A program made the translations under genes and the position numbers. From IMG/VR virus record IMGVR_UViG_3300044612_000719, positions 1 to 64,000 of that record: 64,000 nt of DNA. The stretch is one strand, 5' to 3'. Shown one piece after another: positions 1 to 64,000 of the stretch. Origin of the DNA: a virus. The notes under the pieces are model-generated. The model was not told the origin of the DNA and searched no databases. It worked only from the letters and a program-made list of their open reading frames with translations. Numbering within the stretch: position 1 is the first letter of the stretch; every line of letters starts with the position of its first letter.

Positions 1-360
1 GCCAGCGTCAGCGGCATCAAAACAGATCTCTTCCATTTCAGGTACTAACGTCTCATCCCAAAGAAGTAAAAGAGTTCCGTTGGTCTTTGACAAGTACTTA
101 ACAATGTCTCGTGCTGGATTTGCGTCTAAGCGCTCAACGGAAGATTTCTCAATAAACTCCCCAGGGGCGGTCCCATTGTGGGTGAGCATAAAATCAACTT
201 CCATGTCAATCAACCAGTTGATTACTCGTGACTCTGATTCAGATGGCTTGGCACCACAGGTAACAACAAAGTTGTTGTCTACGCCCAGTTCGTTAAGAGC
301 ATCTTCAATGATGTTCTTGCTAGTTCTGCCTGTTCCTAAAACACCGTACTTCTTTAACAT
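1..360 (-). CDS. Hypothetical protein, runs off the window start (MLKKYGVLGTGRTSKNIIEDAL...)
   Basis: Open frame read by hand from ATG at 360 to the window edge; GGAGG Shine-Dalgarno at 366-370; absent from the ORF track because its stop lies outside the window. Confidence 0.75.
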   Translation of the reverse strand, partial: MLKKYGVLGTGRTSKNIIEDALNELGVDNNFVVTCGAKPSESESRVINWLIDMEVDFMLTHNGTAPGEFIEKSSVERLDANPARDIVKYLSKTNGTLLLLWDETLVPEMEEICFDAADAG

Positions 361-369
361 CTTGTCCTC

Positions 370-624
370 CTATTTCATTGATCTACGTTGTGCCATATCT
401 CCTGTAAGGGTCAGTAACCGTAGCAGGGTATGTGTGGCGCCAGCAAGTGTAGCGACAACCAACCCCGAAGTCCACAACTCATCAATCTGAACTACAAAAC
501 TTATTCCGTAACTAAGCGCTACGGCGACTACTACTTTTACCCAAGGCATAGCCTCACGTGGGGTAAGTAAGTCAAGAACTTGAATCAATTTATATACCGC
601 TAACCCAGCGATTATGTAGTTCAT
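370..624 (-). CDS. Small multi-pass membrane protein (holin-like)
   Basis: Likely start MNYIIAG at 624 (ATGA overlap with upstream stop); 2-3 hydrophobic segments and a basic C-terminus. Confidence 0.55.
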   Translation of the reverse strand: MNYIIAGLAVYKLIQVLDLLTPREAMPWVKVVVAVALSYGISFVVQIDELWTSGLVVATLAGATHTLLRLLTLTGDMAQRRSMK

Positions 625-2273
625 AAAGTCTTTCCAGGAATCCAATCAAATTGAGTTGCATACTTTTCAGTGCTACCACTTAAGCCCATTAATGTAACAG
701 GGAGGATCTGTGGGAGCAACTTGGTAATAGATGCCTGGGTTTTCTTACGGTTAGTTGTATAAATAGAATAAGAAGTGTATTTAGTCCCAGACCACTTAAA
801 GTCTGATGCAAAGCCTTGGTAAAGGAACCCACCAAATACAGAGTCCCCGTCAAAGTAAGACCCATACTTATTGGGTTCAACCATCCATCTTTTAAACGTA
901 ATTGATTGGTTGGCGTCAAGTTTAAATACAAATACTGGATATTGGGTACCCGTAGAACTTGGGGCAGTCATTTGGTAGTACTGCCGATCATCAATGTTGG
1001 CAGGAATCTCAGATGCATCAGCAGTTACTCCAGCCCAGTTATTCCATGATGCGCTGGTATGCCACAAGCCACCATACAGATTCATTGGGGCAGACGCACC
1101 TGTTATCTCAGCCGATGTGTAATAAGCAGTGGTTGAACTTACAGGAACTCCAACCGTGGATCGGATAGCAACTTTAGTTGCGGTTGCCCCAGCAGTAATT
1201 GTGATCCCACCTGAGGCGCTTGTCGTAGTAACTGAGTACTCAGAAGTTACGTTCCATGATGTGGAGCCAACAAACTGAGGGTTAGCAACAAGGTTTGCAC
1301 GTTGTGCGTGTACAGCAAAGGTGTAATACGGGGCAGACGCACCTGTAAATACTGTGACGTCACCACCACTAACTGCAGTTAGATACGCTTTGGTAGCGGC
1401 AAGTGTCCCTTTTTGCCTACGAATATAACCAATGTCGTGCAACAGTGCTCGTGTTCTAGAAACTCCAACGTCTGCAACATTGAGTTCCAAACCAAGCATG
1501 GTTGCGAGTTCTTCTATGGCATCCGCCTCCGCTAACAATGGGTCATATTGAACCATCATTGAATCCATTAGTGTTCGTGTTCGGTCAACTTCAAAACCAA
1601 AGACGTCAACAAAACGTTCTAATTGACCACGGTTTAAATCAAATGGGTCAAGGTATGCGGTAGCGGTGTCCGCTTCACGGTAGTACAGAGGTACTCGGTT
1701 CCACATAGCGTTACGGGAACCATAGTCAAAAGGAACAATAACTTCTAGTGATGCCAAACGTTCATAGAAGTAACTGCCGTCAACACCATCAGTATTATAA
1801 TAAGCAAATAATGTGTAATACGCCCATTTACCTGAAGTAGGTTCATCAATGTACGCAGTGCCTGAGTCAGTTGTAATCTCCAACCGTTCTTGGTGAAGGT
1901 ACTCATTAGTAGTTCCTGAAACAATTACTTTTCCATCAGCCACAGTTTCTGGGTAACCAGTATCTGAATAAACAACAGCAACACTGATTAAACCAGTCTG
2001 TCCAGTTGTCACGGTGGATGCTTCTACAAATTCAGAAGTTAATGACCAGTTTAAAATAACTGCGTTATACTCAACGGCACTTGCTGAAAATGTGGATGTT
2101 TCAGTTGTATTTGAAACAGTAATAATTCCAGTTGAACGAATTGCAGCATCTTGATCAACTATTGATGCTCCAGTTGCTCTTTGTAGATCAGAGGTACCAC
2201 GAACAAATGAACCTACACCAGTGGCATCTCCAGCACCCGATACACGGCGTAATCTAAATGATTGTCTTGCCAT
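621..2273 (-). CDS. Baseplate wedge/tail protein with central P2 gpI-like domain and C-terminal carbohydrate-binding-like region
   Basis: WNRVPLYYREAD...LERFVDVFG...DP...LATMLG...IRRQKGT pattern; directly follows the baseplate J-like gene. Confidence 0.7.
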   Translation of the reverse strand: MARQSFRLRRVSGAGDATGVGSFVRGTSDLQRATGASIVDQDAAIRSTGIITVSNTTETSTFSASAVEYNAVILNWSLTSEFVEASTVTTGQTGLISVAVVYSDTGYPETVADGKVIVSGTTNEYLHQERLEITTDSGTAYIDEPTSGKWAYYTLFAYYNTDGVDGSYFYERLASLEVIVPFDYGSRNAMWNRVPLYYREADTATAYLDPFDLNRGQLERFVDVFGFEVDRTRTLMDSMMVQYDPLLAEADAIEELATMLGLELNVADVGVSRTRALLHDIGYIRRQKGTLAATKAYLTAVSGGDVTVFTGASAPYYTFAVHAQRANLVANPQFVGSTSWNVTSEYSVTTTSASGGITITAGATATKVAIRSTVGVPVSSTTAYYTSAEITGASAPMNLYGGLWHTSASWNNWAGVTADASEIPANIDDRQYYQMTAPSSTGTQYPVFVFKLDANQSITFKRWMVEPNKYGSYFDGDSVFGGFLYQGFASDFKWSGTKYTSYSIYTTNRKKTQASITKLLPQILPVTLMGLSGSTEKYATQFDWIPGKTL

Positions 2274-2275
2274 GA

Positions 2276-3847
2276 TCAGCCACCTGAAGCGGTTACACCA
2301 CCGCTAGGGGTCAATGTAAACGCTGAGGTAGCACCTAACACCAACATAGATGTTGCAGATGCTTGCACTCCAGTAAACCCACCACTACTGTCAATTACGT
2401 TATTAACAGTTGTAGTAAATCTACTAATCACTGCGTAGTCAACGCCATCAACGTCAAGTATTGCACGGTACACCTGCCCTAAAGAAACTCTGTTTCCAAA
2501 CAACGCATTGTCAAAACTAAACAGTTCATATATAGCATTAACTACGTTGGCATTTACTTTTTCTCTAATGTAGTTATCTTTAACTTGTATAGTTCCCGTA
2601 ATGTTAACAGGAGTTAGAGTTACTGATGCGCCAACACTTGATGTTACAAATGTAATTTCTCGTGGCTCTAAATAATCCTCAATACGAGTTACTTCATCGG
2701 CAGTTAATACCAGTGTGTTAGTAGAGCCATAGTCAGACGCTTCTGTAGTTGCCAGAATACGTACGGTACTACCGTCCACATAAGAAGTAGCACGAACAAT
2801 TCCAGGAACACGGAGCACGAGATCCTTGTAGTCCTGCAAAGACACTGCTCGGTCTTGTGATCTAAAAGCCGCTGGGATGTTTGACTTTAAAGAAGAAATT
2901 GATTCAATGTCAACACCACCGACTGCTCTGGAAGTATTAGGTATAACTACTAAACCATCTAGCGCTGGCTTACTAGGTACTTGGTAACTTTCAATTTCTT
3001 TAATTGCTCCAATAACTACGTTACCTGCGCTACCACGACTCTTGCGGTATGTAATGGTAATAGTGGAGTTAATAGTTGGAATAAATCCGTTAACGTTGTT
3101 ACCAAAACCAACTATGGAGTAATTGTCTGCCGTAATGTCTACGGAATATACTTTGTCACTACTTGTTCCCTGGATAATTCTATCTACAAATGAGTACGCA
3201 ACATCAGTTGCTCCCGCTCCTTCATTTACAGAAACTGTAATGCTATTAGTTACTACACCTGTTTGGCGTAGTGTTATACGTTGATTAAGCAATCCTGTTG
3301 AAGTGTATGTTTCAGTAACCCATTCGCCTTCAGTAACCGCAAGGGTAATTGCAGTTGTTTTTGGAAAAGTGTTATATGTGACCCCATCTGACACAATGTT
3401 TGCGCTTGCTCCAGCAGATGTACCAACAAATGCAATAGCCGTGTCACTTGTAAATACAACTTTGTTTGCCGTGTCAACTAATGGGGTTGCAAGAAACCTT
3501 GTTCGTTTAGGAATGAATACAGGGTTTGTATCTGTTGCCGAAGTGTTTGAAGCGTTTAATTGAATGGAGGCAGTTGCTGGTCGGCGTCCAGCAGGAACGT
3601 AGTCCAACAAGTTTGCTATTGCTAAAACGCTTTCACGTTGTGTAGCGGTACCAAGAAACGATTCTCCAGCAGCACGGTCTACATAGTAGTGAAGTACATC
3701 CCCCATGTATGCCCACAAATCAACCATTAACACACCAAAGTCGGACGCTTCACGGCTTGTCCATTCAGGTAGTTGGCGTGACGCACGAGCAAACAGGTCT
3801 GTTTGAATAGATGCGTAGTCTCTGCTGGTGTAGTCAAAGGTGGTCAT
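2276..3847 (-). CDS. Baseplate wedge subunit (baseplate J / T4 gp6-like)
   Basis: N-terminal DYTSRDYASI, EWTSREASDFGV, GGVDIES...QDRAVSLQDY motifs. Confidence 0.9.
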   Translation of the reverse strand: MTTFDYTSRDYASIQTDLFARASRQLPEWTSREASDFGVLMVDLWAYMGDVLHYYVDRAAGESFLGTATQRESVLAIANLLDYVPAGRRPATASIQLNASNTSATDTNPVFIPKRTRFLATPLVDTANKVVFTSDTAIAFVGTSAGASANIVSDGVTYNTFPKTTAITLAVTEGEWVTETYTSTGLLNQRITLRQTGVVTNSITVSVNEGAGATDVAYSFVDRIIQGTSSDKVYSVDITADNYSIVGFGNNVNGFIPTINSTITITYRKSRGSAGNVVIGAIKEIESYQVPSKPALDGLVVIPNTSRAVGGVDIESISSLKSNIPAAFRSQDRAVSLQDYKDLVLRVPGIVRATSYVDGSTVRILATTEASDYGSTNTLVLTADEVTRIEDYLEPREITFVTSSVGASVTLTPVNITGTIQVKDNYIREKVNANVVNAIYELFSFDNALFGNRVSLGQVYRAILDVDGVDYAVISRFTTTVNNVIDSSGGFTGVQASATSMLVLGATSAFTLTPSGGVTASGG

Positions 3848-4254
3848 GGGAGGGTCTCCTCAGTAAGGTTATCCATAGAAGTAATATTGTAATTAAGAGA
3901 TTGCACCCCTGGTGATGCAGTGCGGTAGTGGACAGACACTTCTAAAGCCGTACCATCATCACCAAAATAAGGAGTTTCCATAGGGGCAACACGCACATCA
4001 AGAACCGTTGCAATACTAAGGTGCTTACTAAATTCAAGCATCGCATCAGTTTTAAATTCTGAAAATACTAAGTCATCTACAGGTTCAAACATAAGGTCGT
4101 TAGCGCCAGCACCATACCCAGGTCGCATTGTACGCTCATATTTAGAAGTCACTAAAACATCCATGACGTGTTGTCGGGCAATGCTGTTTTGGTCAAGCAC
4201 TTGATCAACACGACCAGAAGCCGCTATTTGAAATGGTGTTTTAATTGTTGACAT
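3844..4254 (-). CDS. Baseplate wedge subunit, GpW/gp25 family
   Basis: VLVTSKYERTMRPGYGAG...LMFEP signature; synteny. Confidence 0.88.
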   Translation of the reverse strand: MSTIKTPFQIAASGRVDQVLDQNSIARQHVMDVLVTSKYERTMRPGYGAGANDLMFEPVDDLVFSEFKTDAMLEFSKHLSIATVLDVRVAPMETPYFGDDGTALEVSVHYRTASPGVQSLNYNITSMDNLTEETLP

Positions 4255-4550
4255 TACCTAAAAACTCCTAAAAAGAGGGCGTCTATTTGAGGCTGTAAAT
4301 CAGTTGTTGCTTCTGGTGCCACCTGCACCCAAAACACATTAGTAAGGTTAGCGTCGTCAGCGGTGACTACTATTTGTGAGCCAATTGATGGAACAGACCA
4401 GACTCCATTGTACGCTGTTCTGCCCACGTACGAAATGTCTACAACACTGTCTGCCCCAGTCAAAGCAGGGATACGTACTTTAATAACCCCTGTTGAAGTA
4501 TCTGAGTAAACAACAACTGCTCGGTAAACAGGGTTTTTAAGCATAGACAT
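4254..4550 (-). CDS. Baseplate spike protein, gp5/Vgr OB-fold only
   Basis: YRAVVVYSD...GVIKVRIPAL...VPSIGSQIVV...W OB-fold pattern; between hub and gp25 genes. Confidence 0.75.
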   Translation of the reverse strand: MSMLKNPVYRAVVVYSDTSTGVIKVRIPALTGADSVVDISYVGRTAYNGVWSVPSIGSQIVVTADDANLTNVFWVQVAPEATTDLQPQIDALFLGVFR

Positions 4551-5709
4551 CTCCAAAATCTAGTGAAGATACCCATACATTGTCTGCATTTAAAACAGGT
4601 GGTGGAGGTGGGGTAAAGGACGCTCCAGGCTTTGATTCCACGCTCTTACCCGTTGTGGAGTCAGTTGCAATTATAAGTTCGGTTACATAATTAGACCGAG
4701 TAACTGTATGGTGTGCTCCACGGACCAACCAATACCCGTCAAAGTTAGAATTGAAATTGTCAACTTTTACTACGGAACCAGGAACTGGATCAGGCACACC
4801 TGTTACTAGAGCGGTTGCGTTGTATGGGTAATTATGTTTAGTAGACGCATTAGATAACTTATTTAACATTTCTAATGATGTAACGTTTGTAGATACCTCA
4901 GCAACCCCTTTACGAGTTGCCAATTGTCCAAATCCTGTAAAGTCAGTGTCTTCAGTTGATGAGCGAACGATAGTTCCTGATGAATCAATGCCAACAAAGT
5001 TGTAGTTGTACACGGATCCTTCAAGAGTTGTGTCTCCAAATAGTCCATTAAACTCCATGATGCGGCCTGGTGCATACTTTAAGTCACCATAGGCTCCACG
5101 AACTGTTAGCAGTTCAACGTAGGGAAGTTGTCGTGATACTGCTTTATAAGGATCATATATGTGTATGTGAGTACCAGAAGCGGTTACGTTGTAACCAACA
5201 TCTTTACAAGCACGTGTCAATAATTCCCAATCCGATGATCCTGTTTGCGCCAAACGCTTCCATACAAAAGTGTCATTAGGAACAGCATATGAGTATCCAT
5301 AAGTATTAGCAATTTGAGAAACCAATTGAACAAGAGTTACATTTTCCCAAGTTTTGTATTTTGGAAAAGACATGTCGTAAGAAGAACCCATACAGGTTGC
5401 TACGGCAGTCTGTACGGGACTGTTGTTAATTAATCCTTTTCTTGTTTCCATTTTAGGTTCAATAAAAGAAACGTACCCATAAAAATCAACTGTTCGTTCA
5501 GCCCCAATTTTTATGGATATAAATACAGGTGAACCTACGTAGTCGGTAATACCTAAAGGCACTAATCCAGAAAACGTAATAGTAGCCATATCGTGCATGT
5601 TTTCATGTACGTCAATAGTTAACGATGTAATAGTCGTATAGTCAACAGTTGCCCCACTGATAACTACTGAGACATCGGGTGACCCTGGATGGCTACTTTT
5701 AAAGATCAT
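4537..5709 (-). CDS. Baseplate hub protein (gpD / Mu gp44 / VgrG-N-like)
   Basis: QTGSSDWELL and PGSVVKVD...FDGYWLVRGAHH motifs; synteny. Confidence 0.8.
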   Translation of the reverse strand: MIFKSSHPGSPDVSVVISGATVDYTTITSLTIDVHENMHDMATITFSGLVPLGITDYVGSPVFISIKIGAERTVDFYGYVSFIEPKMETRKGLINNSPVQTAVATCMGSSYDMSFPKYKTWENVTLVQLVSQIANTYGYSYAVPNDTFVWKRLAQTGSSDWELLTRACKDVGYNVTASGTHIHIYDPYKAVSRQLPYVELLTVRGAYGDLKYAPGRIMEFNGLFGDTTLEGSVYNYNFVGIDSSGTIVRSSTEDTDFTGFGQLATRKGVAEVSTNVTSLEMLNKLSNASTKHNYPYNATALVTGVPDPVPGSVVKVDNFNSNFDGYWLVRGAHHTVTRSNYVTELIIATDSTTGKSVESKPGASFTPPPPPVLNADNVWVSSLDFGDVYA

Positions 5710-5957
5710 GATGGAATACGGATTATTGTCCCTAGTGGTATTGAGTCTGGGAATTTAACGTGAGGGTTTATATCAGCAATTTTCCAATACAAACTTGGAT
5801 CTCGGTATATACGAGTAGCAATACTTTCAAAAGTCTCTGAACTTTTTACAACATAATTACTGTATGTTACTGATGATGTTTTTTTACGCATAGCAATAAC
5901 TGCTGAATCTACATCGTTAGTTTTTGTTGCGTACCTTGAGTTGGTGTTTAATGCCAT
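5706..5957 (-). CDS. LysM-like tail protein X (gp53-like)
   Basis: YVVKSSETFESIATRIYRDPSLYWKIADIN...GTIIRIP. Confidence 0.85.
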   Translation of the reverse strand: MALNTNSRYATKTNDVDSAVIAMRKKTSSVTYSNYVVKSSETFESIATRIYRDPSLYWKIADINPHVKFPDSIPLGTIIRIPS

Positions 5958-5961
5958 GGGA

Positions 5962-7521
5962 TTAACTTCCTGTTGACATATTAAAATTTAGTGCAGTCAT
6001 AGCCTGTCCCCATTTAAATTCTTTATCTATTTTTGCTACTTGTTTACAAATAGTTGAAGTACTTGGACTGAATATTTCAAATGTTATTTCTCCAACAAAC
6101 TGATATAAAGCATCACTGTCGGTATCCCATGGTTTAGATATGTTTGGTGTGGCTCTTGTGATGTCAAATGTTGCTTTTCTGTTAGATTGCATATCTTGTG
6201 AATTTGTAAAACTATGGATTAAATCTCCAACGTTGTAACCTCCCCCAGTTCCACCGCCATCTCTTCCTTTGTACTTAATGTCTATATCAATAGTGGCGTT
6301 AATGCTTTGCACATACCCAGCCTTAATAGCGTCCTCAAGTTGTTTATCCATAATAGTAGAAAATATGAATTTAGTAGGTTCTGAACTTTTTGAAAGTATT
6401 TCTGAAGGGGTGACGTTTACAAAGTTAGCGCCGTCTGCTGGTTCTATAAATGGTCTTTTAAATAAAGTAATACCTTGTAACGCTTCATTTTCTGCATCAA
6501 CTGGGTCACTCCCGTTTGATCCTGGGTCACCTGGGTTACTGTTTGCATTTCTAAGAGTTGTTGTAAGGAATGTATCTTTTGAAGCAAACCCAATGTACAT
6601 TGCCTGCATGTTGATAGACACAGTGCATTGCGTAGGAACCATTGCGTAATTAAACTTGTTAAAAGTTACTGTAGATGAAGTGATAAATCCTTCAACCATG
6701 TACAAAGATGAAAACACAATACGCACTGGTTGTGAAATAAGAAACGCAGAGTTACCAACGCTTCCCCCTAAGAAATCTCCTACCTTTTTCTCACTCAGCG
6801 TTATTGGTGTTTTGTCATCTTCATCTGTAGTTGATTCGTTATTTTCTTCGGTTACACCAGCGTTGTATGTATTAACATTTTCTTTTAATTTTCCTAAAAT
6901 ACTGTTAATTAAATCAGAGTTAATACCTTGTCCAATAATAGAGTCAAAGACAAGAAGGTCTGCCAGTACACCAATGTCTGATACGGATGTAGGATCGTAT
7001 TGACCTAGTTTGGTTGGTATCGTTCCACCGTACGGTCCAACGTTTCCAACAGTTACTTGTGATGGGAAGGTTGTGGCTTCAGTGCGTGGTTTCCTATCAA
7101 TAGGTACTTGACTAGAACCATCGTCATATGAGCCAGTTGCAACTTCTGCTTCTCGGTTAAGGATGAACTCAAACGCAAAGTTGGCATCTCCAGGAATTGG
7201 TGAAACCAATTGACCAGGATCTTGGTTCATCCAAAACTGAACGTCGTTTCGTGCAGATACTGAACGTACTAAAACATCTGGATTGAATTGAAAATGGAAA
7301 CGACGGTTCTGTAGTTTCCTTGCAGTAGCATCCGTTCCATACGCTTCCGTAAGCATACGAATATAACCACGTTGTAATTTTAACTTTTTATTAGTTAATG
7401 AGTTACGGTAATCCTTACCAGGGAATAAAAACCGTGGGTTGTCATCTCCTCCAACTTGTTGAGGAGTACCTGTCTCATATGAGTTAAAGTTATAAAATTG
7501 ATCTGAAGCGTACCTAGCCAT
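5962..7521 (-). CDS. Tail tube initiator / baseplate-tube junction-like virion protein
   Basis: FHFQFNPD and VEGFITSSTVTFNKF...PTQCTVSI motifs; lies between tape measure and LysM gene. Confidence 0.55.
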   Translation of the reverse strand: MARYASDQFYNFNSYETGTPQQVGGDDNPRFLFPGKDYRNSLTNKKLKLQRGYIRMLTEAYGTDATARKLQNRRFHFQFNPDVLVRSVSARNDVQFWMNQDPGQLVSPIPGDANFAFEFILNREAEVATGSYDDGSSQVPIDRKPRTEATTFPSQVTVGNVGPYGGTIPTKLGQYDPTSVSDIGVLADLLVFDSIIGQGINSDLINSILGKLKENVNTYNAGVTEENNESTTDEDDKTPITLSEKKVGDFLGGSVGNSAFLISQPVRIVFSSLYMVEGFITSSTVTFNKFNYAMVPTQCTVSINMQAMYIGFASKDTFLTTTLRNANSNPGDPGSNGSDPVDAENEALQGITLFKRPFIEPADGANFVNVTPSEILSKSSEPTKFIFSTIMDKQLEDAIKAGYVQSINATIDIDIKYKGRDGGGTGGGYNVGDLIHSFTNSQDMQSNRKATFDITRATPNISKPWDTDSDALYQFVGEITFEIFSPSTSTICKQVAKIDKEFKWGQAMTALNFNMSTGS

Positions 7522-10202
7522 TACATTCCTCTCAATGCCGTTGTCTTAACACGGCGTGCAACGATGTCAGCAATTTCTTGAGCAACCCTATTAGCGTCTG
7601 CTGTGTTGTTACCTGACGATTGAATATAGATGTTTGGGGCGATTGTAATGCCACCTCCACCACCTTCTACGATTACTGTGTTCCCACCACCACGTGATGG
7701 TGCGTTAAGAGGGTCACCTGAAGGACCATGCGTAGTACTTCTGGCTGTTCCAGGAGGTAGGTCAACTGAATTAAGTTTCCCTACACCAGGCCATGTTATG
7801 TTTCCCCTTACAATGGATTCAAACCCATCGTGAGCATGGAATTGATCTAGTAGAACTTTGGCTACTTTCTTTTGATCTTCAGGAGTTGCCAGTGCAGGGT
7901 TCTTTGCGTACGCTAAACCGCCACCTCGGTTCCAGTTAAATTGATTCATGGCAAACCCACCCATAAGCGTGCCATCCCTATTTTTTACAGTTCTAGTCCA
8001 GTCTTTTTGTTCATGTAAATGTAAGGCTTCTAGATCAGCATCACTAAATGACTGTGGAACAAAATATCCCCAACCATCATAGTTTGGGGTTGTTCGGTAC
8101 TTGAACCCCGCAGGAATGTTTCCTGACCTAGGTGCTGTTGCAGGGCTTTTACTTGTTCCAACTCCTGCTGAGGATGCCGACCCAGTACGTAGGGTTACCA
8201 TACGCCCACCAGCGCCACCACCACCTAAACGCATTCGGTTTGATGCACGATCATAGGCAATAGAATCAGCAATACTCAATTGTGAGTTAACAGCGATACC
8301 ACTGCTTGTGTATGTACCGCTCTGAGACTCTCCTTCAAAAGTAGCGTCGTATGGGTAAGCCGCAGTTCCAGCAGGTCCACGACCCCATGGCGCACCCGAC
8401 TCTTCATACTTACGACGACTGTTTGGAAGTTCTGCAGGTTGTACGTGCCATGGCTCATCAATGCTTGCAATGGTCTTTAATCCAAAGCGTGAAGCATTTC
8501 GCATAAACCATTCTTCGTCAGCCTTTGTAGGGTAATGAAGGTCAACAGCCAAACCAAGTTCATGCATTGACATTCCTGGAGGAGCCGCATCTGGAACACC
8601 CGCATGCTTCTTCCAATAAGAACCATCCCAGAAGACACCAGTCTTTTCAGAAGTCTTTGAGTAACGGGACAAGAACATAGTTCTCTGGTCAGAAGATGAG
8701 CGATAACCTGTTCCAATAGTAATTCCTGGTCGTTCTGCCATCATCTGACGCAAACGGTCACCAAATGTTTTATTAATACTATTTGGAACGTTGGGTGCTC
8801 CACCACTACCACTAGCGCCATTAGTTGGTTTAGACCCACGTCCTTTTTCTACAGGGTCACCACCAAAGATACTAAGAGCATCATTGATAGGTCCCATGAT
8901 GGAACCAAAACCTTTACCAAGCATATTGGTAATTGGGTTACCACGAGTACTAATGCGTGCACCGATAATGGCAGACGTTAAGTCTTCAATCTTTGTGGTT
9001 AACGTTTCCATCTTCTGCGTGTTACGTTCCATAGACGCATAATTATCTTTTTGTTTGTTATAGAAACTCTCCGCACGTTGTTCTCTACGTACGTCAGTTA
9101 CTTCACGTTCAGTAGCAAAGTTTCCTTCAATACCCATTGTTTTAAGTTGATCACGGTTACCAGGGTTATACATACCCTGTTTTCCACCCGTCTTCTTTTG
9201 ATACTGGACATTCTGCATTGCGTATTGAATAACGATGTCATGCATATCCTCAGGAACACCCATGGCAGTAAGTCGTGCACGAGTCGTGGACCCAGGTTGC
9301 AAAGCGCCTTTAACAACACGCTCATTGGTCAGACCTGCACCACGAACAATAGATTGAATTACCTGCATTGGAGAACGTTGCTTACCACCAGGTCCATAGA
9401 TGCCTGTACCCAACGTCATGGTCATGCGGTTATTTACTTCTGGAGAAGCCATGGTTGTAATCATTTGGTTTACATCAGCGGTACTTAAACCAAAACCGCT
9501 GATGGTTCTAATAGCCTCAACGCTTCTAGACATCATCTGGGCATTAAGTCCAGTGTTTGCCTGTAGGCGAAGCATTTCATTAATACCGCCAGGTCCTAGG
9601 CGGAAGTTGTTAATTGGTTGCCTAAAGCGGTTGTAGTTAGTCTGTTGACTAATGCCATACATCTGTTGGTACATGACGCTCTGTCGGTCATTGACCAGTG
9701 ATGAACTATATCCAGTGTCAATTCTGGCATCTAGTTTTGCCATCGCTTGTTGCATTTTGTCAAGTTGAGACTTAACAACTTTAGAGGCGGCGGCAAAAGC
9801 GGCACCGTAAGGACCTCCAGCCGCCGCAGCCATAGCACCTGCTCCACTAGCGCCCCCTCCTGCACCAGCAATTCCAGCGGCTTGTGGTGCTCTAACCATA
9901 GACGCACTTTGTATGATGGCGTTGTTGGTGGCGCCTGCTGTGCTTGTAGCGGCGTTGGTACTGCCAGAAGACATGCCTTGAACAGAACGGGTTGTATTAC
10001 TTGCGGCTGTATTTAGTTTTGTAATCTCCTCACGAAGTTTTACAACCTTTTTAGTGAGGTCATCATACGTAGTCATCCACAGACGGGCTACAGATTTGTC
10101 TAAACGTAGTCCTACGCTTGCGTTGACGCTAGCGGTGTTGCCTGTTCCTGAACGTGAGCGACCGCCTAAAGCACCATCACCTAAGCCACGTTCTTCAACC
10201 AT
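7521..10202 (-). CDS. Tape measure protein with M15 (VanY-like) peptidase and Rpf-like transglycosylase domains
   Basis: Long Ala/Gly/Gln-rich helical protein after the tube chaperones; GYRSSSDQ...APPGMSMHELGLAVDL...EPWHVQ (M15); LEALHLHE...GGFAMNQFNW...GG...PALATPEDQ...WP (Rpf-like). Confidence 0.82.
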   Translation of the reverse strand: MVEERGLGDGALGGRSRSGTGNTASVNASVGLRLDKSVARLWMTTYDDLTKKVVKLREEITKLNTAASNTTRSVQGMSSGSTNAATSTAGATNNAIIQSASMVRAPQAAGIAGAGGGASGAGAMAAAAGGPYGAAFAAASKVVKSQLDKMQQAMAKLDARIDTGYSSSLVNDRQSVMYQQMYGISQQTNYNRFRQPINNFRLGPGGINEMLRLQANTGLNAQMMSRSVEAIRTISGFGLSTADVNQMITTMASPEVNNRMTMTLGTGIYGPGGKQRSPMQVIQSIVRGAGLTNERVVKGALQPGSTTRARLTAMGVPEDMHDIVIQYAMQNVQYQKKTGGKQGMYNPGNRDQLKTMGIEGNFATEREVTDVRREQRAESFYNKQKDNYASMERNTQKMETLTTKIEDLTSAIIGARISTRGNPITNMLGKGFGSIMGPINDALSIFGGDPVEKGRGSKPTNGASGSGGAPNVPNSINKTFGDRLRQMMAERPGITIGTGYRSSSDQRTMFLSRYSKTSEKTGVFWDGSYWKKHAGVPDAAPPGMSMHELGLAVDLHYPTKADEEWFMRNASRFGLKTIASIDEPWHVQPAELPNSRRKYEESGAPWGRGPAGTAAYPYDATFEGESQSGTYTSSGIAVNSQLSIADSIAYDRASNRMRLGGGGAGGRMVTLRTGSASSAGVGTSKSPATAPRSGNIPAGFKYRTTPNYDGWGYFVPQSFSDADLEALHLHEQKDWTRTVKNRDGTLMGGFAMNQFNWNRGGGLAYAKNPALATPEDQKKVAKVLLDQFHAHDGFESIVRGNITWPGVGKLNSVDLPPGTARSTTHGPSGDPLNAPSRGGGNTVIVEGGGGGITIAPNIYIQSSGNNTADANRVAQEIADIVARRVKTTALRGM

Positions 10203-10208
10203 GCTTCA

Positions 10209-10355
10209 TCAGTCTCCAGAGTTACGCCATTTACCCATTGCCGACCAGTACGTTCTTTGACGTACCGTCATGTTTTGTATGTCGTTGAGCGTAAAGCCCT
10301 TGTAAACCGTAGCGATCAGATCGTATTCCCAGTATATATGAACCAGATTAACCAA
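10209..10355 (-). CDS. Short tail/hub assembly chaperone (T4 gp51-like), TTG start or frameshift extension of the upstream gene
   Basis: Frame read by hand: LVNLVHIYWEYDLIATVYKGFTLNDIQNMTVRQRTYWSAMGKWRNSGD; fills the gap between chaperone and tape measure. Confidence 0.65.
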   Translation of the reverse strand: MVNLVHIYWEYDLIATVYKGFTLNDIQNMTVRQRTYWSAMGKWRNSGD

Positions 10356-11130
10356 ATAAAAGGGATGCCCAATCAAGCACGATGTTTAAGTCTCCTCCAC
10401 ACGTGGCGCACTGGGCATTCACCTCCCCAATTTCAGGGCCTGGCTGGTTGTCCAACAAGACTTTAACTAGGGCACTTCTATCTTTTAATCCAAGCCCTTT
10501 AGCCCATTCAACTGGGTTATGCATTGCTGGGTGTTCCACACAACGAGCCAACATTAAAGTGTTTTGCTCCGCCACAGTCTTAGACTTCTTTGCAACTATC
10601 TGGCTGTCTATACCATTAGGCAACCGCATTTTAACAACTGTTCCATCGCCAAGGGTGTACTCCAAAGGCAGTTTAGGGTCATGTGTTGTTTCTCGGTTTT
10701 TAAATGTGTCCATAGTGATAATCACATCATTGGATGCTTCACAAGACATGCATTGGATTTGGTACTCACGGTTATTACCGTAAGTGGCTTCAATGATCTT
10801 CAAGAAAAGAATGTCACGGTCACCAATAATTAGGTTTTCAATAACCGAAGGGTTTTCAGCAACGGTTATAGACCCTACGGATACAACAGCCCGTTTAAGC
10901 AGAAACGTCATGTACTCGGCGTACACGACGTTCCTACTATCCATAGATGCTAGGGACTCTTCATCAAAGCCATTAAGTTCACGAACCTTGGCTTCGGTTT
11001 CCCATGAATTAGTTTCTTTATTAAAAACTCCACGAATGAGTTCAACACTCGTTGTGGGGGCTTCTTTAATCTCAGGTACCTTCTCACTAAGAGCGGCATT
11101 GAGTGCGTCAGCCTGTTGCTTTTGATCCAT
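10348..11130 (-). CDS. Tail/baseplate hub assembly chaperone (T4 gp26-like) with two CxxC motifs
   Basis: VRELNGFDEE, LIIGDRDILFLKI..ATYG, CMSC and CATC; follows the tube gene. Confidence 0.75.
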   Translation of the reverse strand: MDQKQQADALNAALSEKVPEIKEAPTTSVELIRGVFNKETNSWETEAKVRELNGFDEESLASMDSRNVVYAEYMTFLLKRAVVSVGSITVAENPSVIENLIIGDRDILFLKIIEATYGNNREYQIQCMSCEASNDVIITMDTFKNRETTHDPKLPLEYTLGDGTVVKMRLPNGIDSQIVAKKSKTVAEQNTLMLARCVEHPAMHNPVEWAKGLGLKDRSALVKVLLDNQPGPEIGEVNAQCATCGGDLNIVLDWASLLFG

Positions 11131-11159
11131 CTTATTGTGCTCCTAATTTAAGTTTTTAA

Positions 11160-11801
11160 TTACTTGCTGGCGAGGTCTTCTGATCCATTCCAGTCAATGT
11201 AGAAACCTTCGTGGTGTACAGTCATTGACTGAATCAGGATACCATTGTCTCCTGCGTTCAAGTCGGTGAGAGCGTACGCACCAGGCCATGCATTGTAAAG
11301 TTTGAATTGAAACTTAACACTACCAGGAACTACAGGCTTAAGATCACCAGTTGAACCGCCATCCCATTGGTAGTTAAGTCCTGATTGACCAGCGACTTCC
11401 GAAGCCGTATGTGGGTGGTCATAAACTTTAACTAAGATGTCACAGCGATAATCGCCAGCACCATTAGCAAGTCCTGGTTCACCAGCAACACCACCACCCA
11501 ACCAAGCATGGAGGAACTTTTGCCACTGGAACAGTTGTCCTTGACCACTGAAAGCACCACGTGCAAACGAGACAGGAGCAAAGTCTGACTGTGCCACCAT
11601 CTTGTGTGGGTGGGTGTTCATTCCACCTTCACGGTATGAGATGATTTCGTTGGTTACAGAGATGCCACTTACTTGGGCAAATCCAAGTTCACCAACTTGG
11701 CTGATGTAGTTGGCAAGGTTTCCACCACCTACTTTTGGAATGATTTGCACACGAAACTTAAAGTTTCTGAGTGGATCGGTGCGAAGTGTTGTTACGGTCA
11801 T
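11160..11801 (-). CDS. Tail tube protein (T4 gp19 family)
   Basis: RTDPLRNFKFRV, GFAQVSGI, YREGG, FKLYNAWP...LNAG...VHHEG. Confidence 0.93.
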   Translation of the reverse strand: MTVTTLRTDPLRNFKFRVQIIPKVGGGNLANYISQVGELGFAQVSGISVTNEIISYREGGMNTHPHKMVAQSDFAPVSFARGAFSGQGQLFQWQKFLHAWLGGGVAGEPGLANGAGDYRCDILVKVYDHPHTASEVAGQSGLNYQWDGGSTGDLKPVVPGSVKFQFKLYNAWPGAYALTDLNAGDNGILIQSMTVHHEGFYIDWNGSEDLASK

Positions 11802-11821
11802 GTCTTAAATAACTCCTTGAA

Positions 11822-13399
11822 TTAGAGGTTTCCAGCGGAGCCGTTGCCAGCCCACTGTGTGAGGTTGATTACAACGAATTCGGCTGGGTACTGCAATGCG
11901 ACACCAACCTCAATGTTTACGTAGCCGTCTTCAATACTTGATGCTGTGTTGTTTGACGAATCGCAAATGATGTAGAACGCACTGTTGGCGTTTGCACCCT
12001 TCAAGTTTCCTTTAGCCCAGAAGTCTGTAAGAGTGCTGGACAGCGAAACTTTGATGCGATCCCATAGACGTTCGTCGTTTGGCTCAAATACTGCAAACTG
12101 TGTTTGAGCATCTAAGACAACACGGAGGTACGAAAGGGTACGGCGAATCGTGATGTACTTGTCTGGACGGTTCTTAGCCAGTGTACGAGCACCGTTAATA
12201 ACGGTTCCGCCACCTGCTACCAACTTCAAACAGTTAACGTTGTTTGTAGTATACAAAGTTCCCTGATCCGCATCTGACAACGTTGCTACCAAACCAAATA
12301 CGTTTTGCAGGTCCAAGAAGTAACCAGCAGGTGCTTTAGCAACACCACGGAGGTTCTCCGAACGCACATACGCACCAGCAATCGCTCCACCTGAATAGGT
12401 GTCACGGATAGCGGTTGGACCGCTCTTTGATGGGTCGTACATCTTCAACGCTGGGAAGTACACAGCGCCAAAGCCACCGTTACTGGTGCTGTAACCAGAG
12501 ATAGCGGTCTGTACGTCAGCCTTAGTTGTTGCTGTGAGTGCTGAGTCAATGATGACAAAAGCATCTGCACGGGCTGCCGCATAAGCCAATGCTTGGTTTA
12601 CACGAACACTGGATGTTTGACCAACAAGGTTAATCAACAATGGACCTGATACGGAATCCAAGTTGGTAACTGCTGTTGCCCACTCGGTGTCTGCACTAAC
12701 AGCACCTGGGGTAACTGCATCCGAACCACCAGTCAGTGAGAATGAAGTCGTGTAGTCGTCAACACCAATTCCTGAAACAGTAATTGTGGCGTTGCTTGCA
12801 ATTGTTGCTGGAACACCTTGCAAAGATATATATGAAGAATAAAGTTCAAGAACGGTTTTGAAGTAACGGCTTGAAGAAGCATCAAATGACAATTCTTGCC
12901 AACGTTCTACTTCAACCGAAGAACTTCCACGAGTCTGGTTAACTGTCAGTGAGAAGAGTGTAGAAGCCTGAATCTTTGGTGCTGTTGAAACATCAGCCAA
13001 AGTATTTGGATCAAATGAAATAGAAATTGAAAGACTGTCTCCCCATGCGCCCTTTGAAGCGGCTTGCAAAGTGAACATGGTTGAAGGAGCCGAAGCACCA
13101 GTCAGTGTTCCTTGGAACGTGTATGCCGATGCTACAGCGGTTGTGTCAAGTACTCGTGACACATAAGCGTCCCGACCACCGTTAGCAAAGTAATGATAAA
13201 CGGCATAACCCGTATCATAAGTTTGCGACAACTCACCAAACTTGGACTTGTAATCATTCCAAGAAGTGATAAGTGTTGGGGTAGCAGGACCACGTTCTGC
13301 GTAGCCAACAAAAGCAGCGGCAGATGTAGCGGTTCGTGGTGCGATGTTACTGGTGAATGGAGTTTCACGTACGTAAACTCCTGGGCGATCGTATGCCAT
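11822..13399 (-). CDS. Contractile tail sheath protein
   Basis: RPGVYVRE, AAFVGYAERGP, GVAKAPAG, GARTL, FAVFEPND, PAEFVVI. Confidence 0.96.
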   Translation of the reverse strand: MAYDRPGVYVRETPFTSNIAPRTATSAAAFVGYAERGPATPTLITSWNDYKSKFGELSQTYDTGYAVYHYFANGGRDAYVSRVLDTTAVASAYTFQGTLTGASAPSTMFTLQAASKGAWGDSLSISISFDPNTLADVSTAPKIQASTLFSLTVNQTRGSSSVEVERWQELSFDASSSRYFKTVLELYSSYISLQGVPATIASNATITVSGIGVDDYTTSFSLTGGSDAVTPGAVSADTEWATAVTNLDSVSGPLLINLVGQTSSVRVNQALAYAAARADAFVIIDSALTATTKADVQTAISGYSTSNGGFGAVYFPALKMYDPSKSGPTAIRDTYSGGAIAGAYVRSENLRGVAKAPAGYFLDLQNVFGLVATLSDADQGTLYTTNNVNCLKLVAGGGTVINGARTLAKNRPDKYITIRRTLSYLRVVLDAQTQFAVFEPNDERLWDRIKVSLSSTLTDFWAKGNLKGANANSAFYIICDSSNNTASSIEDGYVNIEVGVALQYPAEFVVINLTQWAGNGSAGNL

Positions 13400-13438
13400 T
13401 TTTACTCCTAAATCAGGGGTGACTTACAGGGATTCAAA

Positions 13439-14074
13439 TTAATTTGTCTGTTCAATTGTAGTTGAAACAGTACTTACTTTCTTGAGACCAATTAGTGCTG
13501 AGGTGGTAATTTCAGAGTTCATTTGTAAAGTGTATATTTTGCGGAAAATGCGCTTACGGTAGCCAGCCTCTGGGTCCAGAAGGTCGGCTGTTGACCAATC
13601 TAAAAGGTCCAATCTTCGGGACGTTCCGTCCGCCCCTATAACAATTGAACTGTATTTAAATGGCACAACGTCTGTAAGCATTTGTGCGGCTAGTTGTCGG
13701 TCGTGTAGAGCACTTCTGGTAAACGTGGAAACTTGGTATAAAAGATCTACAGGGGTAAACTCTGTAGTTCGGTAGAGGTCATTACCCGCTAGCGGAGGAG
13801 AACTAGCCGAAGAGGTACTAGGCCAGTAGTTAATATTGTTTGGGTGCCCCGCTCTATCGGTATACAAGAACGACTCAGAGTGTTGACGGTTCTTGGCGTG
13901 GATTATGTCAATTAGTTCAATAGTGATAAAAGGGTAATGCCTTTCGGTTTCCCCTTCTGGGTATCGGAAGAAGACTTGAACAGGGCGAGCGGCATCACGG
14001 TCATCTGAAACAGTCAGATTACTAAAATGAAGTTTGATGGCTTCATCTTCAGCAAGAATGAACCCTTGTTTCAT
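13439..14074 (-). CDS. Tail terminator / tail completion protein
   Basis: YPFITIELIDI...PVDLLYQVSTF pattern; immediately upstream of the sheath. Confidence 0.6.
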   Translation of the reverse strand: MKQGFILAEDEAIKLHFSNLTVSDDRDAARPVQVFFRYPEGETERHYPFITIELIDIIHAKNRQHSESFLYTDRAGHPNNINYWPSTSSASSPPLAGNDLYRTTEFTPVDLLYQVSTFTRSALHDRQLAAQMLTDVVPFKYSSIVIGADGTSRRLDLLDWSTADLLDPEAGYRKRIFRKIYTLQMNSEITTSALIGLKKVSTVSTTIEQTN

Positions 14075-14454
14075 AACTTCTCCAAGCCCTTCTTGATTTG
14101 TCGCTCAAGGACTTTTTGGATGCGGTCTGCGCCACGAACTGCTGATTTACGCAAAGTGGCTTGAGGGTTAGATGTAGGACCACCATACTCGGTTTCAACA
14201 GCCTCTTCACCTTTAGCCGTATACATAAACTTTGAGTTATCTACGTCATAGGTAACTTTAGCGGTTGCTTCAATACCTTTGTCTGCATAAGTACGTTGTA
14301 AACGATCATCCTCTTCCAACATAGCGGCGGCGATAGCACTGGCAACAATTGAAGGAAGTTCAGTAGTCTGGCGCATCAAACGGTTTAGCACGTAAGGCTC
14401 ACCTGACAAAAACGGTCTAGAACTTGATGGCGTAGGCGTATTAAAGCCATTCAT
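14071..14454 (-). CDS. Hypothetical neck-region protein
   Basis: Clean ORF in the head-tail joining block (EYG...P..LR motif). Confidence 0.5.
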   Translation of the reverse strand: MNGFNTPTPSSSRPFLSGEPYVLNRLMRQTTELPSIVASAIAAAMLEEDDRLQRTYADKGIEATAKVTYDVDNSKFMYTAKGEEAVETEYGGPTSNPQATLRKSAVRGADRIQKVLERQIKKGLEKL

Positions 14455-14516
14455 AATGCATCCTTAAGTTCTAGGCGTTGGACCTCTTGGCGCTCACCAA
14501 GATTGATTTAAGTTTA

Positions 14517-15053
14517 TCAAATACTAGGCAACGCTGTAGGCCAAGGCAGGTTTTGGACACCCATTGCTTGTGGACCTGGATCAAATGGCATTTCTTGATT
14601 TATATATACTTCAATTCCTTCAACTACTACCATTACGTCATCACGTAAACGACCACGTACACGATATGTGGCAATAGAAAAGTAACGACCGTCGTATAAG
14701 AACATATCGTTTAAGTGTTTTTGGTACTCAAAGGGGTCTGATACCCCAGCAGTCCTAAAGTCTTCAATGGACGCCACAAAGTTAGTGAGTTCCACAGGTT
14801 GGCGACCTTCAGGAATTGCTCTCTTTTGGTCTTCAGTTTCAGTAATCATCAAGGTGGGGATGACTACACCAGACTTGTATTTACGACCACCTGTTCCTAC
14901 GATGCCTTCGTCATAGACATCATCGTAGATAGAACCTGCACTGGCTGGGGTGGTAAAAGGAAGGTACTCAAACCACACCACTGACTCGCCGTAGTTCCTC
15001 GTGTATTCACGATAGTGGCGACGGATTTGGCTTACTTCACGCCGAAGATCCAT
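14517..15053 (-). CDS. Head closure / head-tail joining protein
   Basis: GESVVWFEY...YDDVYDEG...D.FLYDGRYFSI pattern; synteny. Confidence 0.55.
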   Translation of the reverse strand: MDLRREVSQIRRHYREYTRNYGESVVWFEYLPFTTPASAGSIYDDVYDEGIVGTGGRKYKSGVVIPTLMITETEDQKRAIPEGRQPVELTNFVASIEDFRTAGVSDPFEYQKHLNDMFLYDGRYFSIATYRVRGRLRDDVMVVVEGIEVYINQEMPFDPGPQAMGVQNLPWPTALPSI

Positions 15054-15865
15054 TAAAAATACGTATTGTTGACGTAGCCTTGTTGAGGCTCCATGTCCAC
15101 ATATACGTCCTCACGCAGGTTGTCAATTGGGGCTTCTTCCAACTGGATAACTTCTTTATCGGCATTTGGAAACACACGTTCGTGTGGACCGTAGTCGCCA
15201 AGTTCCCTAGACTTAAATATTGGGACGTAGCGGTTAGTTGTGCGGGAAACACGACGCAGATTAAATATTTCAATTCTGTCAACACCAATGTTGAGAGAAC
15301 GAGCCTGCGTCTCATATTGGTTGGTCCAGTACGCAAGAAGGCTTTGCACCATTCGGAAACGCTGGCTGGCTGGGATGTGAATAGATTCTGAGGTCATGAC
15401 GTCAATATCACGACTGAACTCAGACATCAAAGCACCAAGGGCTTCCACGATGGTTCCAATGCCAATAGTCTCAATAATTAATTTAGCCATGTTTTCAAGA
15501 GGTATCTCAAGACTAAATGTGTGCTGAGAGATAGCCTGCTTGGCGTAGAACTCAAGGTCTTGCGGGGAAACCCATTCGTAATGGTATCCCTCAATCATGA
15601 TCTTGGCGTTAGAGGCAGGGGTGCTAGCCAATCGTAAAATACCGTTACGGCTGTCTAGTGAGTACTGAGCAGTGGTCAGTTCACTTACTGAAGCACCTAC
15701 ATTACTAGCAATCCATAGTGTGTCAGGAGAAATGTTAGGGTGACCTAACTCATAGGTGCGACCTACAGCATCAAAAGAAACTTGAAAGAACTTAGGAAAG
15801 TCCCGCAGGTATGTCCGTGCTACTTCTGTAACTTCATCAAGGATCTGTTGGGAGTAGATAGACAT
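15053..15865 (-). CDS. Head-tail adaptor (neck) protein
   Basis: Synteny after capsid-associated genes; leaderless TAAACT promoter 6 nt before ATG. Confidence 0.5.
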   Translation of the reverse strand: MSIYSQQILDEVTEVARTYLRDFPKFFQVSFDAVGRTYELGHPNISPDTLWIASNVGASVSELTTAQYSLDSRNGILRLASTPASNAKIMIEGYHYEWVSPQDLEFYAKQAISQHTFSLEIPLENMAKLIIETIGIGTIVEALGALMSEFSRDIDVMTSESIHIPASQRFRMVQSLLAYWTNQYETQARSLNIGVDRIEIFNLRRVSRTTNRYVPIFKSRELGDYGPHERVFPNADKEVIQLEEAPIDNLREDVYVDMEPQQGYVNNTYF

Positions 15866-15884
15866 GCTTACAGTTTACTTCAAA

Positions 15885-16040
15885 TTACTGATCTCCTGAG
15901 CCAGCCCCAGGAACAGTGTCACGTGTTGGCTGATTTACTTCTGGTTGGGTTTCTCTGTGACGGTGGGACATAGTCCCACGAATACGGGTTATGTCCGCTA
16001 CGGTTCCTGTTGGTTTAGGAATAGGACGTTCTGTGGTCAT
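15885..16040 (-). CDS. Small hypothetical protein (51 aa, MTTERPIPKP...)
   Basis: Read by hand; ATGA overlap with upstream stop; fills the gap. Confidence 0.55.
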   Translation of the reverse strand: MTTERPIPKPTGTVADITRIRGTMSHRHRETQPEVNQPTRDTVPGAGSGDQ

Positions 16041-16351
16041 TGAAACCCACCTTCTGCTTTAGCCCTTTGGTAACTAGCCCAAGGACCATTAATAAAGTTA
16101 TTAAACATAAAAGCCGAATTCATGTAGGCATTAAGAGATGGGGACATGTGAGACATCCCGTCCTCAAAGGCTTCACACAAGTTTTCAATAGACAAACGTA
16201 AGTTTTCTGTAATGTGCTTTTTAACGGCTGGTATGAAATTTGGGTCAGACTCAGCAAGTTCAATTAATAAGTGAGGTTCTTGTACGGTGATGTATTGGGC
16301 ACCTCGTTTAATTAGAGGGCCATTTAACGTTGCAATTAATTCATATTCCAT
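16037..16351 (-). CDS. Hypothetical protein
   Basis: ORF track; tightly packed in the operon. Confidence 0.6.
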   Translation of the reverse strand: MEYELIATLNGPLIKRGAQYITVQEPHLLIELAESDPNFIPAVKKHITENLRLSIENLCEAFEDGMSHMSPSLNAYMNSAFMFNNFINGPWASYQRAKAEGGFQ

Positions 16352-16355
16352 GTTG

Positions 16356-16511
16356 TTACCATTTTCCTATCGGGCATTTTGACCCTCTTAGTTGTGCTTT
16401 TACTTTCATGAAACAACCACACTCTTTACATGTCATGGTTGGTGCGAATAAACGAGGGCACTCACGACAAATGTCCAGGCGCTGTTCTGGGGTAAGTTCT
16501 TGTGGACTCAT
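16356..16511 (-). CDS. Small Cys-rich protein (DUF6171-like; RLDICRECP...CKECGCFM..K....SKCPIGKW)
   Basis: Read by hand; characteristic six-Cys pattern ending CPxGKW; ATGA overlap. Confidence 0.8.
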   Translation of the reverse strand: MSPQELTPEQRLDICRECPRLFAPTMTCKECGCFMKVKAQLRGSKCPIGKW

Positions 16512-17440
16512 ACAGGAGAGTATATAAACCTTTCCACCCCTGTTGACGCCGTACCTGAAGTAATTGGCGCCAAGATAACCCCATGTCGTTTTCCTGTTAT
16601 AGGACTGGATGGAGTGTTAGTTAAAGTTTGAGGAGTAGCCCCACCATTCATTTGAGCAGTTGCTGTAATAGTCCCAGCCTTGGAAGCGGTTACTTGTACA
16701 TATCCAATAGTAGATGTAGCCGTTGTAGTGGTTTCAATAACCTTTGAATCCACCTGTGAAACTACTCCAGAAACTGATTTTATTAATCTAATAGAGTAAG
16801 AGTATTGTGCGGTTGCCGCATAGGTAGCACCTGTAATAGTACTGACAATAGGATAAGGAGTACAAGTAGACGAGGCTGATCCTAAATGATTCAGTGTTAA
16901 TGCTGTGCAATAAAAAGTCTCAAGACTATCACCACCAAAACAAGGTCCAGGAGATTGGCAAAAATCAGGGACATACGAAGTGCCAGAAGGGCAACCGTAT
17001 GCATAACACTCAGTTCCAGACAACGTAGTGCCAGCAGGACACGAATAAACACAAGAAAGACCATAATCCGTTTGTGTTGTGTCTGGTTTTTTACAGTTAG
17101 TACCAGTCAATGTGTCGTTAACTGAATCACAAATGTATCCAAAAGTTCTATCTGTCACCACAGCCCACCAGTTATCTGCATCCCTAACCCAAAAACCCAC
17201 GCCCCATCCATGGGTCCCTGCGGTTCCAAAATCAACACGAACATTTACACCGATAGTGTTGGCGTTAAATGTAGCAAGAGGGTACGAGGAAGCCGCTGTT
17301 GCTGTGTATGCTTTATCAGAAAGCACCGACCATGAACCACGTGTACTCGTCCAGCGTTGTGCTAACGAACCTGTTCCTGAGAACTCGTCTGTGAATGCAC
17401 GAGTTGCTGCAACTGCGGAATCTACAATTCCTGGAATCAT
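16508..17440 (-). CDS. Cys-rich lectin-like fibre tip protein
   Basis: Beta-rich domain interrupted by YSCPAGTTLSGTECY-type Cys repeats; follows a fibre gene. Confidence 0.5.
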   Translation of the reverse strand: MIPGIVDSAVAATRAFTDEFSGTGSLAQRWTSTRGSWSVLSDKAYTATAASSYPLATFNANTIGVNVRVDFGTAGTHGWGVGFWVRDADNWWAVVTDRTFGYICDSVNDTLTGTNCKKPDTTQTDYGLSCVYSCPAGTTLSGTECYAYGCPSGTSYVPDFCQSPGPCFGGDSLETFYCTALTLNHLGSASSTCTPYPIVSTITGATYAATAQYSYSIRLIKSVSGVVSQVDSKVIETTTTATSTIGYVQVTASKAGTITATAQMNGGATPQTLTNTPSSPITGKRHGVILAPITSGTASTGVERFIYSPV

Positions 17441-17443
17441 AGA

Positions 17444-18610
17444 TTAATCCGTAAGGTTTCCGATAGCCACCCAACTATTAGGACCACGCTTAATCAAAGT
17501 GCATGCCGCCCATTGGCTAAGAAGTTTACGCTTACCACTATCTGTGTTTAAGGTAACTCCTGATGTTGGAACCAGTGTTACTTGTCCCGCACCTGTTTGG
17601 ATGATATCTATGCGATCTCCAGTAGTAAACGCTACTGAGTCGGTAGGAATGGTGAGGTTGCATGACGAACCACTAGACACTTCAACCAACTTGCCCAGGT
17701 CACTTAACACCAAAGTGTATGAACCAGCCACCGCATTAATAGTTGAGTTATAACCTGCACGAGGGGTTCCTGATCCTAGTTTGGCTTGCGTGATTGCACT
17801 GTCTGTAATTTGTGTAGTTCCAACAGTGCCAGCGTTAATATTTGCACCAGCAAGGCTTGTTAGTGCTGCACCAGAACCAGTAAATGAAGTTGCTGTAATA
17901 GCACCTGCGGTGAAGTTACCACTACCGTCACGTTGAACAATGGTGTTAGCCGTGTTGGCTGAAGCCATCGCTACATAAGTAGCAAGGTTGGTCCATGTTG
18001 ACGCACCAGTCTTTACATAGACCTGTGACTGCCCACTATTAGCGTTTGTGGTGCTTGTAACGTAAGTGTCACCTAAAACACCAGTTCCAGATGCTGGAAC
18101 ACCTGAAGCCAGACGGGCAAGCGTTGACGAGTTATACGTACGCTTGTCTACAACTAACGCCGTTGTGTATGTGCTGTTGAAGTTATTCTTTACATACACA
18201 GCGTATAACGGCATTTGACTTTCAGAGATAGTTGGGAAGATAGGGTTAGTTGAACTAGCCGTTCCTTGTACTACTGCATACTGAAAAGTACCTGAGTTGT
18301 TATAGGCAACAATAAGGTCAAAGCGTGAATCGGTGTTAGTTGGGGCAGACGGGATAATAACCGTGCTACCTGTAATAGAACCATAAACACCGTCAATACG
18401 CACTTCAGAAGTGGTGAGGACAACGTTTAGGTAAGCAGGCGTGGCGTTACCAGCCGCACTGGATACGGACGATACATCAGCACCACTGACTACGCCTGAG
18501 CGATGATCAGCAATACTTGAAAAGTCAAGCGAGTCTGGCTCGGCTTGATCTAATGAGGCGATTGTCCCAGATGCGTAATCAGTTGCGTTCGGGACTGTAA
18601 AGCCTGCCAT
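17444..18610 (-). CDS. Virion fibre protein (head or collar associated)
   Basis: RFDLIVAY..VVQGT..P anchor, TANTIVQRDGSGNF repeat, C-terminal YTLVLSD...WVAIGNL domain. Confidence 0.6.
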   Translation of the reverse strand: MAGFTVPNATDYASGTIASLDQAEPDSLDFSSIADHRSGVVSGADVSSVSSAAGNATPAYLNVVLTTSEVRIDGVYGSITGSTVIIPSAPTNTDSRFDLIVAYNNSGTFQYAVVQGTASSTNPIFPTISESQMPLYAVYVKNNFNSTYTTALVVDKRTYNSSTLARLASGVPASGTGVLGDTYVTSTTNANSGQSQVYVKTGASTWTNLATYVAMASANTANTIVQRDGSGNFTAGAITATSFTGSGAALTSLAGANINAGTVGTTQITDSAITQAKLGSGTPRAGYNSTINAVAGSYTLVLSDLGKLVEVSSGSSCNLTIPTDSVAFTTGDRIDIIQTGAGQVTLVPTSGVTLNTDSGKRKLLSQWAACTLIKRGPNSWVAIGNLTD

Positions 18611-18618
18611 TGGTTACC

Positions 18619-18861
18619 TCACAAAGTGTCGTAGATGTTTCCGCTGTTCTTTAAATAATTGTAGAGGTCACGAGGGATCGTGTAGCGGTTACCATCTTCA
18701 AAATTAAATACTTGCTGTCCCCAGAACATCGTCCAAGTTCCCTTCACACGGGCTTGAATAGTGTCACTGTTAACTACAAGTGGCTGTACTTCTACAGCGG
18801 GTGTTTCTTCTTCAGTTGTTTCCACAACTTCAGCAAATTGATTGGCTTTTTTGGTTGGCAT
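18619..18861 (-). CDS. Small capsid-adjacent protein
   Basis: Directly downstream of the major capsid gene; AGGAG SD. Confidence 0.55.
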   Translation of the reverse strand: MPTKKANQFAEVVETTEEETPAVEVQPLVVNSDTIQARVKGTWTMFWGQQVFNFEDGNRYTIPRDLYNYLKNSGNIYDTL

Positions 18862-18896
18862 AACTGTCTCCTAATTGTTTAAGTTACATACGAGAT

Positions 18897-18923
18897 AAAG
18901 GGCGGGGTTTCCCCCGCCCTTAC
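18897..18923 (-). terminator. GC-rich GAAA-loop hairpin downstream of the major capsid gene (terminator or stabilising hairpin)
   Basis: Minus strand AAGGGCGGGG-GAAA-CCCCGCCCTT followed by a short T-rich tail. Confidence 0.6.
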
Positions 18924-18949
18924 ACTCTACTTCATTTTTCTTCTAAAGA

Positions 18950-20029
18950 TTAGAAGTTGGAGTCAATTGCTCCACCCTTGGTGTTGATAAGCACACGGGA
19001 TTCATGGGTGATAACACCAAAGCCCCAAATTGCGTACCAAGCCAAGCCGTGCTCACGACCGAAGTCAATTACGCCACCGTCACGGAGTTCAACTGGCAAG
19101 GCGATTGCCTGACCAAATGCGTTGTCACCGATCATCATTGCGCTGTACGAGGTTGACGTTGGGTCGTTGATTGAACCGCCTGGGGTTACGTCAACGATTC
19201 CAGTGCCACCCTGAAGTACTTGAGTGGTTTCAATGAAAACTACGTCGTAGATACGACCGATTTCACCGAGCATGAAGTTGCCAGGAGCGGCATACTTCGT
19301 GACTTCAATGAATTCAGGCCAGTCACGGAGCGCACGGCTCTGTGATGGGTGAACGAAGCACACGTAAGTGTCGCCAAGGCGTGGGATGTTCTGACCTGCG
19401 AGAATTTCAACAGCGTCCTTGATGGTTGCTGGTGAGAGGTAGCCAGGAGCCGAAGCCGAACCTGCTGCCGAGTACTCGTAAGGAGCGATTGAGCCACGGG
19501 TTGAGCCGTTGGTCTTACGACCGAAGACTACCGATGGAGCAACTGCTGAACCGCCACCGAAAGGAACGCCTGGGGCGTACAGCGTGTTGCGTGCCTGAAC
19601 GTCCATGGACTGTGCCATGTGACGACCGAGCAAGCGGCTGGACGATGCCATAACGTCATCAAACGATGCGTTCAAGAGAAGTTCGGTTACTGCAACCGAC
19701 TTACCTTGTTCTTTAACGGTGATTTGGATCTGCGATGCAGTCAAAGCGACTGGGTCCATGCGGGTACCTTCGGTCAATTCTGAACCGTTGGCGCCAACTG
19801 CGATGTTGTTGTAACGCATGAAGTTGACGGTGAGACCTGGCATAACGCCGAGTTCCGTCTTCTTTACTGCGAACTGTTCAAATCGCAATACTGGCATTGC
19901 TTGGAACAAGATTTCCTTGGACCAGATTTGCTGAATTGCAGGTGATAGTGCTGAAGAAGAGTTGTAGCCAGTTGCGCTAATGCTAGCGGTGCTGGTTACT
20001 GCTCCACTTGTTGGGGCTGGAAAAGCCAT
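18950..20029 (-). CDS. Major capsid protein, N4-gp56 family
   Basis: WSKEILFQAMPVLRFEQFA, LTEG, YVCFVHP, GEIGRIYDVVFIET, DFGREHGLAWY. Confidence 0.93.
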   Translation of the reverse strand: MAFPAPTSGAVTSTASISATGYNSSSALSPAIQQIWSKEILFQAMPVLRFEQFAVKKTELGVMPGLTVNFMRYNNIAVGANGSELTEGTRMDPVALTASQIQITVKEQGKSVAVTELLLNASFDDVMASSSRLLGRHMAQSMDVQARNTLYAPGVPFGGGSAVAPSVVFGRKTNGSTRGSIAPYEYSAAGSASAPGYLSPATIKDAVEILAGQNIPRLGDTYVCFVHPSQSRALRDWPEFIEVTKYAAPGNFMLGEIGRIYDVVFIETTQVLQGGTGIVDVTPGGSINDPTSTSYSAMMIGDNAFGQAIALPVELRDGGVIDFGREHGLAWYAIWGFGVITHESRVLINTKGGAIDSNF

Positions 20030-20067
20030 GTTCTAATCCTCCTAGGATTAAGTGTTGATTTTAGGTT

Positions 20068-20868
20068 TTAGAACCGACCCCTATTGGGGCGGGCATTAAG
20101 TAGCCGATCACGCATTTTCGCATACTGATCCATTGTCATATTACGGATGTCATCCGCATTTAACGTTTGGTATTCCGTTTGAGTTTCCATTGGCCCTACA
20201 GGAGGCGCCGTTACTGGTGCCCCCCTCAAGCGACCTTGCTGTTGCGCAGTCGCTTGTTGGATTGATTCAAGAATAGCAGAACTTCGGTCACGAAGTACAC
20301 TAATTGATGTTTCAATCTCATCTTCCGAATTACCCGATACGAGATCAATGAGTTCAGGGATGATTTCTTCCTGTGACTCTTGAAGTCGGCGGTTACGGTA
20401 AGAACTAAGTTCCTGAAGGCGGCGCTCTTTTTCAATGATTGCCTCTTGGGCTAGGCGCTGTGCCTCAATCTCGTCAAAACGGCGCTTGTAGTCACCGTCA
20501 ATTTCTTGAAGTTTCAGGTTAAATTCCTCTTCACGCTTCAGGAGAAGTTCCTTGGCGCTCAGTTCGTCAATCTCACGTTGACGCAGAATATCTGCCTCTT
20601 TAGCGGCACGTGCTTCAGCCTCTTTTTTAGCGGCTTCACGTTCAGCAGTGATTTGGCTCATTTGCTCTTCCATGCTCTTCACACGGGTATCCGCTTCTTC
20701 AAGACGCTTGTACATCTTGTCTTTTTCTTGCTTGCGGATACTTTCAACTTCATCTTCGGTGAATACCTTAGAAGTTGTTTTCATTGCCGACTCTACGAAC
20801 TGTTCCACCATAGGGGCGTCCGCAGGTACGCTGATAATGTCCCCTTCGGGACTGGTATTTCTTGCCAT
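20068..20868 (-). CDS. Capsid scaffolding protein
   Basis: Glu/Lys coiled coil; FTEDEVESIRKQEKDK; C-terminal IRNMTMDQYAKMR; between portal and capsid genes. Confidence 0.85.
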   Translation of the reverse strand: MARNTSPEGDIISVPADAPMVEQFVESAMKTTSKVFTEDEVESIRKQEKDKMYKRLEEADTRVKSMEEQMSQITAEREAAKKEAEARAAKEADILRQREIDELSAKELLLKREEEFNLKLQEIDGDYKRRFDEIEAQRLAQEAIIEKERRLQELSSYRNRRLQESQEEIIPELIDLVSGNSEDEIETSISVLRDRSSAILESIQQATAQQQGRLRGAPVTAPPVGPMETQTEYQTLNADDIRNMTMDQYAKMRDRLLNARPNRGRF

Positions 20869-20917
20869 GTCTATTCCTTATGTGTTGTTTGGCGATTAAT
20901 AACTGTTATTAAGTAAC

Positions 20918-22606
20918 TTAATTGTCTTCGTCTGGGTTACGGCGTTGGGCGAACCTTGCTCCGTATGCCCGTGAAACTAACTTGTTAACTATCTCTTCTT
21001 CAATTGGTGGAACCCCTGGTAAAGGAGCATTACCACCATTTGATGAAGTGACATTACCATCTCCAGATGGGGTAGGTGCGGGAGCCGCCCCACCGTCTGG
21101 TGTCGCAACCATTCCAGTAGCCAACATAATGGCTTGCTGAATTTGGGCACGCATCATGTCAAGAGCGCCTTGATCCAGGGCGTCGTCTTGAAGTTCTTCA
21201 AAGATTTCAAGCATCTTTTCGTTCGGGAATTCCTCACCCAATGTGGCAAGAGCACCACGCTTGGACTCAAGACCAAGAGCCATCTTGGCTTGTACTTCAT
21301 TGAGTTTGATAAGCACATCAACAGGAAGCGGTTCAGGCCAGTGAACGGTTGTCCTGTAAGTAACAGGGTCAGCAGGATCCAACTGTGGGAGTTGGTCTGG
21401 TTCTGGTTCAGCCGCAATAGATGGGTTGTACGTCAACCATTCAGGCTGGAAAATAGCAACAGTACGAATGATGATTTCGTTTACTTTTTCAAGACCCTTT
21501 GTGAAGTGGATCTTTTTCATCATGAAACGGTTCATCATTGGCTGGTACTGAATAGCCAAAGCAACACCTGAGGTGTTTGATACTGGTTGGAATTGACCAA
21601 GAGCGGTCTCAGGGACACCAGTGATTTCGTGCATAGTGCGCTTTAAGAAAGTGATGTATTCCAAAGCGCCAGCCATCTCACCACGTGATTCAAGGTTGAA
21701 TACGTTTGCGTCTTTAGGAAGACCAGCCCAAACTTTCTTAGGTCCACGCTCTAGTTGCGAAGCCTTAGCACCAGTGATGATGGTTACAGGAGCGGCGTGG
21801 TAGTTGATGATGTCTGAGACTTCAACCATCTTCTCATTGAGTTCACGGTTGAGAGGAATAATATCCCAAATGTCTGACTGACCCCAAGGTGAAGAAGAGA
21901 TGGTGGAGTTCGGGATGTGAACGATAGGAATCATTCCCAACACGTTCTCGTACTGGTCAATGAGTTCATCGTTAATAAACTGTTGAACAGTTTCATCAGT
22001 AAGAATCTCAGTGAATGTGTAAACCTGACGAGTGCCTTCTGGAGATGTCCCCCAGAATCGGTATTTAAGTTTGAAGCGAATCAAACGGTCACGGTCATGC
22101 GGGTGATACTCAGGGAAGCAGTGCGCTGGGTTCAAAGGAATAATGCGCACACGTCCTTCGTGTGGAACGCCAGCAGGGTCTACGTAAGGCTCCTCATAGG
22201 CAACCTTGACAAACACGTCACCCGTTACTGAGGCTAGTTGTCCCATTTCCCAAAGCACATAATGTTTGTTGTTATCTTGATCCCAAACTTTATGGAGCAG
22301 GTGTGGAGTGATAGCACCATTTTGCTCAGGCACTTTAAATTGCACACCCTTACCAAAACAAAAGTTGGTAATGTAGTCCGACATAGTACGGACATAGTTC
22401 ATGTAGAACTGAGACTCGCCCATCTCACGGCGGTACGACCAGTGATGTCCTAGGTACCACGCCCAAGCCGCAGAATAACGGTTTAAACGTGGTCCATGAA
22501 CTTCAAACTCTTCGTCTGCGAGTTCAACCAATCCAAGCGGAGAGATAGCAACTGTGAGGTCACTTGAAGATGCACGATAAGAAGGTGACCAAAAATCAAC
22601 AGCCAT
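20918..22606 (-). CDS. Portal protein (SPP1 gp6-like)
   Basis: NVLGMIPIVHIPN...WGQSDI, NTSGVAL, VHWPEPLP motifs; synteny. Confidence 0.9.
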   Translation of the reverse strand: MAVDFWSPSYRASSSDLTVAISPLGLVELADEEFEVHGPRLNRYSAAWAWYLGHHWSYRREMGESQFYMNYVRTMSDYITNFCFGKGVQFKVPEQNGAITPHLLHKVWDQDNNKHYVLWEMGQLASVTGDVFVKVAYEEPYVDPAGVPHEGRVRIIPLNPAHCFPEYHPHDRDRLIRFKLKYRFWGTSPEGTRQVYTFTEILTDETVQQFINDELIDQYENVLGMIPIVHIPNSTISSSPWGQSDIWDIIPLNRELNEKMVEVSDIINYHAAPVTIITGAKASQLERGPKKVWAGLPKDANVFNLESRGEMAGALEYITFLKRTMHEITGVPETALGQFQPVSNTSGVALAIQYQPMMNRFMMKKIHFTKGLEKVNEIIIRTVAIFQPEWLTYNPSIAAEPEPDQLPQLDPADPVTYRTTVHWPEPLPVDVLIKLNEVQAKMALGLESKRGALATLGEEFPNEKMLEIFEELQDDALDQGALDMMRAQIQQAIMLATGMVATPDGGAAPAPTPSGDGNVTSSNGGNAPLPGVPPIEEEIVNKLVSRAYGARFAQRRNPDEDN

Positions 22607-22645
22607 TAGTTATATCTTTCCACAAAAAAGGAGGATATGAATATC

Positions 22646-22930
22646 TTACTTCTTTTTTGGAGCGGCTTTCTTAGCGGCGGCTTTTACAGGAGCAGGTGCT
22701 TCTGCTTTAGCAGGAGCGGCGGCAATTGCCTGTTCAGCGACTTTCAAAAGAAGTGTAGTGTTTGCAGGACCAATCTTGGTGGAAACCACCGAGATAGCGG
22801 CGGCAACAAATGGCAATGCCAAAGCAACAAGTTCAGTTGAAATGTTGTACTTAGCGGCGGCAAATGTCAGGATACCGAGAGCGGCACCTTTGATAGCGGC
22901 GTCTGCGTGGGCTGTCTTTAATTGACTCAT
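22646..22930 (-). CDS. Two-TM membrane protein with Ala/Lys tail (holin-like)
   Basis: Two hydrophobic helices; AKKAAPKKK tail; AGGAG SD. Confidence 0.55.
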   Translation of the reverse strand: MSQLKTAHADAAIKGAALGILTFAAAKYNISTELVALALPFVAAAISVVSTKIGPANTTLLLKVAEQAIAAAPAKAEAPAPVKAAAKKAAPKKK

Positions 22931-22955
22931 TATTTCTCCTTGGTAGGTGTATTGA

Positions 22956-23588
22956 TTATACCGTTTTACGGGTTCTTAGGTTTTCTTGACCTTGTACGTA
23001 GGTTTGGTACGGAGGTCCAGTGTAGGGGTCAAACCGAGCCGAAATGTTAAGAGCCTTAAGGGCACTCGTTTTAGCCTGCTGGGCTGTCCACTTCTTTTTG
23101 TTCATCATGACCTGTAGGGCACCTAAAGCGTATTGAGCACCAGATCCAATGGCATATATACCACTGGCTTCAGAGGACCACGCATAGTCTCCGTCCACCA
23201 TGTAAATAACACCGTTAATGACCACAAGAATGCTTGACCCTTGTTCAGCAATATGTTGTTTGTTTTCGTTGAGGTCTGGGATTGAGTAACCCTGAGCGTC
23301 AAAACATTCACGCAATGCAGGGATGAACTTGGCAGTAAAGAACTGGTCAAGTTTCTTTCCCTTTAAATTTGGAGGTACTGCTGGGGGCTGGAAAACATGG
23401 TGCAAGATATTGATTGCACGCACATCCCCAGCCGCACCTAACAGATACTTACCGTTTGTGGCAACTTTGCTAGAGCCTTCACGAAGCGTTCCAGTTTGAG
23501 CAAGCCCATCGGAATACATGGTGGAGATACGTGAGTCAACACATACCACGGCAAAACCGTCACCTTGGATTCCGACAATGGTTGTCAT
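22956..23588 (-). CDS. Ntn-hydrolase, HslV/proteasome beta-subunit-like peptidase
   Basis: MTTIVGI...DSR N-terminal Thr nucleophile, K, AIGSGAQYALGAL, DPYTG. Confidence 0.85.
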   Translation of the reverse strand: MTTIVGIQGDGFAVVCVDSRISTMYSDGLAQTGTLREGSSKVATNGKYLLGAAGDVRAINILHHVFQPPAVPPNLKGKKLDQFFTAKFIPALRECFDAQGYSIPDLNENKQHIAEQGSSILVVINGVIYMVDGDYAWSSEASGIYAIGSGAQYALGALQVMMNKKKWTAQQAKTSALKALNISARFDPYTGPPYQTYVQGQENLRTRKTV

Positions 23589-24742
23589 TAGTCTGCTTGG
23601 TATTCCTTACCTTGGTACATTCCCCAACCGTTGTAGATTGGAATTACATCGTAAGAGAAACGATGCTGACCATCGTCTTCATAACGAACAATACCCAATC
23701 CTTGTTGCCAATTCTCATGGCGAGTAAGCGGGCGTCCGTCAAGGTCTACACCGCCCTTTGTGCTGGGAATAGCGCCGTCAATGCGAGCAAGGCAACCAGG
23801 AGAAGCAGCCATGATGGTGCGTGGACCATCAAAGTCTTCACGTGTTTTAAACGCTGTTTCAATGCGGTGAATGTGCCCATAGATAACGCTCGTCTTTTCA
23901 TTGTTGAGATAGATGTGTGCAGTTGATCCTGAGGACTTAACACGATCGCCGTGGATGATTCGCAGTTTTTCATTGACCCAATAGTCTGATGCTGGATAAC
24001 CTGGCTTGTAAATTACATTGAAGTCATCCATACGACAGAGGTATGGAACACTCAAAACAGGCCATGATTCTGGGGTATTTCCCTTACGCAAACCATAAGC
24101 GGCTGATGCGTTAACCAAAACATATTTAGGCATACGCTCTTCGTGGTTACCAGCAAGCCATACGATTTCTGCACTAGGAGCCGCCGCACGCATCTGTGCA
24201 CAGAACACTGTTGCACGATCAATTGATGCTTGCGTTGTTTGTGCATACGCAGGGTACGTCAAGTACTTACCCATCTCAGGGAAGTCAAGGTTGTCACCAA
24301 CACAAATGACTGTGTCAGGATTCATCTCTTCAATGATCTTGAGTGCAACGTCAAGTGCTTTCTCATCATGAGTTGGTTCTAGTGTTCCATCACGACCACG
24401 GTAGTAACCAATCTGAATGTCAGGAACAACAACGCATGTTTTAAATGTTGTTGGCTTCTTTACCTTTGCTTTAGGTACTGGCATCTTGATTGCAGGACCT
24501 TGTGTAACAACAGGCCATTCAGGACCAGTTTCCCACTTAGGTGAAAACTGAATTGCGGCAAGGTCATGAATATGTGCTTCACCGTCTGAGTCTTTTGACA
24601 TTGCTTGATACAACTTGACACGCTTGATGTCACCGATTTCGTTGATGTCAATGTTCTTGCTCTCAAGCATTTCAACTAATTTGCCAAGCAACTTAGTCTT
24701 ATCTTGTGGTGCTGTTGTTAACGCTTTTGCTAATTCACTCAT
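23588..24742 (-). CDS. Calcineurin-like metallophosphoesterase
   Basis: PDIQ, GDNLD, GNHE, HG, GHIHR motifs; likely start MSELAK at 24742. Confidence 0.88.
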   Translation of the reverse strand: MSELAKALTTAPQDKTKLLGKLVEMLESKNIDINEIGDIKRVKLYQAMSKDSDGEAHIHDLAAIQFSPKWETGPEWPVVTQGPAIKMPVPKAKVKKPTTFKTCVVVPDIQIGYYRGRDGTLEPTHDEKALDVALKIIEEMNPDTVICVGDNLDFPEMGKYLTYPAYAQTTQASIDRATVFCAQMRAAAPSAEIVWLAGNHEERMPKYVLVNASAAYGLRKGNTPESWPVLSVPYLCRMDDFNVIYKPGYPASDYWVNEKLRIIHGDRVKSSGSTAHIYLNNEKTSVIYGHIHRIETAFKTREDFDGPRTIMAASPGCLARIDGAIPSTKGGVDLDGRPLTRHENWQQGLGIVRYEDDGQHRFSYDVIPIYNGWGMYQGKEYQAD

Positions 24743-25038
24743 TGTGCATCTCCTTGGTAACAGCAACACTCTTTATTGACGTGGCGCTGGATCGTACTTA
24801 TACTCACGTTGTAACCATGTTGGCGCATAACTTTTGTAAGCCATGATGCGCTGTATGTTTTGCTTTTACCTAAACCGTTGTCCTCACGAATGAGTTCAAT
24901 TGCACGGTTAATTGCTTCTTGTTCTTCAGCAGACATTTTGGCTACTGTTCTGGTGAACTTACATGTGTCTGCCGAAAGGTTAGTTCGGGGTGACAATAGG
25001 GCGTCCAGCAGACTTGTTTTCTGCTCTTCTTGTTTCAC
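24739..25038 (-). CDS. Small HTH-like/Cys-containing protein coupled to the phosphoesterase
   Basis: SASWLTKVMRQHGYNVSISTIQRH..KECCC; ATGA coupling. Confidence 0.55.
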   Translation of the reverse strand: MKQEEQKTSLLDALLSPRTNLSADTCKFTRTVAKMSAEEQEAINRAIELIREDNGLGKSKTYSASWLTKVMRQHGYNVSISTIQRHVNKECCCYQGDAQ

Positions 25039-25112
25039 AAATACCTAACCTTTTTCAATTCAGAATTACGGTCAGGAATATCCTAGCACCCTATTCACGG
25101 GTGTGCCAAGTA

Positions 25113-25349
25113 TCACTTTGTCTTATCTAGGTGCCAATCAATGTGGTTGTCAAGACGCTCAGAAACAGATTGGACTTTGTCGCCCACATTCTCAACACTG
25201 CGTCTTACAGTTTTTAAATGAAGCATGACCATCCCGTGGTCATTACGATTCTCTTTACGGAGGTCTTTTAGTTGTTTAATTCCTGCGCCAACCGCTCCAG
25301 CAAGCGTTGTAATAAGCGTGGCAATGATGAGCGCCCATGCATCTGTCAT
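25113..25349 (-). CDS. Single-TM coiled-coil membrane protein (lysis-accessory-like)
   Basis: N-terminal hydrophobic helix, ENRNDH...RLDNHIDWH. Confidence 0.6.
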   Translation of the reverse strand: MTDAWALIIATLITTLAGAVGAGIKQLKDLRKENRNDHGMVMLHLKTVRRSVENVGDKVQSVSERLDNHIDWHLDKTK

Positions 25350-26380
25350 GCGTTATGCGGCCGTCTACGGGAGATCTGAACAGGTGACTCTGCTGATCCA
25401 CTTTGCATCTGGCGAATAAAACCAGTCTCATCAAAAACGCCACGGCGTCCTTCAACTGTGATTTCCTTGGCTCGTAGGGCTACTGCTCCACCAATCCTTT
25501 CGTCAAGGTGGCGCATGTCGTGGGCGTCTCCAGCGGATTCCCCACGTGACGTACGAACTGTTGGAAGTTCAATACTGCGTCCTTGCTTGTCATTGATGGT
25601 CAATGAGTCAGGTATCTTGTCACCCTTTTTAATATTGAGAGGAACTGCAACGTTTCTACCAGACTTAGTAATCTGCTCAATACGTGGAACAGTGGTGTTC
25701 TCAGTAAGGCTGTGGATCCAGTGGTAGTTGCTGTATGGGTTTGGATCCTCATGTTCAACAACGTCATGGGTATTAAACTTTGTATATTCGTTGAACTGTG
25801 TTCCTGGACGGGAGCCAATCAAAAGGTCAGAAGTCTGACCAAGGCGGTGCCAACCAACGTCTGAAGTACCGTTCAAGCGCACCACAGGAGTCCTGCGCAT
25901 GGCACGTGACGTCCGTTCGTGGTTACGGATCTCGGAATGGACAAGACCCAAATACATGTCTGGCTGTTCCCATGCCATTTTGGTTCGTGCTTGTTTAGCA
26001 ATTTCACCGCCAGTCAAACCAAGTTGACCAGACCCGCTCAAGCATGCACCTTTACAACCCTTAGTTTCAGAACCGCAGGTGTTGCAACCCTTAATACCGC
26101 TTTGGTTAGATGGTTGCAGGTATTGAACCAACTGCTTTGAACCCAATACGCCATGTTCACCAGAGGTTTCGTTGTGCTCTAGTTTTGTGGAACTTCCCAG
26201 CAAATGGGGTTTAATACCGCCACGAAGGATGTCTCCACCCTTAGTTGTCCCTGTAGTTGACCGTGACATAGCACTAAAGGTTTCTTTTGCTTCCTTGAGA
26301 CCAGCACCTGTTGAGTACTTAAGGACGTCATCAACGCTTGCTTCGGCAAGGCGTTTTTCTAAACTAGACCTAGTTCCCAT
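25346..26380 (-). CDS. Gp88-like protein (Cys-cluster, radical-SAM-related fold)
   Basis: CNTC...CKGACL..SG, RLNGTSD, QFNEYTK, NVAVP, GD.HDMRHLD. Confidence 0.75.
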   Translation of the reverse strand: MGTRSSLEKRLAEASVDDVLKYSTGAGLKEAKETFSAMSRSTTGTTKGGDILRGGIKPHLLGSSTKLEHNETSGEHGVLGSKQLVQYLQPSNQSGIKGCNTCGSETKGCKGACLSGSGQLGLTGGEIAKQARTKMAWEQPDMYLGLVHSEIRNHERTSRAMRRTPVVRLNGTSDVGWHRLGQTSDLLIGSRPGTQFNEYTKFNTHDVVEHEDPNPYSNYHWIHSLTENTTVPRIEQITKSGRNVAVPLNIKKGDKIPDSLTINDKQGRSIELPTVRTSRGESAGDAHDMRHLDERIGGAVALRAKEITVEGRRGVFDETGFIRQMQSGSAESPVQISRRRPHNA

Positions 26381-26382
26381 AC

Positions 26383-26841
26383 CTACGCTCCATCTTTATT
26401 CTGAGGATTTGCTTTTATATAAGACGAAATGCCCTGCGCACGGCGTCGCATTGGGTCTTGTGGGCGGTGGTTCATCCGAACACCTGTAGAAGTTTTGTTT
26501 AAATTAGATCGCACTGGTTTAAACAAATCAAGCGCATCTTGGTAACCAACGCCAAGACCTGACATATTGCGCTTCATATCAATCCCACCTTTAGGACCAT
26601 ATGACTTTCCTATTTGTGGGTTGCGGTCATCTGTACCATAGTCAGGACGACGGTACTGCTGATGTGATTCGTGGAAGTGTTGTTTGCGAGACCTTACAGC
26701 CCCTGCAAAGAATCCAGCCCCAGCGTAAACCTGACCAATGCCGATCCCAGACTGGGTATTAGTAGGGGGAGTCGGTTGACTCCCCCCACCATTAACAGCG
26801 CTGTCAGTTGTGCTGGCGCCTGCGTCGGCGCCGCCTTCCAT
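26383..26841 (-). CDS. Hypothetical low-complexity basic protein
   Basis: ORF track; operon packing. Confidence 0.6.
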   Translation of the reverse strand: MEGGADAGASTTDSAVNGGGSQPTPPTNTQSGIGIGQVYAGAGFFAGAVRSRKQHFHESHQQYRRPDYGTDDRNPQIGKSYGPKGGIDMKRNMSGLGVGYQDALDLFKPVRSNLNKTSTGVRMNHRPQDPMRRRAQGISSYIKANPQNKDGA

Positions 26842-26843
26842 AA

Positions 26844-27245
26844 CTAGTCGTTAACGACTGTTGGGTTCATGCGGTTCATGTGACCGCCGCTGTTGTACTC
26901 GTACTCAAACTGTGGCATTCCGTCGCCTGACATTGAGCCTTGTACAAACTCTGAGAGCACCGATGGTGCCTCAATCCACGAAGCCGAGCCAACATGAGCA
27001 CGCTCACGCATCGTCTCTTCTGGATACTTGTAAAACATCTCAGGGTTGTTGTGGTTCTGACGACCAGGAGCCGACGAGGTGTCAGCGTATGCACCACGAC
27101 CGAAATCGTTTGGTACGTCTGTGTCAGTTGCTACGCCTTCTTCAAAGCGAAGCGGTCCACGGTTGCCTGGGATGCTTGGCGCCATTGAACGCTCAAAAAC
27201 GTTCGGTGAGCGCTCTGGGAATTGTGGTGCTGGTGCTACGTTCAC
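26844..27245 (-). CDS. Hypothetical protein downstream of terminase
   Basis: GTG start with GGAGG SD; PLRFEEGVATDTDVP...RERAHVGSASW. Confidence 0.7.
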   Translation of the reverse strand: MNVAPAPQFPERSPNVFERSMAPSIPGNRGPLRFEEGVATDTDVPNDFGRGAYADTSSAPGRQNHNNPEMFYKYPEETMRERAHVGSASWIEAPSVLSEFVQGSMSGDGMPQFEYEYNSGGHMNRMNPTVVND

Positions 27246-27290
27246 GTAAGCCTCCGTAATAGGGGTTTTTAACTTGTAACTAGATTACCA

Positions 27291-28850
27291 TCAATTAAAG
27301 AATGGATTTTCTGCCACCTGTATTTGAGGCAGGGTATCATGCATGGTCATAAAACAGGCGATTGCTAGGGAGTCTGGGTAGTCGTCAAAGGCACCTTTTT
27401 CATCAGGGGCTTCAGCCAACATATATGGACCACGGTAGGTCTTCTCTAGGTCGCTCATCTGTTGATTGAACCGCTTCCAACCACGGGTACGGCGAGCCTT
27501 GGAGTGACCTGGAATTATTAATTGCTCTCTCTGAATGAGTTCTGTTAGGTGCACCCAACGCTCGTGCTGGGCTTTAGAGTCCGAAGATATCGCAAGCACC
27601 TCAATATCAGGAAGCAGGATCTGCATACGTTCGGCTACAGCACCACCAACACCCTGAGAGTCAATACCAATTCTAAGGGGGTCGTAGTTGCGTAGGAAGT
27701 CAATAATCTGGAAGTACTGGGATTCCCATTCTTCGTTATTAATCTCTAGCCAGTTAAGGACACGGTGCTCATGGAACCCAAACGGATCTGGATGGTCCCA
27801 GTCAACCCAACAGACCGTCACTACGGTTGAGTCATTAGAACGGGCAACGTCAATACCGACCACCACAGGAGTACGCCACCATTGTTTTACTATTGGCATA
27901 GACGGGTCATACAAGCGATCTAATCGCTCTTCAGTAACAAACATACCTCGGTCAAGTACCCATTTATTGCAGTACGACATTTGGAATTCGTCTGAGTCTT
28001 CACCAATGCGCAGTTTTTCTTTAGCAATAAACTTTGCATAGTTAGCGTTGTATTTAGAAGCGACCTTCCAGTCGTACTCAAAGTGACATGGTCGTGTCTT
28101 TTTACCGTTGACCATACGTCGCTTGTTGTACTGGATCATCTTGTAAAAGTACGACTTGTTACGGGTAGCCGTACCTGTAAGGCAAATACTTCCGTTATTA
28201 AACGCCAACATCGGCTTAATTGATTTGGCGATCATGTACTCGTCGGCTTCCTGAGCCTCATCAATCATGACGAAGTGGTACGTTTTTGATTCAATCTTTG
28301 CTTTTGGGTTACAGGTTTGCATACGGCAAAGCGATCCAGAATGCTTCAAGGTAATAATGCGACCCTTACCACGGGCGCCACCTGATGTTGCTTTGTCGTC
28401 AATCTCTGGGTCTAACAGGAAGTCCATTGCATGGTCGCTAGTGAGTTTGCCAACGATACGACTAAATACTGTGTCTGCTTGGTCTTCTACTGGTGCAAAC
28501 ACTCCACACCAAAAGCCTTTTTCAAACTTATCAAGCCATGTCGGATATATCTTTGACAACTTAGGCAAGATGACCATGAGCGAAGCCATGACGTTAGACA
28601 GCACTTCAGACTTACCTGACTGACGTGTAGCAACCACTGTCATTTCCTCACCGTCACCAAGAATGACCGATTCAATTAATCGGTAAGCAATTGGGATCTG
28701 GTATGGGAACAACTCCACGTCACAGAACTCTTCGGTAAATACAATAATGCGTTTTACCAGTTCGTCTATGAATTCGGCGGACGTTTCGTCCAGTTCCTCG
28801 GCTATGTCCTCCGCTAAGAGGTTTTCGTCTAATTCGTCGTCTGTGAGCAC
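27291..28850 (-). CDS. terL: Terminase large subunit
   Basis: YQ motif, Walker A RQSGKS, Walker B VMIDEAQ, coupling motif TGT, nuclease VGIDVA...DDYPDS. Confidence 0.93.
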   Translation of the reverse strand: MLTDDELDENLLAEDIAEELDETSAEFIDELVKRIIVFTEEFCDVELFPYQIPIAYRLIESVILGDGEEMTVVATRQSGKSEVLSNVMASLMVILPKLSKIYPTWLDKFEKGFWCGVFAPVEDQADTVFSRIVGKLTSDHAMDFLLDPEIDDKATSGGARGKGRIITLKHSGSLCRMQTCNPKAKIESKTYHFVMIDEAQEADEYMIAKSIKPMLAFNNGSICLTGTATRNKSYFYKMIQYNKRRMVNGKKTRPCHFEYDWKVASKYNANYAKFIAKEKLRIGEDSDEFQMSYCNKWVLDRGMFVTEERLDRLYDPSMPIVKQWWRTPVVVGIDVARSNDSTVVTVCWVDWDHPDPFGFHEHRVLNWLEINNEEWESQYFQIIDFLRNYDPLRIGIDSQGVGGAVAERMQILLPDIEVLAISSDSKAQHERWVHLTELIQREQLIIPGHSKARRTRGWKRFNQQMSDLEKTYRGPYMLAEAPDEKGAFDDYPDSLAIACFMTMHDTLPQIQVAENPFFN

Positions 28851-28868
28851 AGACCAATCATAGACTAA

Positions 28869-29168
28869 TTAGTAGTCGCTGTTATCAAACTTCATTTGGA
28901 GTTGCGAATCGTCGTTATAGATTGGGCGACGTGGGCGCAATTCCGAAATCAAAGCGGCTGAATCCTCAATAATCATAATGAGGGTTTTGATGTCAATAAG
29001 GACGTTTTCAGGATCTTCTTCTGACTGTTGGAACACCTTTGGAGAATACGACTCAGTGACCAAAAAGAGATCATGAACGGCATTAATGAGGCGACGCTTT
29101 TCCCCTGCTTCAATGTTTGATAGTACGGGCTTTGTTGATGTATTTGGCATAGGTTCTGATAGTACCAT
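28869..29168 (-). CDS. Hypothetical protein (start may be 29150)
   Basis: ORF track; ends QLQMKF. Confidence 0.55.
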   Translation of the reverse strand: MVLSEPMPNTSTKPVLSNIEAGEKRRLINAVHDLFLVTESYSPKVFQQSEEDPENVLIDIKTLIMIIEDSAALISELRPRRPIYNDDSQLQMKFDNSDY

Positions 29169-29170
29169 TG

Positions 29171-29407
29171 CTATTTCGTAGCGTCAACCCGACTCTGTAA
29201 CTCTTGCCACAAATCTGACAATGCTTCAATAGCGTCACTTACTTCACCATCTGGTCCATCGTGGTAACGCCAACGATCAAAGGAAGATCCAAGCATCATG
29301 ACGCTGGTATCAAACCACTGCAATAAGGATGCTCGGTCTAAGTTTTGTAAACGCTTTGGTACTTCTCTTTTAGGAGGTTCTTCTTTTTTAAAAAATCCCA
29401 TCACCAT
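29171..29407 (-). CDS. Hypothetical protein
   Basis: ORF track; operon packing. Confidence 0.6.
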   Translation of the reverse strand: MVMGFFKKEEPPKREVPKRLQNLDRASLLQWFDTSVMMLGSSFDRWRYHDGPDGEVSDAIEALSDLWQELQSRVDATK

Positions 29408-29706
29408 AATCCAATCTCTTGTGCGGGTACGTCCATTTCACGACCACCTACTGCTTGTAAAATACCATCTGTTTCATCAGTGATGTTGGCACGTTTACAT
29501 ACCCCAATTTGTAATGTGCGAGTACGGGTGCGCAACTGCACGCCTTTACCATGACGCCATGGTTGCCCTAATTCTTTCATAATACCTATACACATCAAAG
29601 GTGTATTGGTGTTTGCAAAGTCCCTAGCAATCCAATAGATCGGGCCAATACCGTGAACTTCGTTATAACTACATTTGAGACTGAACGAAAAACGTGCTCT
29701 CTTCAT
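29401..29706 (-). CDS. Hypothetical protein (start uncertain)
   Basis: Frame fills the gap; 5' end overlaps the KTSC gene. Confidence 0.5.
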   Translation of the reverse strand: MKRARFSFSLKCSYNEVHGIGPIYWIARDFANTNTPLMCIGIMKELGQPWRHGKGVQLRTRTRTLQIGVCKRANITDETDGILQAVGGREMDVPAQEIGLW

Positions 29707-30124
29707 CGCCTGATGCCCTACTGTTTGGAAAGTTATTGAGTACCGAGTTAATATAGCGTCCTTTTGATTGAGCAGACGCAAACGCTTGGTAAATATGTTC
29801 TGGAACGTTTAAGTATTTCCACGGAGTACCGTGTTTAATAAAGCGAACAAAAAGTGTGCCGTTAAAACCAATAGCGCCAGAGGTGCCTTCCATAGCAACA
29901 TAACGAAAGGCTTCTACACGACTACTTTCATCTGCGGCGTGGTAGTAAGTGGTATTAGGATCCCAATGAATTGGGATCATTTCTGTTGGCGTAAACTTTG
30001 TCTCGTTCGCACGAGTACGAGCACGCTCTTCTTGGATAGCGTACTGACCTGAGTAGTAGTTTAATCCTTCAGCAATACGGTCTCTTGCTGATCTGTTTAA
30101 GCCTGGTTTAGGTCGTGGTGCCAT
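29669..30124 (-). CDS. KTSC domain protein
   Basis: SSRVEAFRY...LFVRF...WKYLNVPEHIYQAFASAQSKGRYIN. Confidence 0.85.
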   Translation of the reverse strand: MAPRPKPGLNRSARDRIAEGLNYYSGQYAIQEERARTRANETKFTPTEMIPIHWDPNTTYYHAADESSRVEAFRYVAMEGTSGAIGFNGTLFVRFIKHGTPWKYLNVPEHIYQAFASAQSKGRYINSVLNNFPNSRASGDEESTFFVQSQM

Positions 30125-30135
30125 ACGGCTCTATA

Positions 30136-30711
30136 TTACGCTTGTGGAGGAAGTGTTGCCTCGTAGTCAAGAACTGCCTGTGGCATTACCTTGCCTTCGG
30201 TAAAACGGATGTGCCAACTTTCAGCACCTGGCATGTCCACTACTTCATGGCTAAAACCAAACTTCTGTTCGTTAGCCAATAGCCAGTCCATGATCTTCTT
30301 GTTGCCAGTGTTGGCAATGTCAATGGCGATACCGAGCATGTGACGTGAGCAGGTCTTAGCGTCATCGTTAGGAGCCGCTAGAGGAGCGTTGCCCTTCTTC
30401 AAGTACCACTTCACACCATTCCATGTGCGGGTTGAGGCTCCTGGAATTAACTCTTTCTGGTAGCGGGTGAGAAATCCTTGGGTCTGGGTTTGGATACTGC
30501 GGAATGTGTCCCCTGCTGAAGTCGGAGCCAACTTGACTCCATCTGCTGCGGCGGCTGCCTTCATTGCCTCAAAGGCACGAGCGGCACAATGGTGCATCTG
30601 ACCACCCACAGATAACTTGCGAAGCATCGCAGGCGTGATCTGAGAAGGCTTCTTACCTTCTAGGTGCTCACAGAATTTGATAGGGACTACGGGCCAAGGC
30701 ATCTTTGTCAT
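30136..30711 (-). CDS. Endolysin, M15 family Zn peptidase
   Basis: AFEAMKAAA, FRSIQTQ, SRHMLGIAID, ESWHI. Confidence 0.85.
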   Translation of the reverse strand: MTKMPWPVVPIKFCEHLEGKKPSQITPAMLRKLSVGGQMHHCAARAFEAMKAAAAADGVKLAPTSAGDTFRSIQTQTQGFLTRYQKELIPGASTRTWNGVKWYLKKGNAPLAAPNDDAKTCSRHMLGIAIDIANTGNKKIMDWLLANEQKFGFSHEVVDMPGAESWHIRFTEGKVMPQAVLDYEATLPPQA

Positions 30712-30811
30712 GGCACCATTTTACACCAACACTAGGCAACGGGAACGTAAAGTTCCTCAGATAGTGCCAGAGCCTTGTGTTAATTAGGGGATTTAGCCAT
30801 TTCGCTAACAA

Positions 30812-31396
30812 TTACTTCATAGTTAGGTTTATATTCAAAACTCTTCTATATGGGTGAACCATAGGATTTGTAGCAGAATGCCATGTCTTCGCTGGGAAGA
30901 TTACCAATGAATTAGCGGATGGGGTTTGACGGTGGATTATTTCTTCTCTATCTTCTGCGTAAAAAACTGTGTCACCGTCAACTGAATCAAAATAAAAGAC
31001 CCCAGTAAACATTTTGTCAATGTTGTCCAAGTGCCTTTCCCTATCAACATGTGGTCTTGGTGGGGGTATCTTGTTGTAGTTTTCCATAAGGTTTAAGTGC
31101 ATTGAATAAACATTACTTATTTCCGAATTTAACTTATCTGCCATAATCCATGCAATTGGTAAAAATAAATGCACCCAATCTGAATTACTTTCTCCATCCT
31201 TTATCAAACTATGTCTAAAGCCATGGTTGATAGAGTCTGTATTATTCTTTGAGCCATATGTTGTGTCTGGTTGAAAGAACCATGGAAAGTTTGGCGATGA
31301 AATTGCATCTAGGCCATTTTTAAAATGCGTTGGACTTAAAAGATTACTAAAGAATCTAATATTCTCCGACAATGATCCATTCCAATTTTGATTCAT
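30812..31396 (-). CDS. 2OG-Fe(II) oxygenase
   Basis: FPWFF, PHVD (HxD), YFDSVDGDTVF, WHSA (distal His), RRVLN. Confidence 0.85.
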   Translation of the reverse strand: MNQNWNGSLSENIRFFSNLLSPTHFKNGLDAISSPNFPWFFQPDTTYGSKNNTDSINHGFRHSLIKDGESNSDWVHLFLPIAWIMADKLNSEISNVYSMHLNLMENYNKIPPPRPHVDRERHLDNIDKMFTGVFYFDSVDGDTVFYAEDREEIIHRQTPSANSLVIFPAKTWHSATNPMVHPYRRVLNINLTMK

Positions 31397-31721
31397 CCCA
31401 GTTATAGATTACCCCCTCAATAGGGTTTTCATTCGCTTTAGGTGGTACCCAGTCATTATTTTCATTAAGAGTCCAGGATGGGTATGGTTGAAATCTAACG
31501 AATTCATCCCTAATCTCATCATAGGAAAACCCAATACTTGGATATTCCTTACGAATTCTGTTATTGAAAGAACATTGTACCCAGCGGCCTTGTTTTATTG
31601 TATTGCAAAAATCAATACCCTTCTGTTCGTTTTCAACACCATCAAGCAATAATTCGTTATTGTGAACAGCAATAATATTTATTACAATATTGTTTTCGTC
31701 TAGTTCTGCAAAATAAGCCAT
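31356..31721 (-). CDS. Fibre-associated small protein, MA[HY][FY]A family copy 1
   Basis: True start MAYFAELDENNIV at 31721; paralog of 34141 and 43046. Confidence 0.75.
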   Translation of the reverse strand: MAYFAELDENNIVINIIAVHNNELLLDGVENEQKGIDFCNTIKQGRWVQCSFNNRIRKEYPSIGFSYDEIRDEFVRFQPYPSWTLNENNDWVPPKANENPIEGVIYNWDESKLEWIIVGEY

Positions 31722-33313
31722 TAGAATGTAATACTCCCTGAACCAGTCCAAACATAAACATGAAAACCAGGACGAGATGTGGTGCTGTATGAAGGACTCC
31801 CAGTCGTTGCTACAGCAGGGGCAAATGTAGTTGAATAAGCAATAACACATTCGCCACCACCGCCAGCGCCCGTGCCACCACCGCCCCAAACGTTAGCATC
31901 GGCAGAACCTCCGCCTCCGCCTCCACCTACACCATTACCGCCAGATGTAAGACCATTGTTTACTCCTGCGGCTCCTCCTGCTCCATAACTTGCACCGTAT
32001 CCAGCACCATATCTAACTGCACCACCACCGCCACCGCCCCATCCAACAGTTGTGCCTCTTATGGTTGGAGCAGCAGAGGTACCACCAGTACCAACACCGC
32101 CGTTGTAACCTCCACCGTTTCCGTTTCCTGTAATGGAATAACCCAAACCAGTTGCTGTAACTGTTGCGCCAAGAGCCGCACTAGATGTAGCACCTTGTCC
32201 TCCAACGGTTATTGTGTATGCAATACCTGACGACACTGGGGTATTAAGGTTTGCAACAGAAGCACCACCGCCACCGCCTCTATATCCAACAGGTGTGAAT
32301 TGCCAATATTCGCCCTGGCTGCCACCTGCTCCAACAAGAACCTGAACAGAAGTTGGGGCTGGCCTATTAGTGGTTGCGTTAACTCCAGCAGACTGCGGTC
32401 CTACGCCATAAGCGTTTTTGGCCCGAACATAGAAAGTGTAAGTCGTACTTGCCGTTAATCCAGTGACGGTTATTGGGCTTGCCGTTGTGTTGTTCCAAGA
32501 GTTTGTTTGCCCTGCAACATACAAATCCCAACCAGTCACCGTACCGCAACCAGTAGCCGTAAATGAAACTACTACTGATGTGGCGGTAATAGTTCCAATG
32601 GTAATAACTGGTGTACATGTAGGAACACCCTCGGTTGTAAAGGAAACACCAGTAGATCCAGGACCAACACCATAAGAGTTAACTCCACGAAGGTACACGG
32701 TGTACGCAGTATTTTGCGTAAGCCCAGAAACAGTTACAGGACTTACAGCGTCTGCTGGTGAAAGCGCAGCCCATGTTGAGTTATTAAACGAATACTCATA
32801 GTTGGTTAGAGCAGTACTGCTTGCGGCGGCAGTAAAGGATATCGCCGCAGATGTGTTTACTGGAATTGCCGAAAGAGTAGTAGGGGCAGATGTTGGGATA
32901 CCTTGTGATGTAAAGGAAACTGGTGATGACTCAACATCACTAACGCCGACATCGTTTACAGCCTTTAATTTAATTAAGTAAGCAGTGTTTTGTGTAAGAC
33001 CAGTTACCGTGATTGGAGAAACACCGTCTGCTGGTGACAATGCAGCGTATGCACTATAAGTAGACCCACCATTTGAAGAAATTGCGTATTGGTAGTTGGT
33101 AATACTTGCGCCACCAGTATCCGTTGGTGCCGTAAACGAAATTGCTACGGATGTGTTAGCAGGGGTTGCTGATAGAGAAGTTGGAGCATTTTGGGGTGCG
33201 CTTACACCAACCCAGACCGAATGCACTTGCCCAGAATTAGTACGAATCCCACGTGGACTTAAATGGGTGGAAACCTGCTTCCCACCTTCAGTCTTTTTAT
33301 TAAACGCCACCAT
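31721..33313 (-). CDS. Fibronectin-III x3 plus Gly-rich fibre/adhesin protein
   Basis: Three FN3 repeats (TVTGLT..TAY...AVN..G), Gly-rich domain, C-terminal HVYVWTGSGSITF. Confidence 0.8.
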   Translation of the reverse strand: MVAFNKKTEGGKQVSTHLSPRGIRTNSGQVHSVWVGVSAPQNAPTSLSATPANTSVAISFTAPTDTGGASITNYQYAISSNGGSTYSAYAALSPADGVSPITVTGLTQNTAYLIKLKAVNDVGVSDVESSPVSFTSQGIPTSAPTTLSAIPVNTSAAISFTAAASSTALTNYEYSFNNSTWAALSPADAVSPVTVSGLTQNTAYTVYLRGVNSYGVGPGSTGVSFTTEGVPTCTPVITIGTITATSVVVSFTATGCGTVTGWDLYVAGQTNSWNNTTASPITVTGLTASTTYTFYVRAKNAYGVGPQSAGVNATTNRPAPTSVQVLVGAGGSQGEYWQFTPVGYRGGGGGASVANLNTPVSSGIAYTITVGGQGATSSAALGATVTATGLGYSITGNGNGGGYNGGVGTGGTSAAPTIRGTTVGWGGGGGGAVRYGAGYGASYGAGGAAGVNNGLTSGGNGVGGGGGGGSADANVWGGGGTGAGGGGECVIAYSTTFAPAVATTGSPSYSTTSRPGFHVYVWTGSGSITF

Positions 33314-33322
33314 GACAGCGCC

Positions 33323-33670
33323 TTAAGCGATTCGGTTAACGTATCCGCTTATCTGAATTGCGTTAGCGGCGGCGGCACAGAAAGCACGAACAACTGTTCC
33401 ACCAGTCAAAATAAGACCTGGAACAATCAGGTATAGACCATTTTGTGCCTTAACGGTGAATTCAATGTCATCATCTGTTGCCGTTGTTCCACCCCACTGG
33501 ATGGTCAGCAAGCGGTCTGTTGCGGTGTCATTAACGGCATACAACCAAATCTCATCCAATGCCGTTGCATGGGCTGTGTGGATAAGCGTTCCAGCGGAGG
33601 CTGTCGCCACAACCTTGATCTGCCTACCATTTGTTGAACCACTAAGGGTTGTTTTGCTATATGTTGCCAT
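33323..33670 (-). CDS. ~115-aa beta-sandwich fibre adaptor
   Basis: Same size and pattern as 39819 and 44408; same position in the cassette. Confidence 0.6.
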   Translation of the reverse strand: MATYSKTTLSGSTNGRQIKVVATASAGTLIHTAHATALDEIWLYAVNDTATDRLLTIQWGGTTATDDDIEFTVKAQNGLYLIVPGLILTGGTVVRAFCAAAANAIQISGYVNRIA

Positions 33671-33678
33671 AATTACGC

Positions 33679-34068
33679 CTAACTAAATATTCTTTGTGAT
33701 AATACAATTTGGTCGTCTTCCCAGCCAGTAATCTTTGTTGTTGCAATAGCCGCCGACGCATTAATATCTGCGTTCACAATCGTACCATCAGCAAGCATAG
33801 TGGATGTGATAGTTCCTGTTGGGGCGCTAAAAGTACCTGTAAAAGAAGCATTGTTCGTTGTGGCAAGGCCCGTCACTATGCCTGTACTGCCGTTTACTGA
33901 GATAACACCTGCTTGGTAGGAAAGGCTATTCCAGGCGGTTGAGCCATCACCAATTTTAAGTTTACCTGTGTCGGTTTCACCGCCCAGTTCACCAGCACCA
34001 AGAGTGGGGTTAGACGCCGTCCAGTTAGCCGCTGTATCTCTACGAATCAGTATTCGTCTAAATGCCAT
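33679..34068 (-). CDS. Short fibre stem with Mtd_N-like N-terminal domain
   Basis: RRDTAANWTASNPTLGAGELGGETDTGKLKIGDG. Confidence 0.8.
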   Translation of the reverse strand: MAFRRILIRRDTAANWTASNPTLGAGELGGETDTGKLKIGDGSTAWNSLSYQAGVISVNGSTGIVTGLATTNNASFTGTFSAPTGTITSTMLADGTIVNADINASAAIATTKITGWEDDQIVLSQRIFS

Positions 34069-34140
34069 TAGTCATCTCCAGAAGGGTTTTTATCTACCCA
34101 AGTATACAAGTTCTTTATCCTGCAATCGCTGTAATTACTA

Positions 34141-34485
34141 TCAGCCAGCGGGAATTGCGACCCATGCCAGAGTTTCTTCGTCCCAATAGAACTCCCCCTC
34201 TGGTCTAGGGTTTGGTGCTTGCCAGTCATGGTTGTCATCTAAAGACCAAGAAGGAAATGGTTGTGGCGCAACAAACACATCAGCGTCAGCATCATAAGTG
34301 AAACCAATACCTGCGTACTGTTTACGAATGTTGTTGTTGTATGAAGTGCGTTTACAGGTTTGTCCACGTATGTTTCCATAATGTGTTTCCCAATCGGAAA
34401 TACCATTTACAACTTCGGTTTCATTGCGACCAGTTATTACTTCTGTAACAATGTTGTTTTCATCTAAAAATGCGTAATGTGCCAT
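34141..34485 (-). CDS. Fibre-associated small protein, MA[HY][FY]A family copy 2
   Basis: MAHYAFLDENNIV...TSYNNNIRKQYAGIG...PFPSW...YWDE. Confidence 0.75.
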   Translation of the reverse strand: MAHYAFLDENNIVTEVITGRNETEVVNGISDWETHYGNIRGQTCKRTSYNNNIRKQYAGIGFTYDADADVFVAPQPFPSWSLDDNHDWQAPNPRPEGEFYWDEETLAWVAIPAG

Positions 34486-35849
34486 TAGAAAGAAACCGTT
34501 CCTGTTCCAGCCGTAAATGTGTAAACTCTGTACCCAGCACGGCTTACTGTGCTAACAGAGTATGTTAATCCTGCACCAATAGTGTTAATTTGAGGGAATG
34601 TACTTGGATATGCAATAATCACTATTCCAGAACCACCAGCACCTCCAATACGAGCCGCACCGCCAGAGCCTCCAGAACCACCACCACCTCCACCAGTGTT
34701 TGCGGACCCAGGATTACCAGCGTTAGCACCAACTCCATTACCACCACCGCCAGCACCACCTGAGCCGCCTGAAGTAAAACCACCAGCGCCTCCACCACCT
34801 GCACGAGTTACCGCAGAACCTGTTATTGATGAAGAGATTCCTGATCCACCGTTGCCGCCTTGGTTCGTTGAAACAGCGTTGGCACCGCTTCCACCAGCAC
34901 CTCCTCCGCCGCCTCCTGAACCATAACCACCATTACCACCACCTGTACCGTTGCCTCCAGCATTACCTTGACCAGCAGTACCAGCACCACCGACCATGCC
35001 TTGATAACCTTCACCGCCTCCGCCAGAGCCTCCAGAACCACCATTTCCAATTTCACTACCACCAAATCCACCACCAGTAGATGAAACACTGCTCAAAACA
35101 GAAGAAGAACCCTGTGATTGGGCTGCGCCACCCGCACCTACGGTAATGGTGAATCCACTAGTTGGTATTGCAAAACTAGCAGATGTTAAATACCCACCTG
35201 CACCACCACCACCGCTAGCATGTCCATTGCCAGCACCACCGCCACCAGCAACCACAAGATATTCAACATTGAATACTGTAGTGAATCCAACTCCTGCGGA
35301 TTGCGAACCAACACCGTAAGCGTTTTTGGGTCGCACGTACACCGTATAACTTGTTCCAGAAGTCAATCCAGTTAGGTTTTTTGGACTAGACGAAACACCT
35401 GCATCAACCCAACTTGTTAAGTAGTAGTCATACCCCGTTATTGCACTACCACCAGCGGTAGTTGAGAAGTTAACGGTTGCTGTTGTTGCTGTAATACTGC
35501 TTACTGACGAAATAGTTGTAGTTCCAGTAGGTGGTCCAAATGTTGTAAATGAAACAGCAGTTGAAGCAGGGCCAGACCCAACAATGTTTACAGCCCTCAA
35601 GTAGACGCTGTACGCAGTGTTTTGTGCCAAACCGCTAACCGTTACGGGAGAAGTAGCGTCCGCTGGGGATAGGGCAGTCCATGAAGAGTTGTTAAATGAA
35701 TACTCATAGTTGGTAATTGCAGCGCCACCGTCGTTTGTTGGTGCAGTAAACGAAATCGCTACGGATGTATCCGTAGGAATAGCACTTAATGAGGTTGGAG
35801 CATTGACTGGTTCTGAAGCGTATGAGTTGGCTACGCCAAGTATTTGCAT
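34485..35849 (-). CDS. Fibronectin-III x2 plus Gly-rich fibre/adhesin protein
   Basis: Start MQILGVANS at 35849; FN3 repeats; VEYLVVAGGG; GGSGIVIIAYP. Confidence 0.8.
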   Translation of the reverse strand: MQILGVANSYASEPVNAPTSLSAIPTDTSVAISFTAPTNDGGAAITNYEYSFNNSSWTALSPADATSPVTVSGLAQNTAYSVYLRAVNIVGSGPASTAVSFTTFGPPTGTTTISSVSSITATTATVNFSTTAGGSAITGYDYYLTSWVDAGVSSSPKNLTGLTSGTSYTVYVRPKNAYGVGSQSAGVGFTTVFNVEYLVVAGGGGAGNGHASGGGGAGGYLTSASFAIPTSGFTITVGAGGAAQSQGSSSVLSSVSSTGGGFGGSEIGNGGSGGSGGGGEGYQGMVGGAGTAGQGNAGGNGTGGGNGGYGSGGGGGGAGGSGANAVSTNQGGNGGSGISSSITGSAVTRAGGGGAGGFTSGGSGGAGGGGNGVGANAGNPGSANTGGGGGGSGGSGGAARIGGAGGSGIVIIAYPSTFPQINTIGAGLTYSVSTVSRAGYRVYTFTAGTGTVSF

Positions 35850-35851
35850 AA

Positions 35852-36634
35852 CTATGCCGCCGTATTGCCGACTAAAACCCACTCATCAGTACCAATTTTT
35901 ATCAACGTAGCCGCTGAGTATTGTCCGTTAAGTTTTAACTTAGAACCCTGAGAACGAATGGTTACACCTGCACCTCCAACAGTTACCTGACCAGCGCCAA
36001 GTTGCAGAATGTTCACTTGGTCGCCAATAGTAAAACCAACAACTGCATTAGTGGGTATAGTCAACGTGATTGCCGAAGCGTTGCTCAATGTAACCAAGTC
36101 ATGTGCGTCAGTAAGCGCAAGCGTGTACGTAGTTCCAGTTTGAGCATTTAAAGTTAAGCCAGTTAGTTCGGCAGAACCAACAGCCCTATCAGCGATCTTT
36201 GCTTGAGTGACAGCGTCTGATGCGAGCATTGCATTCGTTACTGTGGAGTTAGGCAATACAACAGTGCCCGTAAACGTGGGTGAAGCAAGTGGTGCTTTAG
36301 CATCAATCTGTGTTTGGATAGCAGAAGTAACACCATCCACATAACCAATCTCCGTGGATGTGACTGTTCCGATGGATGTAGTTGATGGTAAAACTACGGT
36401 TCCTGTAAATGTAGGACCAGCGGTTGTGGCAAGACCCGTTACTACACCTGTATTACCGTTCACCGAAGTAACGCCGCCTTGATAGGCGAGACTGTTCCAT
36501 GCGGTTGAACCGTTACCAAGTTTAAGTTTGCCTGTGTCGGTTTCCCCACCTAATTCACCAGACGCAAGAGTTGGGTTAGCCGCAGTCCAAGCCGCTGCCG
36601 TGTCCCTACGAATCAATATTCGTCTAACTGTCAT
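35852..36634 (-). CDS. Fibre protein with Mtd_N-like N-terminus and YTLxLxD C-terminal domain
   Basis: RRDTAAAWTAANPTL; ASPTFTGT repeats; C-terminus homologous to that of 17444-18610. Confidence 0.8.
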   Translation of the reverse strand: MTVRRILIRRDTAAAWTAANPTLASGELGGETDTGKLKLGNGSTAWNSLAYQGGVTSVNGNTGVVTGLATTAGPTFTGTVVLPSTTSIGTVTSTEIGYVDGVTSAIQTQIDAKAPLASPTFTGTVVLPNSTVTNAMLASDAVTQAKIADRAVGSAELTGLTLNAQTGTTYTLALTDAHDLVTLSNASAITLTIPTNAVVGFTIGDQVNILQLGAGQVTVGGAGVTIRSQGSKLKLNGQYSAATLIKIGTDEWVLVGNTAA

Positions 36635-36813
36635 TACGCACCACCACCATCGTCTACAAAGGAAAAATTAAGACTTGAATCGGAAAATCCTCCATCAGAC
36701 ACAGTCTCTGCAAGAACTTTCCATACCCCATCATAATATAGCCAAACCCTTCCACCTGATACGTATTCATCTCCAGAAGATGGGGAGTTAGGGAAATCAA
36801 GTGGTGTAGCCAT
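36634..36813 (-). CDS. 59-aa protein consisting mostly of the FPxSP module
   Basis: Read by hand: MATPLDFPNSPSSGDEYVSGGRVWLYYDGVW...DDGGGA; TAATG coupling to the next gene. Confidence 0.7.
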   Translation of the reverse strand: MATPLDFPNSPSSGDEYVSGGRVWLYYDGVWKVLAETVSDGGFSDSSLNFSFVDDGGGA

Positions 36814-36860
36814 TATGATTCCATTGTATCTTGGTTATAGATGGTAGTCATTAACTACCT

Positions 36861-37622
36861 TTAGAAATACGCCGTTATATAAATTGCGCCAGAACCACCA
36901 GCACCACCTGCTTGACCACTTGTTCCAGCAGCACCGCCTGCACCACCAGCACCGACTGAATACGAGTAACTAGCGGATGGTGCTGAAATTATTGCTTCTA
37001 CATATCCAGCCGCACTACCAGTTCCACCCATGCAAACTCTTGTTGCCCCTGCGCCAGCATTTGTTCCACCAGCACCAAATGCTCCTAGAGGAGTTCCTGG
37101 TCCAAACGAACCACCAGTGTAAACTTGCCGAGCAGTGTTGTATTGTGCAACGTTGATTCCGCCCGCACCGCCGAAAACAAAACCAGTTGCAGGCGAGTTA
37201 ACTGTTCCACTCCCAGGATTACCACAACCCTGCCCAGATGCCAAACCGATTCCACCACCAGTTGCGGTTAACAATGATGTGCCAAAGGTTGAAGTACCAC
37301 CAATGCTTCCAGCGCCTGCGTTTCCTGCACCGTCACCACCGCCAGAACCAGCACCGCCACCACCGCCACCTACCATTTGAATCTTCAAATACCTAGCGTT
37401 AGATGGGGTTGTATATGTTCCGCTTCCACTTGTGTAAACAGTTAATTGTGGGGTTGGCTCAGGAAAAACAACAGCCCAAATAGAACTGTTCCAAGCCATG
37501 ATTCTGTTTGTGTCAGTTTCATAAATAACTTGACCAACAAACGGTGAAGCAGGACGAGTAGACGACGTACACACACCAGGCTTAACAATGGACTGTGCGC
37601 CAACAACACTACTCAGAGGCAT
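36861..37622 (-). CDS. Gly-rich fibre tip with KPGVCTS..RP N-terminal module
   Basis: Start MPLSSVV at 37622; KPGVCTSSTRPASPFVGQVIYETDT. Confidence 0.75.
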   Translation of the reverse strand: MPLSSVVGAQSIVKPGVCTSSTRPASPFVGQVIYETDTNRIMAWNSSIWAVVFPEPTPQLTVYTSGSGTYTTPSNARYLKIQMVGGGGGGAGSGGGDGAGNAGAGSIGGTSTFGTSLLTATGGGIGLASGQGCGNPGSGTVNSPATGFVFGGAGGINVAQYNTARQVYTGGSFGPGTPLGAFGAGGTNAGAGATRVCMGGTGSAAGYVEAIISAPSASYSYSVGAGGAGGAAGTSGQAGGAGGSGAIYITAYF

Positions 37623-37794
37623 TAGGACTCCATTCTTCGGCGGTGTTACCTTCAGCAACCCACGCTAGATACTGCTGGTAGTCAGAGTTAGCAGGGTCGG
37701 TAGGGACATGGCTCATAACACCGCCACAAACCATGACTATTGCGTCAGGGTATCCAGCATTAGTGCGCTTAAACCATTCAACAATGTTTGTCAT
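37609..37794 (-). CDS. Small tail-fibre-assembly-like protein
   Basis: Start MTNIVEW at 37794; VPTDPANSDYQQYLAWVAEGN motif. Confidence 0.7.
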   Translation of the reverse strand: MTNIVEWFKRTNAGYPDAIVMVCGGVMSHVPTDPANSDYQQYLAWVAEGNTAEEWSPNASE

Positions 37795-38879
37795 AACTCT
37801 ATGCTCGCCGTGTATCTGCTCAAAATCATCATTCCATTTACGCCAGTAGTCCCACCAATACCACCAGCGACATATTGCCAACCGTCTGTGTTGACATCAA
37901 TAGATACTGGAGGGGTGATGTTATTTTGTCCAGTTCCGCCAGCATTTGCAATACTTATTTTGCCAGAATTTCCTGCCGAGTCAAAAACTGTAATTGTTGG
38001 TGCGGCTCGCATACTTACTGGGAACTTTGCAAAACTACAGTGAAAGTTTCCGCTGTTGAAAATGTTGTAATAAAGGGTAGTTGTGTTTTGTTCATAGTAG
38101 TACCGTTCGCATTTAGCAAGCGTTGTGCCGTAGTCTTCAAACTCAAATGGTGTAGCAACAGCACCAGCCTCAAGTTGAATACCAGTAATGTCAAAGGTTC
38201 CAGTAGCGTTTGCGGGAAAAGTAACAATAAAAGAAACTGAACTATTAGACGTAATTGTTTTACCCGATACAGAAGGCATAGTAAAACTCACGGAAAAGCG
38301 TTGCCAAGTTGAAGTAAAACTAAAGTTAGTTGAGTTTACCGCAACTGCACTAGAGCCACCTGTCCCAAACTCTTGATATGTTTGCCAGTTAACAGTCCTT
38401 GATGCGTCTGCTTTCCCGTAAAAACTTAACGTAACCGTTTGACCATTAAGTTTTCGTACATCTTCAATTCTGGAAAACATACCGTTCGTTGTTGAACCAG
38501 AACCAGCAACAGTAAAAGCAACACGCATATAGTTTGAAACATTCAAACCAGTAGGTTGGTCACCAGTAAAAGTCTGTTGGCTGATTGTTCGTGTTGCACC
38601 AGTGCCGTCGTAGTACATGAACCATCTGTCTGCGATAAAGGCTGCGTTAGCAGGGTTGCTGAACGAAGTCCCTCGTTGCCAAATCTTAAAGTCCCCGTTT
38701 ACAACCATGTTCCTGCCACCAGCGATAGGAGCCAACACAGTCCACTGTGTACCATCCCACACCGCAGTCTGGTCAACATCAGTCATATAAATAACCTGAC
38801 CATCAAACGGGGCAGACGGGCGGTTGCCTGAAGTACAGACTCCAGGCTTCAAGCCTTGTGTCGTAGCAGAAATCGTCAT
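37791..38879 (-). CDS. Fibre tip with KPGVCTS module and carbohydrate-binding-like domain
   Basis: RNMVVNGDFKIWQRG...ADRW...QLEAGAVATPFE...CERYY. Confidence 0.8.
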   Translation of the reverse strand: MTISATTQGLKPGVCTSGNRPSAPFDGQVIYMTDVDQTAVWDGTQWTVLAPIAGGRNMVVNGDFKIWQRGTSFSNPANAAFIADRWFMYYDGTGATRTISQQTFTGDQPTGLNVSNYMRVAFTVAGSGSTTNGMFSRIEDVRKLNGQTVTLSFYGKADASRTVNWQTYQEFGTGGSSAVAVNSTNFSFTSTWQRFSVSFTMPSVSGKTITSNSSVSFIVTFPANATGTFDITGIQLEAGAVATPFEFEDYGTTLAKCERYYYEQNTTTLYYNIFNSGNFHCSFAKFPVSMRAAPTITVFDSAGNSGKISIANAGGTGQNNITPPVSIDVNTDGWQYVAGGIGGTTGVNGMMILSRYTASIEL

Positions 38880-39130
38880 TGCTCTAAAAGACTCTCTTGT
38901 CTTTCTGCGGCAGATTGGATGTTGGCAGCAAGTACTACAGCGTCACGGTCAGCAGGAATTTCTGTAATAGTAGGGTCAGCCAACATACGTTGTACCTCTA
39001 TTTGGAAGATTTCCTCTATCGCTACACGGCAACGCTCTTTTACTGCGTTGTTAATCCAATCCTGTTGGTCAACAGCAACATATCCAAGCGCTTTATTTTC
39101 TGCTTCCGTAAGTGTGATTGTATATTCCAT
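38876..39130 (-). CDS. Small fibre-associated protein
   Basis: MEYTITLTEAENKAL...WINNAV; follows the C1q-like tip gene. Confidence 0.65.
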   Translation of the reverse strand: MEYTITLTEAENKALGYVAVDQQDWINNAVKERCRVAIEEIFQIEVQRMLADPTITEIPADRDAVVLAANIQSAAERQESLLEQ

Positions 39131-39186
39131 AAGTTTCCTTTATCCGAGTAAAAAAGTAATTACAGGGGTATGCCTAGTGTAAATCG

Positions 39187-39819
39187 TCATGAAATTAGCG
39201 CTCCTCTAAAAAATGTATGCTCATATTGCTGGAAAATTGTTCTTGCTTGACCATCAGACCAAGAAGCAACACCAAGTGTGTCACCAACATTTAAATAGAT
39301 ATTACTGGCACCAGCAAGAATGTTCCAGGTGTTCCCACCATCAAAAGCAAAAGTACGTTCTCTGCCTCCGTTGTATCTAAACCACACCTGAGAAACAAAT
39401 GCGTTTTGATAAATGCTTGCAGAAAATACGTAGTTTCCAGCCACGGGAGCAGTAAACAAACCAGTGGAAGTATTGAAATGAGAACCCACGTTGTATGAAG
39501 TTGCATTAAATACAACCGTGTTTCCGCCCGTATAACTTAAGTTTCCATTTCTAGTAGCAAGAAATGATGGTTGTGCGGTAGCAGTCAATACACCAGAAGC
39601 AACAGTAGTTGGAAGCGTTACCGTTCCAGTAAAAGTTGGCGATGCTGTGTTTGCCTTGCTTGGTGGGTACTCAACCCAAGCAGAACCAGTCCACACCTTT
39701 GCCAAAGTGGTATCGGTTTCGTAGATAATCTGACCGACATAAGGTGAACCAGGGCGTGTAGTACTAGTGCATACTCCTGGCTTTACTGAGCCAATACCGT
39801 AGCCTTCAGAAAAAGCCAT
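39187..39819 (-). CDS. Fibre tip with KPGVCTS module and C1q/TNF-like domain
   Basis: PSFLA...VVFN...NVGSHFNTSTGLFTAPVAGNYVF...FFRGALI. Confidence 0.8.
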   Translation of the reverse strand: MAFSEGYGIGSVKPGVCTSTTRPGSPYVGQIIYETDTTLAKVWTGSAWVEYPPSKANTASPTFTGTVTLPTTVASGVLTATAQPSFLATRNGNLSYTGGNTVVFNATSYNVGSHFNTSTGLFTAPVAGNYVFSASIYQNAFVSQVWFRYNGGRERTFAFDGGNTWNILAGASNIYLNVGDTLGVASWSDGQARTIFQQYEHTFFRGALIS

Positions 39820-40157
39820 TAGGCAGTCTGCTTCTCCCAGCCAACGGCTGTAACTGTTACTTTGGCGGCTGTATCTGATAAACCTTGTAATGTCTCACCA
39901 GCCGCTAGAACAATGGCTGTATCCCAGACCATAAGATCGTTTGCGCCAATAGGAAGCGCCGACATGATGCGGTTGGCGGCTGTAGCCGCTGAACCAATAG
40001 CCAATGTCACCGTACGGTCAACGGTATCCGTATTTGCAATGATTATTTGCTTAATGATGTCGGCATAGCCAGTTGCGGCTGTCACAATTGTGGTCGTAGA
40101 TGTGCCTAACTGGACTGGACCACCAAGCCGTGCTTCGTTTCTGTCTCCAATTGCCAC
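39819..40157 (-). CDS. ~112-aa beta-sandwich fibre adaptor
   Basis: IIKQIIIANTD...IVLAAGETL...VTAVG. Confidence 0.65.
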   Translation of the reverse strand: MAIGDRNEARLGGPVQLGTSTTTIVTAATGYADIIKQIIIANTDTVDRTVTLAIGSAATAANRIMSALPIGANDLMVWDTAIVLAAGETLQGLSDTAAKVTVTAVGWEKQTA

Positions 40158-40158
40158 G

Positions 40159-40533
40159 TCACGCTCCTATAGTCATAGTCATAATTGCACCTTCTGTAGT
40201 CGTTGAAAGACCACCAGAAGGAGGGATGATCGCCCATTTTACACCCGAAGTGGTAGACGAGTCAGCGGTCAACACATAGGAGTTAGATGCTCCAGCCGCT
40301 AGTTTTTCCGCCGTAATAGCATTTGTAGCAATTTTTGCTGTGGTAACAGAGTCACTAGCAAGTTTGGCATCAGTAACGGCAAGTGCGGCTATTTTTGCAG
40401 TAGTGACTGCATCAGTGGCAATTGCGGATTCGCCCAAGACGATAACCCATGCTGTGCCGTTATACATCCACGTTGTTGTTCCAACGGTGTATTGGTCGTT
40501 GTTTGACGGGGAGTTAGGGAAATCTATAGCCAT
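40159..40533 (-). CDS. Short fibre stem (FPxSP module, VTxAK[IL]A repeats)
   Basis: MAIDFPNSP; four VTxAK[IL]A repeats; VLTADS...GVKW. Confidence 0.7.
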   Translation of the reverse strand: MAIDFPNSPSNNDQYTVGTTTWMYNGTAWVIVLGESAIATDAVTTAKIAALAVTDAKLASDSVTTAKIATNAITAEKLAAGASNSYVLTADSSTTSGVKWAIIPPSGGLSTTTEGAIMTMTIGA

Positions 40534-41741
40534 TATGCCTCCAACGCTTCAATACGGGCAGTTAATTGTTCAATCACTGCTTGTTGTTCTTGAACAGTTT
40601 TAACTAGCAACCAGGTAATTTCCGTTGCATTAACAGACTTGATGTCTGTAGTTTCTTCATCTTCTGGATTAAGTTTACCTTCATAGGTGTGAACCGTATC
40701 TGGAAGCACCAACTCAATTTCGTTAGCAACAACACCAAGACCTTTGGAACCAGCCTGTAAACCGCCTTTGCCGTTGTGTTCCCACTCACGAACACGGACC
40801 TGCATAAGTTCTGCTGTGCCTTTGTCGTAGTCACGTACATTGTCTTTGAGGCGAATGTCTGATAGTGCTGACCATGAACCACCACCAGGTTTACTTGCTG
40901 AACCACCAGTATCAAACAAAAAACCGTTTTCTCCACCAGCGGAGTTTGTGCAAGTAAAAGATATGTTCCCACCTTCGTCAAAACGAATCATCTGTGCTGA
41001 AAGACCCGTGTTGGGGCGTGGAAAACTACCTGCTGAATTTATTCTGTTTCTTGATATTCCACACCCAGTCCAAGTTGCACCTGGTTCACTAACCCACATA
41101 TGGAAACTTACTTCTCCAGTTGAGTTACCGTTATGCACTGCAGGCAATCTGAGTCTATGTACAATTCCGTGAACAAAATCTTCTGTTACGTTACCAGAAA
41201 ATGTTGGTGACTCCAAATTCGCTTTTAAGTTAAGGGCAGTTTGCTGTGCAGTGGAAACTGGTTTTGCTGTATCTGCCGTGTTGTCCACAGAACCCAAGCC
41301 AACCATTGACTTGGTTATTCCAGAAACAGTTCCTGTAAAAGTAGGGTTTGCTACTGGCGCTTTGGCGTTTAACTGTGTTTGCACCATTGAAGAAACACCA
41401 GCAAGATAACTAATTTCTGTTCCAGTCACAGCACCAACGGAAGTTGTAGATGGCAATACTACGTTTCCAGTAAAAGTTGGCGATGCTGTGTTTGCTGGGG
41501 TATACCCAATGTTGGCTACAGCGGCACCAGAAGCAAGTTTGGCGGCTGTCACAGCACCAGAAGCAAGTTTGACTTCGTGAACTGCGCCAGTAGCAATTTT
41601 ATCTGTGGTTACTTCACCTGTAGGAATAGTATAAGAGTTAGCCGTAATGAGGTTCCAAGTGGAGCCATTAAAGATCCACTTCTTTCCTCCTGATGTGAAG
41701 GAGTCGTTTTCGGCTGGTGAGTCGGGAAAGTTAATAGGCAT
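40533..41741 (-). CDS. Fibre protein with C-terminal intramolecular chaperone (peptidase S74)
   Basis: MPINFPDSP; SDIRLKDNV...GVVANEI..VLP...LVKTVQEQ coiled coil. Confidence 0.85.
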   Translation of the reverse strand: MPINFPDSPAENDSFTSGGKKWIFNGSTWNLITANSYTIPTGEVTTDKIATGAVHEVKLASGAVTAAKLASGAAVANIGYTPANTASPTFTGNVVLPSTTSVGAVTGTEISYLAGVSSMVQTQLNAKAPVANPTFTGTVSGITKSMVGLGSVDNTADTAKPVSTAQQTALNLKANLESPTFSGNVTEDFVHGIVHRLRLPAVHNGNSTGEVSFHMWVSEPGATWTGCGISRNRINSAGSFPRPNTGLSAQMIRFDEGGNISFTCTNSAGGENGFLFDTGGSASKPGGGSWSALSDIRLKDNVRDYDKGTAELMQVRVREWEHNGKGGLQAGSKGLGVVANEIELVLPDTVHTYEGKLNPEDEETTDIKSVNATEITWLLVKTVQEQQAVIEQLTARIEALEA

Positions 41742-43042
41742 TATGCGATAACCAAACTTCCTGATGCTGTAAATGTATGGATTGTGTATATTCCTGCTGT
41801 GGTTTTTGTTCCACCAGTAATAGTCAGACCTGATGCCGTTGCAGTGTTATAGCGAAGAATAACAACTCCAGAACCACCAGCACCTCCTATGCCTGCTACA
41901 CCGCCAGCGCCAGCGCCACCGCCACCGCCAGTATTTGCTCCGCCTGCACCACCTAATGCTCCATTACCTGAAGCACCATTACCGCCGTTTGCAGTTCCAC
42001 CTGTTCCACCTGTTCCACCTGTGGATGCAGCAGAACCACCACCACCTCCACCACCAGAACCCCCAAAACCACCTGGAACGGCATTGTAAGTACCTGAACC
42101 GCCGCCTCCAGCATAAAAGAAACTTGTTCCAGATACATCATTTCGTAGTCCTACACCGCCATCAATGCGAGTTGCGTCATACGAGTTGGTTCTAGTTTGT
42201 CCTACACCGCCTGCACCACCGCCACCTGCTCCAGATGTGTTTGTTTGACCTGCTCGTGCGCCAACGCTTCCCCCAGCAAAACCCTGTCCAGATGTTCCTG
42301 CACCACCTGCGCCACTGCCAGCGGTGTTATCTCCACCTGCGCCACCACCTGAACCACCAGCAATACCTGTAATGGTTCCAATGCCTTGCCAAGTTCCACC
42401 TCCACCACCACCTAAAGATGTAATAGTGTTAAATACAGAGTTAGCCCCGTTAGTTCCTCTTGCGTCTGATGCCCCACCAGCACCACCGCCACCAACAGTT
42501 ACTGTGTATGTTCCAGCAGAAAGGGATGCAACTGTTTCAATAACACTGCTTCCTCCAGAACCTTCTCCAGACACACTAGTTCGTAAGCCACCGCCACCAC
42601 CGCCACCACCAACGTGTGAACCGCCGCCTCCACCGCCAGCAACGACAAGGTATTCAATAGGGAGCGCAGTAGTGTGGTTTATACCATTTGACCAAGCAGA
42701 ACCCAACCAGATTTTCTGTAAGTTAGTGTCAGTTTCAAAAACTGTTTGTCCTGTAAAAGGCGAAGATGGTCTTGTAGAACTAGTACAAATCGTGACACCA
42801 CTTAAAGTTGTATGAAGTTTGGCTTGCGTTACAGCGTTAGCGGCAATGTCTGCCTCTACAACGGCTCCAGCCGCAATCTTGGCTGTGGTTACTGCATTAT
42901 TGGCTAATTCAGTTGTGCCAATAGAACCAGCCGCCGCAATAGTACCTGTGATTTCCCAAATCGTTCCTGACCATGTCCAAGTACGTGCACCTACCGTGTA
43001 GGTATCACCAACGCTTGGAGAGGCAGGAAAAGTAAGGGGCAT
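41741..43042 (-). CDS. Gly-rich fibre protein (FPxSP plus CTSSTRP modules)
   Basis: MPLTFPASP; ICTSSTRPSSPFTGQ; IEYLVVAGGG; YTIHTFTASG. Confidence 0.78.
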   Translation of the reverse strand: MPLTFPASPSVGDTYTVGARTWTWSGTIWEITGTIAAAGSIGTTELANNAVTTAKIAAGAVVEADIAANAVTQAKLHTTLSGVTICTSSTRPSSPFTGQTVFETDTNLQKIWLGSAWSNGINHTTALPIEYLVVAGGGGGGSHVGGGGGGGGLRTSVSGEGSGGSSVIETVASLSAGTYTVTVGGGGAGGASDARGTNGANSVFNTITSLGGGGGGTWQGIGTITGIAGGSGGGAGGDNTAGSGAGGAGTSGQGFAGGSVGARAGQTNTSGAGGGGAGGVGQTRTNSYDATRIDGGVGLRNDVSGTSFFYAGGGGSGTYNAVPGGFGGSGGGGGGGSAASTGGTGGTGGTANGGNGASGNGALGGAGGANTGGGGGAGAGGVAGIGGAGGSGVVILRYNTATASGLTITGGTKTTAGIYTIHTFTASGSLVIA

Positions 43043-43045
43043 TTA

Positions 43046-43414
43046 CTATTCCGTTGTAATTTCGGCTTCTACCCACTCTTGCTCTTCTTCGTCCCATGTG
43101 TAGAAACCTTCTGCTGGGCGAGCAATTGGGGCTTCCCATTCAGTGGTTTCTTCATCAAGAGTCCATGATGGGTAAGGCTTTGGGGCGATGTATGCGTCTA
43201 GGGCGGAGTTGTAGGTATACCCAATTCCTGCATAACGGTCACGCATGTTGCCGTTGTAGGAGGTCTGCTTCCATGTTCCACCGAGCAGATTACGACAGAA
43301 TTCAGCGCCCACAGCCTCTGACTCGTTGCCCTCTGAGTCTTTGCAATCATCGTTAGATACCACGATTACTCGCAATACGATGTTGTCTTCGCCAAGTTCT
43401 GCAAAATGTGCCAT
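43046..43414 (-). CDS. Fibre-associated small protein, MA[HY][FY]A family copy 3
   Basis: MAHFAELGEDNIV...WKQTSYN...YAGIG...PYPSW. Confidence 0.75.
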   Translation of the reverse strand: MAHFAELGEDNIVLRVIVVSNDDCKDSEGNESEAVGAEFCRNLLGGTWKQTSYNGNMRDRYAGIGYTYNSALDAYIAPKPYPSWTLDEETTEWEAPIARPAEGFYTWDEEEQEWVEAEITTE

Positions 43415-43425
43415 TTAAGTTTCTC

Positions 43426-44406
43426 CTAGAAAGTAATACTGCCAGACGCAGTAAAAGTATATATCCGATAACCACCTGTTGTTGTTAACGTAGGTGAACC
43501 AGTAGTTGCGGATGCTGGGGGAGAAGCATCGGGATAGCGAATAATAACTACACCTGAGCCACCGTTTGCACCATTTCCCCAACCGTTACCGCCACCTCCA
43601 CCACCACCTGAACCAGTATTTACTGCTCCTGTTGTTGCGGCAACAGTTTCGGTTACCGTGTTGTTTGTTGCGCCAGTTCCTCCGCCACCACTACCGCCAG
43701 CCGCACCAGCACTGGCATAAGAACCACCACCGCCACCGCCTGCACGAGTTACTGAAGTTCCAGTAATACTGGAAGCAACTCCACTACCACCTGCTGTTGG
43801 AGTGTTGGCACTTGTTCCGTCTACTCCTTGACTCCCTGCACCACCACCACCCGTACCACCATGAGGTGATTGATAAGTGCCACCAAAGTTACCACCACGG
43901 AAACCTTGACCAGTCGCACCAGTTCCTCCGAGATTTCCTGTACCACTACCATTATTTCCAACTCCACCGCCTGAACCACCGTTTGCATAAGCGGGTCGTG
44001 CAGATTCAAAAGATGCGTAAGCCGCACCACCACCAGTAGAAGTAATAGATGAAAATGAAGAACTTGAACCAGGAGTTCTGGTTACGGCAGTGCCGCCAGC
44101 ACCAACTACAACAGTGTAAGTTCCCACAGTGGTATTAAATGTTGCTTCTGCACTAGCACCACCGCCAGATGTAGCACCAACCACGTTAGTTCTGTATCCG
44201 CCTGCTCCACCACCACCACCAGCAAATCCTGCTGCACCACCACCACCGCCTGCGATAACTAGGTATTCAAGAGTTGGTGGAATTAAACTAGGCCAGTTAT
44301 TTGCTCCCTTTTCACGTTGCAGATCGGATGTGGACCAAAAACCAGACGCAGCAGAAGTACTAATAACCTTCTTTGCCCCAATCAACCCACCATTACCTCT
44401 AGCCAT
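43426..44406 (-). CDS. Gly-rich fibre tip protein
   Basis: LEYLVIAGGG...GGSGVVIIRYP...YRIYTFTASGSITF. Confidence 0.78.
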   Translation of the reverse strand: MARGNGGLIGAKKVISTSAASGFWSTSDLQREKGANNWPSLIPPTLEYLVIAGGGGGAAGFAGGGGGAGGYRTNVVGATSGGGASAEATFNTTVGTYTVVVGAGGTAVTRTPGSSSSFSSITSTGGGAAYASFESARPAYANGGSGGGVGNNGSGTGNLGGTGATGQGFRGGNFGGTYQSPHGGTGGGGAGSQGVDGTSANTPTAGGSGVASSITGTSVTRAGGGGGGSYASAGAAGGSGGGGTGATNNTVTETVAATTGAVNTGSGGGGGGGNGWGNGANGGSGVVIIRYPDASPPASATTGSPTLTTTGGYRIYTFTASGSITF

Positions 44407-44407
44407 A

Positions 44408-44761
44408 TTATGAAATCTGTTCGTATGAACAAGTGGCTTCTAGTTTAAGAGTTGTGCTACCAAGCGCTCTAATTGAATCCCCTTCTTCAAGGTAAATTGC
44501 TTTAGATAAAACATCTAGGGTTGCGCCTGGGGGTACGGATACTTGGTAAGCAAGACGATAGGCCGTAGACGAACGAAATAGGTCAATAGTTACGGTGTAC
44601 GCAGTAGCGCCATCTACGTTAGCAACATATAAAGCGTTGACCTTGTAGACCATTCCACTGGCTGCTGAGTTTGTAACAATTGCGGCTGCTGAAGCCGTGA
44701 GTGCAAGAACTGCTGTTTTACCAGTAATCGTTGCTACGTTAACAATATTAGGTGCCGCCAT
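44408..44761 (-). CDS. ~117-aa beta-sandwich fibre adaptor
   Basis: MAAPNIVNV...KVNALYVANVDG...IYLEEGDSI. Confidence 0.65.
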   Translation of the reverse strand: MAAPNIVNVATITGKTAVLALTASAAAIVTNSAASGMVYKVNALYVANVDGATAYTVTIDLFRSSTAYRLAYQVSVPPGATLDVLSKAIYLEEGDSIRALGSTTLKLEATCSYEQIS

Positions 44762-44762
44762 A

Positions 44763-46682
44763 TTAACCTCCGAAGACTATAGCCATGGCAATGGCTTTAC
44801 CTGTTGAAACTGGGGTGTCCCATTTTAGACCAGTTGCTGTAGATGAATCTACTGTGAGAACTTGTCCAGCCGAGCCAGCCGTTAGTCCCCCAATTGTGTT
44901 ATCAGCGGTTCCTACAAGAAGGTCACCTTTAGCGTTAATAGTATTTACAAGAGCGCTAAAAGGTGATGCACCAACTTCAATCCAGTTTGTTCCGTAATAA
45001 ACGTAGGTACCACCCGTGAGGGAGTTAAACCAGATTTGTCCAGAAACAGGGGCGGCTGGGGCAGAATCTTGCACACTGGCAGTTACGCCTGATGCACCGA
45101 TTTCAATCCACTGCGAATCGTAATAAACAAATGTTTGGGCAGTATCGGTGTCAAACCACATACTTCCTTCAAGTGGTGACGCTGGGGCAGAAGAACTGGA
45201 CACCATTCGTGCGCCCGTACCAACACCACCGACTTCAATCCAAGATGAGTCATAGTAAACAAAGGTTTTGCCGTTGGTTGATTGGAACCAAAGTTGACCT
45301 GCCAAAGGTGATGCAGGGGCTGTATCAGAAATGGTTGCGCCACCAATAATCGTTTCTGGAACCCATGCTGTGCCATTCCACTTCAAGAACTGTCCAGACG
45401 ATGGTGATGCGGCGCTTACGTCGCCAATATCGTCAAGTGCGTTAATTGTTGGAATTGAATCTGGAACCCAAGCGGTACCATTCCACTTCAAGAACTGTCC
45501 GTTTGATGGGGACGGTACAGAAACATCACCAATATCATCCAATGTGTTGATGGTTGGGATAGTTCCGTTAACCCAGCGGGTTCCGTCAAACTTTAAGAAT
45601 TGACCGTTAACTGGGGTAGTAAGAGTGACATCAGAGAGGTCAGTTAAATCCTCTACAAGATCTGGTTCTCCACTTGCTTGTAGCCAATGGTTATCGTAAT
45701 AGATGTATGTTTCTAATGTTGCCGAGTTAAACCAAAGGTCGCCCACTTCAGGGGATGCAGGGGCAGTTGCTGAAACTTCAAGGCTGGCTCCACCACCTGC
45801 TGACGCAGCAGTCCATAGTGAGCCGTTGTATGTAAGAACATCTCCAACATTTGGTGATGGGATGCTTACGTCATGTAATTCGTCTAGTTCGTATCCGTTT
45901 TGTGTAGCAACATAAACAATACCGTTGTTGGTTGCACGGACAACTACACCTATGAATACAAGATGGTCTGGGGCGGTTGGTTTGGTTTTAGTAAACGCAC
46001 CGTTTTCTCCAAGCCACAAAATGTCACCAGCGGTATAACCAACAGACAAGTTAATGCCATCAACATAACCACGAGTAACAACTGGACCATTATTACTTGC
46101 TGTAATGTTCGCACCAACAAGACCAATCGTTTTTGACGAGGTGGCATCAGAGTTATTATCTGCTCTTTTTACTGTGGCATGGTCACCCGTAGCACCAAAC
46201 AAATAAACAGCGGTGCCTGTAGTAAGCGTTGTCGCTTCAGCGTTACGAACATATGAAACAACAGAAGAATAAGTGTTTACCCAATTAGTTCCATTATATT
46301 CAAGGGTTTGAAACTCTTCTGGGGAAGTAATTACAACATCAGAAAGGTCATCAATAGATCCAACAGTGCTGGCGGTTCCTGGAACAAACTTGGTTCCGTC
46401 AAACTTAAGAACTTGATCGGTTGTTGCACCTGTTGGGTCAATCTCAATGCTGTCTACAAACAGAACAGGTGTTTTAAAAGTGTCGTCTGTTTGTAGTACA
46501 TCAGCAGATGCACGATAGAGGTTTACGTCACCAGCAGATGCGCCACCACCCCAAGTAAGACGACCACCCGCTTCAACTTTTAAGCGAGAAAATGTATCTT
46601 GGTCAACATAGACGGTGACAGCATCAGAACCAGCAGAAGCAAGTTGCTTAACAGTAATAGGTACTGTAAATTTCTGTGCCAC
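44763..46682 (-). CDS. Long repeat-built fibre/hub protein
   Basis: Five [LI]xD/E[LI]xDV..P..[GF][QD].L.[YFW][ND]G..W repeats, four AP..P..G..WF repeats, C-terminal GKAIAMAIVFGG. Confidence 0.75.
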   Translation of the reverse strand: MAQKFTVPITVKQLASAGSDAVTVYVDQDTFSRLKVEAGGRLTWGGGASAGDVNLYRASADVLQTDDTFKTPVLFVDSIEIDPTGATTDQVLKFDGTKFVPGTASTVGSIDDLSDVVITSPEEFQTLEYNGTNWVNTYSSVVSYVRNAEATTLTTGTAVYLFGATGDHATVKRADNNSDATSSKTIGLVGANITASNNGPVVTRGYVDGINLSVGYTAGDILWLGENGAFTKTKPTAPDHLVFIGVVVRATNNGIVYVATQNGYELDELHDVSIPSPNVGDVLTYNGSLWTAASAGGGASLEVSATAPASPEVGDLWFNSATLETYIYYDNHWLQASGEPDLVEDLTDLSDVTLTTPVNGQFLKFDGTRWVNGTIPTINTLDDIGDVSVPSPSNGQFLKWNGTAWVPDSIPTINALDDIGDVSAASPSSGQFLKWNGTAWVPETIIGGATISDTAPASPLAGQLWFQSTNGKTFVYYDSSWIEVGGVGTGARMVSSSSAPASPLEGSMWFDTDTAQTFVYYDSQWIEIGASGVTASVQDSAPAAPVSGQIWFNSLTGGTYVYYGTNWIEVGASPFSALVNTINAKGDLLVGTADNTIGGLTAGSAGQVLTVDSSTATGLKWDTPVSTGKAIAMAIVFGG

Positions 46683-46730
46683 GACCTCAATCGCTTCCTA
46701 TGTTGTGACCCCTCAAGGTCTATTTAATGA

Positions 46731-48032
46731 TTAACCTACGACAACGATGGTGTAATCGTTAGCGGCAATCGTTCCATAGAGTACTACGGAAAGAGTGTTT
46801 CCGTTTGAACGGGTCACATCACCAATTACCGTTGCACCAGTTGCTACTTCGTAAATCTGTACGTTTACATCAGTTGTACCAAAGTTGTGGGTAACTGTGG
46901 TGGTTGAAACACCTGTGCTACTTGCGGCACATCCTTGCTTTGCAGTACGAGCCAAAGCAGGGGTACTTGTTGTACGTCCAGTTGCTTCAGCGGCTGCTGA
47001 GGCGAGGTTTGTGCGGGCACCAGACTCCGTGGATGAACCAGTACCACCGTCTGTAACAGCGACATCTGTACCGTTCCAAACACCCGTGGTAATCGTACCC
47101 AAGGTGGTGATGCTTGCTTGACCAACATAAGTGCTTGCAATGTCTACAGCATCTGCACTAACCGAGATACGATCAGTAGTACCAATAACATTAAGGGTGT
47201 TACCAGTCTTGGTGAGACCGTCACCAGCAAAGATAGAACCAGCAACTGAGAACAAAGCCCATGTGAGACCCGTTACACCTACGTTGATGGTTCCGTTAGT
47301 TGTGAGAACCCAACCGCTGTCTGCGTTAAGTGTTCCTTCTTCTACGAAGGTAAACGCTCCAGGAGTTACTTCTGCGTTGGAGTCAAAATCAGTTGCACGA
47401 ACTGCGGCACCTGAAGCCTGAACAACGTAGATACCGTTCTCTGATGCGGTGCTCTGGTCTTTAACAAGAACACGGTCACCAGCAACAAGTGTTACGTTGG
47501 TGTCAAGGGTGTCACCAGCCTCAAGGTCTGATGCAAGGTTGATTGGCGCAGTTGTTGCGGCACGTACCGAAGCCTTAACGTCAAGACCTGAACGAGCAGC
47601 GTCTACGTAAGACTTAGTTGCGGCATGGTCAGGGTCAGTTGGCGTACCAAACTTTGCTTGACCGTTAGCGTCACGGAGAACAAGTTTGTTTGCAGTTGCT
47701 TCAGAAGTGGCGTCTGCCAACTTTGAGAAGTCTGAGGCTGAGAGGAGACCAGCACTTGCTGAGGTAGCAAGGTTTGGCGTAATGGTAATGGCACCATTAG
47801 ATTCGTTGATAGTAAGGGCTGTTGACTGGGAACCAGCGGCGGTTACGCCAGTAATCATCTTGCGCCATGCGGCGGCAGTTAGGTCATAAACTTTAATTAC
47901 ACCTTCAGTGCTATTAAAGATCATACGACCATCAAATAGACCAGTGTTAGGGTCGGTGCCTACTACTTCAAACGAACCGTTAAGCAGTTGGTTCTGATTG
48001 AGGTCAATATTAGTTAGAAACTTTTGAGCCAT
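46731..48032 (-). CDS. Fibre shaft protein
   Basis: AATKSYVD..GLDVKASVRAAT, GDRVLVKDQ....NGIYVV, FTFVEEGT. Confidence 0.75.
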   Translation of the reverse strand: MAQKFLTNIDLNQNQLLNGSFEVVGTDPNTGLFDGRMIFNSTEGVIKVYDLTAAAWRKMITGVTAAGSQSTALTINESNGAITITPNLATSASAGLLSASDFSKLADATSEATANKLVLRDANGQAKFGTPTDPDHAATKSYVDAARSGLDVKASVRAATTAPINLASDLEAGDTLDTNVTLVAGDRVLVKDQSTASENGIYVVQASGAAVRATDFDSNAEVTPGAFTFVEEGTLNADSGWVLTTNGTINVGVTGLTWALFSVAGSIFAGDGLTKTGNTLNVIGTTDRISVSADAVDIASTYVGQASITTLGTITTGVWNGTDVAVTDGGTGSSTESGARTNLASAAAEATGRTTSTPALARTAKQGCAASSTGVSTTTVTHNFGTTDVNVQIYEVATGATVIGDVTRSNGNTLSVVLYGTIAANDYTIVVVG

Positions 48033-48041
48033 TAAAATTCC

Positions 48042-48473
48042 TTACGTGAGATAGGCAAAGCCTGAGAACGCTGATGTAAAGTTTACTACAACTTGTGTGG
48101 TACTTAGATAGGTAACTTCTCCAATAACCACTGTTTTAGCGCTATCTACAATGGATACGGAAGGATAACCACCTAGAGCATGGGTAATAGACCATGAAGT
48201 AGAAGCGGTCCCTTGCGTGTGTACATGGCGAACTGACGCTGGATAAACAAGGTTTAGTACTTGGTTTGGGGCAATCCCAGTAATACTGGCACTTGCTTCA
48301 GAGGCAACAGTTACTGTGCCAATACTGAGGACGTTTGGAGGACCAGCAACACCTGGATCATGAACTTCAATTGTCTGATCGGCAGGATCCGTGACAGTAG
48401 AAACTACCTTCTTCTGTGTTACCGTAACATACTTGTTCGGTTGCTTGGTTACCTCAACGGTTTTGGTGGTCAT
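48042..48473 (-). CDS. Short fibre linker protein
   Basis: Start MTTKTVEV at 48473; C-terminal HTQ...WSITHALG.YPSV domain. Confidence 0.7.
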   Translation of the reverse strand: MTTKTVEVTKQPNKYVTVTQKKVVSTVTDPADQTIEVHDPGVAGPPNVLSIGTVTVASEASASITGIAPNQVLNLVYPASVRHVHTQGTASTSWSITHALGGYPSVSIVDSAKTVVIGEVTYLSTTQVVVNFTSAFSGFAYLT

Positions 48474-49186
48474 GCGGGCGGTGCGGAGATAGCGGCTTCT
48501 ACAACAACAGTTCCAGATGCCAAACAATCCCAATCACCAGCCGAGTCCTGAACAAACAAATCAAAGTTGTAACTGCCCGAAGACACTGTGTTTTTGTCTG
48601 AAACATGCATTTCTAGTGTGGCACCCGATGCAGGAGCAAGATAACCACGGCGTTCTGCTGGGAGAGCAATGACAGTTGATTCCGACGGGGTAGACGAGTA
48701 CCAACGCAAGTCCAGCACGGTAGTGCCTGCGGTGTCTTTTGCCTGCATGTAGGCGTTCTGAACCGTGAGAATGTCCCCATCGGCATCTTTCCATGTGAAG
48801 GTGCGACGGAAGTCCACACGTTGCTTGAAGCGGATTTCCATTGCCTGTGAGTCCTCCAGTGGTGTGATGTTGTCAAGAGCCGTTACAACGATTGTACCCC
48901 GTGCAACAGGGCGCTGAATGTCGTTAATAGTTGCAAGGACATCGTATTCAAGGTCACCTAAAGGAAGGTCTTGGGTTTCTTCGGCGCTCAATGAGAGCAT
49001 TATGCCATTTTCCCTTGTCAAGTCAACAGTAATTTCCTTCTTAGCCAGTCCAGTCGTTTGGATAAATGACCGTGCTTCAGTAGGTTTTACTTGTCTGTGG
49101 GTACGGCGATCCTTGACAATGATCAAGCGCTCCCATGGAAGCCCACGAGTAATGGAGTAATTGACGGTGTGGGCGCTATTGGTCAT
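48470..49186 (-). CDS. Fibre base/adaptor with duplicated BppU-like domain
   Basis: Two similar halves ending YDVL...RGTIVV and YNFDLF...SGTVVV; first gene of the fibre array. Confidence 0.6.
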   Translation of the reverse strand: MTNSAHTVNYSITRGLPWERLIIVKDRRTHRQVKPTEARSFIQTTGLAKKEITVDLTRENGIMLSLSAEETQDLPLGDLEYDVLATINDIQRPVARGTIVVTALDNITPLEDSQAMEIRFKQRVDFRRTFTWKDADGDILTVQNAYMQAKDTAGTTVLDLRWYSSTPSESTVIALPAERRGYLAPASGATLEMHVSDKNTVSSGSYNFDLFVQDSAGDWDCLASGTVVVEAAISAPPA

Positions 49187-49195
49187 GTTCTAAGT

Positions 49196-49369
49196 TTACT
49201 CTACGGAATCGTCACCTTTTAGAAGGGCGCCAACAAGGTGGACGACCAGTGAGGCAACTGTAATCCAGATACCCCACTTCAACGTCTGACCGCTCAAGGT
49301 AATCAGGACCATGCCCGTACCACCCAGAGTCCACGCCAAGGCATGCAGTTCATCAATAAGTTTCTTCAC
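49196..49369 (-). CDS. 57-aa two-TM membrane protein
   Basis: Read by hand: MKKLIDELHALAWTLGGTGMVLITLSG...GIWITVASLVVHLVGALL; GTG start with AGGAG SD. Confidence 0.75.
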   Translation of the reverse strand: MKKLIDELHALAWTLGGTGMVLITLSGQTLKWGIWITVASLVVHLVGALLKGDDSVE

Positions 49370-49390
49370 AAGTCTCCTAGAGAATTAGAT

Positions 49391-51304
49391 TTAAACTATT
49401 GATTGACGTCTAGAGACGACTGGTGCAGGCAATATAAATGATACCGTAGTGGCGGCTACCACGACACGACGAGCACCCACGGAAATCGTAGAGTCTGTCG
49501 GCACGTACTCGTCAAACCCTCCCTCAAAGACGTTAATTTCTTCTTCAAAGGCTTCTTTTACTTCGGTTGGTGCTTCCAAAAGTGCTTCAACAATGGCGGC
49601 GGCTTCTTCTCCCGAGAGTTCCCCAGTATCAATAGAAGCAAACACTTCAGTTGCTTGGTCTCCAGTAATGCTTTCCAAAACTGCGGCGCTAGTAGCAAGT
49701 TGGGTTGCTTGGTCACTAGTTACGTCAGTAGCCAAGATGGTGTCCACAACCTCTTGTACCTGTTCCTCAGTAATATTGTCGGATTCCAAAATGTTCAAAA
49801 CCTCATCTAGAACTTCTGCGGTTATTTCAGTAAGTGTGTCTAGGTTCTCAACCACAGCGTCCACAATCTCTTGAACTTGTTCTTCAGAGATATTGTCTGA
49901 GTTCAGAGCGTCCACAACTTCGGACAAAACCTCTGTGGTTAACTCTTCAATGTTGGTCAATTCCTCAACTACAGCCGCTACTTCTTCTTCAGTCAATGGC
50001 TCTAAATTTGGCTCTAAATTTGGCTCTGGCTCAGTTGTGATTGTGGGTTCTTCCACGGTAATCTCTGGGGGTGCTTCAGTTGTTATGGTCTCTGGCTCAG
50101 TGGTCTCTGGTTCTGGTTCAGTTGTTGTGGTTGTTTCTTCGGGAAGCGTCTCCTCTGGCATGGGTTCCTCTACTACTGTCGTTGTGGTGCCTGTCGGTAC
50201 TTCTACGATCGGTTCAGGTTCGGGTTCAGGCTCAGGAGCGGGAGGAACTGTAGATGTTGTGGTGGTGCTTGTTGGGGTCACCGTTGTCGTGGTACTTGTT
50301 TCTGGGACTGTTGTGGAAGTTGAAGAAGTAGATGTTGTCGTCGTCTGAGGTACGGTACTTGTTGTGGTCGTGGATTCCGTGGTCGGCGTCTGCGGCACTG
50401 TTGTTGTGGATGTTGTCGTCGTCGTTGTGGAAGTGGTGGAAGAAGTAGTCGTAGTTGGAGTTGGTTCAACTACGGTTGCGTCAACACTTGCATAAGGCCC
50501 ATATATACATGAACCGTTGCCTTCTCCAACACAAGGTGCGTTACCAGCAGAAACTTTAAACCTAACTAAACCATACCCAGAAGTGTTTGGAAATTGGTAG
50601 GCACCAATCGTGTATGAAGTGTTTTCTGCACGAGTCCATACACCCCAGCCACCAGATTCAACACCTTCAGTCACGTCAAACCATGTAATTGTGTAAATGT
50701 ACGGCTCAAGATTGCCTGCGTCAGGTGCATCCCAATCAAGGGTTACACTTCCGTTCTCGTTTGCAACAGCAGTAAGGTTTTCCACAGCGTTGTAGTACGG
50801 CTCAACTGTTGTCGTTGTGGTTGGTGGAATTGTTGTAGTTGTTGTAGTTGTGGTACTTGTCGTTGTAGATGTTGTAGTGCTGGAAGTAGTCGTAGTGCTA
50901 GATGTTGTAGTGGTAGAAGGTGCATTTGATGGGGCAATGTTTACGTCAATCACATAGGAAGTTCCATACCATCGGTTTGGGTCACCACAACAAACACCTG
51001 TTCGCAAACGGTAAGTACCAGAATTTAGATTTATTGAGATGTATGAATCAAGCCCGTATTGCGAGTCGTCATTTTCAGCAAGAACTTGGTTGTTGGAGTC
51101 ATAGAGCCAAAGCATTGAGTCAATGCCATACTGTTGTGCGTAGGTACGAACCGTGAATGTCTGAGCCTGACTAAGAGTAAAGAAGTAATCTTCAGCGCCA
51201 GTAGTTGTAAAAGAATCCGCATTTGCGGTAGAAACGCCTACTGGAGAAATCCAAGCAAAGAGCGCTACAGGGAAGTAGATCCAAAAACCTTTACGAAGCC
51301 TCAT
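49391..51304 (-). CDS. Large exported surface protein (signal peptide, PPC-like and FN3-like domains, Thr-rich stalks, acidic helical region, C-terminal hydrophobic segment)
   Basis: AAGGAGG SD before ATG 51304; signal peptide ending ANA; DSMLWLYD...AENDDS; poly-Thr tracts. Confidence 0.8.
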   Translation of the reverse strand: MRLRKGFWIYFPVALFAWISPVGVSTANADSFTTTGAEDYFFTLSQAQTFTVRTYAQQYGIDSMLWLYDSNNQVLAENDDSQYGLDSYISINLNSGTYRLRTGVCCGDPNRWYGTSYVIDVNIAPSNAPSTTTTSSTTTTSSTTTSTTTSTTTTTTTTIPPTTTTTVEPYYNAVENLTAVANENGSVTLDWDAPDAGNLEPYIYTITWFDVTEGVESGGWGVWTRAENTSYTIGAYQFPNTSGYGLVRFKVSAGNAPCVGEGNGSCIYGPYASVDATVVEPTPTTTTSSTTSTTTTTTSTTTVPQTPTTESTTTTSTVPQTTTTSTSSTSTTVPETSTTTTVTPTSTTTTSTVPPAPEPEPEPEPIVEVPTGTTTTVVEEPMPEETLPEETTTTTEPEPETTEPETITTEAPPEITVEEPTITTEPEPNLEPNLEPLTEEEVAAVVEELTNIEELTTEVLSEVVDALNSDNISEEQVQEIVDAVVENLDTLTEITAEVLDEVLNILESDNITEEQVQEVVDTILATDVTSDQATQLATSAAVLESITGDQATEVFASIDTGELSGEEAAAIVEALLEAPTEVKEAFEEEINVFEGGFDEYVPTDSTISVGARRVVVAATTVSFILPAPVVSRRQSIV

Positions 51305-51420
51305 GCCCCTCCTTAGACACGAAAGACGGGCCGCCCGCAGGCAACCCGCCTTCGTTGAGTCTCGGTAATACATTGTACTACATTTTTAACAATGTACTCG
51401 TAGAATAGAATAGAAAACAC

Positions 51421-51564
51421 TTAATATACCCCTTCACAGCAGGCGTCTCTGGACCCGCACTCAGGGCAACGGTAGTGGGCATGTTCTGGGCGCATACGAG
51501 CGCCACACCGAACACACTGCTCGCTACAGTCGGTTACTTGAGGACTTGGAGTTTGACTTCCCAT
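51421..51564 (-). CDS. 47-aa Cys-rich zinc-finger protein
   Basis: Read by hand: ...CVRCGARMRPEHAHYRCPECGSRDACCEG. Confidence 0.7.
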   Translation of the reverse strand: MGSQTPSPQVTDCSEQCVRCGARMRPEHAHYRCPECGSRDACCEGVY

Positions 51565-51692
51565 GCACCTACCCCTACAGACCGAATGTTTAATAAAACA
51601 GACGACTTGTAGCCATGTGCCTTTGCAAGACGCATTGCTTGATCAATGGCATCCTGCATTCCAGGCGTATGAATCGGATAGGTCACAATCAC
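51534..51692 (-). CDS. 52-aa hypothetical protein
   Basis: GTG start 6 nt after TAAACT; open frame to TAA at 51534. Confidence 0.55.
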   Translation of the reverse strand: MIVTYPIHTPGMQDAIDQAMRLAKAHGYKSSVLLNIRSVGVGAWEVKLQVLK

Positions 51693-51697
51693 ATGTA

Positions 51698-51704
51698 TAG
51701 TTTA
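51698..51704. promoter_or_regulatory. Overlapping divergent -10 elements (TAGTTT on +, TAAACT on -), each 6 nt from a start codon
   Basis: Only 17 nt separate the divergent starts at 51692 and 51710; no room for SD sequences. Confidence 0.65.
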
Positions 51705-51709
51705 CATCA

Positions 51710-52285
51710 ATGAAACTCCTTAACGCAGGGTGCGGAACCCATTACGCAGACGGTTGGGTAAACACTGACGTTTGGCAGAACCATGAAACACGACCTGATG
51801 TACTTCTTAAACCAAATGAGCCTTACCCATTTGAGGACAACACATTTGACGCTGTATTAATGAGTCACGTGTTGGAACACATTGCATGGGCAGAAGTGCC
51901 TGCGTTCCTTAAAGACATGTCACGTGTGGCTAAACCAGGCGCTCCAATGTTAATTGTGTGTCCTGACGCTTACAAATCCATCAAGATGTGGCATGAAGGA
52001 AGATTACCGTGGTGGCTAGTTGAGGCGGTGTTGGAGCACCAACATATGAAGCCAGAAGATATCGGTGATAACCCATGGTGGGATAACGCACCACATCATT
52101 GGAATGCTCATGAGAAGCGTGTAGAAACTTTACTTAGAGATCTTAAATTTGTAGATATAGAAAACATCATCAACGAAATGCCTAAAGGTGATTCATGGGT
52201 GGATAAGTACATACCTGAGTTGACTTGGCATACTATCGGTGTTGACGAATGGCAATTGGCTTTTAGGTTTAAAAACATTATTTAA
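51710..52285 (+). CDS. SAM-dependent methyltransferase (type 11)
   Basis: LLNAGCG motif I, PFEDNTFD...HVLEH...RVAKPG. Confidence 0.88.
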   Translation: MKLLNAGCGTHYADGWVNTDVWQNHETRPDVLLKPNEPYPFEDNTFDAVLMSHVLEHIAWAEVPAFLKDMSRVAKPGAPMLIVCPDAYKSIKMWHEGRLPWWLVEAVLEHQHMKPEDIGDNPWWDNAPHHWNAHEKRVETLLRDLKFVDIENIINEMPKGDSWVDKYIPELTWHTIGVDEWQLAFRFKNII

Positions 52286-52886
52286 TCCAAATACCTATAC
52301 GTTCTGCCTCTGCACCGTCGTCACTGACAAAAGTGTAACCCTCTGGCATTGGATCTGCTTCGTCAAACCATACGGGAATCATACAAGTGTTCCCGTAAAC
52401 AAAATCAGGGTTACCTCTTAAATGCACTTCTATGAGGTTGCCGTCAATAAACTCACAATTTATAGTTTTGTATCTATTAACTAAGTGTTTTAAGAAACTA
52501 GGTAGCGGGTAAGTCTTATCAACCTTCTCCCAATAAACAAATCTGCTGTATGGATGTTCTGCATGTTTGACACCAACTACAGATAACACTGGTTTGCCTA
52601 ACTCGTAATCAATGCTTAGATGCTCGCCTGTAAAGATCTCACACCAAAACTCACCTGGATGTAGGTGGTTTGTGTTGTGAATAAGATGCTCAACACGTGC
52701 TTTAGTCCCCATGCCATTGATATTCATGACTGGTTTAACGAAATAATCGTTAGGAGTTGGGACTGTTACGCCCGTGGGACCACACAGGTGTCCAGCACGT
52801 CTTGCAACGATTAATTTATCAAAGACCCATAAGTCTTCGTCAGATGTATTCCCAACCCACGCAATAGCGTCTGGGGATGGGCGCAT
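52278..52886 (-). CDS. ATP-grasp-like hypothetical protein
   Basis: DKL, FVKPVMN..GMG, WCEIFTGEHLSIDY, NCEF...IEVHLRGNPD. Confidence 0.55.
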   Translation of the reverse strand: MRPSPDAIAWVGNTSDEDLWVFDKLIVARRAGHLCGPTGVTVPTPNDYFVKPVMNINGMGTKARVEHLIHNTNHLHPGEFWCEIFTGEHLSIDYELGKPVLSVVGVKHAEHPYSRFVYWEKVDKTYPLPSFLKHLVNRYKTINCEFIDGNLIEVHLRGNPDFVYGNTCMIPVWFDEADPMPEGYTFVSDDGAEAERIGIWIK

Positions 52887-52887
52887 A

Positions 52888-53169
52888 CTATTCTTCGTCG
52901 TCAGGGATTCCGTTGCCGTCTTTGTCCTCACCGTTACGTCCTGTGGAGATCATAAGACCTGCCAACGTACCAGTGATAAAAGTTGCAACAGAAGAAAGCA
53001 CACCAAAGAACATCTTGTCGTTTTCGGCTTGAGCACCAATCGGCTGTGTCACGAATACGAGTGCGTAGAGAATGAAGCAGGTGGTGATCAACAAAACTGC
53101 ACCGAGCATGCAACCAATGACAAACTTAAGACGGGCGTCTAGTTCTGCTGGGGTAAGGCGCTTTTTCAT
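52888..53169 (-). CDS. Two-TM membrane protein
   Basis: Two long hydrophobic helices; C-terminal DKDGNGIPD. Confidence 0.75.
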   Translation of the reverse strand: MKKRLTPAELDARLKFVIGCMLGAVLLITTCFILYALVFVTQPIGAQAENDKMFFGVLSSVATFITGTLAGLMISTGRNGEDKDGNGIPDDEE

Positions 53170-53390
53170 GGGGCAACTGTCTCCTCGGTAGGAACGGTGT
53201 CAATAAATAAAGATCCTGTGAGTGGATCAAATCCGAGCAATACGTCTGGGCATGCTCCGTCTACTTCACATGCTGGTCTTTGGCATTGTGGGGCTTCCCA
53301 GTTTGCAGGATCTTGGCATTCGTAGCGGTAACCGCCGTCGTAACCACAACCCGCAAGCAAAACAGCAGAGATGAAAAGTAGTTTCTTCAT
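53166..53390 (-). CDS. Small Cys-rich lipoprotein
   Basis: Lipobox LAGC; RYECQDPANW...C..P.C...G.C. Confidence 0.75.
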   Translation of the reverse strand: MKKLLFISAVLLAGCGYDGGYRYECQDPANWEAPQCQRPACEVDGACPDVLLGFDPLTGSLFIDTVPTEETVAP

Positions 53391-53407
53391 CTACCGATTA
53401 TAGATGA

Positions 53408-53605
53408 TTAGACCTTAGAGCGCCTTTTGAAGTCTTGGTGCATGAGGTAACCACGGTGGTCACGGTACTTTTCTTCATAGGTAGGAGCAACGTGCTCGTC
53501 TACAGTGCGCATCAGATGGCGGTGGAAAGAGCGGATAGCAAGAAGAATGGCGGTGGCGATAATAAAAGTAGTCATAAGGGGTTTAAGTATAACCGATTTA
53601 GTCAT
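53408..53605 (-). CDS. Small single-TM protein
   Basis: ORF track; hydrophobic N-terminus. Confidence 0.55.
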   Translation of the reverse strand: MTKSVILKPLMTTFIIATAILLAIRSFHRHLMRTVDEHVAPTYEEKYRDHRGYLMHQDFKRRSKV

Positions 53606-53608
53606 AAT

Positions 53609-53782
53609 TCATCCTCCATTGGAATAAAAGCCACGACCGACCAGATTAACTGCTGGGGAGAAGTAGACAGGGCGTAACTGCTCACCGCAGTCTGGACAGT
53701 TGATTACTTTTTGTTCGTCATAGATACTGCGGGTTTCTTCATGACGGTGGTCATTCCCGCACTTGTAAGCATATGTTGGCAT
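53609..53782 (-). CDS. FmdB-like zinc-ribbon protein (57 aa)
   Basis: Read by hand: MPTYAYKC..DH...CPDCG...GRGFYS. Confidence 0.85.
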   Translation of the reverse strand: MPTYAYKCGNDHRHEETRSIYDEQKVINCPDCGEQLRPVYFSPAVNLVGRGFYSNGG

Positions 53783-53791
53783 GACAGTAGT

Positions 53792-54247
53792 CTAGCGCTT
53801 GTAGCGGGCGCCTTGCTTACCAAGGTTTACACGTCCTAAATTTTCAGATACATCTTCACCAGTATCAAGATCAGTCATAGATCCTGGGCGAATCTTTAGA
53901 GGGTTACCACCACGAAGGTTAGGACCAACAGTTCCTCTAACAAAAGTGTTACGTGTCTTTGCTTTTGTTGGATTTTCTAGATGTTTTTTAAGTTCCCTAG
54001 CGTCTACTGCCATACTGGCGTTTTCTAATGAAATGTTTTTACTGTGCCCAATAAGGAGTCGGGAGTTATCAAGAACGCTGTAGATAGGTTCACCTAAGGC
54101 TTTAGTAGCAGGGGTGTGCATATGGACGTTGACAGGTGTGCCCCTTAGACCAACCATGGATTCAGGACTGATAATGCGAACAGGTGTTCCACGAACAATG
54201 TGCTCTTCAGAAAACTGAATGCCATTAAGGTCACGTCTACTAGCCAT
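53792..54247 (-). CDS. Hypothetical phage protein with N-terminal LNGIQF tag
   Basis: YSV...IGHSKNISL.NA...RNTFVRG pattern; TAATG coupling. Confidence 0.7.
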   Translation of the reverse strand: MASRRDLNGIQFSEEHIVRGTPVRIISPESMVGLRGTPVNVHMHTPATKALGEPIYSVLDNSRLLIGHSKNISLENASMAVDARELKKHLENPTKAKTRNTFVRGTVGPNLRGGNPLKIRPGSMTDLDTGEDVSENLGRVNLGKQGARYKR

Positions 54248-55089
54248 TAGTCAATCCCTGGAAGTTTCATTTGCTCGCCTTGCATGGCAGGGCGCTTTTC
54301 ACGTTTATTTAATCCAGCAAGTCTATAGGCTGTTTGCCTACCTTCAGCAATTGTTTGAGGTGACAAACGTTCAGCGTTACTAAAGTCAAGGTGTTCTGGA
54401 CGATGAGCCATACTCCATTTAGTGTCGTCAGGGCGCATTAGTGTTTGCCTACCTGACTCATTATTTACGGCTCCCTTAATAACTCCCTTTTCTATTCCTT
54501 TACGAGCCAACCTACTGCTGTATTGCGTCATACTTCCAGGGCTGTGAAACTCTGCATCAGGGTGGTCATTCATAGCGATACCTATAAGGGTAGGTAAAGA
54601 ACCACGCAATGTAGGGTGCATAAAAGCATTTTCAAATTGAACTTTACGTGGTTTGCTGGTAAACAACTCTGTAGGTACAGGTATGTCTTTGCGAGTTTCC
54701 GCAGGGGCATTGTGGTCTAATGCCGCACGTAGTTTCTTTGTACGCTCAGGATCACGTGTTGCGATCATGTCACTTGTTGCTTTTTGATTTTTGTCCCACA
54801 TGTAATGCTGGCTAATGCCAGTGTCTAAAGTCTGTTGGGCGTGTGGGTAACGAGGGTCGTGCGTGTTTGCTTTTAATCTTTCCATGTTTTCTGGATCAAA
54901 ATCAAAGTTAACAATAGTTTCAGCAGGTTCTATTGTTTCCACTGCAATGTGTCCATAAGGTACGTGTGTTGGAGGTTTTTGACTCAGTTCATCAAACTGG
55001 TTACCGTGAACCAACTTATCCCCGACAATAGAATACTTAGTGTTTCTACCACCGTACCAGTGACTATCTTTCTTATAAAACTTAGCCAT
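54247..55089 (-). CDS. Hypothetical protein, paralog of 58275-58934; C-terminal EQMKLPG
   Basis: Shared TELFT.[KR]P...DHP.A....P.S[ML]..[YF]SS[RK]LA blocks. Confidence 0.7.
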   Translation of the reverse strand: MAKFYKKDSHWYGGRNTKYSIVGDKLVHGNQFDELSQKPPTHVPYGHIAVETIEPAETIVNFDFDPENMERLKANTHDPRYPHAQQTLDTGISQHYMWDKNQKATSDMIATRDPERTKKLRAALDHNAPAETRKDIPVPTELFTSKPRKVQFENAFMHPTLRGSLPTLIGIAMNDHPDAEFHSPGSMTQYSSRLARKGIEKGVIKGAVNNESGRQTLMRPDDTKWSMAHRPEHLDFSNAERLSPQTIAEGRQTAYRLAGLNKREKRPAMQGEQMKLPGID

Positions 55090-56780
55090 TAAACTTCAAA
55101 ACCTGGTAACTGTAGTTGTTCACTTTTAGAAGCAGTTTTAGCATTAACACGGTCTTGGTAGAATTGACGTGCTTCCCTACCTGCTGTTCTTAAACTCTTA
55201 TTTGGGTTGCTATCAATAGCATTACGAACGTGCTCATGGGCGTCGTATAAGTGACCCAACATTAGTTTATTAGCAAGGTCTCGGGTTGGTCGGGTTTCAT
55301 CTGCTGTGGAATGACGCATAACTAATTGCTTGCGTGTAGGTGTTTCTCTAAACACTTTAGGATCAGCAACAGCGCTTGCGTGGGCACGCACTGCCGAGTA
55401 CACAGCCCTTTCAGTATTAGTAGTCCAACGACGGTGTCCTGTAGTGTATCCAGAACTGGCGTGTAGATCACCTACATCACCAGTTTCAAACATTCTTTGT
55501 GAATACTTGTTGTTATCATCTGCACTACCCCATAGATCCCTATGAGCATCAGCAATACCTTCTGATACAGGGTCTGCCCCACCTTTGTCGTAAATGTCAA
55601 AACGATGCTTATTATCCATTTTGTGACCCATCTCATGGATGATGGTAGAGCGAGACACACTTGGATTTGTTTTTGTCACAATGGTTTTACCACGAACTGT
55701 TTTTTCAACAGGGGTTCCCCCAGTTACTTCACTTCGTGTATGCCATGTTTTTTCTGACCACCTGTTTGCACCATACCCATATACACCAGCGTATGGTTCT
55801 ACAGCAACATTTGGGTTTTTCTTTTTAATGTCAGAACCTGTTCCAGAAAATGCATTTATTTGATAACCCTTTTCAACAAAGTCTTCTGCTTTAATATTTT
55901 GAGCATTTACTTGTTTGTTTCCACCAATCATGTTTGGTGCTTTAGGAATCTTCTTTTCAATTTCTCCGACTGTGTTGTATCTTGAATAAGAGCGAGTGCC
56001 TGGTTTGTCTTTTTGCGTCCATTGACGACCTTCAGGGGTAGTGACAACTGCACCAGCCCTTAATGCATCGTTAATTGGCAGGCCCATGCGGTGAGATTGT
56101 TCATCACCTAAATCTTTACTTAATTGTTGAATAAACTTAGGATTGTTTATCGGTGTCTTGTCGCCACCTGTTATCACTGTACGGGTAGTGTCAGGTTCTT
56201 TGGAATAGGTTTTTTCGTAGTTTAATGGTTGACGAATAACATCAATTCTTCCAGAAGTAACCCCTTCAAGACTCGCTCCTGGGAATGTATTGTCAATGTG
56301 CCCTGCATGTCTTACGTCCTCAACAGCCACTGCTAACGCTGGCTGTTTGTTTGCAAACTCTGAATTAATCATGTGGGTAGACATTTGAGAGGTATCTACG
56401 GCGTGGGTGTAGGCATTACGTGAATCTTCGGCAGTTTTCTTGCTCAAAGGTTTTCCAGTCAAATTCCTAGTACGAGCCACACCAGCATTTTTACGGTAGG
56501 TCTCAAGATCAGACATTCCTAGACCTTTTTGAATTGCTTCAATGCGCTTTTCATGAGGGATCAACGGGTCATTGCGTCTACCCGTACCTGTTTCAGGACT
56601 GAACAACATTCCTTGTGCGTTAACAGTTCTTGCTTGAGCACGTGCCGCAATACCTGAAGTTTGTTCTATTTCGTACTTATGTTTACCTTCAGCAAAACCA
56701 TGAGGGTTAAGCAAAGACGCATGAGTCTCACCTTGGTCATCATGCCAGTAGGTGTTTTCAAACTGTCGTCCAAGAGCCAT
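55089..56780 (-). CDS. Zincin metallopeptidase-domain protein; N-terminal LGRQF and C-terminal EQLQLPG
   Basis: STIIHEMGH (HExxH) with downstream SEGIAD third-ligand motif. Confidence 0.7.
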   Translation of the reverse strand: MALGRQFENTYWHDDQGETHASLLNPHGFAEGKHKYEIEQTSGIAARAQARTVNAQGMLFSPETGTGRRNDPLIPHEKRIEAIQKGLGMSDLETYRKNAGVARTRNLTGKPLSKKTAEDSRNAYTHAVDTSQMSTHMINSEFANKQPALAVAVEDVRHAGHIDNTFPGASLEGVTSGRIDVIRQPLNYEKTYSKEPDTTRTVITGGDKTPINNPKFIQQLSKDLGDEQSHRMGLPINDALRAGAVVTTPEGRQWTQKDKPGTRSYSRYNTVGEIEKKIPKAPNMIGGNKQVNAQNIKAEDFVEKGYQINAFSGTGSDIKKKNPNVAVEPYAGVYGYGANRWSEKTWHTRSEVTGGTPVEKTVRGKTIVTKTNPSVSRSTIIHEMGHKMDNKHRFDIYDKGGADPVSEGIADAHRDLWGSADDNNKYSQRMFETGDVGDLHASSGYTTGHRRWTTNTERAVYSAVRAHASAVADPKVFRETPTRKQLVMRHSTADETRPTRDLANKLMLGHLYDAHEHVRNAIDSNPNKSLRTAGREARQFYQDRVNAKTASKSEQLQLPGFEV

Positions 56781-56789
56781 ACACTTAGT

Positions 56790-57431
56790 TTAGTTGATAT
56801 GAACGCTTCCCGAGAACGACACACCTTCTAAATTAAAATTCACAAAAGGGTTTAGAGAGTACACAGTGCAACCAAACTTTTCTGCTAACCATCGCTTTAG
56901 CATGATTAATTGAGTGTTGTACAACTCCCAAGGGTTATCACCAGGGACATAAGCGCCAAAACGATCTCTACCGTTCAACTTGCCACAGTCGGCACCAACC
57001 AACACAATGTGTTTAGCGCCCATGTAGGCGGCTAAGTGCATCGCACCATGAATACTGGAGGCACCAATGACCAACCCATCTGTTGGAGCGTCCTTACCAT
57101 AGGGGTCAAAACTCGCTCCAGGCTGTCCTGTCTCCGTTTCAAACAGCACAACGTTATCGGGAACGTCTCCGACCCACTCTTCAGCGTTCCCATGCTGTTT
57201 TTTAGGCGTAAAAACGTAATTTGAACACTCTGACATCTCTAATGAGTCGGCGTGATAGTGCGAAAACGTGTAGTAGTTCAATAAATTAAACGTTTTGCCA
57301 ACAAAATTGACCCCAACACACACTTTGTCATCAAAAAATGACGGTGTTAAGAAATCTAAAGAGCCACCAGAGCCTAAAACCCAGACAGTTTCACCTTTGT
57401 ACAGGTCTTTGAAGGTTTCTAACGCTGGCAT
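56790..57431 (-). CDS. DUF115/MAF (MptE-like) glycosyltransferase-fold protein
   Basis: FKDLYKGETVWVLGSGGSL, GVN, AMHLAAYMGAKHIVLVGAD. Confidence 0.78.
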   Translation of the reverse strand: MPALETFKDLYKGETVWVLGSGGSLDFLTPSFFDDKVCVGVNFVGKTFNLLNYYTFSHYHADSLEMSECSNYVFTPKKQHGNAEEWVGDVPDNVVLFETETGQPGASFDPYGKDAPTDGLVIGASSIHGAMHLAAYMGAKHIVLVGADCGKLNGRDRFGAYVPGDNPWELYNTQLIMLKRWLAEKFGCTVYSLNPFVNFNLEGVSFSGSVHIN

Positions 57432-57472
57432 GGCTAGAGATTAGCCCCTTTCACCGAAAAATTGTACAAAAG

Positions 57473-57853
57473 TTAGTCTAAATCTTCTTCTGGTTGATAG
57501 GAAGTACGGGAATAATATTTGTCTTCAAACTTTGAAGCAATATGTGTGGATGCTGGGTTGATAGTCAAGCCCCAATCAACATGTGATTTTGGGTAACGGT
57601 TGTACAAGTGCTCCATAAGGCGTTGAGCATGTCCTTGTCCTTCAACATGGCTCTTTAAATAATCTACTTCTATTCTTGAGGATGGGTCAGAGTGTGGGTC
57701 GTTATAATGCTCAAAAGACACACGTGCAAGGTCTAAGCCTTTTTTAGGGTCTGTCAACGTAAGGGAATGCCATCCTCTTCCACCAGACACGCCCTGTCCT
57801 AGTTTTTGATGGACTATTTTAAATTGTCCACCTAAATTCTCGTGTGCCGCCAT
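57473..57853 (-). CDS. GNAT-like protein with N-terminal AHENLGGQF tag
   Basis: IEVDYLKSHVEGQGHAQRLMEHL acetyl-CoA-binding-type motif. Confidence 0.65.
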   Translation of the reverse strand: MAAHENLGGQFKIVHQKLGQGVSGGRGWHSLTLTDPKKGLDLARVSFEHYNDPHSDPSSRIEVDYLKSHVEGQGHAQRLMEHLYNRYPKSHVDWGLTINPASTHIASKFEDKYYSRTSYQPEEDLD

Positions 57854-58275
57854 TATCTTTTCCTTGTAGGTGGGGTAAATACATATGCGTCAATGGATGG
57901 GCGTTTATCAATTAAAGCAGCAGCAATACGGTGATGTCCATCTAGAATTTCAGCAGTACCTTTATGCATATATACCTGTGGATACTCCAAATGCTCGTAT
58001 TCTGGGTCTTCTTCCTCACCGTATATGTCTGATTTTCGCTCAGAACCTGCTTTCCTGTAAGCATCTACTGTTCTGGGATTTAAGTCAGTTTGTTTGTTGC
58101 TAAAAAACTTGGTGTTTTGAAGGTCTAGTTGTGTAGTTCCACGTTCTACTGCTTCAGAATAATCTTCTTTAAACAGTGGTCTACCTTTCATGGGCCAATT
58201 TTTGGGAGTAGATGTACCAATACCTACTTTTTTAAGGCTGTCAAACTGACCGCTTAAGTTCTCGTGTGCACCCAT
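57853..58275 (-). CDS. ParB/Srx-like protein with N-terminal AHENLSGQF tag
   Basis: PQVY...ILDGHHRIAAA. Confidence 0.75.
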   Translation of the reverse strand: MGAHENLSGQFDSLKKVGIGTSTPKNWPMKGRPLFKEDYSEAVERGTTQLDLQNTKFFSNKQTDLNPRTVDAYRKAGSERKSDIYGEEEDPEYEHLEYPQVYMHKGTAEILDGHHRIAAALIDKRPSIDAYVFTPPTRKR

Positions 58276-58934
58276 TACTTGTCTTCCATACCTGGGAGTT
58301 GGGGTTGATCAAACTTAGGTGCAGGCGCCGTTTGTTCTTTTCTAGGACGCAACGTCTCTTTAAGGAACTGTTTACCTTTCATGACCTCTGACCGTGTGAG
58401 TTCAAACGCATTTACACCTAGTCGGTCAGTTGTGATCCTGTGTACGCTTCCCACCTGACGGGCATACACATCGCCTTCATTGGGGTCCTCATCGGTTTCC
58501 ATTTTAGGGTTCTCATAACTAGGCTTCAATAAACCACGTTCATGTGCATTCTTAGCCAGTTTGCTACTAAAGTTACTTAAACTGTCTGGTGCCACAACCT
58601 GAGCGTTCGGATGGTCTAGTTTGGCTAGTGCCATCACTGTCATCATGTGGGGACGGACACGCTTGTCGGCGTACATGAGGTTGACGTGCAGTTCCTCAGG
58701 TCGGTGCGTGAACAACTCGGTAGCGTTTTTCCTCATCGGGTGACCATCACTATCAAAGTTAGGGTCTTCTCGGGATGGCGTGTGGTACATGCTGGCGTAC
58801 CCGTAAGGATACTGAGGCTTACCCCCTGCTCTAGCGGTCGCCGCCGCATCGGGGGTGTCATGAATAACACCATACGTGGGGTAACTTACGCCGTCACCAT
58901 AACCTTTGTTCGGGTTTTTGAAGTAGCGAGCCAT
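58275..58934 (-). CDS. Hypothetical protein, paralog of 54247-55089; C-terminal DQPQLPG
   Basis: Shared N-terminus MA[RK][YF][FY]K, Y[GS][VI][IV].D, PYG..., TELFT blocks. Confidence 0.7.
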   Translation of the reverse strand: MARYFKNPNKGYGDGVSYPTYGVIHDTPDAAATARAGGKPQYPYGYASMYHTPSREDPNFDSDGHPMRKNATELFTHRPEELHVNLMYADKRVRPHMMTVMALAKLDHPNAQVVAPDSLSNFSSKLAKNAHERGLLKPSYENPKMETDEDPNEGDVYARQVGSVHRITTDRLGVNAFELTRSEVMKGKQFLKETLRPRKEQTAPAPKFDQPQLPGMEDK

Positions 58935-59311
58935 TAGTCTTTATCCCATATTTTACTTACACGGTGCTGTACAGGGATTTCCATGTTTGGATCAATATCG
59001 TGTGCTGTGGCAATACGGTGGTGCCCGTCACTAATCATTTTATGTGGAAACTGTCCGATGTGGGTGATGCTTATAGGCTCTTCTACACCCGTAGTTTGAA
59101 TACTTTCACGATCTGCACCTTTTTTCCATACTTTGTATTTGTATGTACTTTTGTCCTCAGACATGGGTTTTAGGTGCTTCAAGCCCTCAGGGTCAGGGGT
59201 TCTGTCCAGATTCAATATAGGCCATGAGTCACCAGCGTGTACATTCATCAGTTCACGGGCAGGCATGAACATTTGCAATTGTTCGTGGTTGAGGCTCTCG
59301 TGTGCCGCCAT
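58934..59311 (-). CDS. ParB/Srx-like protein with N-terminal AHESLNHEQL tag
   Basis: SIQTTGVEEPI...ISDGHHRIATA...IPV. Confidence 0.78.
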   Translation of the reverse strand: MAAHESLNHEQLQMFMPARELMNVHAGDSWPILNLDRTPDPEGLKHLKPMSEDKSTYKYKVWKKGADRESIQTTGVEEPISITHIGQFPHKMISDGHHRIATAHDIDPNMEIPVQHRVSKIWDKD

Positions 59312-59469
59312 TACTTCTTCTTCCGTTCCTGTTTTTGCTTATTCTTCTCTAGCAGGTACTCAGGGTCACGCTTAGTAAAGCCTGCGGCTTGATGGATCTC
59401 GGAGCGGGGCACAGGCTCACCATCTACCCATACGTAGTCATTGAACTGTTGTCCGTCTAGGCGTGGCAT
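59311..59469 (-). CDS. 52-aa protein with N-terminal LDGQQF tag
   Basis: Read by hand: MPRLDGQQFNDYVWVDGEPVPRSEIH...KQERKKK; TATACT 6 nt upstream; TAATG coupling. Confidence 0.75.
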   Translation of the reverse strand: MPRLDGQQFNDYVWVDGEPVPRSEIHQAAGFTKRDPEYLLEKNKQKQERKKK

Positions 59470-59486
59470 TTACCTAGTATAGATGG

Positions 59487-59885
59487 TTACTTACGTGGGG
59501 GAAGAGTGTCACCTGTAGATTTAGCCCAAGCGTCGCCTTCTGGGGTGCGCTGGGGGGAATGGCTTGGGATAGGTATAACGCCTTTAGAAGCCCTGGCAAC
59601 GGTTTGAGAATGCTTCAGTGCCGCTGTAGCCAAACCTTTTCTACGATGTTCTGGTGACACTTCAATTTCTAAGATTTCAGTAGCAGAATCAGGTCTTTCG
59701 GATTTTTCCCACTCCATGAATCCCACACGTCGTCCACCTTGAGGAAGCCCCAAAGCATCAATACTTCGTGATGTGTCCACGATGTCCGTTCTCCATGTAT
59801 CTGGAGTGGACTCTGGGAGGTCAGGATTAGAGCCAATAGGGTGCGTTCTGAACTGATAGTTGTTCAGGTTGTTCCTAGCAGGCAT
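59487..59885 (-). CDS. GNAT acetyltransferase with N-terminal LNNYQF tag
   Basis: VGFMEW...ILEIEVSPEHRRKGLATAAL...HS..RTPEGDAWA. Confidence 0.82.
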   Translation of the reverse strand: MPARNNLNNYQFRTHPIGSNPDLPESTPDTWRTDIVDTSRSIDALGLPQGGRRVGFMEWEKSERPDSATEILEIEVSPEHRRKGLATAALKHSQTVARASKGVIPIPSHSPQRTPEGDAWAKSTGDTLPPRK

Positions 59886-59891
59886 GTTTCA

Positions 59892-59897
59892 AGTATA
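59892..59897 (-). promoter_or_regulatory. Leftward -10 element TATACT, leaderless start at 59885
   Basis: TATACT-N6-ATG, the same spacing as 11 other sites in the window. Confidence 0.7.
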
Positions 59898-60022
59898 GGG
59901 CTATTTGGGCGAGGTGGGTGGTCCGTCGGATTTTTGAATGGGGCTATTGGGCAGTTGAGCGTTGGGTGGGGCCTCTGTCCTACCCCCAGCCCCGCCACCA
60001 CGGCTCGCTTAACCATGGGGGG

Positions 60023-60123
60023 TTATCCACAGCCCGCACCCATACTGGGCATGGCTTTGCTGAGTTATCCACAGGTACTCCTGTGTACATCCTGTGGATA
60101 CCGTGGAACATCGCTGTGGAACA
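60023..60123. promoter_or_regulatory. Cluster of DnaA-box-like sites
   Basis: Perfect TTATCCACA at 60023 and 60065; inverted near-matches TGTGGATAC (60093) and TGTGGAACA (60115), plus weaker ones at 60082 and 60102. Confidence 0.6.
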
Positions 60124-60144
60124 TTGAGGGCGAACCCACGTTCG

Positions 60145-60176
60145 TATGACGTTCGTCACGTGTGACGTTCGTCACG
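60145..60176. repeat. Tandem 16-bp palindromic repeat resembling CRP/GlxR sites
   Basis: TATGACGTTCGTCACG followed directly by TGTGACGTTCGTCACG (consensus TGTGA-N6-TCACA). Confidence 0.6.
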
Positions 60177-60673
60177 CCATTGTTACAACTTCATGACAAT
60201 GTGCCCGAAATGCTTGACAAATGGAAAATGCCCTCAGACGCATCAGGAGCCATTCTCAGAGGAGGAGAGGCGGGTGCAAGGGGTCAAGGCGGACACAGGT
60301 ACAAAGTACCCTCAGAGAGCGCCTCGTATGCCTAGGAATGGGGCTATGAGCCTTACGGTGCATGGGTTTGCGGGGTATGGGTAGGTTGTACACATGCCCC
60401 ACAAGCCCCCGTATTGCTATCCACTGCACCATCGCTCCATTCCACGTATTGCACGCAACACAGCGCATCCTGAAGCGTCTCAGAGCATTCTGCAGTGTTC
60501 ATTGATCAATTGAATTCTCTGCCCATTCCATGCCTTCTCCTGCTTCTCCTGTATCTCCTCCTCCATCCGATGGATGGCTGGTCGTTGGGGGCGCCCAATT
60601 CCAGCCCTAGATCCGCTCCAGCCCTTACGGGGCTTGGCTCGGAAGATTCTCAGGAATTGTTTGAATTTGGTCG

Positions 60674-60702
60674 TTGCTATTCGTACACCCATCCACTAGC
60701 CT
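60674..60702 (+). promoter_or_regulatory. Probable early sigma70-type promoter
   Basis: TTGCTA-17 nt-TAGCCT, upstream of the structured leader and the plus-strand genes. Confidence 0.6.
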
Positions 60703-60745
60703 CCAGTCAGGAGTTGCGTTGCGGTACGGGGCGCAGTCTCCTGAG

Positions 60746-60765
60746 GTTCCTTGAAAATTGAAGAG
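60746..60765 (+). promoter_or_regulatory. rrn-leader boxA-like element
   Basis: GTTCCTTGAAAATTGAAGAG resembles Gram-positive/actinobacterial rRNA leader boxA (GTTCYTTGARAACT...), preceded by a hairpin at 60707-60744. Confidence 0.6.
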
Positions 60766-60766
60766 C

Positions 60767-60946
60767 GCCCGAATTGCTTCGGCAAAAATGCACGCATGCA
60801 TGTGGCACGTCCCCGAGTCCGCTCGGTCGGCTCGTGCCTTGCAGAGATGGCTTCAACGGATCCATGCATGCCCGCCACGGGGGAATTGAACAACAGTCCC
60901 TCACGGCGCATTACTCAACGGCTCAAACCGTTCGCTGACTTCGGGC
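60767..60946 (+). ncRNA. Candidate ~180-nt multibranched structured RNA
   Basis: Nested helices read by eye: 60767-73/60940-46, UUCG hairpin 60774-85, 60787-91/60908-12, 60794-802/60863-71, 60804-09/60833-38, 60813-17/60822-26, 60879-84/60897-902, 60917-21/60928-32. Confidence 0.6.
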
Positions 60947-60967
60947 ACATGGTTCAAATTCCTCAGC

Positions 60968-61047
60968 GTCACGGGTCATCTTCGGATGGCTCGTGGCGCT
61001 CATAGAGCACTGGGGTTCATCCCCTGACTCCAGTGCTGTATGAGCGC
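60968..61047 (+). promoter_or_regulatory. Double-hairpin leader element A (UUCG hairpin plus long hairpin)
   Basis: GTCACGGGTCATC-TTCG-GATGGCTCGTGGC then GCGCTCATAGAGCACTGGGG...CTCCAGTGCTGTATGAGCGC. Confidence 0.7.
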
Positions 61048-61098
61048 AGAGCGCTCCGCTGGCAACCAGCCAGCGCAGTCCTGAGGAGGACACACACC

Positions 61099-61617
61099 AT
61101 GAAAGCAACACGACAGCAACTACTCAATCTCGGAGCCAGCATCCTGAGCACTGCCTATGAAGGCGGGTCTTGCGGAATGGCTTCATGGGCAGTTGCCAAT
61201 GGCACCTACAAGTGGGGCACGGAGAAGGGCGAAGGCGAATTGCACGGCAACGAGCACTACGCATCAGTCACCGTGTACGACACCGAAGCGTGCGAGTTGG
61301 TGGAAGACGAAGCCGAATTGGCGAAGTTGACCGATGACGATGGCTTCAATGGCTGGGGCGGGTTCTACCGCTTCGGCAAGCCACTCGTGATCAATGAGTC
61401 CATCATTGCTGACTTCATTGAGAAGATCGGCACAGGTGAGTTCAATCAGGACAATGTGCCTGACTACGGTCAACTGTCAATCAAGCGGGTGAGTGCCCTT
61501 GCAGGGTGCTACCTGTTCGGTGAAGACGCCATTGACGAATTTGAGTCCGACAATGACTGCATCGTGTCTGACACCATCGTGCAGTTCATCCTGCTCGGTG
61601 AGGTCACATACGGCTGA
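61099..61617 (+). CDS. Early acidic hypothetical protein
   Basis: GAGGAGG SD before ATG 61099; TAYEGG...W and D.IVQF.LLGEV.YG motifs. Confidence 0.8.
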   Translation: MKATRQQLLNLGASILSTAYEGGSCGMASWAVANGTYKWGTEKGEGELHGNEHYASVTVYDTEACELVEDEAELAKLTDDDGFNGWGGFYRFGKPLVINESIIADFIEKIGTGEFNQDNVPDYGQLSIKRVSALAGCYLFGEDAIDEFESDNDCIVSDTIVQFILLGEVTYG

Positions 61618-61623
61618 TCAATC

Positions 61624-61682
61624 CCCCAGCGCCTAGGGCGTGGCTCTTCAATGAGCACTGGGGACTGTGAGCAACCGCTCAC
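61624..61682 (+). ncRNA. tRNA-like three-way-junction element, copy 1
   Basis: CCCCAG/CTGGGG enclosing CGCC-TAG-GGCG and GCTC-TTCAAT-GAGC, then ACT and a hairpin; covaries with copy 2. Confidence 0.72.
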
Positions 61683-61708
61683 TACAACGACCTGAGGAGG
61701 TCAACACC

Positions 61709-62116
61709 ATGAACACACTCACCAAACTGTACGAGATTCGTTTCTCGGGAACGGTTGAATGCGATATGGAGCCGATCATGCACGACATTGCAGTCGCAAT
61801 TGATAAGGGCACGCTGGAAGAGAGCGACAAGGCGTTTGCCGAGTTCGTAATGGCTCCACAGCGGATCGTGGTCAAGCGTCAAGGTAACAACACCTACGCA
61901 GTGGATCTGTCCATTGAGGGCGTGATCGCATTCGCCAAAGAGGTTGCCTATCGCAAAGAAAATGCGATTGACATCCGTACCGAGGAGGGCAGTTATGACC
62001 GAAACGGTTACAACTACCACACCAAAGTGATCCGTCAACTTGACACCGCATTGAAGGGCGCCAACAAGGTGCTCGCCAGTGTCGGTATCGCTCCAGTGAC
62101 TTCATACTGGAATTGA
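61709..62116 (+). CDS. Early hypothetical protein
   Basis: GAGGAGG SD before ATG 61709. Confidence 0.8.
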   Translation: MNTLTKLYEIRFSGTVECDMEPIMHDIAVAIDKGTLEESDKAFAEFVMAPQRIVVKRQGNNTYAVDLSIEGVIAFAKEVAYRKENAIDIRTEEGSYDRNGYNYHTKVIRQLDTALKGANKVLASVGIAPVTSYWN

Positions 62117-62141
62117 GTGATTGAGTGACCTAGTCACTCAC

Positions 62142-62197
62142 CCCTAGCGCCTCGGGCGTGCCGATTCAATTCGGACTAGGGACTGGGCAAATAGCCC
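62142..62197 (+). ncRNA. tRNA-like three-way-junction element, copy 2
   Basis: CCCTAG/CTAGGG enclosing CGCC-TCG-GGCG and CCGA-TTCAAT-TCGG, then ACT and a hairpin. Confidence 0.72.
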
Positions 62198-62221
62198 TCG
62201 GAGCAGAGGAGGCTCCATACC

Positions 62222-62758
62222 ATGAAAACATCAGAGATAAAGCAGATAATTGCAAAGGATCCGAACGCTGTGTTTCGCATTGGCGGACGTGGTCGGTACA
62301 CGCACTACGGCTCAATCACCAAGATTGAGGAGAAGGTCGTGGACACCTACAGCGCATGGGGTCGTAAGTCAGGCACCCGTGTTGATGTGCGATTCACAGT
62401 GCGTTACGAGTACTTCACTCGTGGCGTTGAGGCTCAGTTTGGTTACCCCGAGAAGTTGCCTTCAGTGATACTGGACGGAAACTCGTGGACTAAGCCACGT
62501 GACATTGAATGGCACGTAGCGGACTTCGGTATGACCATTGAGGAGTACGTAGCAAAGACTGATGCTGAAGTGAAGGCGGATTGGCAAGCCAAGAAGGACG
62601 ACCAATACGCAAAGCAACAGCAGGTCAATGCGATCATCCGACACATCAGTAGCCCAACGGTTACCGATGCCGAGTGGAACGAACTCAACGATGATCTAGA
62701 GCGACTCAGTGTTCAGACATTGCAATTAATCAATCAGAAGATCGCATCACTTGTGTGA
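62222..62758 (+). CDS. Early hypothetical protein
   Basis: GAGGAGG SD; ORF track. Confidence 0.8.
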   Translation: MKTSEIKQIIAKDPNAVFRIGGRGRYTHYGSITKIEEKVVDTYSAWGRKSGTRVDVRFTVRYEYFTRGVEAQFGYPEKLPSVILDGNSWTKPRDIEWHVADFGMTIEEYVAKTDAEVKADWQAKKDDQYAKQQQVNAIIRHISSPTVTDAEWNELNDDLERLSVQTLQLINQKIASLV

Positions 62759-62769
62759 TGTGGTCGGGA

Positions 62770-62835
62770 GCATCACGGGTTCGCCCGTGGTGCCCTCACA
62801 GTGCATCGGCGTTGTGTCGGTGCATTGTGAGGGCA
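62770..62835 (+). promoter_or_regulatory. Double-hairpin leader element B
   Basis: GCATCACGGG-TTCG-CCCGTGGTGC then TGCCCTCACAGTGCATCGGC-GTTGT-GTCGGTGCATTGTGAGGGCA. Confidence 0.7.
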
Positions 62836-62876
62836 TACAATTGCCCGTTCAACTAACAGACCCGAGGAGGTCAACC

Positions 62877-63131
62877 ATGGATGCAAGTATTCACAAAGTA
62901 ACTGGGTTTCGGATTGAGAAGTCCGATGACCCACGACTCAAGACAATTGATCTCGTGATTCAATACGAGGATTTGTCGTTTGTTCGTTCCCAATATGAGA
63001 ACGGCAGTGAGTCATTCGGTTACGCAAAATTGGAGTCCACGATCACGCTGTTCATCAGTGACACCGTTGACATGGACGTGGTGGTGTGGCAAGCAATTGC
63101 AAACCTCACTTCCGATCTTGCCAATAGGTGA
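62877..63131 (+). CDS. Early hypothetical protein
   Basis: GAGGAGG SD before ATG 62877 (MDASIHKV). Confidence 0.75.
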   Translation: MDASIHKVTGFRIEKSDDPRLKTIDLVIQYEDLSFVRSQYENGSESFGYAKLESTITLFISDTVDMDVVVWQAIANLTSDLANR

Positions 63132-63148
63132 GTAATCCGCAGTGGGCA

Positions 63149-63213
63149 GTCATGGCGCAAGCCATGGCGTGCTCGGAGTGCACTGATCCCCCATCGGTGC
63201 ATTCCGAGGACGC
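63149..63213 (+). promoter_or_regulatory. Double-hairpin leader element C
   Basis: GTCATGGC-GCAA-GCCATGGC then CTCGGAGTGCACTGAT-CCCCC-ATCGGTGCATTCCGAG. Confidence 0.7.
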
Positions 63214-63254
63214 AAGTCCATTCACATTCCCTAACTGAAACTTGAGGAGGTTTT

Positions 63255-63971
63255 ATGGGAGCAATAACACCAAAGCAACAGGCATTCATTCGCACGATGC
63301 TCTTAGAGCGTGCTGTCACACTCGGTCTTGATGAGGCTGGTGTTGACCAGTACCTCGTAGATCAGAACGTGAATGCATTGTCAACTAAGGATGCTTCGCT
63401 CGTCATTGATGCGATCAAGAAGATTGAGATCAAGCGAGTGGGCACCGAGCACCTGCCGAAGGGTGATCGCACCATCGTCAACAAGATCGCCAAGCCATGC
63501 CAACTGTGCGGACACACCGTGCAGATCGGTCATGGCTGGAGCGTTCAAGTTGCCAGTGGCTGGCAGACATTCCACAAGGCTGGTGAGTGTTCAGCCGAGG
63601 TCATCGCCAAGCCAGTAGATGAGCAATCGCTCTTCGCTGATGTCAAGGATGGCTTCTATGCGTTGCAGTCAACGGGCACCAATGATCTCGTGTTCTATGC
63701 GATCAAGACCAACAAGGGCTACCACAATGCGAGCCTGAAGGGTCAACGTGGCATGTACATCGTGGTCGGCGGTCACGCTGACGAGAAGTTGCGTGGCGAG
63801 CGCTTGGTCAATTCAATCAAGCGCATCACGTCACTCAGTGAGGATGAACGCAAGCAAGCAATGACGCTGTACGGTCAGGAGATCGGGCGCTGTTGTGTGT
63901 GCGGTCGTCATCTCACTGATGAAGCAACACGCAAGGCTGGTATCGGCAACGACTGCGCAAGCAGGTTCTAG
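63255..63971 (+). CDS. Early protein with zinc-finger and C-terminal DUF6011-like domain
   Basis: CQLCG...H...C; YG.EIGRCCVCGRHLTD..TR..GIG.DC. Confidence 0.8.
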   Translation: MGAITPKQQAFIRTMLLERAVTLGLDEAGVDQYLVDQNVNALSTKDASLVIDAIKKIEIKRVGTEHLPKGDRTIVNKIAKPCQLCGHTVQIGHGWSVQVASGWQTFHKAGECSAEVIAKPVDEQSLFADVKDGFYALQSTGTNDLVFYAIKTNKGYHNASLKGQRGMYIVVGGHADEKLRGERLVNSIKRITSLSEDERKQAMTLYGQEIGRCCVCGRHLTDEATRKAGIGNDCASRF

Positions 63972-63979
63972 GTAGTCAC

Positions 63980-64000
63980 GTCACGGGCACACGCTCGTGG
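63980..64000 (+). promoter_or_regulatory. Start of another leader hairpin (truncated by the window end)
   Basis: GTCACGGGC-ACAC-GCTCGTGG, same arms as element A. Confidence 0.5.

Follow-up and report, generated by a model that had tools for sequence, protein, structure and literature searches.

The internal-protein locus of phage T4 has so far been the main known example of a single N-terminal peptide at the head of many unrelated proteins. In the T-even phages this locus encodes diverse defence proteins of which only the capsid-targeting sequence (CTS) is conserved (PMC3012670); in T4 (IPI-III, Alt) the CTS is a peptide of about ten residues at the extreme N-terminus, the sole common part of the diverse proteins from this one locus. 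Phage P1 loads the Dar anti-restriction proteins, including the ParB-like and zincin protein DdrB, into its head (PMC9024508, PMC5512222). For DarB, the first 30 residues are enough for head loading, and the Dar proteins, which are giant fusions, share no N-terminal consensus (PMC9024508). A third comparison is offered by the polyvalent proteins, which carry at least two effector domains per polypeptide from a repertoire of ParB-like, RimI-like GNAT, ART-PolyVal and zincin domains. Iyer et al. (2017) infer that such domains, fused or solo and encoded beside late genes, are delivered with the DNA, and solo versions near structural genes are proposed to be deployed in the capsid; no shared peptide tag is described in that paper (PMC5512222).

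The window analysed here is a stretch of 64,000 nucleotides (positions 1 to 64,000 of IMG/VR record IMGVR_UViG_3300044612_000719) from a genome that we call G000; L-numbers denote related loci, L010 being a sister phage. The source phage is uncultured and of actinobacteria, and the island considered below is fast-changing and hypervariable. Seven of its genes begin with one short peptide (tag A), and some of its proteins carry a second motif (tag B). The island and its flank comprise the following features.

59487..59885, minus strand: tagged gene 1, 132 aa, GNAT acetyltransferase body; tag A in codons 1-12 (59850-59885)
59311..59469, minus strand: tagged gene 2, 52 aa, basic C-terminal tail; short-form tag A (59443-59469)
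58934..59311, minus strand: tagged gene 3, 125 aa, ParB/Srx-like body (DGHHR); tag A in residues 1-12
58275..58934, minus strand: framework gene, 219 aa, without tag A; C-terminal tag B, Q-P-Q-L-P-G-M-E
57853..58275, minus strand: tagged gene 4, 140 aa; tag A at 58243-58275
57473..57853, minus strand: tagged gene 5, 126 aa; tag A at 57821-57853
56790..57431, minus strand: framework gene, 213 aa, MptE/Maf-like, untagged
55089..56780, minus strand: tagged gene 6, 563 aa, zincin-like metallopeptidase; short tag A (56760-56780)
54247..55089, minus strand: framework gene, 280 aa, paralogue of 58275-58934; C-terminal tag B, Q-M-K-L-P-G-I-D
53792..54247, minus strand: tagged gene 7, 151 aa, body of unknown family; tag A at 54212-54247
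59886..61104, no strand: conserved non-coding leader that separates the island from a divergent early operon and marks the left edge of the variable region

Tag A is a peptide of roughly ten residues (7-12) at the extreme N-terminus. Its long form reads M-[AGSP]-[AS]-x-[EDN]-[NH]-[LI]-x(1-3)-Q-[FL]; the short form, M-x-L-x(1-3)-Q-F, lacks the preface (the residues ahead of the core, e.g. M-A-A-H-E) and keeps the core. All seven ORFs proposed by the first-pass annotation were confirmed on the minus strand in position and N-terminus, and L-x(1-3)-Q-[FL] falls within the first 12 residues in 7/7. A regex scan of every ORF of at least 40 aa in the 97,275-bp genome found tag A at the N-terminus of these real genes and in one exception, the tail-fibre N-terminus (46731-48032), where the motif is of a different, known kind. 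With a loose regex, 7/10 island genes match as against 5/140 other ORFs (Fisher, p=2.9e-7), the latter five being chance matches. Per 1000 residues, the motif occurs 13 times within the first 16 positions and about 1.5 times elsewhere (540 ORFs from the genome and related loci); over 23 related metagenomic loci, enrichment in these 16 N-terminal residues is about 9-fold. It is therefore above background and N-terminally restricted, and the case for a shared tag is stronger than in the first-pass annotation.

The bodies behind tag A are unrelated to each other by BLAST and hhalign, in line with the earlier view that the bodies have nothing in common beyond the tag, and they fall into some 25-30 families (among them zincin, ParB/Srx-like, GNAT and ART-like bodies, and tiny peptides). 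There is one body per island protein; in the tagged ones, tag A leads directly into the first structural element, and no conserved context follows Q-F. AF2 models of the zincin and the ParB/Srx-like protein place the tag right ahead of the folded core, in an N-terminal stretch of lower confidence (for 58934..59311, pLDDT 62 over residues 1-10 and 92 over residues 11-20). The ParB/Srx-like protein has no Pfam match; its best Foldseek matches are KorB, ParB, Noc and Srx (probability up to 0.99, E-values 4e-3 and weaker), and by fold it is ParB/Srx-like, with a ParB N-terminal domain bearing a GxxR/DGHHR nucleotide-binding segment, of which DGHHR is nearly invariant. It has 240 relatives at E<=1e-3 (clusters at 50% identity); tag A is present in 123 of the best 150 of these, and two weak matches of 231-247 aa were all that a search for longer forms returned. 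The second protein annotated as ParB/Srx-like, 57853..58275, has only the DGHHR segment in common with this family (hhalign probability 93.7%, 15 columns) and no counterpart in L010. Similarly, one of two GNAT assignments was sustained (59487..59885, Pfam PF00583, E=2.4e-7, above cutoff; its homologues keep L-[NS]-x-Y-Q-F and vary in the residues ahead). The other, 57473..57853, has a body of unknown family with no significant Pfam or PHROG match, and a tagged homologue at L016 2917-3297. The zincin assignment of 55089..56780 held, with HExxH plus a downstream Glu and zincins as best VIA-align matches (Z 5-6), and the enzyme at 56790..57431 (PF01973, E=4e-6, below the curated cutoff; 95% identity in L010) indeed lacks the tag.

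Synonymous codons vary among the tags of the seven genes, and hence tag A is not a nucleotide signal. In an alignment of 29 zincins, M1, L3, G4, Q6, F7, N9 and T10 are invariant, with HExxH, down to 25% identity, while the tag residues are each encoded by 2-5 codons. Selection thus acts on the peptide. The core of tag A does not change between phages that differ widely in GC (tag-bearing loci range from 0.42 to 0.61) and probably have different hosts.

Comparison with L010 shows framework and flanking genes that are 85-98% identical and tagged cassettes that differ, with homology breakpoints inside or at the edge of the tag codons. The framework genes 58275..58934 and 54247..55089 are 90% (L010 4219-4869) and 91% identical, respectively. 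Among tagged genes, 53792..54247 is 89% identical, keeping L, N, Q and F of the tag and differing in its other residues. The small gene 59311..59469, missing from the ORF track, was rightly called real: L010 3522-3692 is a 91% identical ORF, in which the tag is of the long form and nucleotide homology begins exactly at the Q-F codons. Tag A marks the exchangeable cassettes of a hypervariable island, and the idea of a swappable library under one N-terminal peptide is supported by the N-terminal restriction, the number of bodies, the peptide-level selection and the differing cassettes of near-identical phages. Tags within one genome also share a "dialect" (p<=0.004), as expected if the tag partner varies with the phage lineage. 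Gene conversion can also explain the dialect, since identical tag residues use the same codon at a frequency of 0.54 within loci and 0.40 between loci; in L054, four genes have an identical 14 nt in their tags.

We infer that tag A is a docking peptide. The best explanation, which we favour with somewhat less than even confidence, is that it is an address peptide loading cargo into the virion. Tag A would serve all cargoes as the same address label and dock them to a single partner, which most likely belongs to the assembling virion (inner capsid surface, scaffold or portal). The set of effector-type proteins (zincin, GNAT, ParB/Srx-like and ART-like) would then be packaged and delivered with the DNA, much as the T4 internal proteins are by means of their capsid-targeting sequence. 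Virion loading is favoured by the N-terminal restriction (about 9-fold), by the share of tagged island genes (7/10 against 5/140 other ORFs) and the many body families, by the invariant zincin tag residues and the low-confidence stretch ahead of the fold, and by cassette swapping with L010, which matches the signature of the T-even internal-protein locus. The body domain types, the late-gene neighbourhood, the dialect and the single capsid lineage also argue for it: the island adjoins lysis, fibre and head genes, and all tag-bearing phages with a checkable capsid gene belong to one MCP lineage (63-81% identity), related to the Streptomyces siphovirus BRock.

Like the CTS, tag A is a short N-terminal peptide on unrelated proteins of one variable locus, and both cargoes have a plausible anti-defence or host-takeover role. 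The present system differs from T4 in lineage and capsid type (a BRock-like siphovirus of actinobacteria), and in its larger, enzyme-rich cargo set, whose packaging is putative; moreover, neither a prohead protease of the gp21 type nor an L/I-x-E cleavage site was identified. ParB-like and zincin bodies recall the P1 Dar proteins, but here they are solo small proteins, and one consensus spans the 25-30 families. The polyvalent repertoire and late-gene neighbourhood recur here, with GNAT, ParB/Srx-fold and zincin bodies and weak ART-PolyVal matches (PF18760 in L010, E 2-4e-3, below cutoff), and the first-pass annotation had rightly recognised domain types of polyvalent and injected proteins; island proteins differ in having one body each, and a shared peptide tag may replace the covalent fusion of polyvalent proteins. 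Several observations count against virion loading. BRock shares the capsid lineage (MCP 58%, portal about 53-55% identity) and has no tag system, nor was one found in any cultured relative. No conserved cleavage site was identified, nor did the scanned head genes include a classical prohead protease, and the HslV-like peptidase is not universal. In several relatives the small tagged genes form an operon of their own, divergent from the late genes; the dialect may stem from gene conversion; and the motif is internal in 3/150 ParB-like relatives.

The main rival, which we regard as unlikely, is that tags A and B are short linear motifs anchoring phage enzymes to a conserved, DNA-associated hub of the host, perhaps the beta sliding clamp or a different protein of the replisome or nucleoid. 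The enzymes would then act on DNA-bound host targets in the infected cell and need no packaging. Tag B, Q-x-x-L-P-G-h-[ED] grading into Q-L-x-L-F, is mostly C-terminal (27 C-terminal and 19 internal instances, a 17-fold enrichment at C-termini), and is a real second tag resembling sliding-clamp-binding motifs. The latter (QL[SD]LF; the N-terminal QLSLPL of Hda) are likewise Q-initiated hydrophobic pentamers to heptamers at disordered termini, and are defined as Q-phi-x-[LM]-[FL] or Q-phi-x-[LM]-x-[FL] (PMC11139829). In some orthologues, a minority, forms fitting this definition replace tag B (the zincins of L024 and L029, a 312-aa protein in L001), and in the zincin of the island (AF2 pLDDT 81.6) tag B lies in the C-terminal 11 residues (553-563), predicted to be disordered (pLDDT about 50). 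Tags A and B stand in tandem at some N-termini (L027 6004, L029 5740, L028 5594, L005 11722). The phage encodes no sliding clamp of its own. Mobile-element proteins use the clamp, and a tag core constant over a wide GC range is what a conserved hub pocket requires. However, the dominant Q-x-x-L-P-G-h form fails the strict definition, having P-G where the clamp motif needs a hydrophobic residue, and tag A departs from it with L and Q swapped. Hub motifs, and tag B with them, may stand at either end of a protein or inside it, whereas tag A is confined to the N-terminus. The Q-L-x-M-F directly after tag A in 58934..59311 is modelled within the fold (pLDDT 92), and one would not expect a genome-specific dialect if the pocket is highly conserved. 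The zincin also has an internal Q-G-M-L-F (residues 56-60).

A composite scheme, which we consider doubtful, would give each motif its own role: tag A at the N-terminus would load any cassette enzyme into the virion, and tag B, at either end, would dock a subset on the host clamp or DNA after injection, with effectors swapped freely as tag codons recombine in frame. Across an uncultured actinobacterial phage lineage, such a system would stand in for polyvalent proteins in a modular, non-covalent way.

It is improbable that tag A is instead a signal for processing or turnover, whether a pro-peptide holding toxic enzymes inactive until its removal or a lifetime-limiting degron. A protease or unfoldase would then engage the tagged N-terminus, the candidates being the phage HslV-like peptidase, the island zincin and the host Clp or proteasome. 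The strict N-terminal position and the hydrophobic Q-F ending just ahead of the fold would suit such a signal. An HslV-like peptidase (22956-23588) adjoins the portal gene, HslV-family peptidases lie within a few kb of tagged genes in L002, L040, L042, L044, L045 and L063, and the zincin is a constant island member. Against this, two complete tag-bearing genomes lack the HslV-like gene, and no cleavage context is conserved after Q-F. The zincin is itself tagged, and its family (39 clusters) is far narrower than the ParB-like family (240), so it is probably no universal partner. Very improbable is a mere cassette junction, in which the 5' gene end is a recombination handle for in-frame swaps and the peptide a tolerated by-product or generic N-terminal cap: the breakpoints, the identical codons in L054 and the dialect fit it and it may account for the preface M-A-A-H-E, but not for the L-x-x-Q-F core, which is kept with many codons in distant phages and in short forms that drop the preface, and nucleotide identity is too short and too variable for a site-specific system.

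If tag A is an address label, it would define by sequence alone a large pool of otherwise unannotated proteins, in abundant freshwater phages of actinobacteria, that are candidates for injected or anti-defence effectors (240 clusters in the ParB-like family alone). Only the T-even locus, in an unrelated phage lineage, would precede it as a case of diverse cargo sharing a consensus targeting peptide. The tag would also offer a compact candidate tag of 7-12 residues for loading foreign proteins into a siphovirus head. Solo effector domains could thus be delivered without fusion into polyvalent proteins, and the co-occurring clamp-like motif makes it testable whether phage effectors ride the host sliding clamp.

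Start sites were less uniform than first annotated. A leaderless start of the form TAnAnT-N6-ATG, claimed for all seven tagged genes, precedes three (59487, with TATACT-N6-ATG, 59311 and 55089), and the remaining four overlap the preceding stop codon. This start-site architecture is common with terL, but the form is a generic actinobacterial leaderless promoter, which makes the promoter argument weak and gives no indication of late timing. Upstream of the island, the leader has 81% nucleotide identity to L010 935-2150, and the homology ends 7 nt ahead of the first ATG in both phages.

Tag A, as we call the N-terminal L-x(1-3)-Q-[FL] peptide that heads seven genes of the window, is selected as a peptide, is common to unrelated cargo and marks exchangeable cassettes. 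No description of the motif was found in the literature, which yielded analogues in T4 and P1 only, and a shared N-terminal peptide is not mentioned by Iyer et al. (PMC5512222). Tag A would be of a known kind, a targeting peptide common to diverse phage effector cargo; its motif and its lineage are new, and its cargo set is much broader.

The window is the opening 64 kb of a 97,275-bp virus record. The tagged genes lie on the minus strand, together with the tail, head, terminase, fibre and lysis-like genes. The main landmarks are:

7521-10202, minus strand, tape measure (PHROG match)
18950-20029, minus strand, MCP (PHROG match)
20918-22606, minus strand, portal (PHROG match)
27291-28850, minus strand, terL (PHROG match)
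53792-59885, minus strand, island of ten tightly packed genes
72472-72888 of the whole genome, WhiB gene (PF02467, E=6e-13)

The island is flanked on one side by a conserved non-coding leader and a divergent early operon, and on the other by lysis-like and fibre genes. The leader (59892-61104, ~1.2 kb) is 81% identical to that of a sister phage and is better conserved than the neighbouring cassettes. The replication module comprises PolA, DnaB, primase, RecA, a Cas4-like nuclease and a DnaA/IstB-like ATPase. By MCP, the closest cultured relatives are Streptomyces phage BRock and its kin (58% identity), and the related contigs come from metagenomes. An actinobacterial host is indicated by the WhiB gene, WhiB being restricted to Actinobacteria and their phages, and by leaderless TAnAnT-N6-ATG starts. 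Such starts, with TAnAnT exactly 6 nt ahead of the start codon and no Shine-Dalgarno sequence, are scattered across the late block (59487, 59311, 56790, 55089, 53609, 53166, 51534, 48470, 30136, 27291 and 15053); most structural genes have a Shine-Dalgarno sequence instead. A promoter and terminator scan of 48-62 kb gave nothing above shuffled expectation.

The seven N-termini stand exactly as the first-pass annotation wrote them. When all genome ORFs of at least 40 aa were scanned by regular expression, N-terminal matches in real genes were confined to these seven and one unrelated tail-fibre N-terminus; with a loose expression, 7/10 island genes matched against 5/140 other ORFs (Fisher p=2.9e-7). 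The proposed positional restriction also holds: in 540 ORFs, drawn from this genome and 23 related loci, motif frequency is ~13 per 1000 residues within positions 1-16 and ~1.5 per 1000 elsewhere, statistics that rule out chance or low complexity as the motif's source. A nucleotide-level signal (promoter, RNA or translation) was likewise rejected, as synonymous codons differ among the tags and translation is coupled, not leaderless, in four of the seven; for these four genes, the suggestion of a shared leaderless promoter type fails. Basic C-terminal tails are not a significant co-feature (18% versus 12%, p=0.08). The tag is so degenerate that a search of IMG/VR with the exact back-translated pattern of the long form returned just 2 loci.

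Selection on the peptide itself is evident from its homologues. In 29 homologues of the zincin (55089), down to 25% identity, residues M1, L3, G4, Q6, F7, N9 and T10 are invariant (mean column identity 31%), and they are encoded by varied codons (five for Leu3, four for Thr10, three for Gly4 and two for Gln6). Among representatives clustered at 50% identity, 240 are related to the ParB-like protein (58934) at E<=1e-3, and of the best 150 the tag heads 123. In GNAT homologues L-[NS]-x-Y-Q-F is retained, while the residues ahead of it alternate between the long and short forms. In 108 distinct tagged N-termini, aligned on Gln and so with Gln fixed by construction, the next residue is nearly always F (60%) or L (39%), and Leu or Ile stands 3-4 residues ahead of Gln. 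That Gln is residue 10-11 of the long form, where a preface M-[AS]-A-x-[ED]-[NH] precedes the L-x-x-Q-F core, and residue 6-7 of the short form. In AF2 models the tag is a lower-confidence stretch immediately ahead of the first confident strand (zincin, pLDDT 67 over residues 1-10, then a strand at 10-13; ParB-like protein, 62 over residues 1-10 and 92 over 11-20).

The bodies behind the tags are mutually unrelated, as had been claimed. Of the families assigned to them, GNAT (59487), the ParB/Srx fold (58934, by AF2 model and Foldseek) and zincin (55089) were upheld, whereas 57853 has only a DGHHR segment in common with ParB-like proteins. In the zincin HExxH and a Glu are invariant and structure matches are weak but consistent (VIA-align); Foldseek of the whole model against the PDB gave no match at E<=0.001. 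No family was found for 57473, 53792 or 59311.

A sister phage of this genome, contig JACCDP010385985 (locus L010), shares its framework at 85-98% protein identity; this set includes two paralogues ending in Q-x-x-L-P-G, an MptE-like protein, tagged proteins of 151 aa and 52 aa, and lysis-like and fibre proteins. Between the two phages, six tagged genes occur only in the sister and four only in this genome; of the six, three are ART-like, judged from a [YF]-H-G-[ST] start, and two of these three give weak PF18760 matches. Nucleotide homology ends 7 nt ahead of the island's first ATG, restarts in the 52-aa gene at precisely its Q-F codons, and after that gene reaches 14 nt (M-[AS]-A-H-E) into the next before ending again. 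Since the homology breaks fall at the tags, the island reads as a cassette library in which bodies are exchanged and tags stay. The swappable library envisaged in the first-pass annotation is thereby borne out, with different cassettes in a near-identical framework. The zincin has only 39% protein identity overall to its counterpart, while the flanking genes are 90-95% identical. This gene is itself a mosaic (55089-56780 against L010 5816-7540), its first ~90 and last ~10 codons having ~85% DNA identity and its middle being replaced. In other relatives the number of tagged genes rises to as many as ten, and additional bodies occur. Tags are more alike within a genome than between genomes (preface positions 2, 4 and 5, p=0.0006, 0.004 and 0.0002), and identical tag residues use the same codon at a rate of 0.54 within loci and 0.40 between loci; behind this dialect is either gene conversion between cassettes or the co-evolution of the tags with a lineage-varying partner.

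The system appears confined to one phage lineage. In 50,697 cultured phage records, neither tblastn with the zincin and the ParB-like protein nor blastn with the island found a match, and no prophage or bacterial copies were found in GTDB representative genomes. A full scan of BRock gave background only, and the system is absent. Its sole tag-like N-terminus (NC_048650.1 17586-18752, minus strand, 388 aa) reads M-A-T-S-P-H-N-L-S ... G-A-Q-F with an insertion, and the ORF adjoins a homologue of genome ORF 73689-75149. Every tag-bearing record with a checkable capsid gene has one MCP lineage (G002 81% identity, G004 75%, G003 63%, G008 and G009 ~70% over partial sequence), the other records being fragments; GC content of the tag-bearing loci spans 0.42-0.61. 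With no unrelated capsid module among the checkable records, this distribution fits a virion partner and a host partner alike. In the 117-kb relative G003 (record of L053; G003:C1:42608-43786) the MCP homologue aligns as two segments (query residues 21-288 and 290-352) that lie ~225 nt apart inside one 450-aa open frame, which suggests that its capsid protein carries an insertion.

We infer that the tagged cargo docks to one common partner, tag A being the putative element that brings each cargo onto it. The assembling virion is our tentative choice of partner, by analogy, because P1 DarB likewise uses an N-terminal capsid signal (PMC9024508), the cargo types match polyvalent or injected proteins (PMC5512222), tag A is strictly N-terminal, and the system, which has lineage dialects, follows a single capsid lineage. 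Against a virion partner, BRock is without the system, neither a cleavage site nor a classical prohead protease was found, and the dialects can be accounted for by gene conversion.

The main rival, rather unlikely, is that the cargo docks to a host hub, for instance the sliding clamp; it is suggested by a second peptide, tag B (Q-x-x-L-P-G-h-[ED]), which ends three island proteins (55089-55118, 54247-54270 and 58275-58305). Across the data set it is C-terminal in 23 cases, N-terminal in 2 and internal in 2, and a broader expression gives a 17-fold C-terminal enrichment; in the zincin AF2 model it sits in a disordered tail. Orthologues have, in place of tag B, sequences that conform to a clamp-binding definition from the literature (PMC11139829), namely Q-L-S-L-G-L (L024), Q-M-K-L-F (L029), Q-L-N-L-F (312-aa protein of L001) and Q-F-K-L-F (L031). 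The clamp motif, however, is not matched by tag A, which is N-terminal and never internal. The two tags can stand in tandem at one N-terminus, tag B directly after tag A (L027-L029 among the loci), and are therefore distinct determinants. A Q-L-x-M-F that follows tag A in the ParB-like family may be structural rather than a free motif, because it is modelled inside the fold. A phage-encoded clamp was discarded as receptor, none being found in the replication module or genome. A processing or degron signal is improbable, and a mere recombination handle, which may account for the preface, is very improbable and leaves the L-x-x-Q-F core unexplained.

An HslV/proteasome-beta-like peptidase gene (22956-23588; phrog_1040, E=4e-24) lies directly upstream of the portal gene, and in other tag-bearing relatives beside the endolysin gene, within a few kb of tagged genes. 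BRock lacks the peptidase gene, and so do G003 and G004, two complete tag-bearing genomes whose lack of it led to its rejection as an obligatory partner.

Both paralogous framework proteins with a C-terminal tag B begin with a third recurrent N-terminus, M-A-[RK]-[YF]-F-K (58275-58934 and 54247-55089; L010 4219 and 7540; L001 13476), and each such gene is followed by a tag-A gene with overlapping stop and start codons. The high-GC relative L031 (5217-5996) has tag A in its place, and the protein ends in Q-F-K-L-F. A low-GC subgroup encodes a conserved ~100-aa protein that has the short form of tag A (M-S-N-L-[NS]-x-x-Q-F) and a C-terminus rich in Gly (L040 7197-7535, L042 3676-3966, L045 2299-2592 and L044 7630-7983); it may be a virion or envelope-acting component, because the adjoining 560-610-aa protein has a signal-peptide-like start.

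Follow-up and report, generated by a model that had tools for sequence, protein, structure and literature searches.

The segment at 60707–60966 is best read as the promoter-proximal half of an untranslated leader of ~390 nt that heads a rightward early operon of a phage. By analogy with known systems, its 5′ hairpin and boxA-like motif probably form a Nus-factor loading and antitermination leader, and the 180-nt multibranch domain behind them is most likely a variable, lineage-specific structured spacer and not a demonstrable independent non-coding RNA (ncRNA). We put the probability of this combined reading, an rrn- or nut-like Nus-loading leader with the domain as its spacer, at roughly 0.55. 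The statistically supported RNA structure at this locus is the conserved cassette directly downstream (60947–61101), not the 180-nt domain (Table 1).

The window analyzed here comprises the first 64 kb of a 97,275-bp IMG/VR virus record that was judged complete. Several features point to an uncultured, actinophage-like siphovirus: phage relatives of its DUF6011 protein occur solely in Gordonia, Streptomyces, and Arthrobacter phages, its tape-measure protein carries VanY and transglycosylase motifs, and its ribosome-binding sites are strong (GAGGAGG). The host is probably actinobacterial, not enterobacterial. The genome encodes PolA, DnaB, a primase, RecA, and SNF2 helicases, and no RNA polymerase was found among the large phage proteins scanned. 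When RecA was searched against a genome collection, the sole relative (52% identity) was located on contig DASSHL010000151.1 (109,690 bp) of a Gemmatimonadales MAG; this contig has the size of a phage genome and could be a phage that was placed in the MAG during binning.

The leader sits in a 1.2-kb divergent intergenic region, between a leftward GNAT gene (ATG at 59885) and the first gene of the rightward early operon (ATG at 61099). The operon spans ~10 kb, ending near 70.8 kb, and contains some 25 small genes. Canonical U-tract terminators were not found in it, although strong hairpins are present. No N-like or Q-like protein was identified, and ARAGORN predicted no tRNA or tmRNA.

Table 1. 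Features of the early leader and its surroundings, in window coordinates except where L072 is named (MFE, minimum free energy; SD, Shine–Dalgarno).
Feature	Position	Strand	Details
Candidate early promoter	60674–60702	+	−35 TTGCTA 60674–79, 17-nt spacer, −10 TAGCCT 60697–702
5′ terminal hairpin	60707–60744	+	Pair probability 0.88–1.0; position of boxB in rrn leaders
boxA-like motif GGTTCCTTGAAAA	60745–60757	+	Directly after the 5′ hairpin; about 36 nt from the inferred start
180-nt multibranch domain	60767–60946	+	Closed by 60767–73 with 60940–46; MFE −68.7 kcal/mol
Three-hairpin leader cassette	60947–61101	+	H1 60970–95, H2 60996–61047, H3 61053–79
First early gene	61099–61617	+	172 aa; weak match to phrog_2355
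Similar cassettes	60947–61101, 62756–62879, 63129–63257, 63969–64000 (continues into L072); L072 2425–2549, 3382–3523

We compared the locus with 22 related loci, 13 on IMG/VR contigs and nine from metagenomes, which represent ~14 distinct leader variants and were retrieved through the protein of the first early gene and through two words of conserved DNA. The metagenome scan gave 51 loci, nine of which were true relatives and none of these with the 180-nt domain; searching with a 20-mer from the conserved upstream sequence yielded exactly the 13 contigs already known from the leader scan. The relatives are 70–80% identical to this phage over 59880–60690 and 80–90% identical from 60947 onward, and across about 60690–60946 nothing aligns. 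By eye and by folding, a single layout is common to all variants: promoter, hairpin, boxA-like motif, stem-closed spacer, A-rich stretch, and conserved cassette. The gene that comes after the leader differs among the relatives, with at least six unrelated N-termini (L008–L020), and the conserved leader is a fixed module before exchangeable first genes.

Transcription would start near 60709, judging from the sequence. At the promoter position, the relatives have an invariant TTGACA followed after 17–19 nt by a −10-like hexamer. Most variants have A as the second and T as the sixth letter of this hexamer, and two variant groups (L010 and L015/16/18) have T as the second. A G+C-rich hairpin is found at the position of the 5′ terminal hairpin in every relative, its sequence falling into five or more unrelated types. 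No co-variation was seen between hairpin type and first gene (one type precedes three different genes), and we therefore nominate no N-like partner.

The boxA-like 12–13-mer is the sole block kept in all variants between the −10 element and position 60947. The relatives carry mostly GGTTCCTTGACAA, with GATCTTTGACAA or GATCCTTGACAA in two lineages. Over the ~14 variants the motif varies at no more than three positions and has a single 1-nt deletion, while its flanks diverge, the hairpin into at least five sequence types and the spacer into three. It occurs once in the 97-kb genome, is not palindromic, and is predicted to be mostly unpaired (mean P(unpaired) of 0.36–0.73 in 11 variants). The motif agrees at 10 of 13 positions with the Bacillus subtilis rrn boxA consensus AUGAUCUUUGAAA (PMC13753749), which may not be the consensus of the host, and two related lineages match it exactly over the nine consecutive nucleotides GAUCUUUGA. 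Agreement with GYTCTTTAANA, a gamma-proteobacterial consensus that likewise may not be the host's, is 9 of 11 positions, C4 and T6 among them; in Escherichia coli, mutation of these two abolishes Nus recruitment (PMC5725501). Near consensus, placed in the leader beside a hairpin, single-stranded by prediction, and kept while its flanks diverge, the motif has these expected features of a boxA.

In B. subtilis rrn operons, a small 5′ hairpin is followed at once by the boxA-like consensus, which is reported to be bound by BsNusB (2026 study, PMC13753749). The phage leader shares with the rrn leaders of E. coli and B. subtilis a promoter-proximal hairpin and then a U-rich motif of 12–13 nt that ends in UUGA(A/C)AA and lies single-stranded in an untranslated leader. 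It differs in heading a protein-coding operon, in having neither a 16S-type leader–trailer arrangement nor an RNase III stalk, and in a C instead of U at position 5 of the motif; Nus binding here is putative.

The motif of the relatives contains a perfect TTGACA, which makes a role at the DNA level possible, as a second −35 element or an operator, with the leader acting as a stabilizing, translation-controlling 5′ UTR without Nus factors. In the commonest spacer type, CAGGCT, whose second letter is A and whose sixth is T, follows 18 nt later, and sequestration of the SD and AUG together with 5′ hairpins are ordinary stability and translation devices. However, that −10-like hexamer is absent from the second spacer type and from this phage, which weakens the case, and this phage has TTGAAA in place of TTGACA. 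Conservation also reaches 5–6 nt upstream of the hexamer, as expected of a boxA and not of a −35 element, and the motif is a single, non-palindromic copy. We consider a purely DNA-level role rather unlikely.

The first-pass annotation had enclosed the 180-nt domain in a processing stalk like that of rRNA operons, formed by pairing of CTGAGG (60741–46) with CCTCAG (60961–66) and of TTGAA (60751–55) with TTCAA (60953–57). These words are present in the sequence, as are the 5′ hairpin, the boxA-like motif, the closing helix of the domain, and the loop sequence TTGAAC (60886–91) that the annotation had listed. The stalk itself did not survive folding and comparison. Its helices, of 6 and 5 bp, have a pair probability of 0.0 in the full leader and of no more than 0.04 when the transcript ends at 60970, and enforcing them raises the folding energy from −185.7 to −176.3 kcal/mol, at a cost of 9.4 kcal/mol. 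The 3′ strand CCTCAG is invariant among the relatives; the 5′ strand is not conserved and reads CCTCGG, CGCAGG, or GGCGG, each unable to pair with it. CCTCAG pairs instead with the SD region at 61081–88 (probability ~0.9) as the anti-SD strand of the next element. The marks of an rrn-type RNase III stalk, a long stable duplex and pairing kept in relatives, were both absent. Of the rrn-like organization originally proposed, the succession of hairpin and boxA-like motif is supported, being kept in all ~14 variants and ordered as in B. subtilis rrn, and the RNase III stalk is not.

The proposed multibranch structure was reproduced. It is both the MFE and the centroid fold in the full 399-nt leader, with a closing-helix probability of 0.8–0.998, and the full 5′ UTR folds as three independent domains: the 5′ hairpin (pair probability about 1.0), the multibranch domain, and 60947–61101. 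The multibranch domain folds only marginally better than shuffled controls. On the plus strand, z was −1.69 for 60707–60966 (11 of 200 shuffles as good) and −2.28 for 60767–60946 (5 of 200); the corresponding minus-strand values were −1.17 (22 of 200) and −0.78 (29 of 200). The inferred 5′ UTR as a whole (60703–61101) gave z = −7.36, with 0 of 100 shuffles as good.

We found no homologue of the domain. It was absent from all 22 related loci, and blastn of 59800–61700 against 50,697 phage records gave no match. BLAST of the domain against its own genome returned only chance words of up to 16 nt, and exact-word scans of IMG/VR with a 28-mer from the boxA flank and a 20-mer from within the domain gave zero matches. 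A single-sequence covariance model (R1) run over 286 kb recovered only the self match at 231 bits, with the next best at 11.9 bits (E = 0.86). A MAFFT alignment of the domain with the spacers of the relatives yielded short common words only (GCACGCA and GCGCATT), too weak for homology. Rfam 15 gave zero matches at the gathering score over the 64 kb, and relaxing the limit to E values of up to 10 over 59800–61200 added three chance matches with E above 5, none inside 60707–60946. Covariation within the domain, which had been suggested as a check, is not showable because no homologue turned up in anything searched, so that the refuting condition named in the first-pass annotation, a lack of covariation in homologues, applies by default. 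The domain has neither a curated family match nor homologues with covariation to mark it as an ncRNA gene or a member of a known family. The absence of a credible open reading frame was confirmed: those that overlap the domain have no SD and no Pfam match, and the relatives lack the sequence.

These results bear on the stable 180-nt ncRNA whose release had been suggested earlier, a suggestion left unsupported by the negligible stalk and by the lack of a homologue in anything searched. A functional lineage-specific ncRNA (decoy, antitoxin, anti-defense RNA, or ribozyme), carried as leader cargo and released by processing, would fit a fold that is somewhat better than shuffles on the plus strand only (z of −2.28 vs −0.78), an autonomous domain with a high-probability closing helix, a position right at the head of the earliest transcript, and a slot that varies among close relatives as expected of accessory cargo. 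Against it, neither BLAST, exact-word scans, nor the covariance model found a homologue, Rfam gave nothing, the processing stalk is neither conserved nor stable, the longest helix is 9 bp (short for RNase III), and the relatives do without the domain. We regard such an ncRNA as very unlikely. A related idea, in our view a long shot, is that the slot is a hypervariable cargo site occupied here by a functional RNA such as an anti-defense decoy, which would appear first during infection, with host RNases releasing it; if this were true, the hairpin–boxA pair would be the first rrn-style, N-independent antitermination signal in an actinophage-like lineage.

The 180 nt could also be neutral recombination filler with the helices that a 60% G+C sequence gives by chance, and a z of only −2.3 with 5 of 200 shuffles as good, a z of −1.69 for 60707–60966, and the status of a singleton without covariation all agree with that. 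It is nevertheless an unlikely account: every relative has a stem-closed structure exactly there, with z of −1.9 to −3.2 and compensatory changes, and in this phage the closing-helix probability exceeds 0.8 and the folding signal is strand-asymmetric. In the relatives the slot holds an irregular stem-closed hairpin of 50–95 nt, in two alignable types, with compensatory changes in 4 of 17 pairs; the 180-nt multibranch structure is found only in this phage. We favor the structured spacer because the slot is structured in all variants and the domain folds independently, shows a modest plus-strand bias, and has no homologue; its putative role as a spacer is argued from non-conservation. The fold, which occurs once and in a slot that varies, does not warrant an entry as a new RNA family.

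The −10 element of the promoter, the 5′ hairpin, the motif variant, and the spacer are all unique to this phage, and both flanks are conserved. The closest relatives by flanking sequence have a short spacer, including L010, whose first gene is 98% identical. The simplest history suggested by this pattern is that a module of ~260 bp (~60690–60946) was swapped in from an unsampled phage of the same architecture.

The cassette at 60947–61101 stands in a different class. Its MFE was −89.9 kcal/mol vs −51.3 kcal/mol for shuffles (z = −9.8, 0 of 200 as good), and it is 80–84% identical in the relatives despite the at least six different genes that come after it. RNAalifold predicted 53 pairs from 13 variants, 10 of them with compensatory changes. 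The anti-SD at 60959–66 is predicted to pair with the SD region and 60948–53 with the start-codon region; the SD-region helix is invariant and therefore uninformative for covariation, and in one relative (L010) a compensatory change lends support to a local SD hairpin that competes with it.

Many early genes show SD hairpins. In the operon, about six intergenic cassettes of a similar kind were seen, the one at 60947–61101 being the first, each with a tetraloop hairpin, a 16–21-bp hairpin, a short hairpin, and an SD hairpin; such cassettes may be RNase III or stability elements. Small three-way junctions before an SD hairpin, at 61615–61711 and 62114–62224, form a second class of early-gene leader, and words like those of these elements recur in intergenic regions of the relatives.

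The evidence for Nus loading is the architecture common to the 22 loci and a motif that is conserved, unique in the genome, predicted to be mostly unpaired, and near the boxA consensus; we also counted the repeated hairpins of the operon, the lack of a phage RNA polymerase among the proteins scanned, and the likeness to the lambda nutL layout. In the mechanism that we propose, host RNA polymerase would start at the promoter, which is of the sigma-70/sigma-A type, and the nascent RNA would fold the 5′ hairpin and then expose the single-stranded boxA-like motif. In the manner of rrn leaders and lambda nut sites, the motif would load host NusB/S10 and other Nus factors, and the polymerase would then withstand Rho as well as the numerous strong intergenic hairpins downstream. 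For mycobacterial RNA polymerase, hairpins that lack U-tracts do not act as terminators (PMC3993855); with this behavior and no U-tracts at the hairpins of the operon, the target of antitermination would be Rho or pausing. The 180-nt domain, as a structured spacer that probably has no sequence-specific job, would separate the boxA from the next element and keep the long untranslated leader folded, making it a poor substrate for Rho or RNases. The cassette would sequester the SD and AUG of the first gene and might be opened or cut for translation, for example by RNase III in the ~21-bp H2, as in the lambda N leader.

By this analogy of arrangement, the lambda nutL–N leader comes closest, among known systems, to the layout as a whole. 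In lambda, N follows nutL at a distance of ~200 nt, with a highly structured, RNase III-processed leader between them, and translation is repressed through the Nus/N complex (PMC5725501). The phage leader resembles pL–nutL–N in belonging to the first early transcript, in combining a boxA signal with a hairpin, and in its long structured leader with an occluded ribosome-binding site; as in lambdoid nut sites, the hairpin varies among related phages and boxA is constant (PMC5725501). Unlike in lambda, where boxA comes before boxB, the hairpin here precedes boxA, as in rrn operons. A homologue of N was not found either, and the first gene differs among the relatives of this phage without co-varying with hairpin type.

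Two other systems share part of the design. The early RNase III sites of T7 are intergenic hairpins in a polycistronic early mRNA, and here too long, near-perfect hairpins recur between early genes, the conserved cassette being the first. The phage cassettes differ in adding tetraloop and SD hairpins, cleavage of them is putative, and the helices of the 180-nt domain are all too short for RNase III. The put element of HK022 is a cis-acting antiterminator RNA of about 70 nt with two conserved stem-loops that needs no boxA. Like put, the structured RNA studied here follows closely on an early promoter and might alter the polymerase; unlike put, the 180-nt domain is not conserved, and no sequence or Rfam similarity between them was found.

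If the module loads host Nus factors, this freshwater phage clade would be a case of non-lambdoid phages copying the design of an rrn leader, and such a copy would protect the long early transcript. One boxA combined with five types of hairpin and three of spacer would then also offer a simple natural test-bed.

Upstream of the early promoter, a 0.8-kb block (59880–60690) is 70–80% conserved and shows no preferred reading frame. Within it, the segment 60023–60174 contains two perfect DnaA-box 9-mers (60023 and 60065) and an inverted copy matching at 8 of 9 positions (60093–60101), and the DnaA boxes are invariant in 12 relatives. They are followed by two TGTGGAACAT repeats and a tandem 16-mer (60143–60174). 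This DnaA-box region beside the early promoter is a candidate replication origin or DnaA-dependent control region.

Follow-up and report, generated by a model that had tools for sequence, protein, structure and literature searches.

The stretch of DNA analysed here (the window, 64,000 nucleotides) comes from a 97-kb myovirus genome with a GC content of 47%, in which tail sheath, portal and large terminase genes were found; the terminase shares 45-46% identity with its counterparts in Streptomyces BRock-like phages. Genes of the early operon include those for a WhiB-type regulator (PF02467, E 7e-16), an SNF2-family helicase, and DUF932 and DUF6011 proteins (Table 1). Two intergenic spacers in the window each hold a copy of a small three-way junction RNA. 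The stop codon of the gene upstream of copy 1 lies 6 nt before the element, and in class A and class B relatives the homologues of this gene are also directly followed by a three-way junction. The AlphaFold model of the conserved 173-aa product was unusable (pLDDT 39). Copy 2 starts 25 nt beyond the preceding stop codon (62114-62116), a longer spacing that arises because a hairpin read from the sequence, GAGUGAC-CUA-GUCACUC (62123-62139), intervenes. The 178-aa gene that follows copy 2 has a three-way junction upstream in every relative that carries the gene (loci L004, L010, L014, L016 and L033). In many class A leaders, including that at 61690-61703 of the window, the Shine-Dalgarno sequence sits within a small hairpin, GACCU-GAGG-AGGUC.

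Table 1. Features of the early region and of related loci. Positions refer to the window unless marked as genome positions or preceded by a locus number (L).
Feature	Position	Strand	Details
Upstream early gene	61096-61617	+	173 aa from conserved MKATRQQ start; weak phrog_2355 match
Three-way junction RNA, copy 1	61624-61663	+	covariance model 70.5 bits, E 1.7e-16
Copy 1 P1	61624-29 / 61658-63	+	CCCCAG / CTGGGG, read from sequence
Copy 1 P2	61630-33 / 61637-40	+	CGCC, loop TAG, GGCG
Copy 1 J23	61641-42	+	TG
Copy 1 P3	61643-46 / 61653-56	+	GCTC, loop TTCAAT (61647-52), GAGC
Copy 1 J31	61657	+	A
Copy 1 linker	61664-66	+	ACT (ACU, single-stranded); proposed cleavage site after A, 5' of C
Copy 1 P4 hairpin	61667-82	+	GTGAGC-AACC-GCTCAC
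Shine-Dalgarno sequence and gene after copy 1	61694-62116	+	GAGGAGG 61694-61700, ATG 61709; 135 aa, no family
Three-way junction RNA, copy 2	62142-62181	+	covariance model 69.6 bits, E 3e-16
Copy 2 P1	62142-47 / 62176-81	+	CCCTAG / CTAGGG, read from sequence
Copy 2 P2	62148-58	+	CGCC-TCG-GGCG
Copy 2 J23	62159-60	+	TG
Copy 2 P3	62161-64 / 62171-74	+	CCGA, loop TTCAAT (62165-70), TCGG
Copy 2 J31	62175	+	A
Copy 2 linker	62182-84	+	ACT
Copy 2 P4 hairpin	62185-97	+	GGGC-AAATA-GCCC
Shine-Dalgarno sequence and gene after copy 2	62206-62758	+	GAGGAGG 62206-62212, ATG 62222; 178 aa
Tetraloop and long-hairpin cassette	60970-61047
Tetraloop and long-hairpin cassette	62774-62836
Tetraloop and long-hairpin cassette	63151-63213
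Tetraloop and long-hairpin cassette	genome 65697-65760 (L190:1697-1760)
DUF6011	63255-63971
SNF2-family helicase	genome 64088-65617
DUF932	genome 69088-70110
WhiB	genome 70107-70472 (L190:6107-6472)
Sister class	L023:3668-3719	-
Sister class	L034:10988-11039	+
Sister class	L067:6614-6665	-
Sister class	L204:3623-3674	+
Sister class	L199:428-479	-
Sister class	L006:11514-11565	-

The 40-nt element begins with a 6-bp helix, P1, that passes without an intervening nucleotide into a 4-bp helix, P2, capped by a triloop; the joining segment J23 (UG), a 4-bp P3 with the loop UUCAAU, the single A of J31 and the 3' strand of P1 (P1') complete it. Each copy is followed by an ACU linker, a hairpin (P4), the Shine-Dalgarno sequence GAGGAGG and an ATG. 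A preliminary description of this DNA had claimed such an architecture for both copies, and a direct reading of the sequence matches it base for base. The compensatory changes reported between the copies are likewise present: one P1 pair changes from C-G to T-A, and three of the four P3 pairs differ. ViennaRNA returned the same three-way junction as MFE and centroid structure for both copies, with the MFE structure making up 0.68-0.74 of the ensemble for the 45-nt core. The fold energy of both copies lies at a z of about -2 relative to shuffles, and the minus strand folds less well than the plus strand. A pattern of 17 fixed bases occurs twice in the window, against 0.11 occurrences expected from shuffles. 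A pattern search of the 97,275-bp genome and an unfiltered covariance-model search of the early region found no third copy. We judge the element to be real mainly because of comparative evidence, namely the covariance-model E values of about 1e-16 and the family-wide covariation described below.

Relatives of the element were collected from IMG/VR with three pattern scans, each of which left a different helix or loop free. The covariance model recognised 120 and 61 matches in 57 and 32 loci, respectively, or about 180 matches in about 90 uncultured viral contigs, and 138 matches representing 109 distinct sequences were placed in two alignments. Metagenome contigs yielded at least 26 in which P1 and P3 are fully paired, from the first 120 pattern matches listed. 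The expectation that a covariance-model search would find further copies was thus borne out among related uncultured phages, and failed in the rest of the phage's own genome and in the cultured phages checked: 50,697 records of cultured phages gave no megablast or blastn match, and the model had no match in Streptomyces phage BRock, which is among the nearest cultured relatives by terminase. All 120 of the matches listed from prokaryote genomes fail P1/P3 pairing and reflect chance, and the covariance model found no copy in 151 Actinomycetia genomes, for each of which the top candidates were scored. The Rfam search that the preliminary description called for was run against Rfam 15 and matched no family; nothing in the window reached the gathering threshold, and the element had no match at E values up to 10, RF00005 and the ribozymes included. 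The three-way junction is an uncatalogued RNA family, found in phage contigs only so far.

Several observations indicate that the helices are maintained by selection. In the seed alignment 99.4% of cells are paired and eight pairs change on both sides, a result that none of 500 shuffles reached. The model-fitted alignments (71 and 44 distinct sequences) have 99.3-99.7% of cells paired and changes on both sides in 10 of the 14 pairs; both are biased toward the structure, but the seed alignment is gap-free and the fold was also found de novo. When the 3' partners were slid by one to three columns as a control, pairing fell to 20-55%. Covariation is present in P1, P2 and P3. Variants of P1 include CCCCAG, CCCUAG, CCCGUG, CCCCGU, GCCUAU, ACCUAG and others, P3 has at least ten, and when P2 was left unfixed in the pattern its variants included CGAC/GUCG, CGUC/GACG, CACC/GGUG and CGGU/GCCG. 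Selection on RNA structure, previously proposed from the two copies, now extends to all three helices over more than 100 distinct copies, and we are confident that the three-way junction is a conserved, structured, sense-strand RNA element at cistron boundaries.

That the element acts as RNA of the sense strand follows from the frequency of U.G pairs (for example, 18 of 71 at the closing pair of P2), which are C.A mismatches on the complementary strand. In all 36 loci with multiple copies, the copies lie on one strand. A script found a Shine-Dalgarno sequence and start codon on the same strand 3' of the element in 71 of 77 cases, five of which are spurious near calls; the start codons are mostly 33-57 nt beyond P1', with 11 at about 74-85 nt behind an inserted promoter. 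The U.G pairs, the strand agreement and the same-strand translation signals together argue against a double-stranded DNA site. Placement upstream of genes, as first described for the two copies, proved general: the element is always in an intergenic leader and in sense orientation.

While the stems drift, the loop and junction nucleotides remain constant, which points to specific recognition, not generic stability. In all 106 parsed copies the P3 loop reads UUCAAU or UUCGAU, as it does in every real match even when all 14 positions of P3 were left free; the UG of J23 and the A of J31 are invariant. As the preliminary description held, this loop agrees with the tRNA T-loop consensus UUCRA(U); the agreement is at the sequence level only, U-U-C-R-A being the loop that in T-loops can form a 1-5 reverse-Hoogsteen pair and a stacking gap. 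Loops with A and with G at the variable position showed no covariation with the purine of the P2 loop. By eye, no complementarity between the UUCRAU loop and either the 5' flank or the sequence after P4 is conserved that would suggest a pseudoknot.

A plain stem of 4 bp capped by a triloop does not account for what is seen in P2. N4, the fourth base of its stem, and N7, the third of its loop, covary in a Watson-Crick-like manner (C-G 70, U-A 27, U.G 5, A-U 1, other 3) though only two bases lie between them, and G8, which follows N7, never varies. The register of the lower stem is fixed by compensatory changes at positions 2/10 and 3/9. In the window, N4 and N7-G8 correspond to 61633 and 61636-61637 in copy 1, and to 62151 and 62154-62155 in copy 2. 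This pattern suggests, as a candidate shape, a CUNG-type mini-loop with G8 flipped out for a tertiary contact, which by analogy could resemble the contact between G18/G19 and the T-loop of tRNA. Either the conserved purine at N7 or the invariant G8 is a candidate for the purine that would intercalate in the T-loop.

Spacing on both sides of the element is tight. P1 starts 6-25 nt past the upstream stop codon and never closer than 6 nt, roughly the edge of a terminating ribosome. On the 3' side, a hairpin starts after a linker of 3-4 nt in 85 of 104 distinct copies, and an unstructured (CAA)n tract replaces the hairpin in seven. The linker reads G-A-C-(U/A/G), and the nucleotides after P1' are ACU, ACA, ACG, GCA or CAC but never NCCA. 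RNase Z requires an A after an acceptor-like stem, without a following CCA. Mycobacterial RNase E cuts single-stranded RNA at RN|CNU, with the C at +1 as the dominant determinant (PMC10641625); the linker agrees with this motif at R, N and C but not at the +3 U, that is, at three of the four specified positions.

In nine class B loci (L005, L020, L041, L045, L049, L050, L051, L066 and L067) a conserved promoter-like site, TTGACA-17-TACGAT, lies about 25-60 nt beyond P1'; the small GNRA hairpin of the element precedes it and a (CAA)n leader follows. Because the promoter follows the element, the three-way junction in those loci belongs to the 3' end of the upstream transcript and not to the leader of the promoter's own. 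In this window there is no sigma-70 promoter at the element, and neither copy has an intrinsic terminator site or a U run after P1' or P4.

A second, unrelated leader cassette recurs in the same operon. It consists of the hairpin CACGGG-tetraloop-CCCGUG followed directly by a perfect hairpin of 15-21 bp (z -6 to -9), and the long hairpins of this "class I" cassette look like RNase III sites. The 79-aa gene at genome position 65802 has such a leader here, with a tetraloop hairpin and a 15-bp perfect hairpin, whereas its orthologues in L033 and L010 have a three-way junction leader instead. The use of two unrelated cassettes at one orthologous gene suggests that they share a generic job at cistron boundaries, for which processing or stabilisation would be the obvious candidate, as at the early RNase III sites of T7. 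A sister class of three-way junctions is also present in class B phages, upstream of the homologue of the gene at 61096. It retains a P1 of GCCUAG, a P2 of CCUC/GGGG, the A of J31 and the AC tail, but differs in J23 (UA) and in an 8-nt P3 loop, CGUCRUAG. Contigs of related phages in public runs include some whose similarity to the window stops precisely where the element ends, at 61666, and one that jumps from 61687 to 62771; leader cassettes thus coincide with mosaic boundaries of gene modules.

WhiB is a marker of actinobacteria and their phages. The earlier guess that this is an actinophage fits the WhiB gene found, which makes an actinobacterial host likely, and WhiB homologues recur in class B and C loci. 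The public runs that contain this DNA are lake-water and other freshwater metagenomes, and the hosts of these lake phages are probably streamlined freshwater actinobacteria. Assembled contigs from the three RNA-labelled runs cover little of this DNA. Four related genomes carry two, two, four and at least seven copies of the three-way junction, and the element is also found in contigs of about 30-43 kb with different structural genes and different flavours of Shine-Dalgarno sequence. At least three phage lineages, comprising 97-kb myoviruses and contigs of roughly 30-40 kb, carry the motif, and the only widely shared protein family with a named Pfam domain is WhiB. Such a distribution across dissimilar phages makes a host factor a more likely reader than a phage protein. 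The clustered ORFs of all loci (terminase, portal, SSB, WhiB and small unknown proteins) include no candidate for a phage RNA-binding or nuclease partner, and no RNase III or CCA-adding enzyme was found in the four related genomes.

Our preferred reading, which we hold tentatively and base on sequence comparison, is that the three-way junction may be a portable processing and stabilising module between cistrons, cut by an endonuclease of the host, either in the linker (RNase Z or RNase E) or at P1 (RNase P), so that the products are capped. It would act in cis on the early polycistronic transcript of freshwater actinobacterial phages. The 40 nt would fold into a compact knob like the tRNA elbow, with P1 as an acceptor-like stem, P3 bearing the UUCRAU T-loop, and the short P2 arm offering its conserved purine and G for docking on that loop. 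An endonuclease of the host, recognising tRNA-like shapes or structured flanks, could then cut beside the knob, most likely in the 3-4-nt AC linker between the three-way junction and P4, either RNase Z after the discriminator-like A or actinobacterial RNase E 5' of the C; alternatively, RNase P might cut 5' of P1. A cut in the linker would leave the upstream message with a tRNA-like knob at its 3' end and the downstream message with the hairpin P4 at its 5' end. Such ends would protect both messages against exonucleases and 5'-end-dependent decay, turning each gene into an insulated unit of expression.

The proposal in the preliminary description, that RNase P or RNase Z would divide the transcript into protected monocistronic messages, agrees with this context. 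A cut 3' of the element, in the AC linker, is favoured over one at 61624 and 62142 because of the promoters placed after the element and the tight spacing to the stop codon; RNase P cleavage 5' of P1 would, moreover, deprive the upstream message of protection. Both the occurrence of the motif in at least three lineages and the lack of RNase III and CCA-adding enzymes in the four related genomes imply a host factor. The processing reading gains from the hairpin 3-4 nt after P1', from the match of the linker to R-N-cut-C, and from the interchange with a processing-type cassette at the 79-aa gene. Against it, the element departs from a tRNA minihelix: its stems have 6 and 4 bp, not 7 and 5, and one base interrupts them; its loop has 6 rather than 7 nt, its stem ends in C-G rather than G-C, and CCA is absent. 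The zero-nucleotide junction suggests that P1 stacks on P2 and not on the T-arm-like P3, and the RNase E motif is matched incompletely. The sister class, with CGUCRUAG on the same scaffold in the same phages, indicates that the T-loop is not essential to the wider family. The class B promoters mean that in those loci the element cannot be a 5' leader of the promoter's transcript, and a plain hairpin would be sufficient for protection alone.

A stronger version of the processing reading, which we consider doubtful, is that the element serves as a minimal 40-nt mimic of the tRNA elbow, recognised as a true substrate by RNase P or RNase Z of the host and perhaps by the CCA-adding enzyme, that it punctuates the early mRNAs in this way, and that the excised knob may accumulate and also act in trans. 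If true, bacterial viruses would have their own equivalent of mitochondrial tRNA punctuation and mascRNA-type 3'-end formation, and the mimic might be the smallest natural substrate of these enzymes.

The constancy of the loop and junction residues could also mean that a protein binds the element with no nuclease involved. Such a protein, whether a phage regulator or a tRNA-binding or ribosomal factor of the host, might set translation, antitermination or the timing of early genes; these residues resemble a recognition surface, the N4:N7 covariation and invariant G8 indicate a precise three-dimensional shape, and the element stands before many unrelated genes, as translational operators do. 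We nonetheless consider a pure binding site unlikely. No RNA-binding candidate co-occurs across the three lineages in the loci examined, direct repression is improbable with the start codon about 40-50 nt away and the Shine-Dalgarno sequence not overlapped, and one antitermination site per operon would be enough whereas relatives have four to seven or more. Equally unlikely in our estimate is a passive insulator that stops RNase J or PNPase and prevents mis-pairing between cistrons, with no dedicated cleavage. Its location directly past stop codons, and next to an unstructured standby tract, (CAA)n or rich in A/C, that precedes the Shine-Dalgarno sequence, suits such a roadblock, as do the swaps with other stable hairpin cassettes and the dominance of the MFE structure in the ensemble of the 45-nt core. 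Generic stability, however, leaves the invariance of UUCRAU, UG and A across lineages unexplained, and a fold energy only about 2 sd better than that of shuffles is not exceptional.

Action away from the transcript seems improbable. An excised tRNA-like small RNA of about 42 nt might act in trans to decoy or inhibit a tRNA-recognising enzyme or a defence system of the host, as the several copies per operon (up to seven or more) and the likeness of the elbow-like features to mascRNA-type excision might suggest, but this genome has two copies only, and an RNA without an anticodon arm cannot decoy the common anticodon nucleases. The idea that the element is a decoy of tRNA-targeting defences, raised in the preliminary description, loses further ground with its position inside the mRNAs themselves. 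At least as improbable is that the element acts at the DNA level to shuffle cassettes, as a recombination hot spot or a mobile boundary repeat, with a fold that is incidental or formed in ssDNA only. The mosaic breaks would accord with this, as would the persistence of the element while neighbouring genes vary among relatives. Yet homologous recombination needs no compensatory changes, which here retain pairing despite drift; the U.G pairs function on one strand only, the orientation is always that of transcription, and the loci yielded neither a transposase nor a RAYT-like gene. Hardly credible, finally, is the view that the element itself cuts the polycistronic RNA as a tiny self-cleaving ribozyme. 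Its layout between phage genes, a three-way junction and then a hairpin, is that of hammerhead-based insulators, but the element has only three junction nucleotides, lacks a hammerhead, twister, pistol or hatchet core, and resembles no Rfam ribozyme in the search described above.

The element is a strongly covarying RNA family that is widespread in lake phages with largely uncultured hosts. To our knowledge, tRNA-like punctuation has so far been found in organelles and in a few eukaryotic long non-coding RNAs; if the three-way junction is a processing signal, phages use it as well, and a very small fold is still recognised by tRNA-processing enzymes, a point relevant to how RNase P and RNase Z choose their substrates. 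As a compact insulator, the element might also be of use in building multi-gene constructs for actinobacteria. Together, the three-way junction, the second cassette and the sister class form a natural swap experiment on the partitioning of early messages.

Comparison with known RNAs places the element beside several systems and within none. With three helices only, stems of 6 and 4 bp and a 6-nt loop, it is not a tRNA; ARAGORN detected no tRNA genes in the window, the genome or 56 loci, no real tRNA genes were found in the equivalent slots of relatives, and there is no tRNA-like 3' end of discriminator and CCA. Like the tRNA T-arm, tmRNA and mascRNA, it has UUCRA(U) on a short stem beside a G/C-rich closing stem and a purine-bearing partner loop placed like the D-loop; unlike them, it has a 4-bp stem, a 6-nt loop, an unpaired A before the P1 3' strand and no G53-C61 pair or CCA, and both ARAGORN and Rfam are blind to it. 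The REP/BIME elements of enterobacteria are also multi-copy, lie past stop codons within operons and stabilise upstream mRNA. The three-way junction is likewise multi-copy and placed just past stop codons, but REP elements are imperfect palindromes of host chromosomes that also act at the DNA level, whereas this element is strand-specific and confined to phage contigs so far; the equal pairing of both strands expected of a REP-like palindrome is absent, given the U.G pairs and the weaker minus-strand fold. RiboJ, a ribozyme and hairpin before a ribosome-binding site, has the same order of parts (here three-way junction, short linker, hairpin, ribosome-binding site), but it cleaves itself through a hammerhead core that the three-way junction lacks.

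The T7 early RNase III sites R0.3-R1.3 are structured elements between early genes, and cutting at them leaves protective structures. The three-way junction is likewise a repeated structured element between early genes of one long transcript. The T7 sites, however, consist of irregular duplexes at least about 20 bp long, the length expected of an RNase III site, and the longest helix here, at 6-7 bp, makes RNase III unlikely as its enzyme; the RNase III-like cassette of this operon is the class I leader. In plant-mitochondrial t-elements and mitochondrial tRNA punctuation, the edges of a fold set mRNA ends through RNase P and RNase Z (PMC1920247, Forner et al. 2007). Like t-elements, the three-way junction is a partial tRNA-like fold among mRNAs, non-decoding and cis-acting. 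T-elements, however, belong to organelles, descend from genuine tRNA genes and have had their ends mapped, while the three-way junction occurs in phages, is known from sequence alone and, at 40 nt, is far smaller, with no anticodon arm and no detectable tRNA ancestry. The t-elements and the T7 RNase III sites may be regarded as its nearest analogues, by a likeness that is at most functional and not one of membership.
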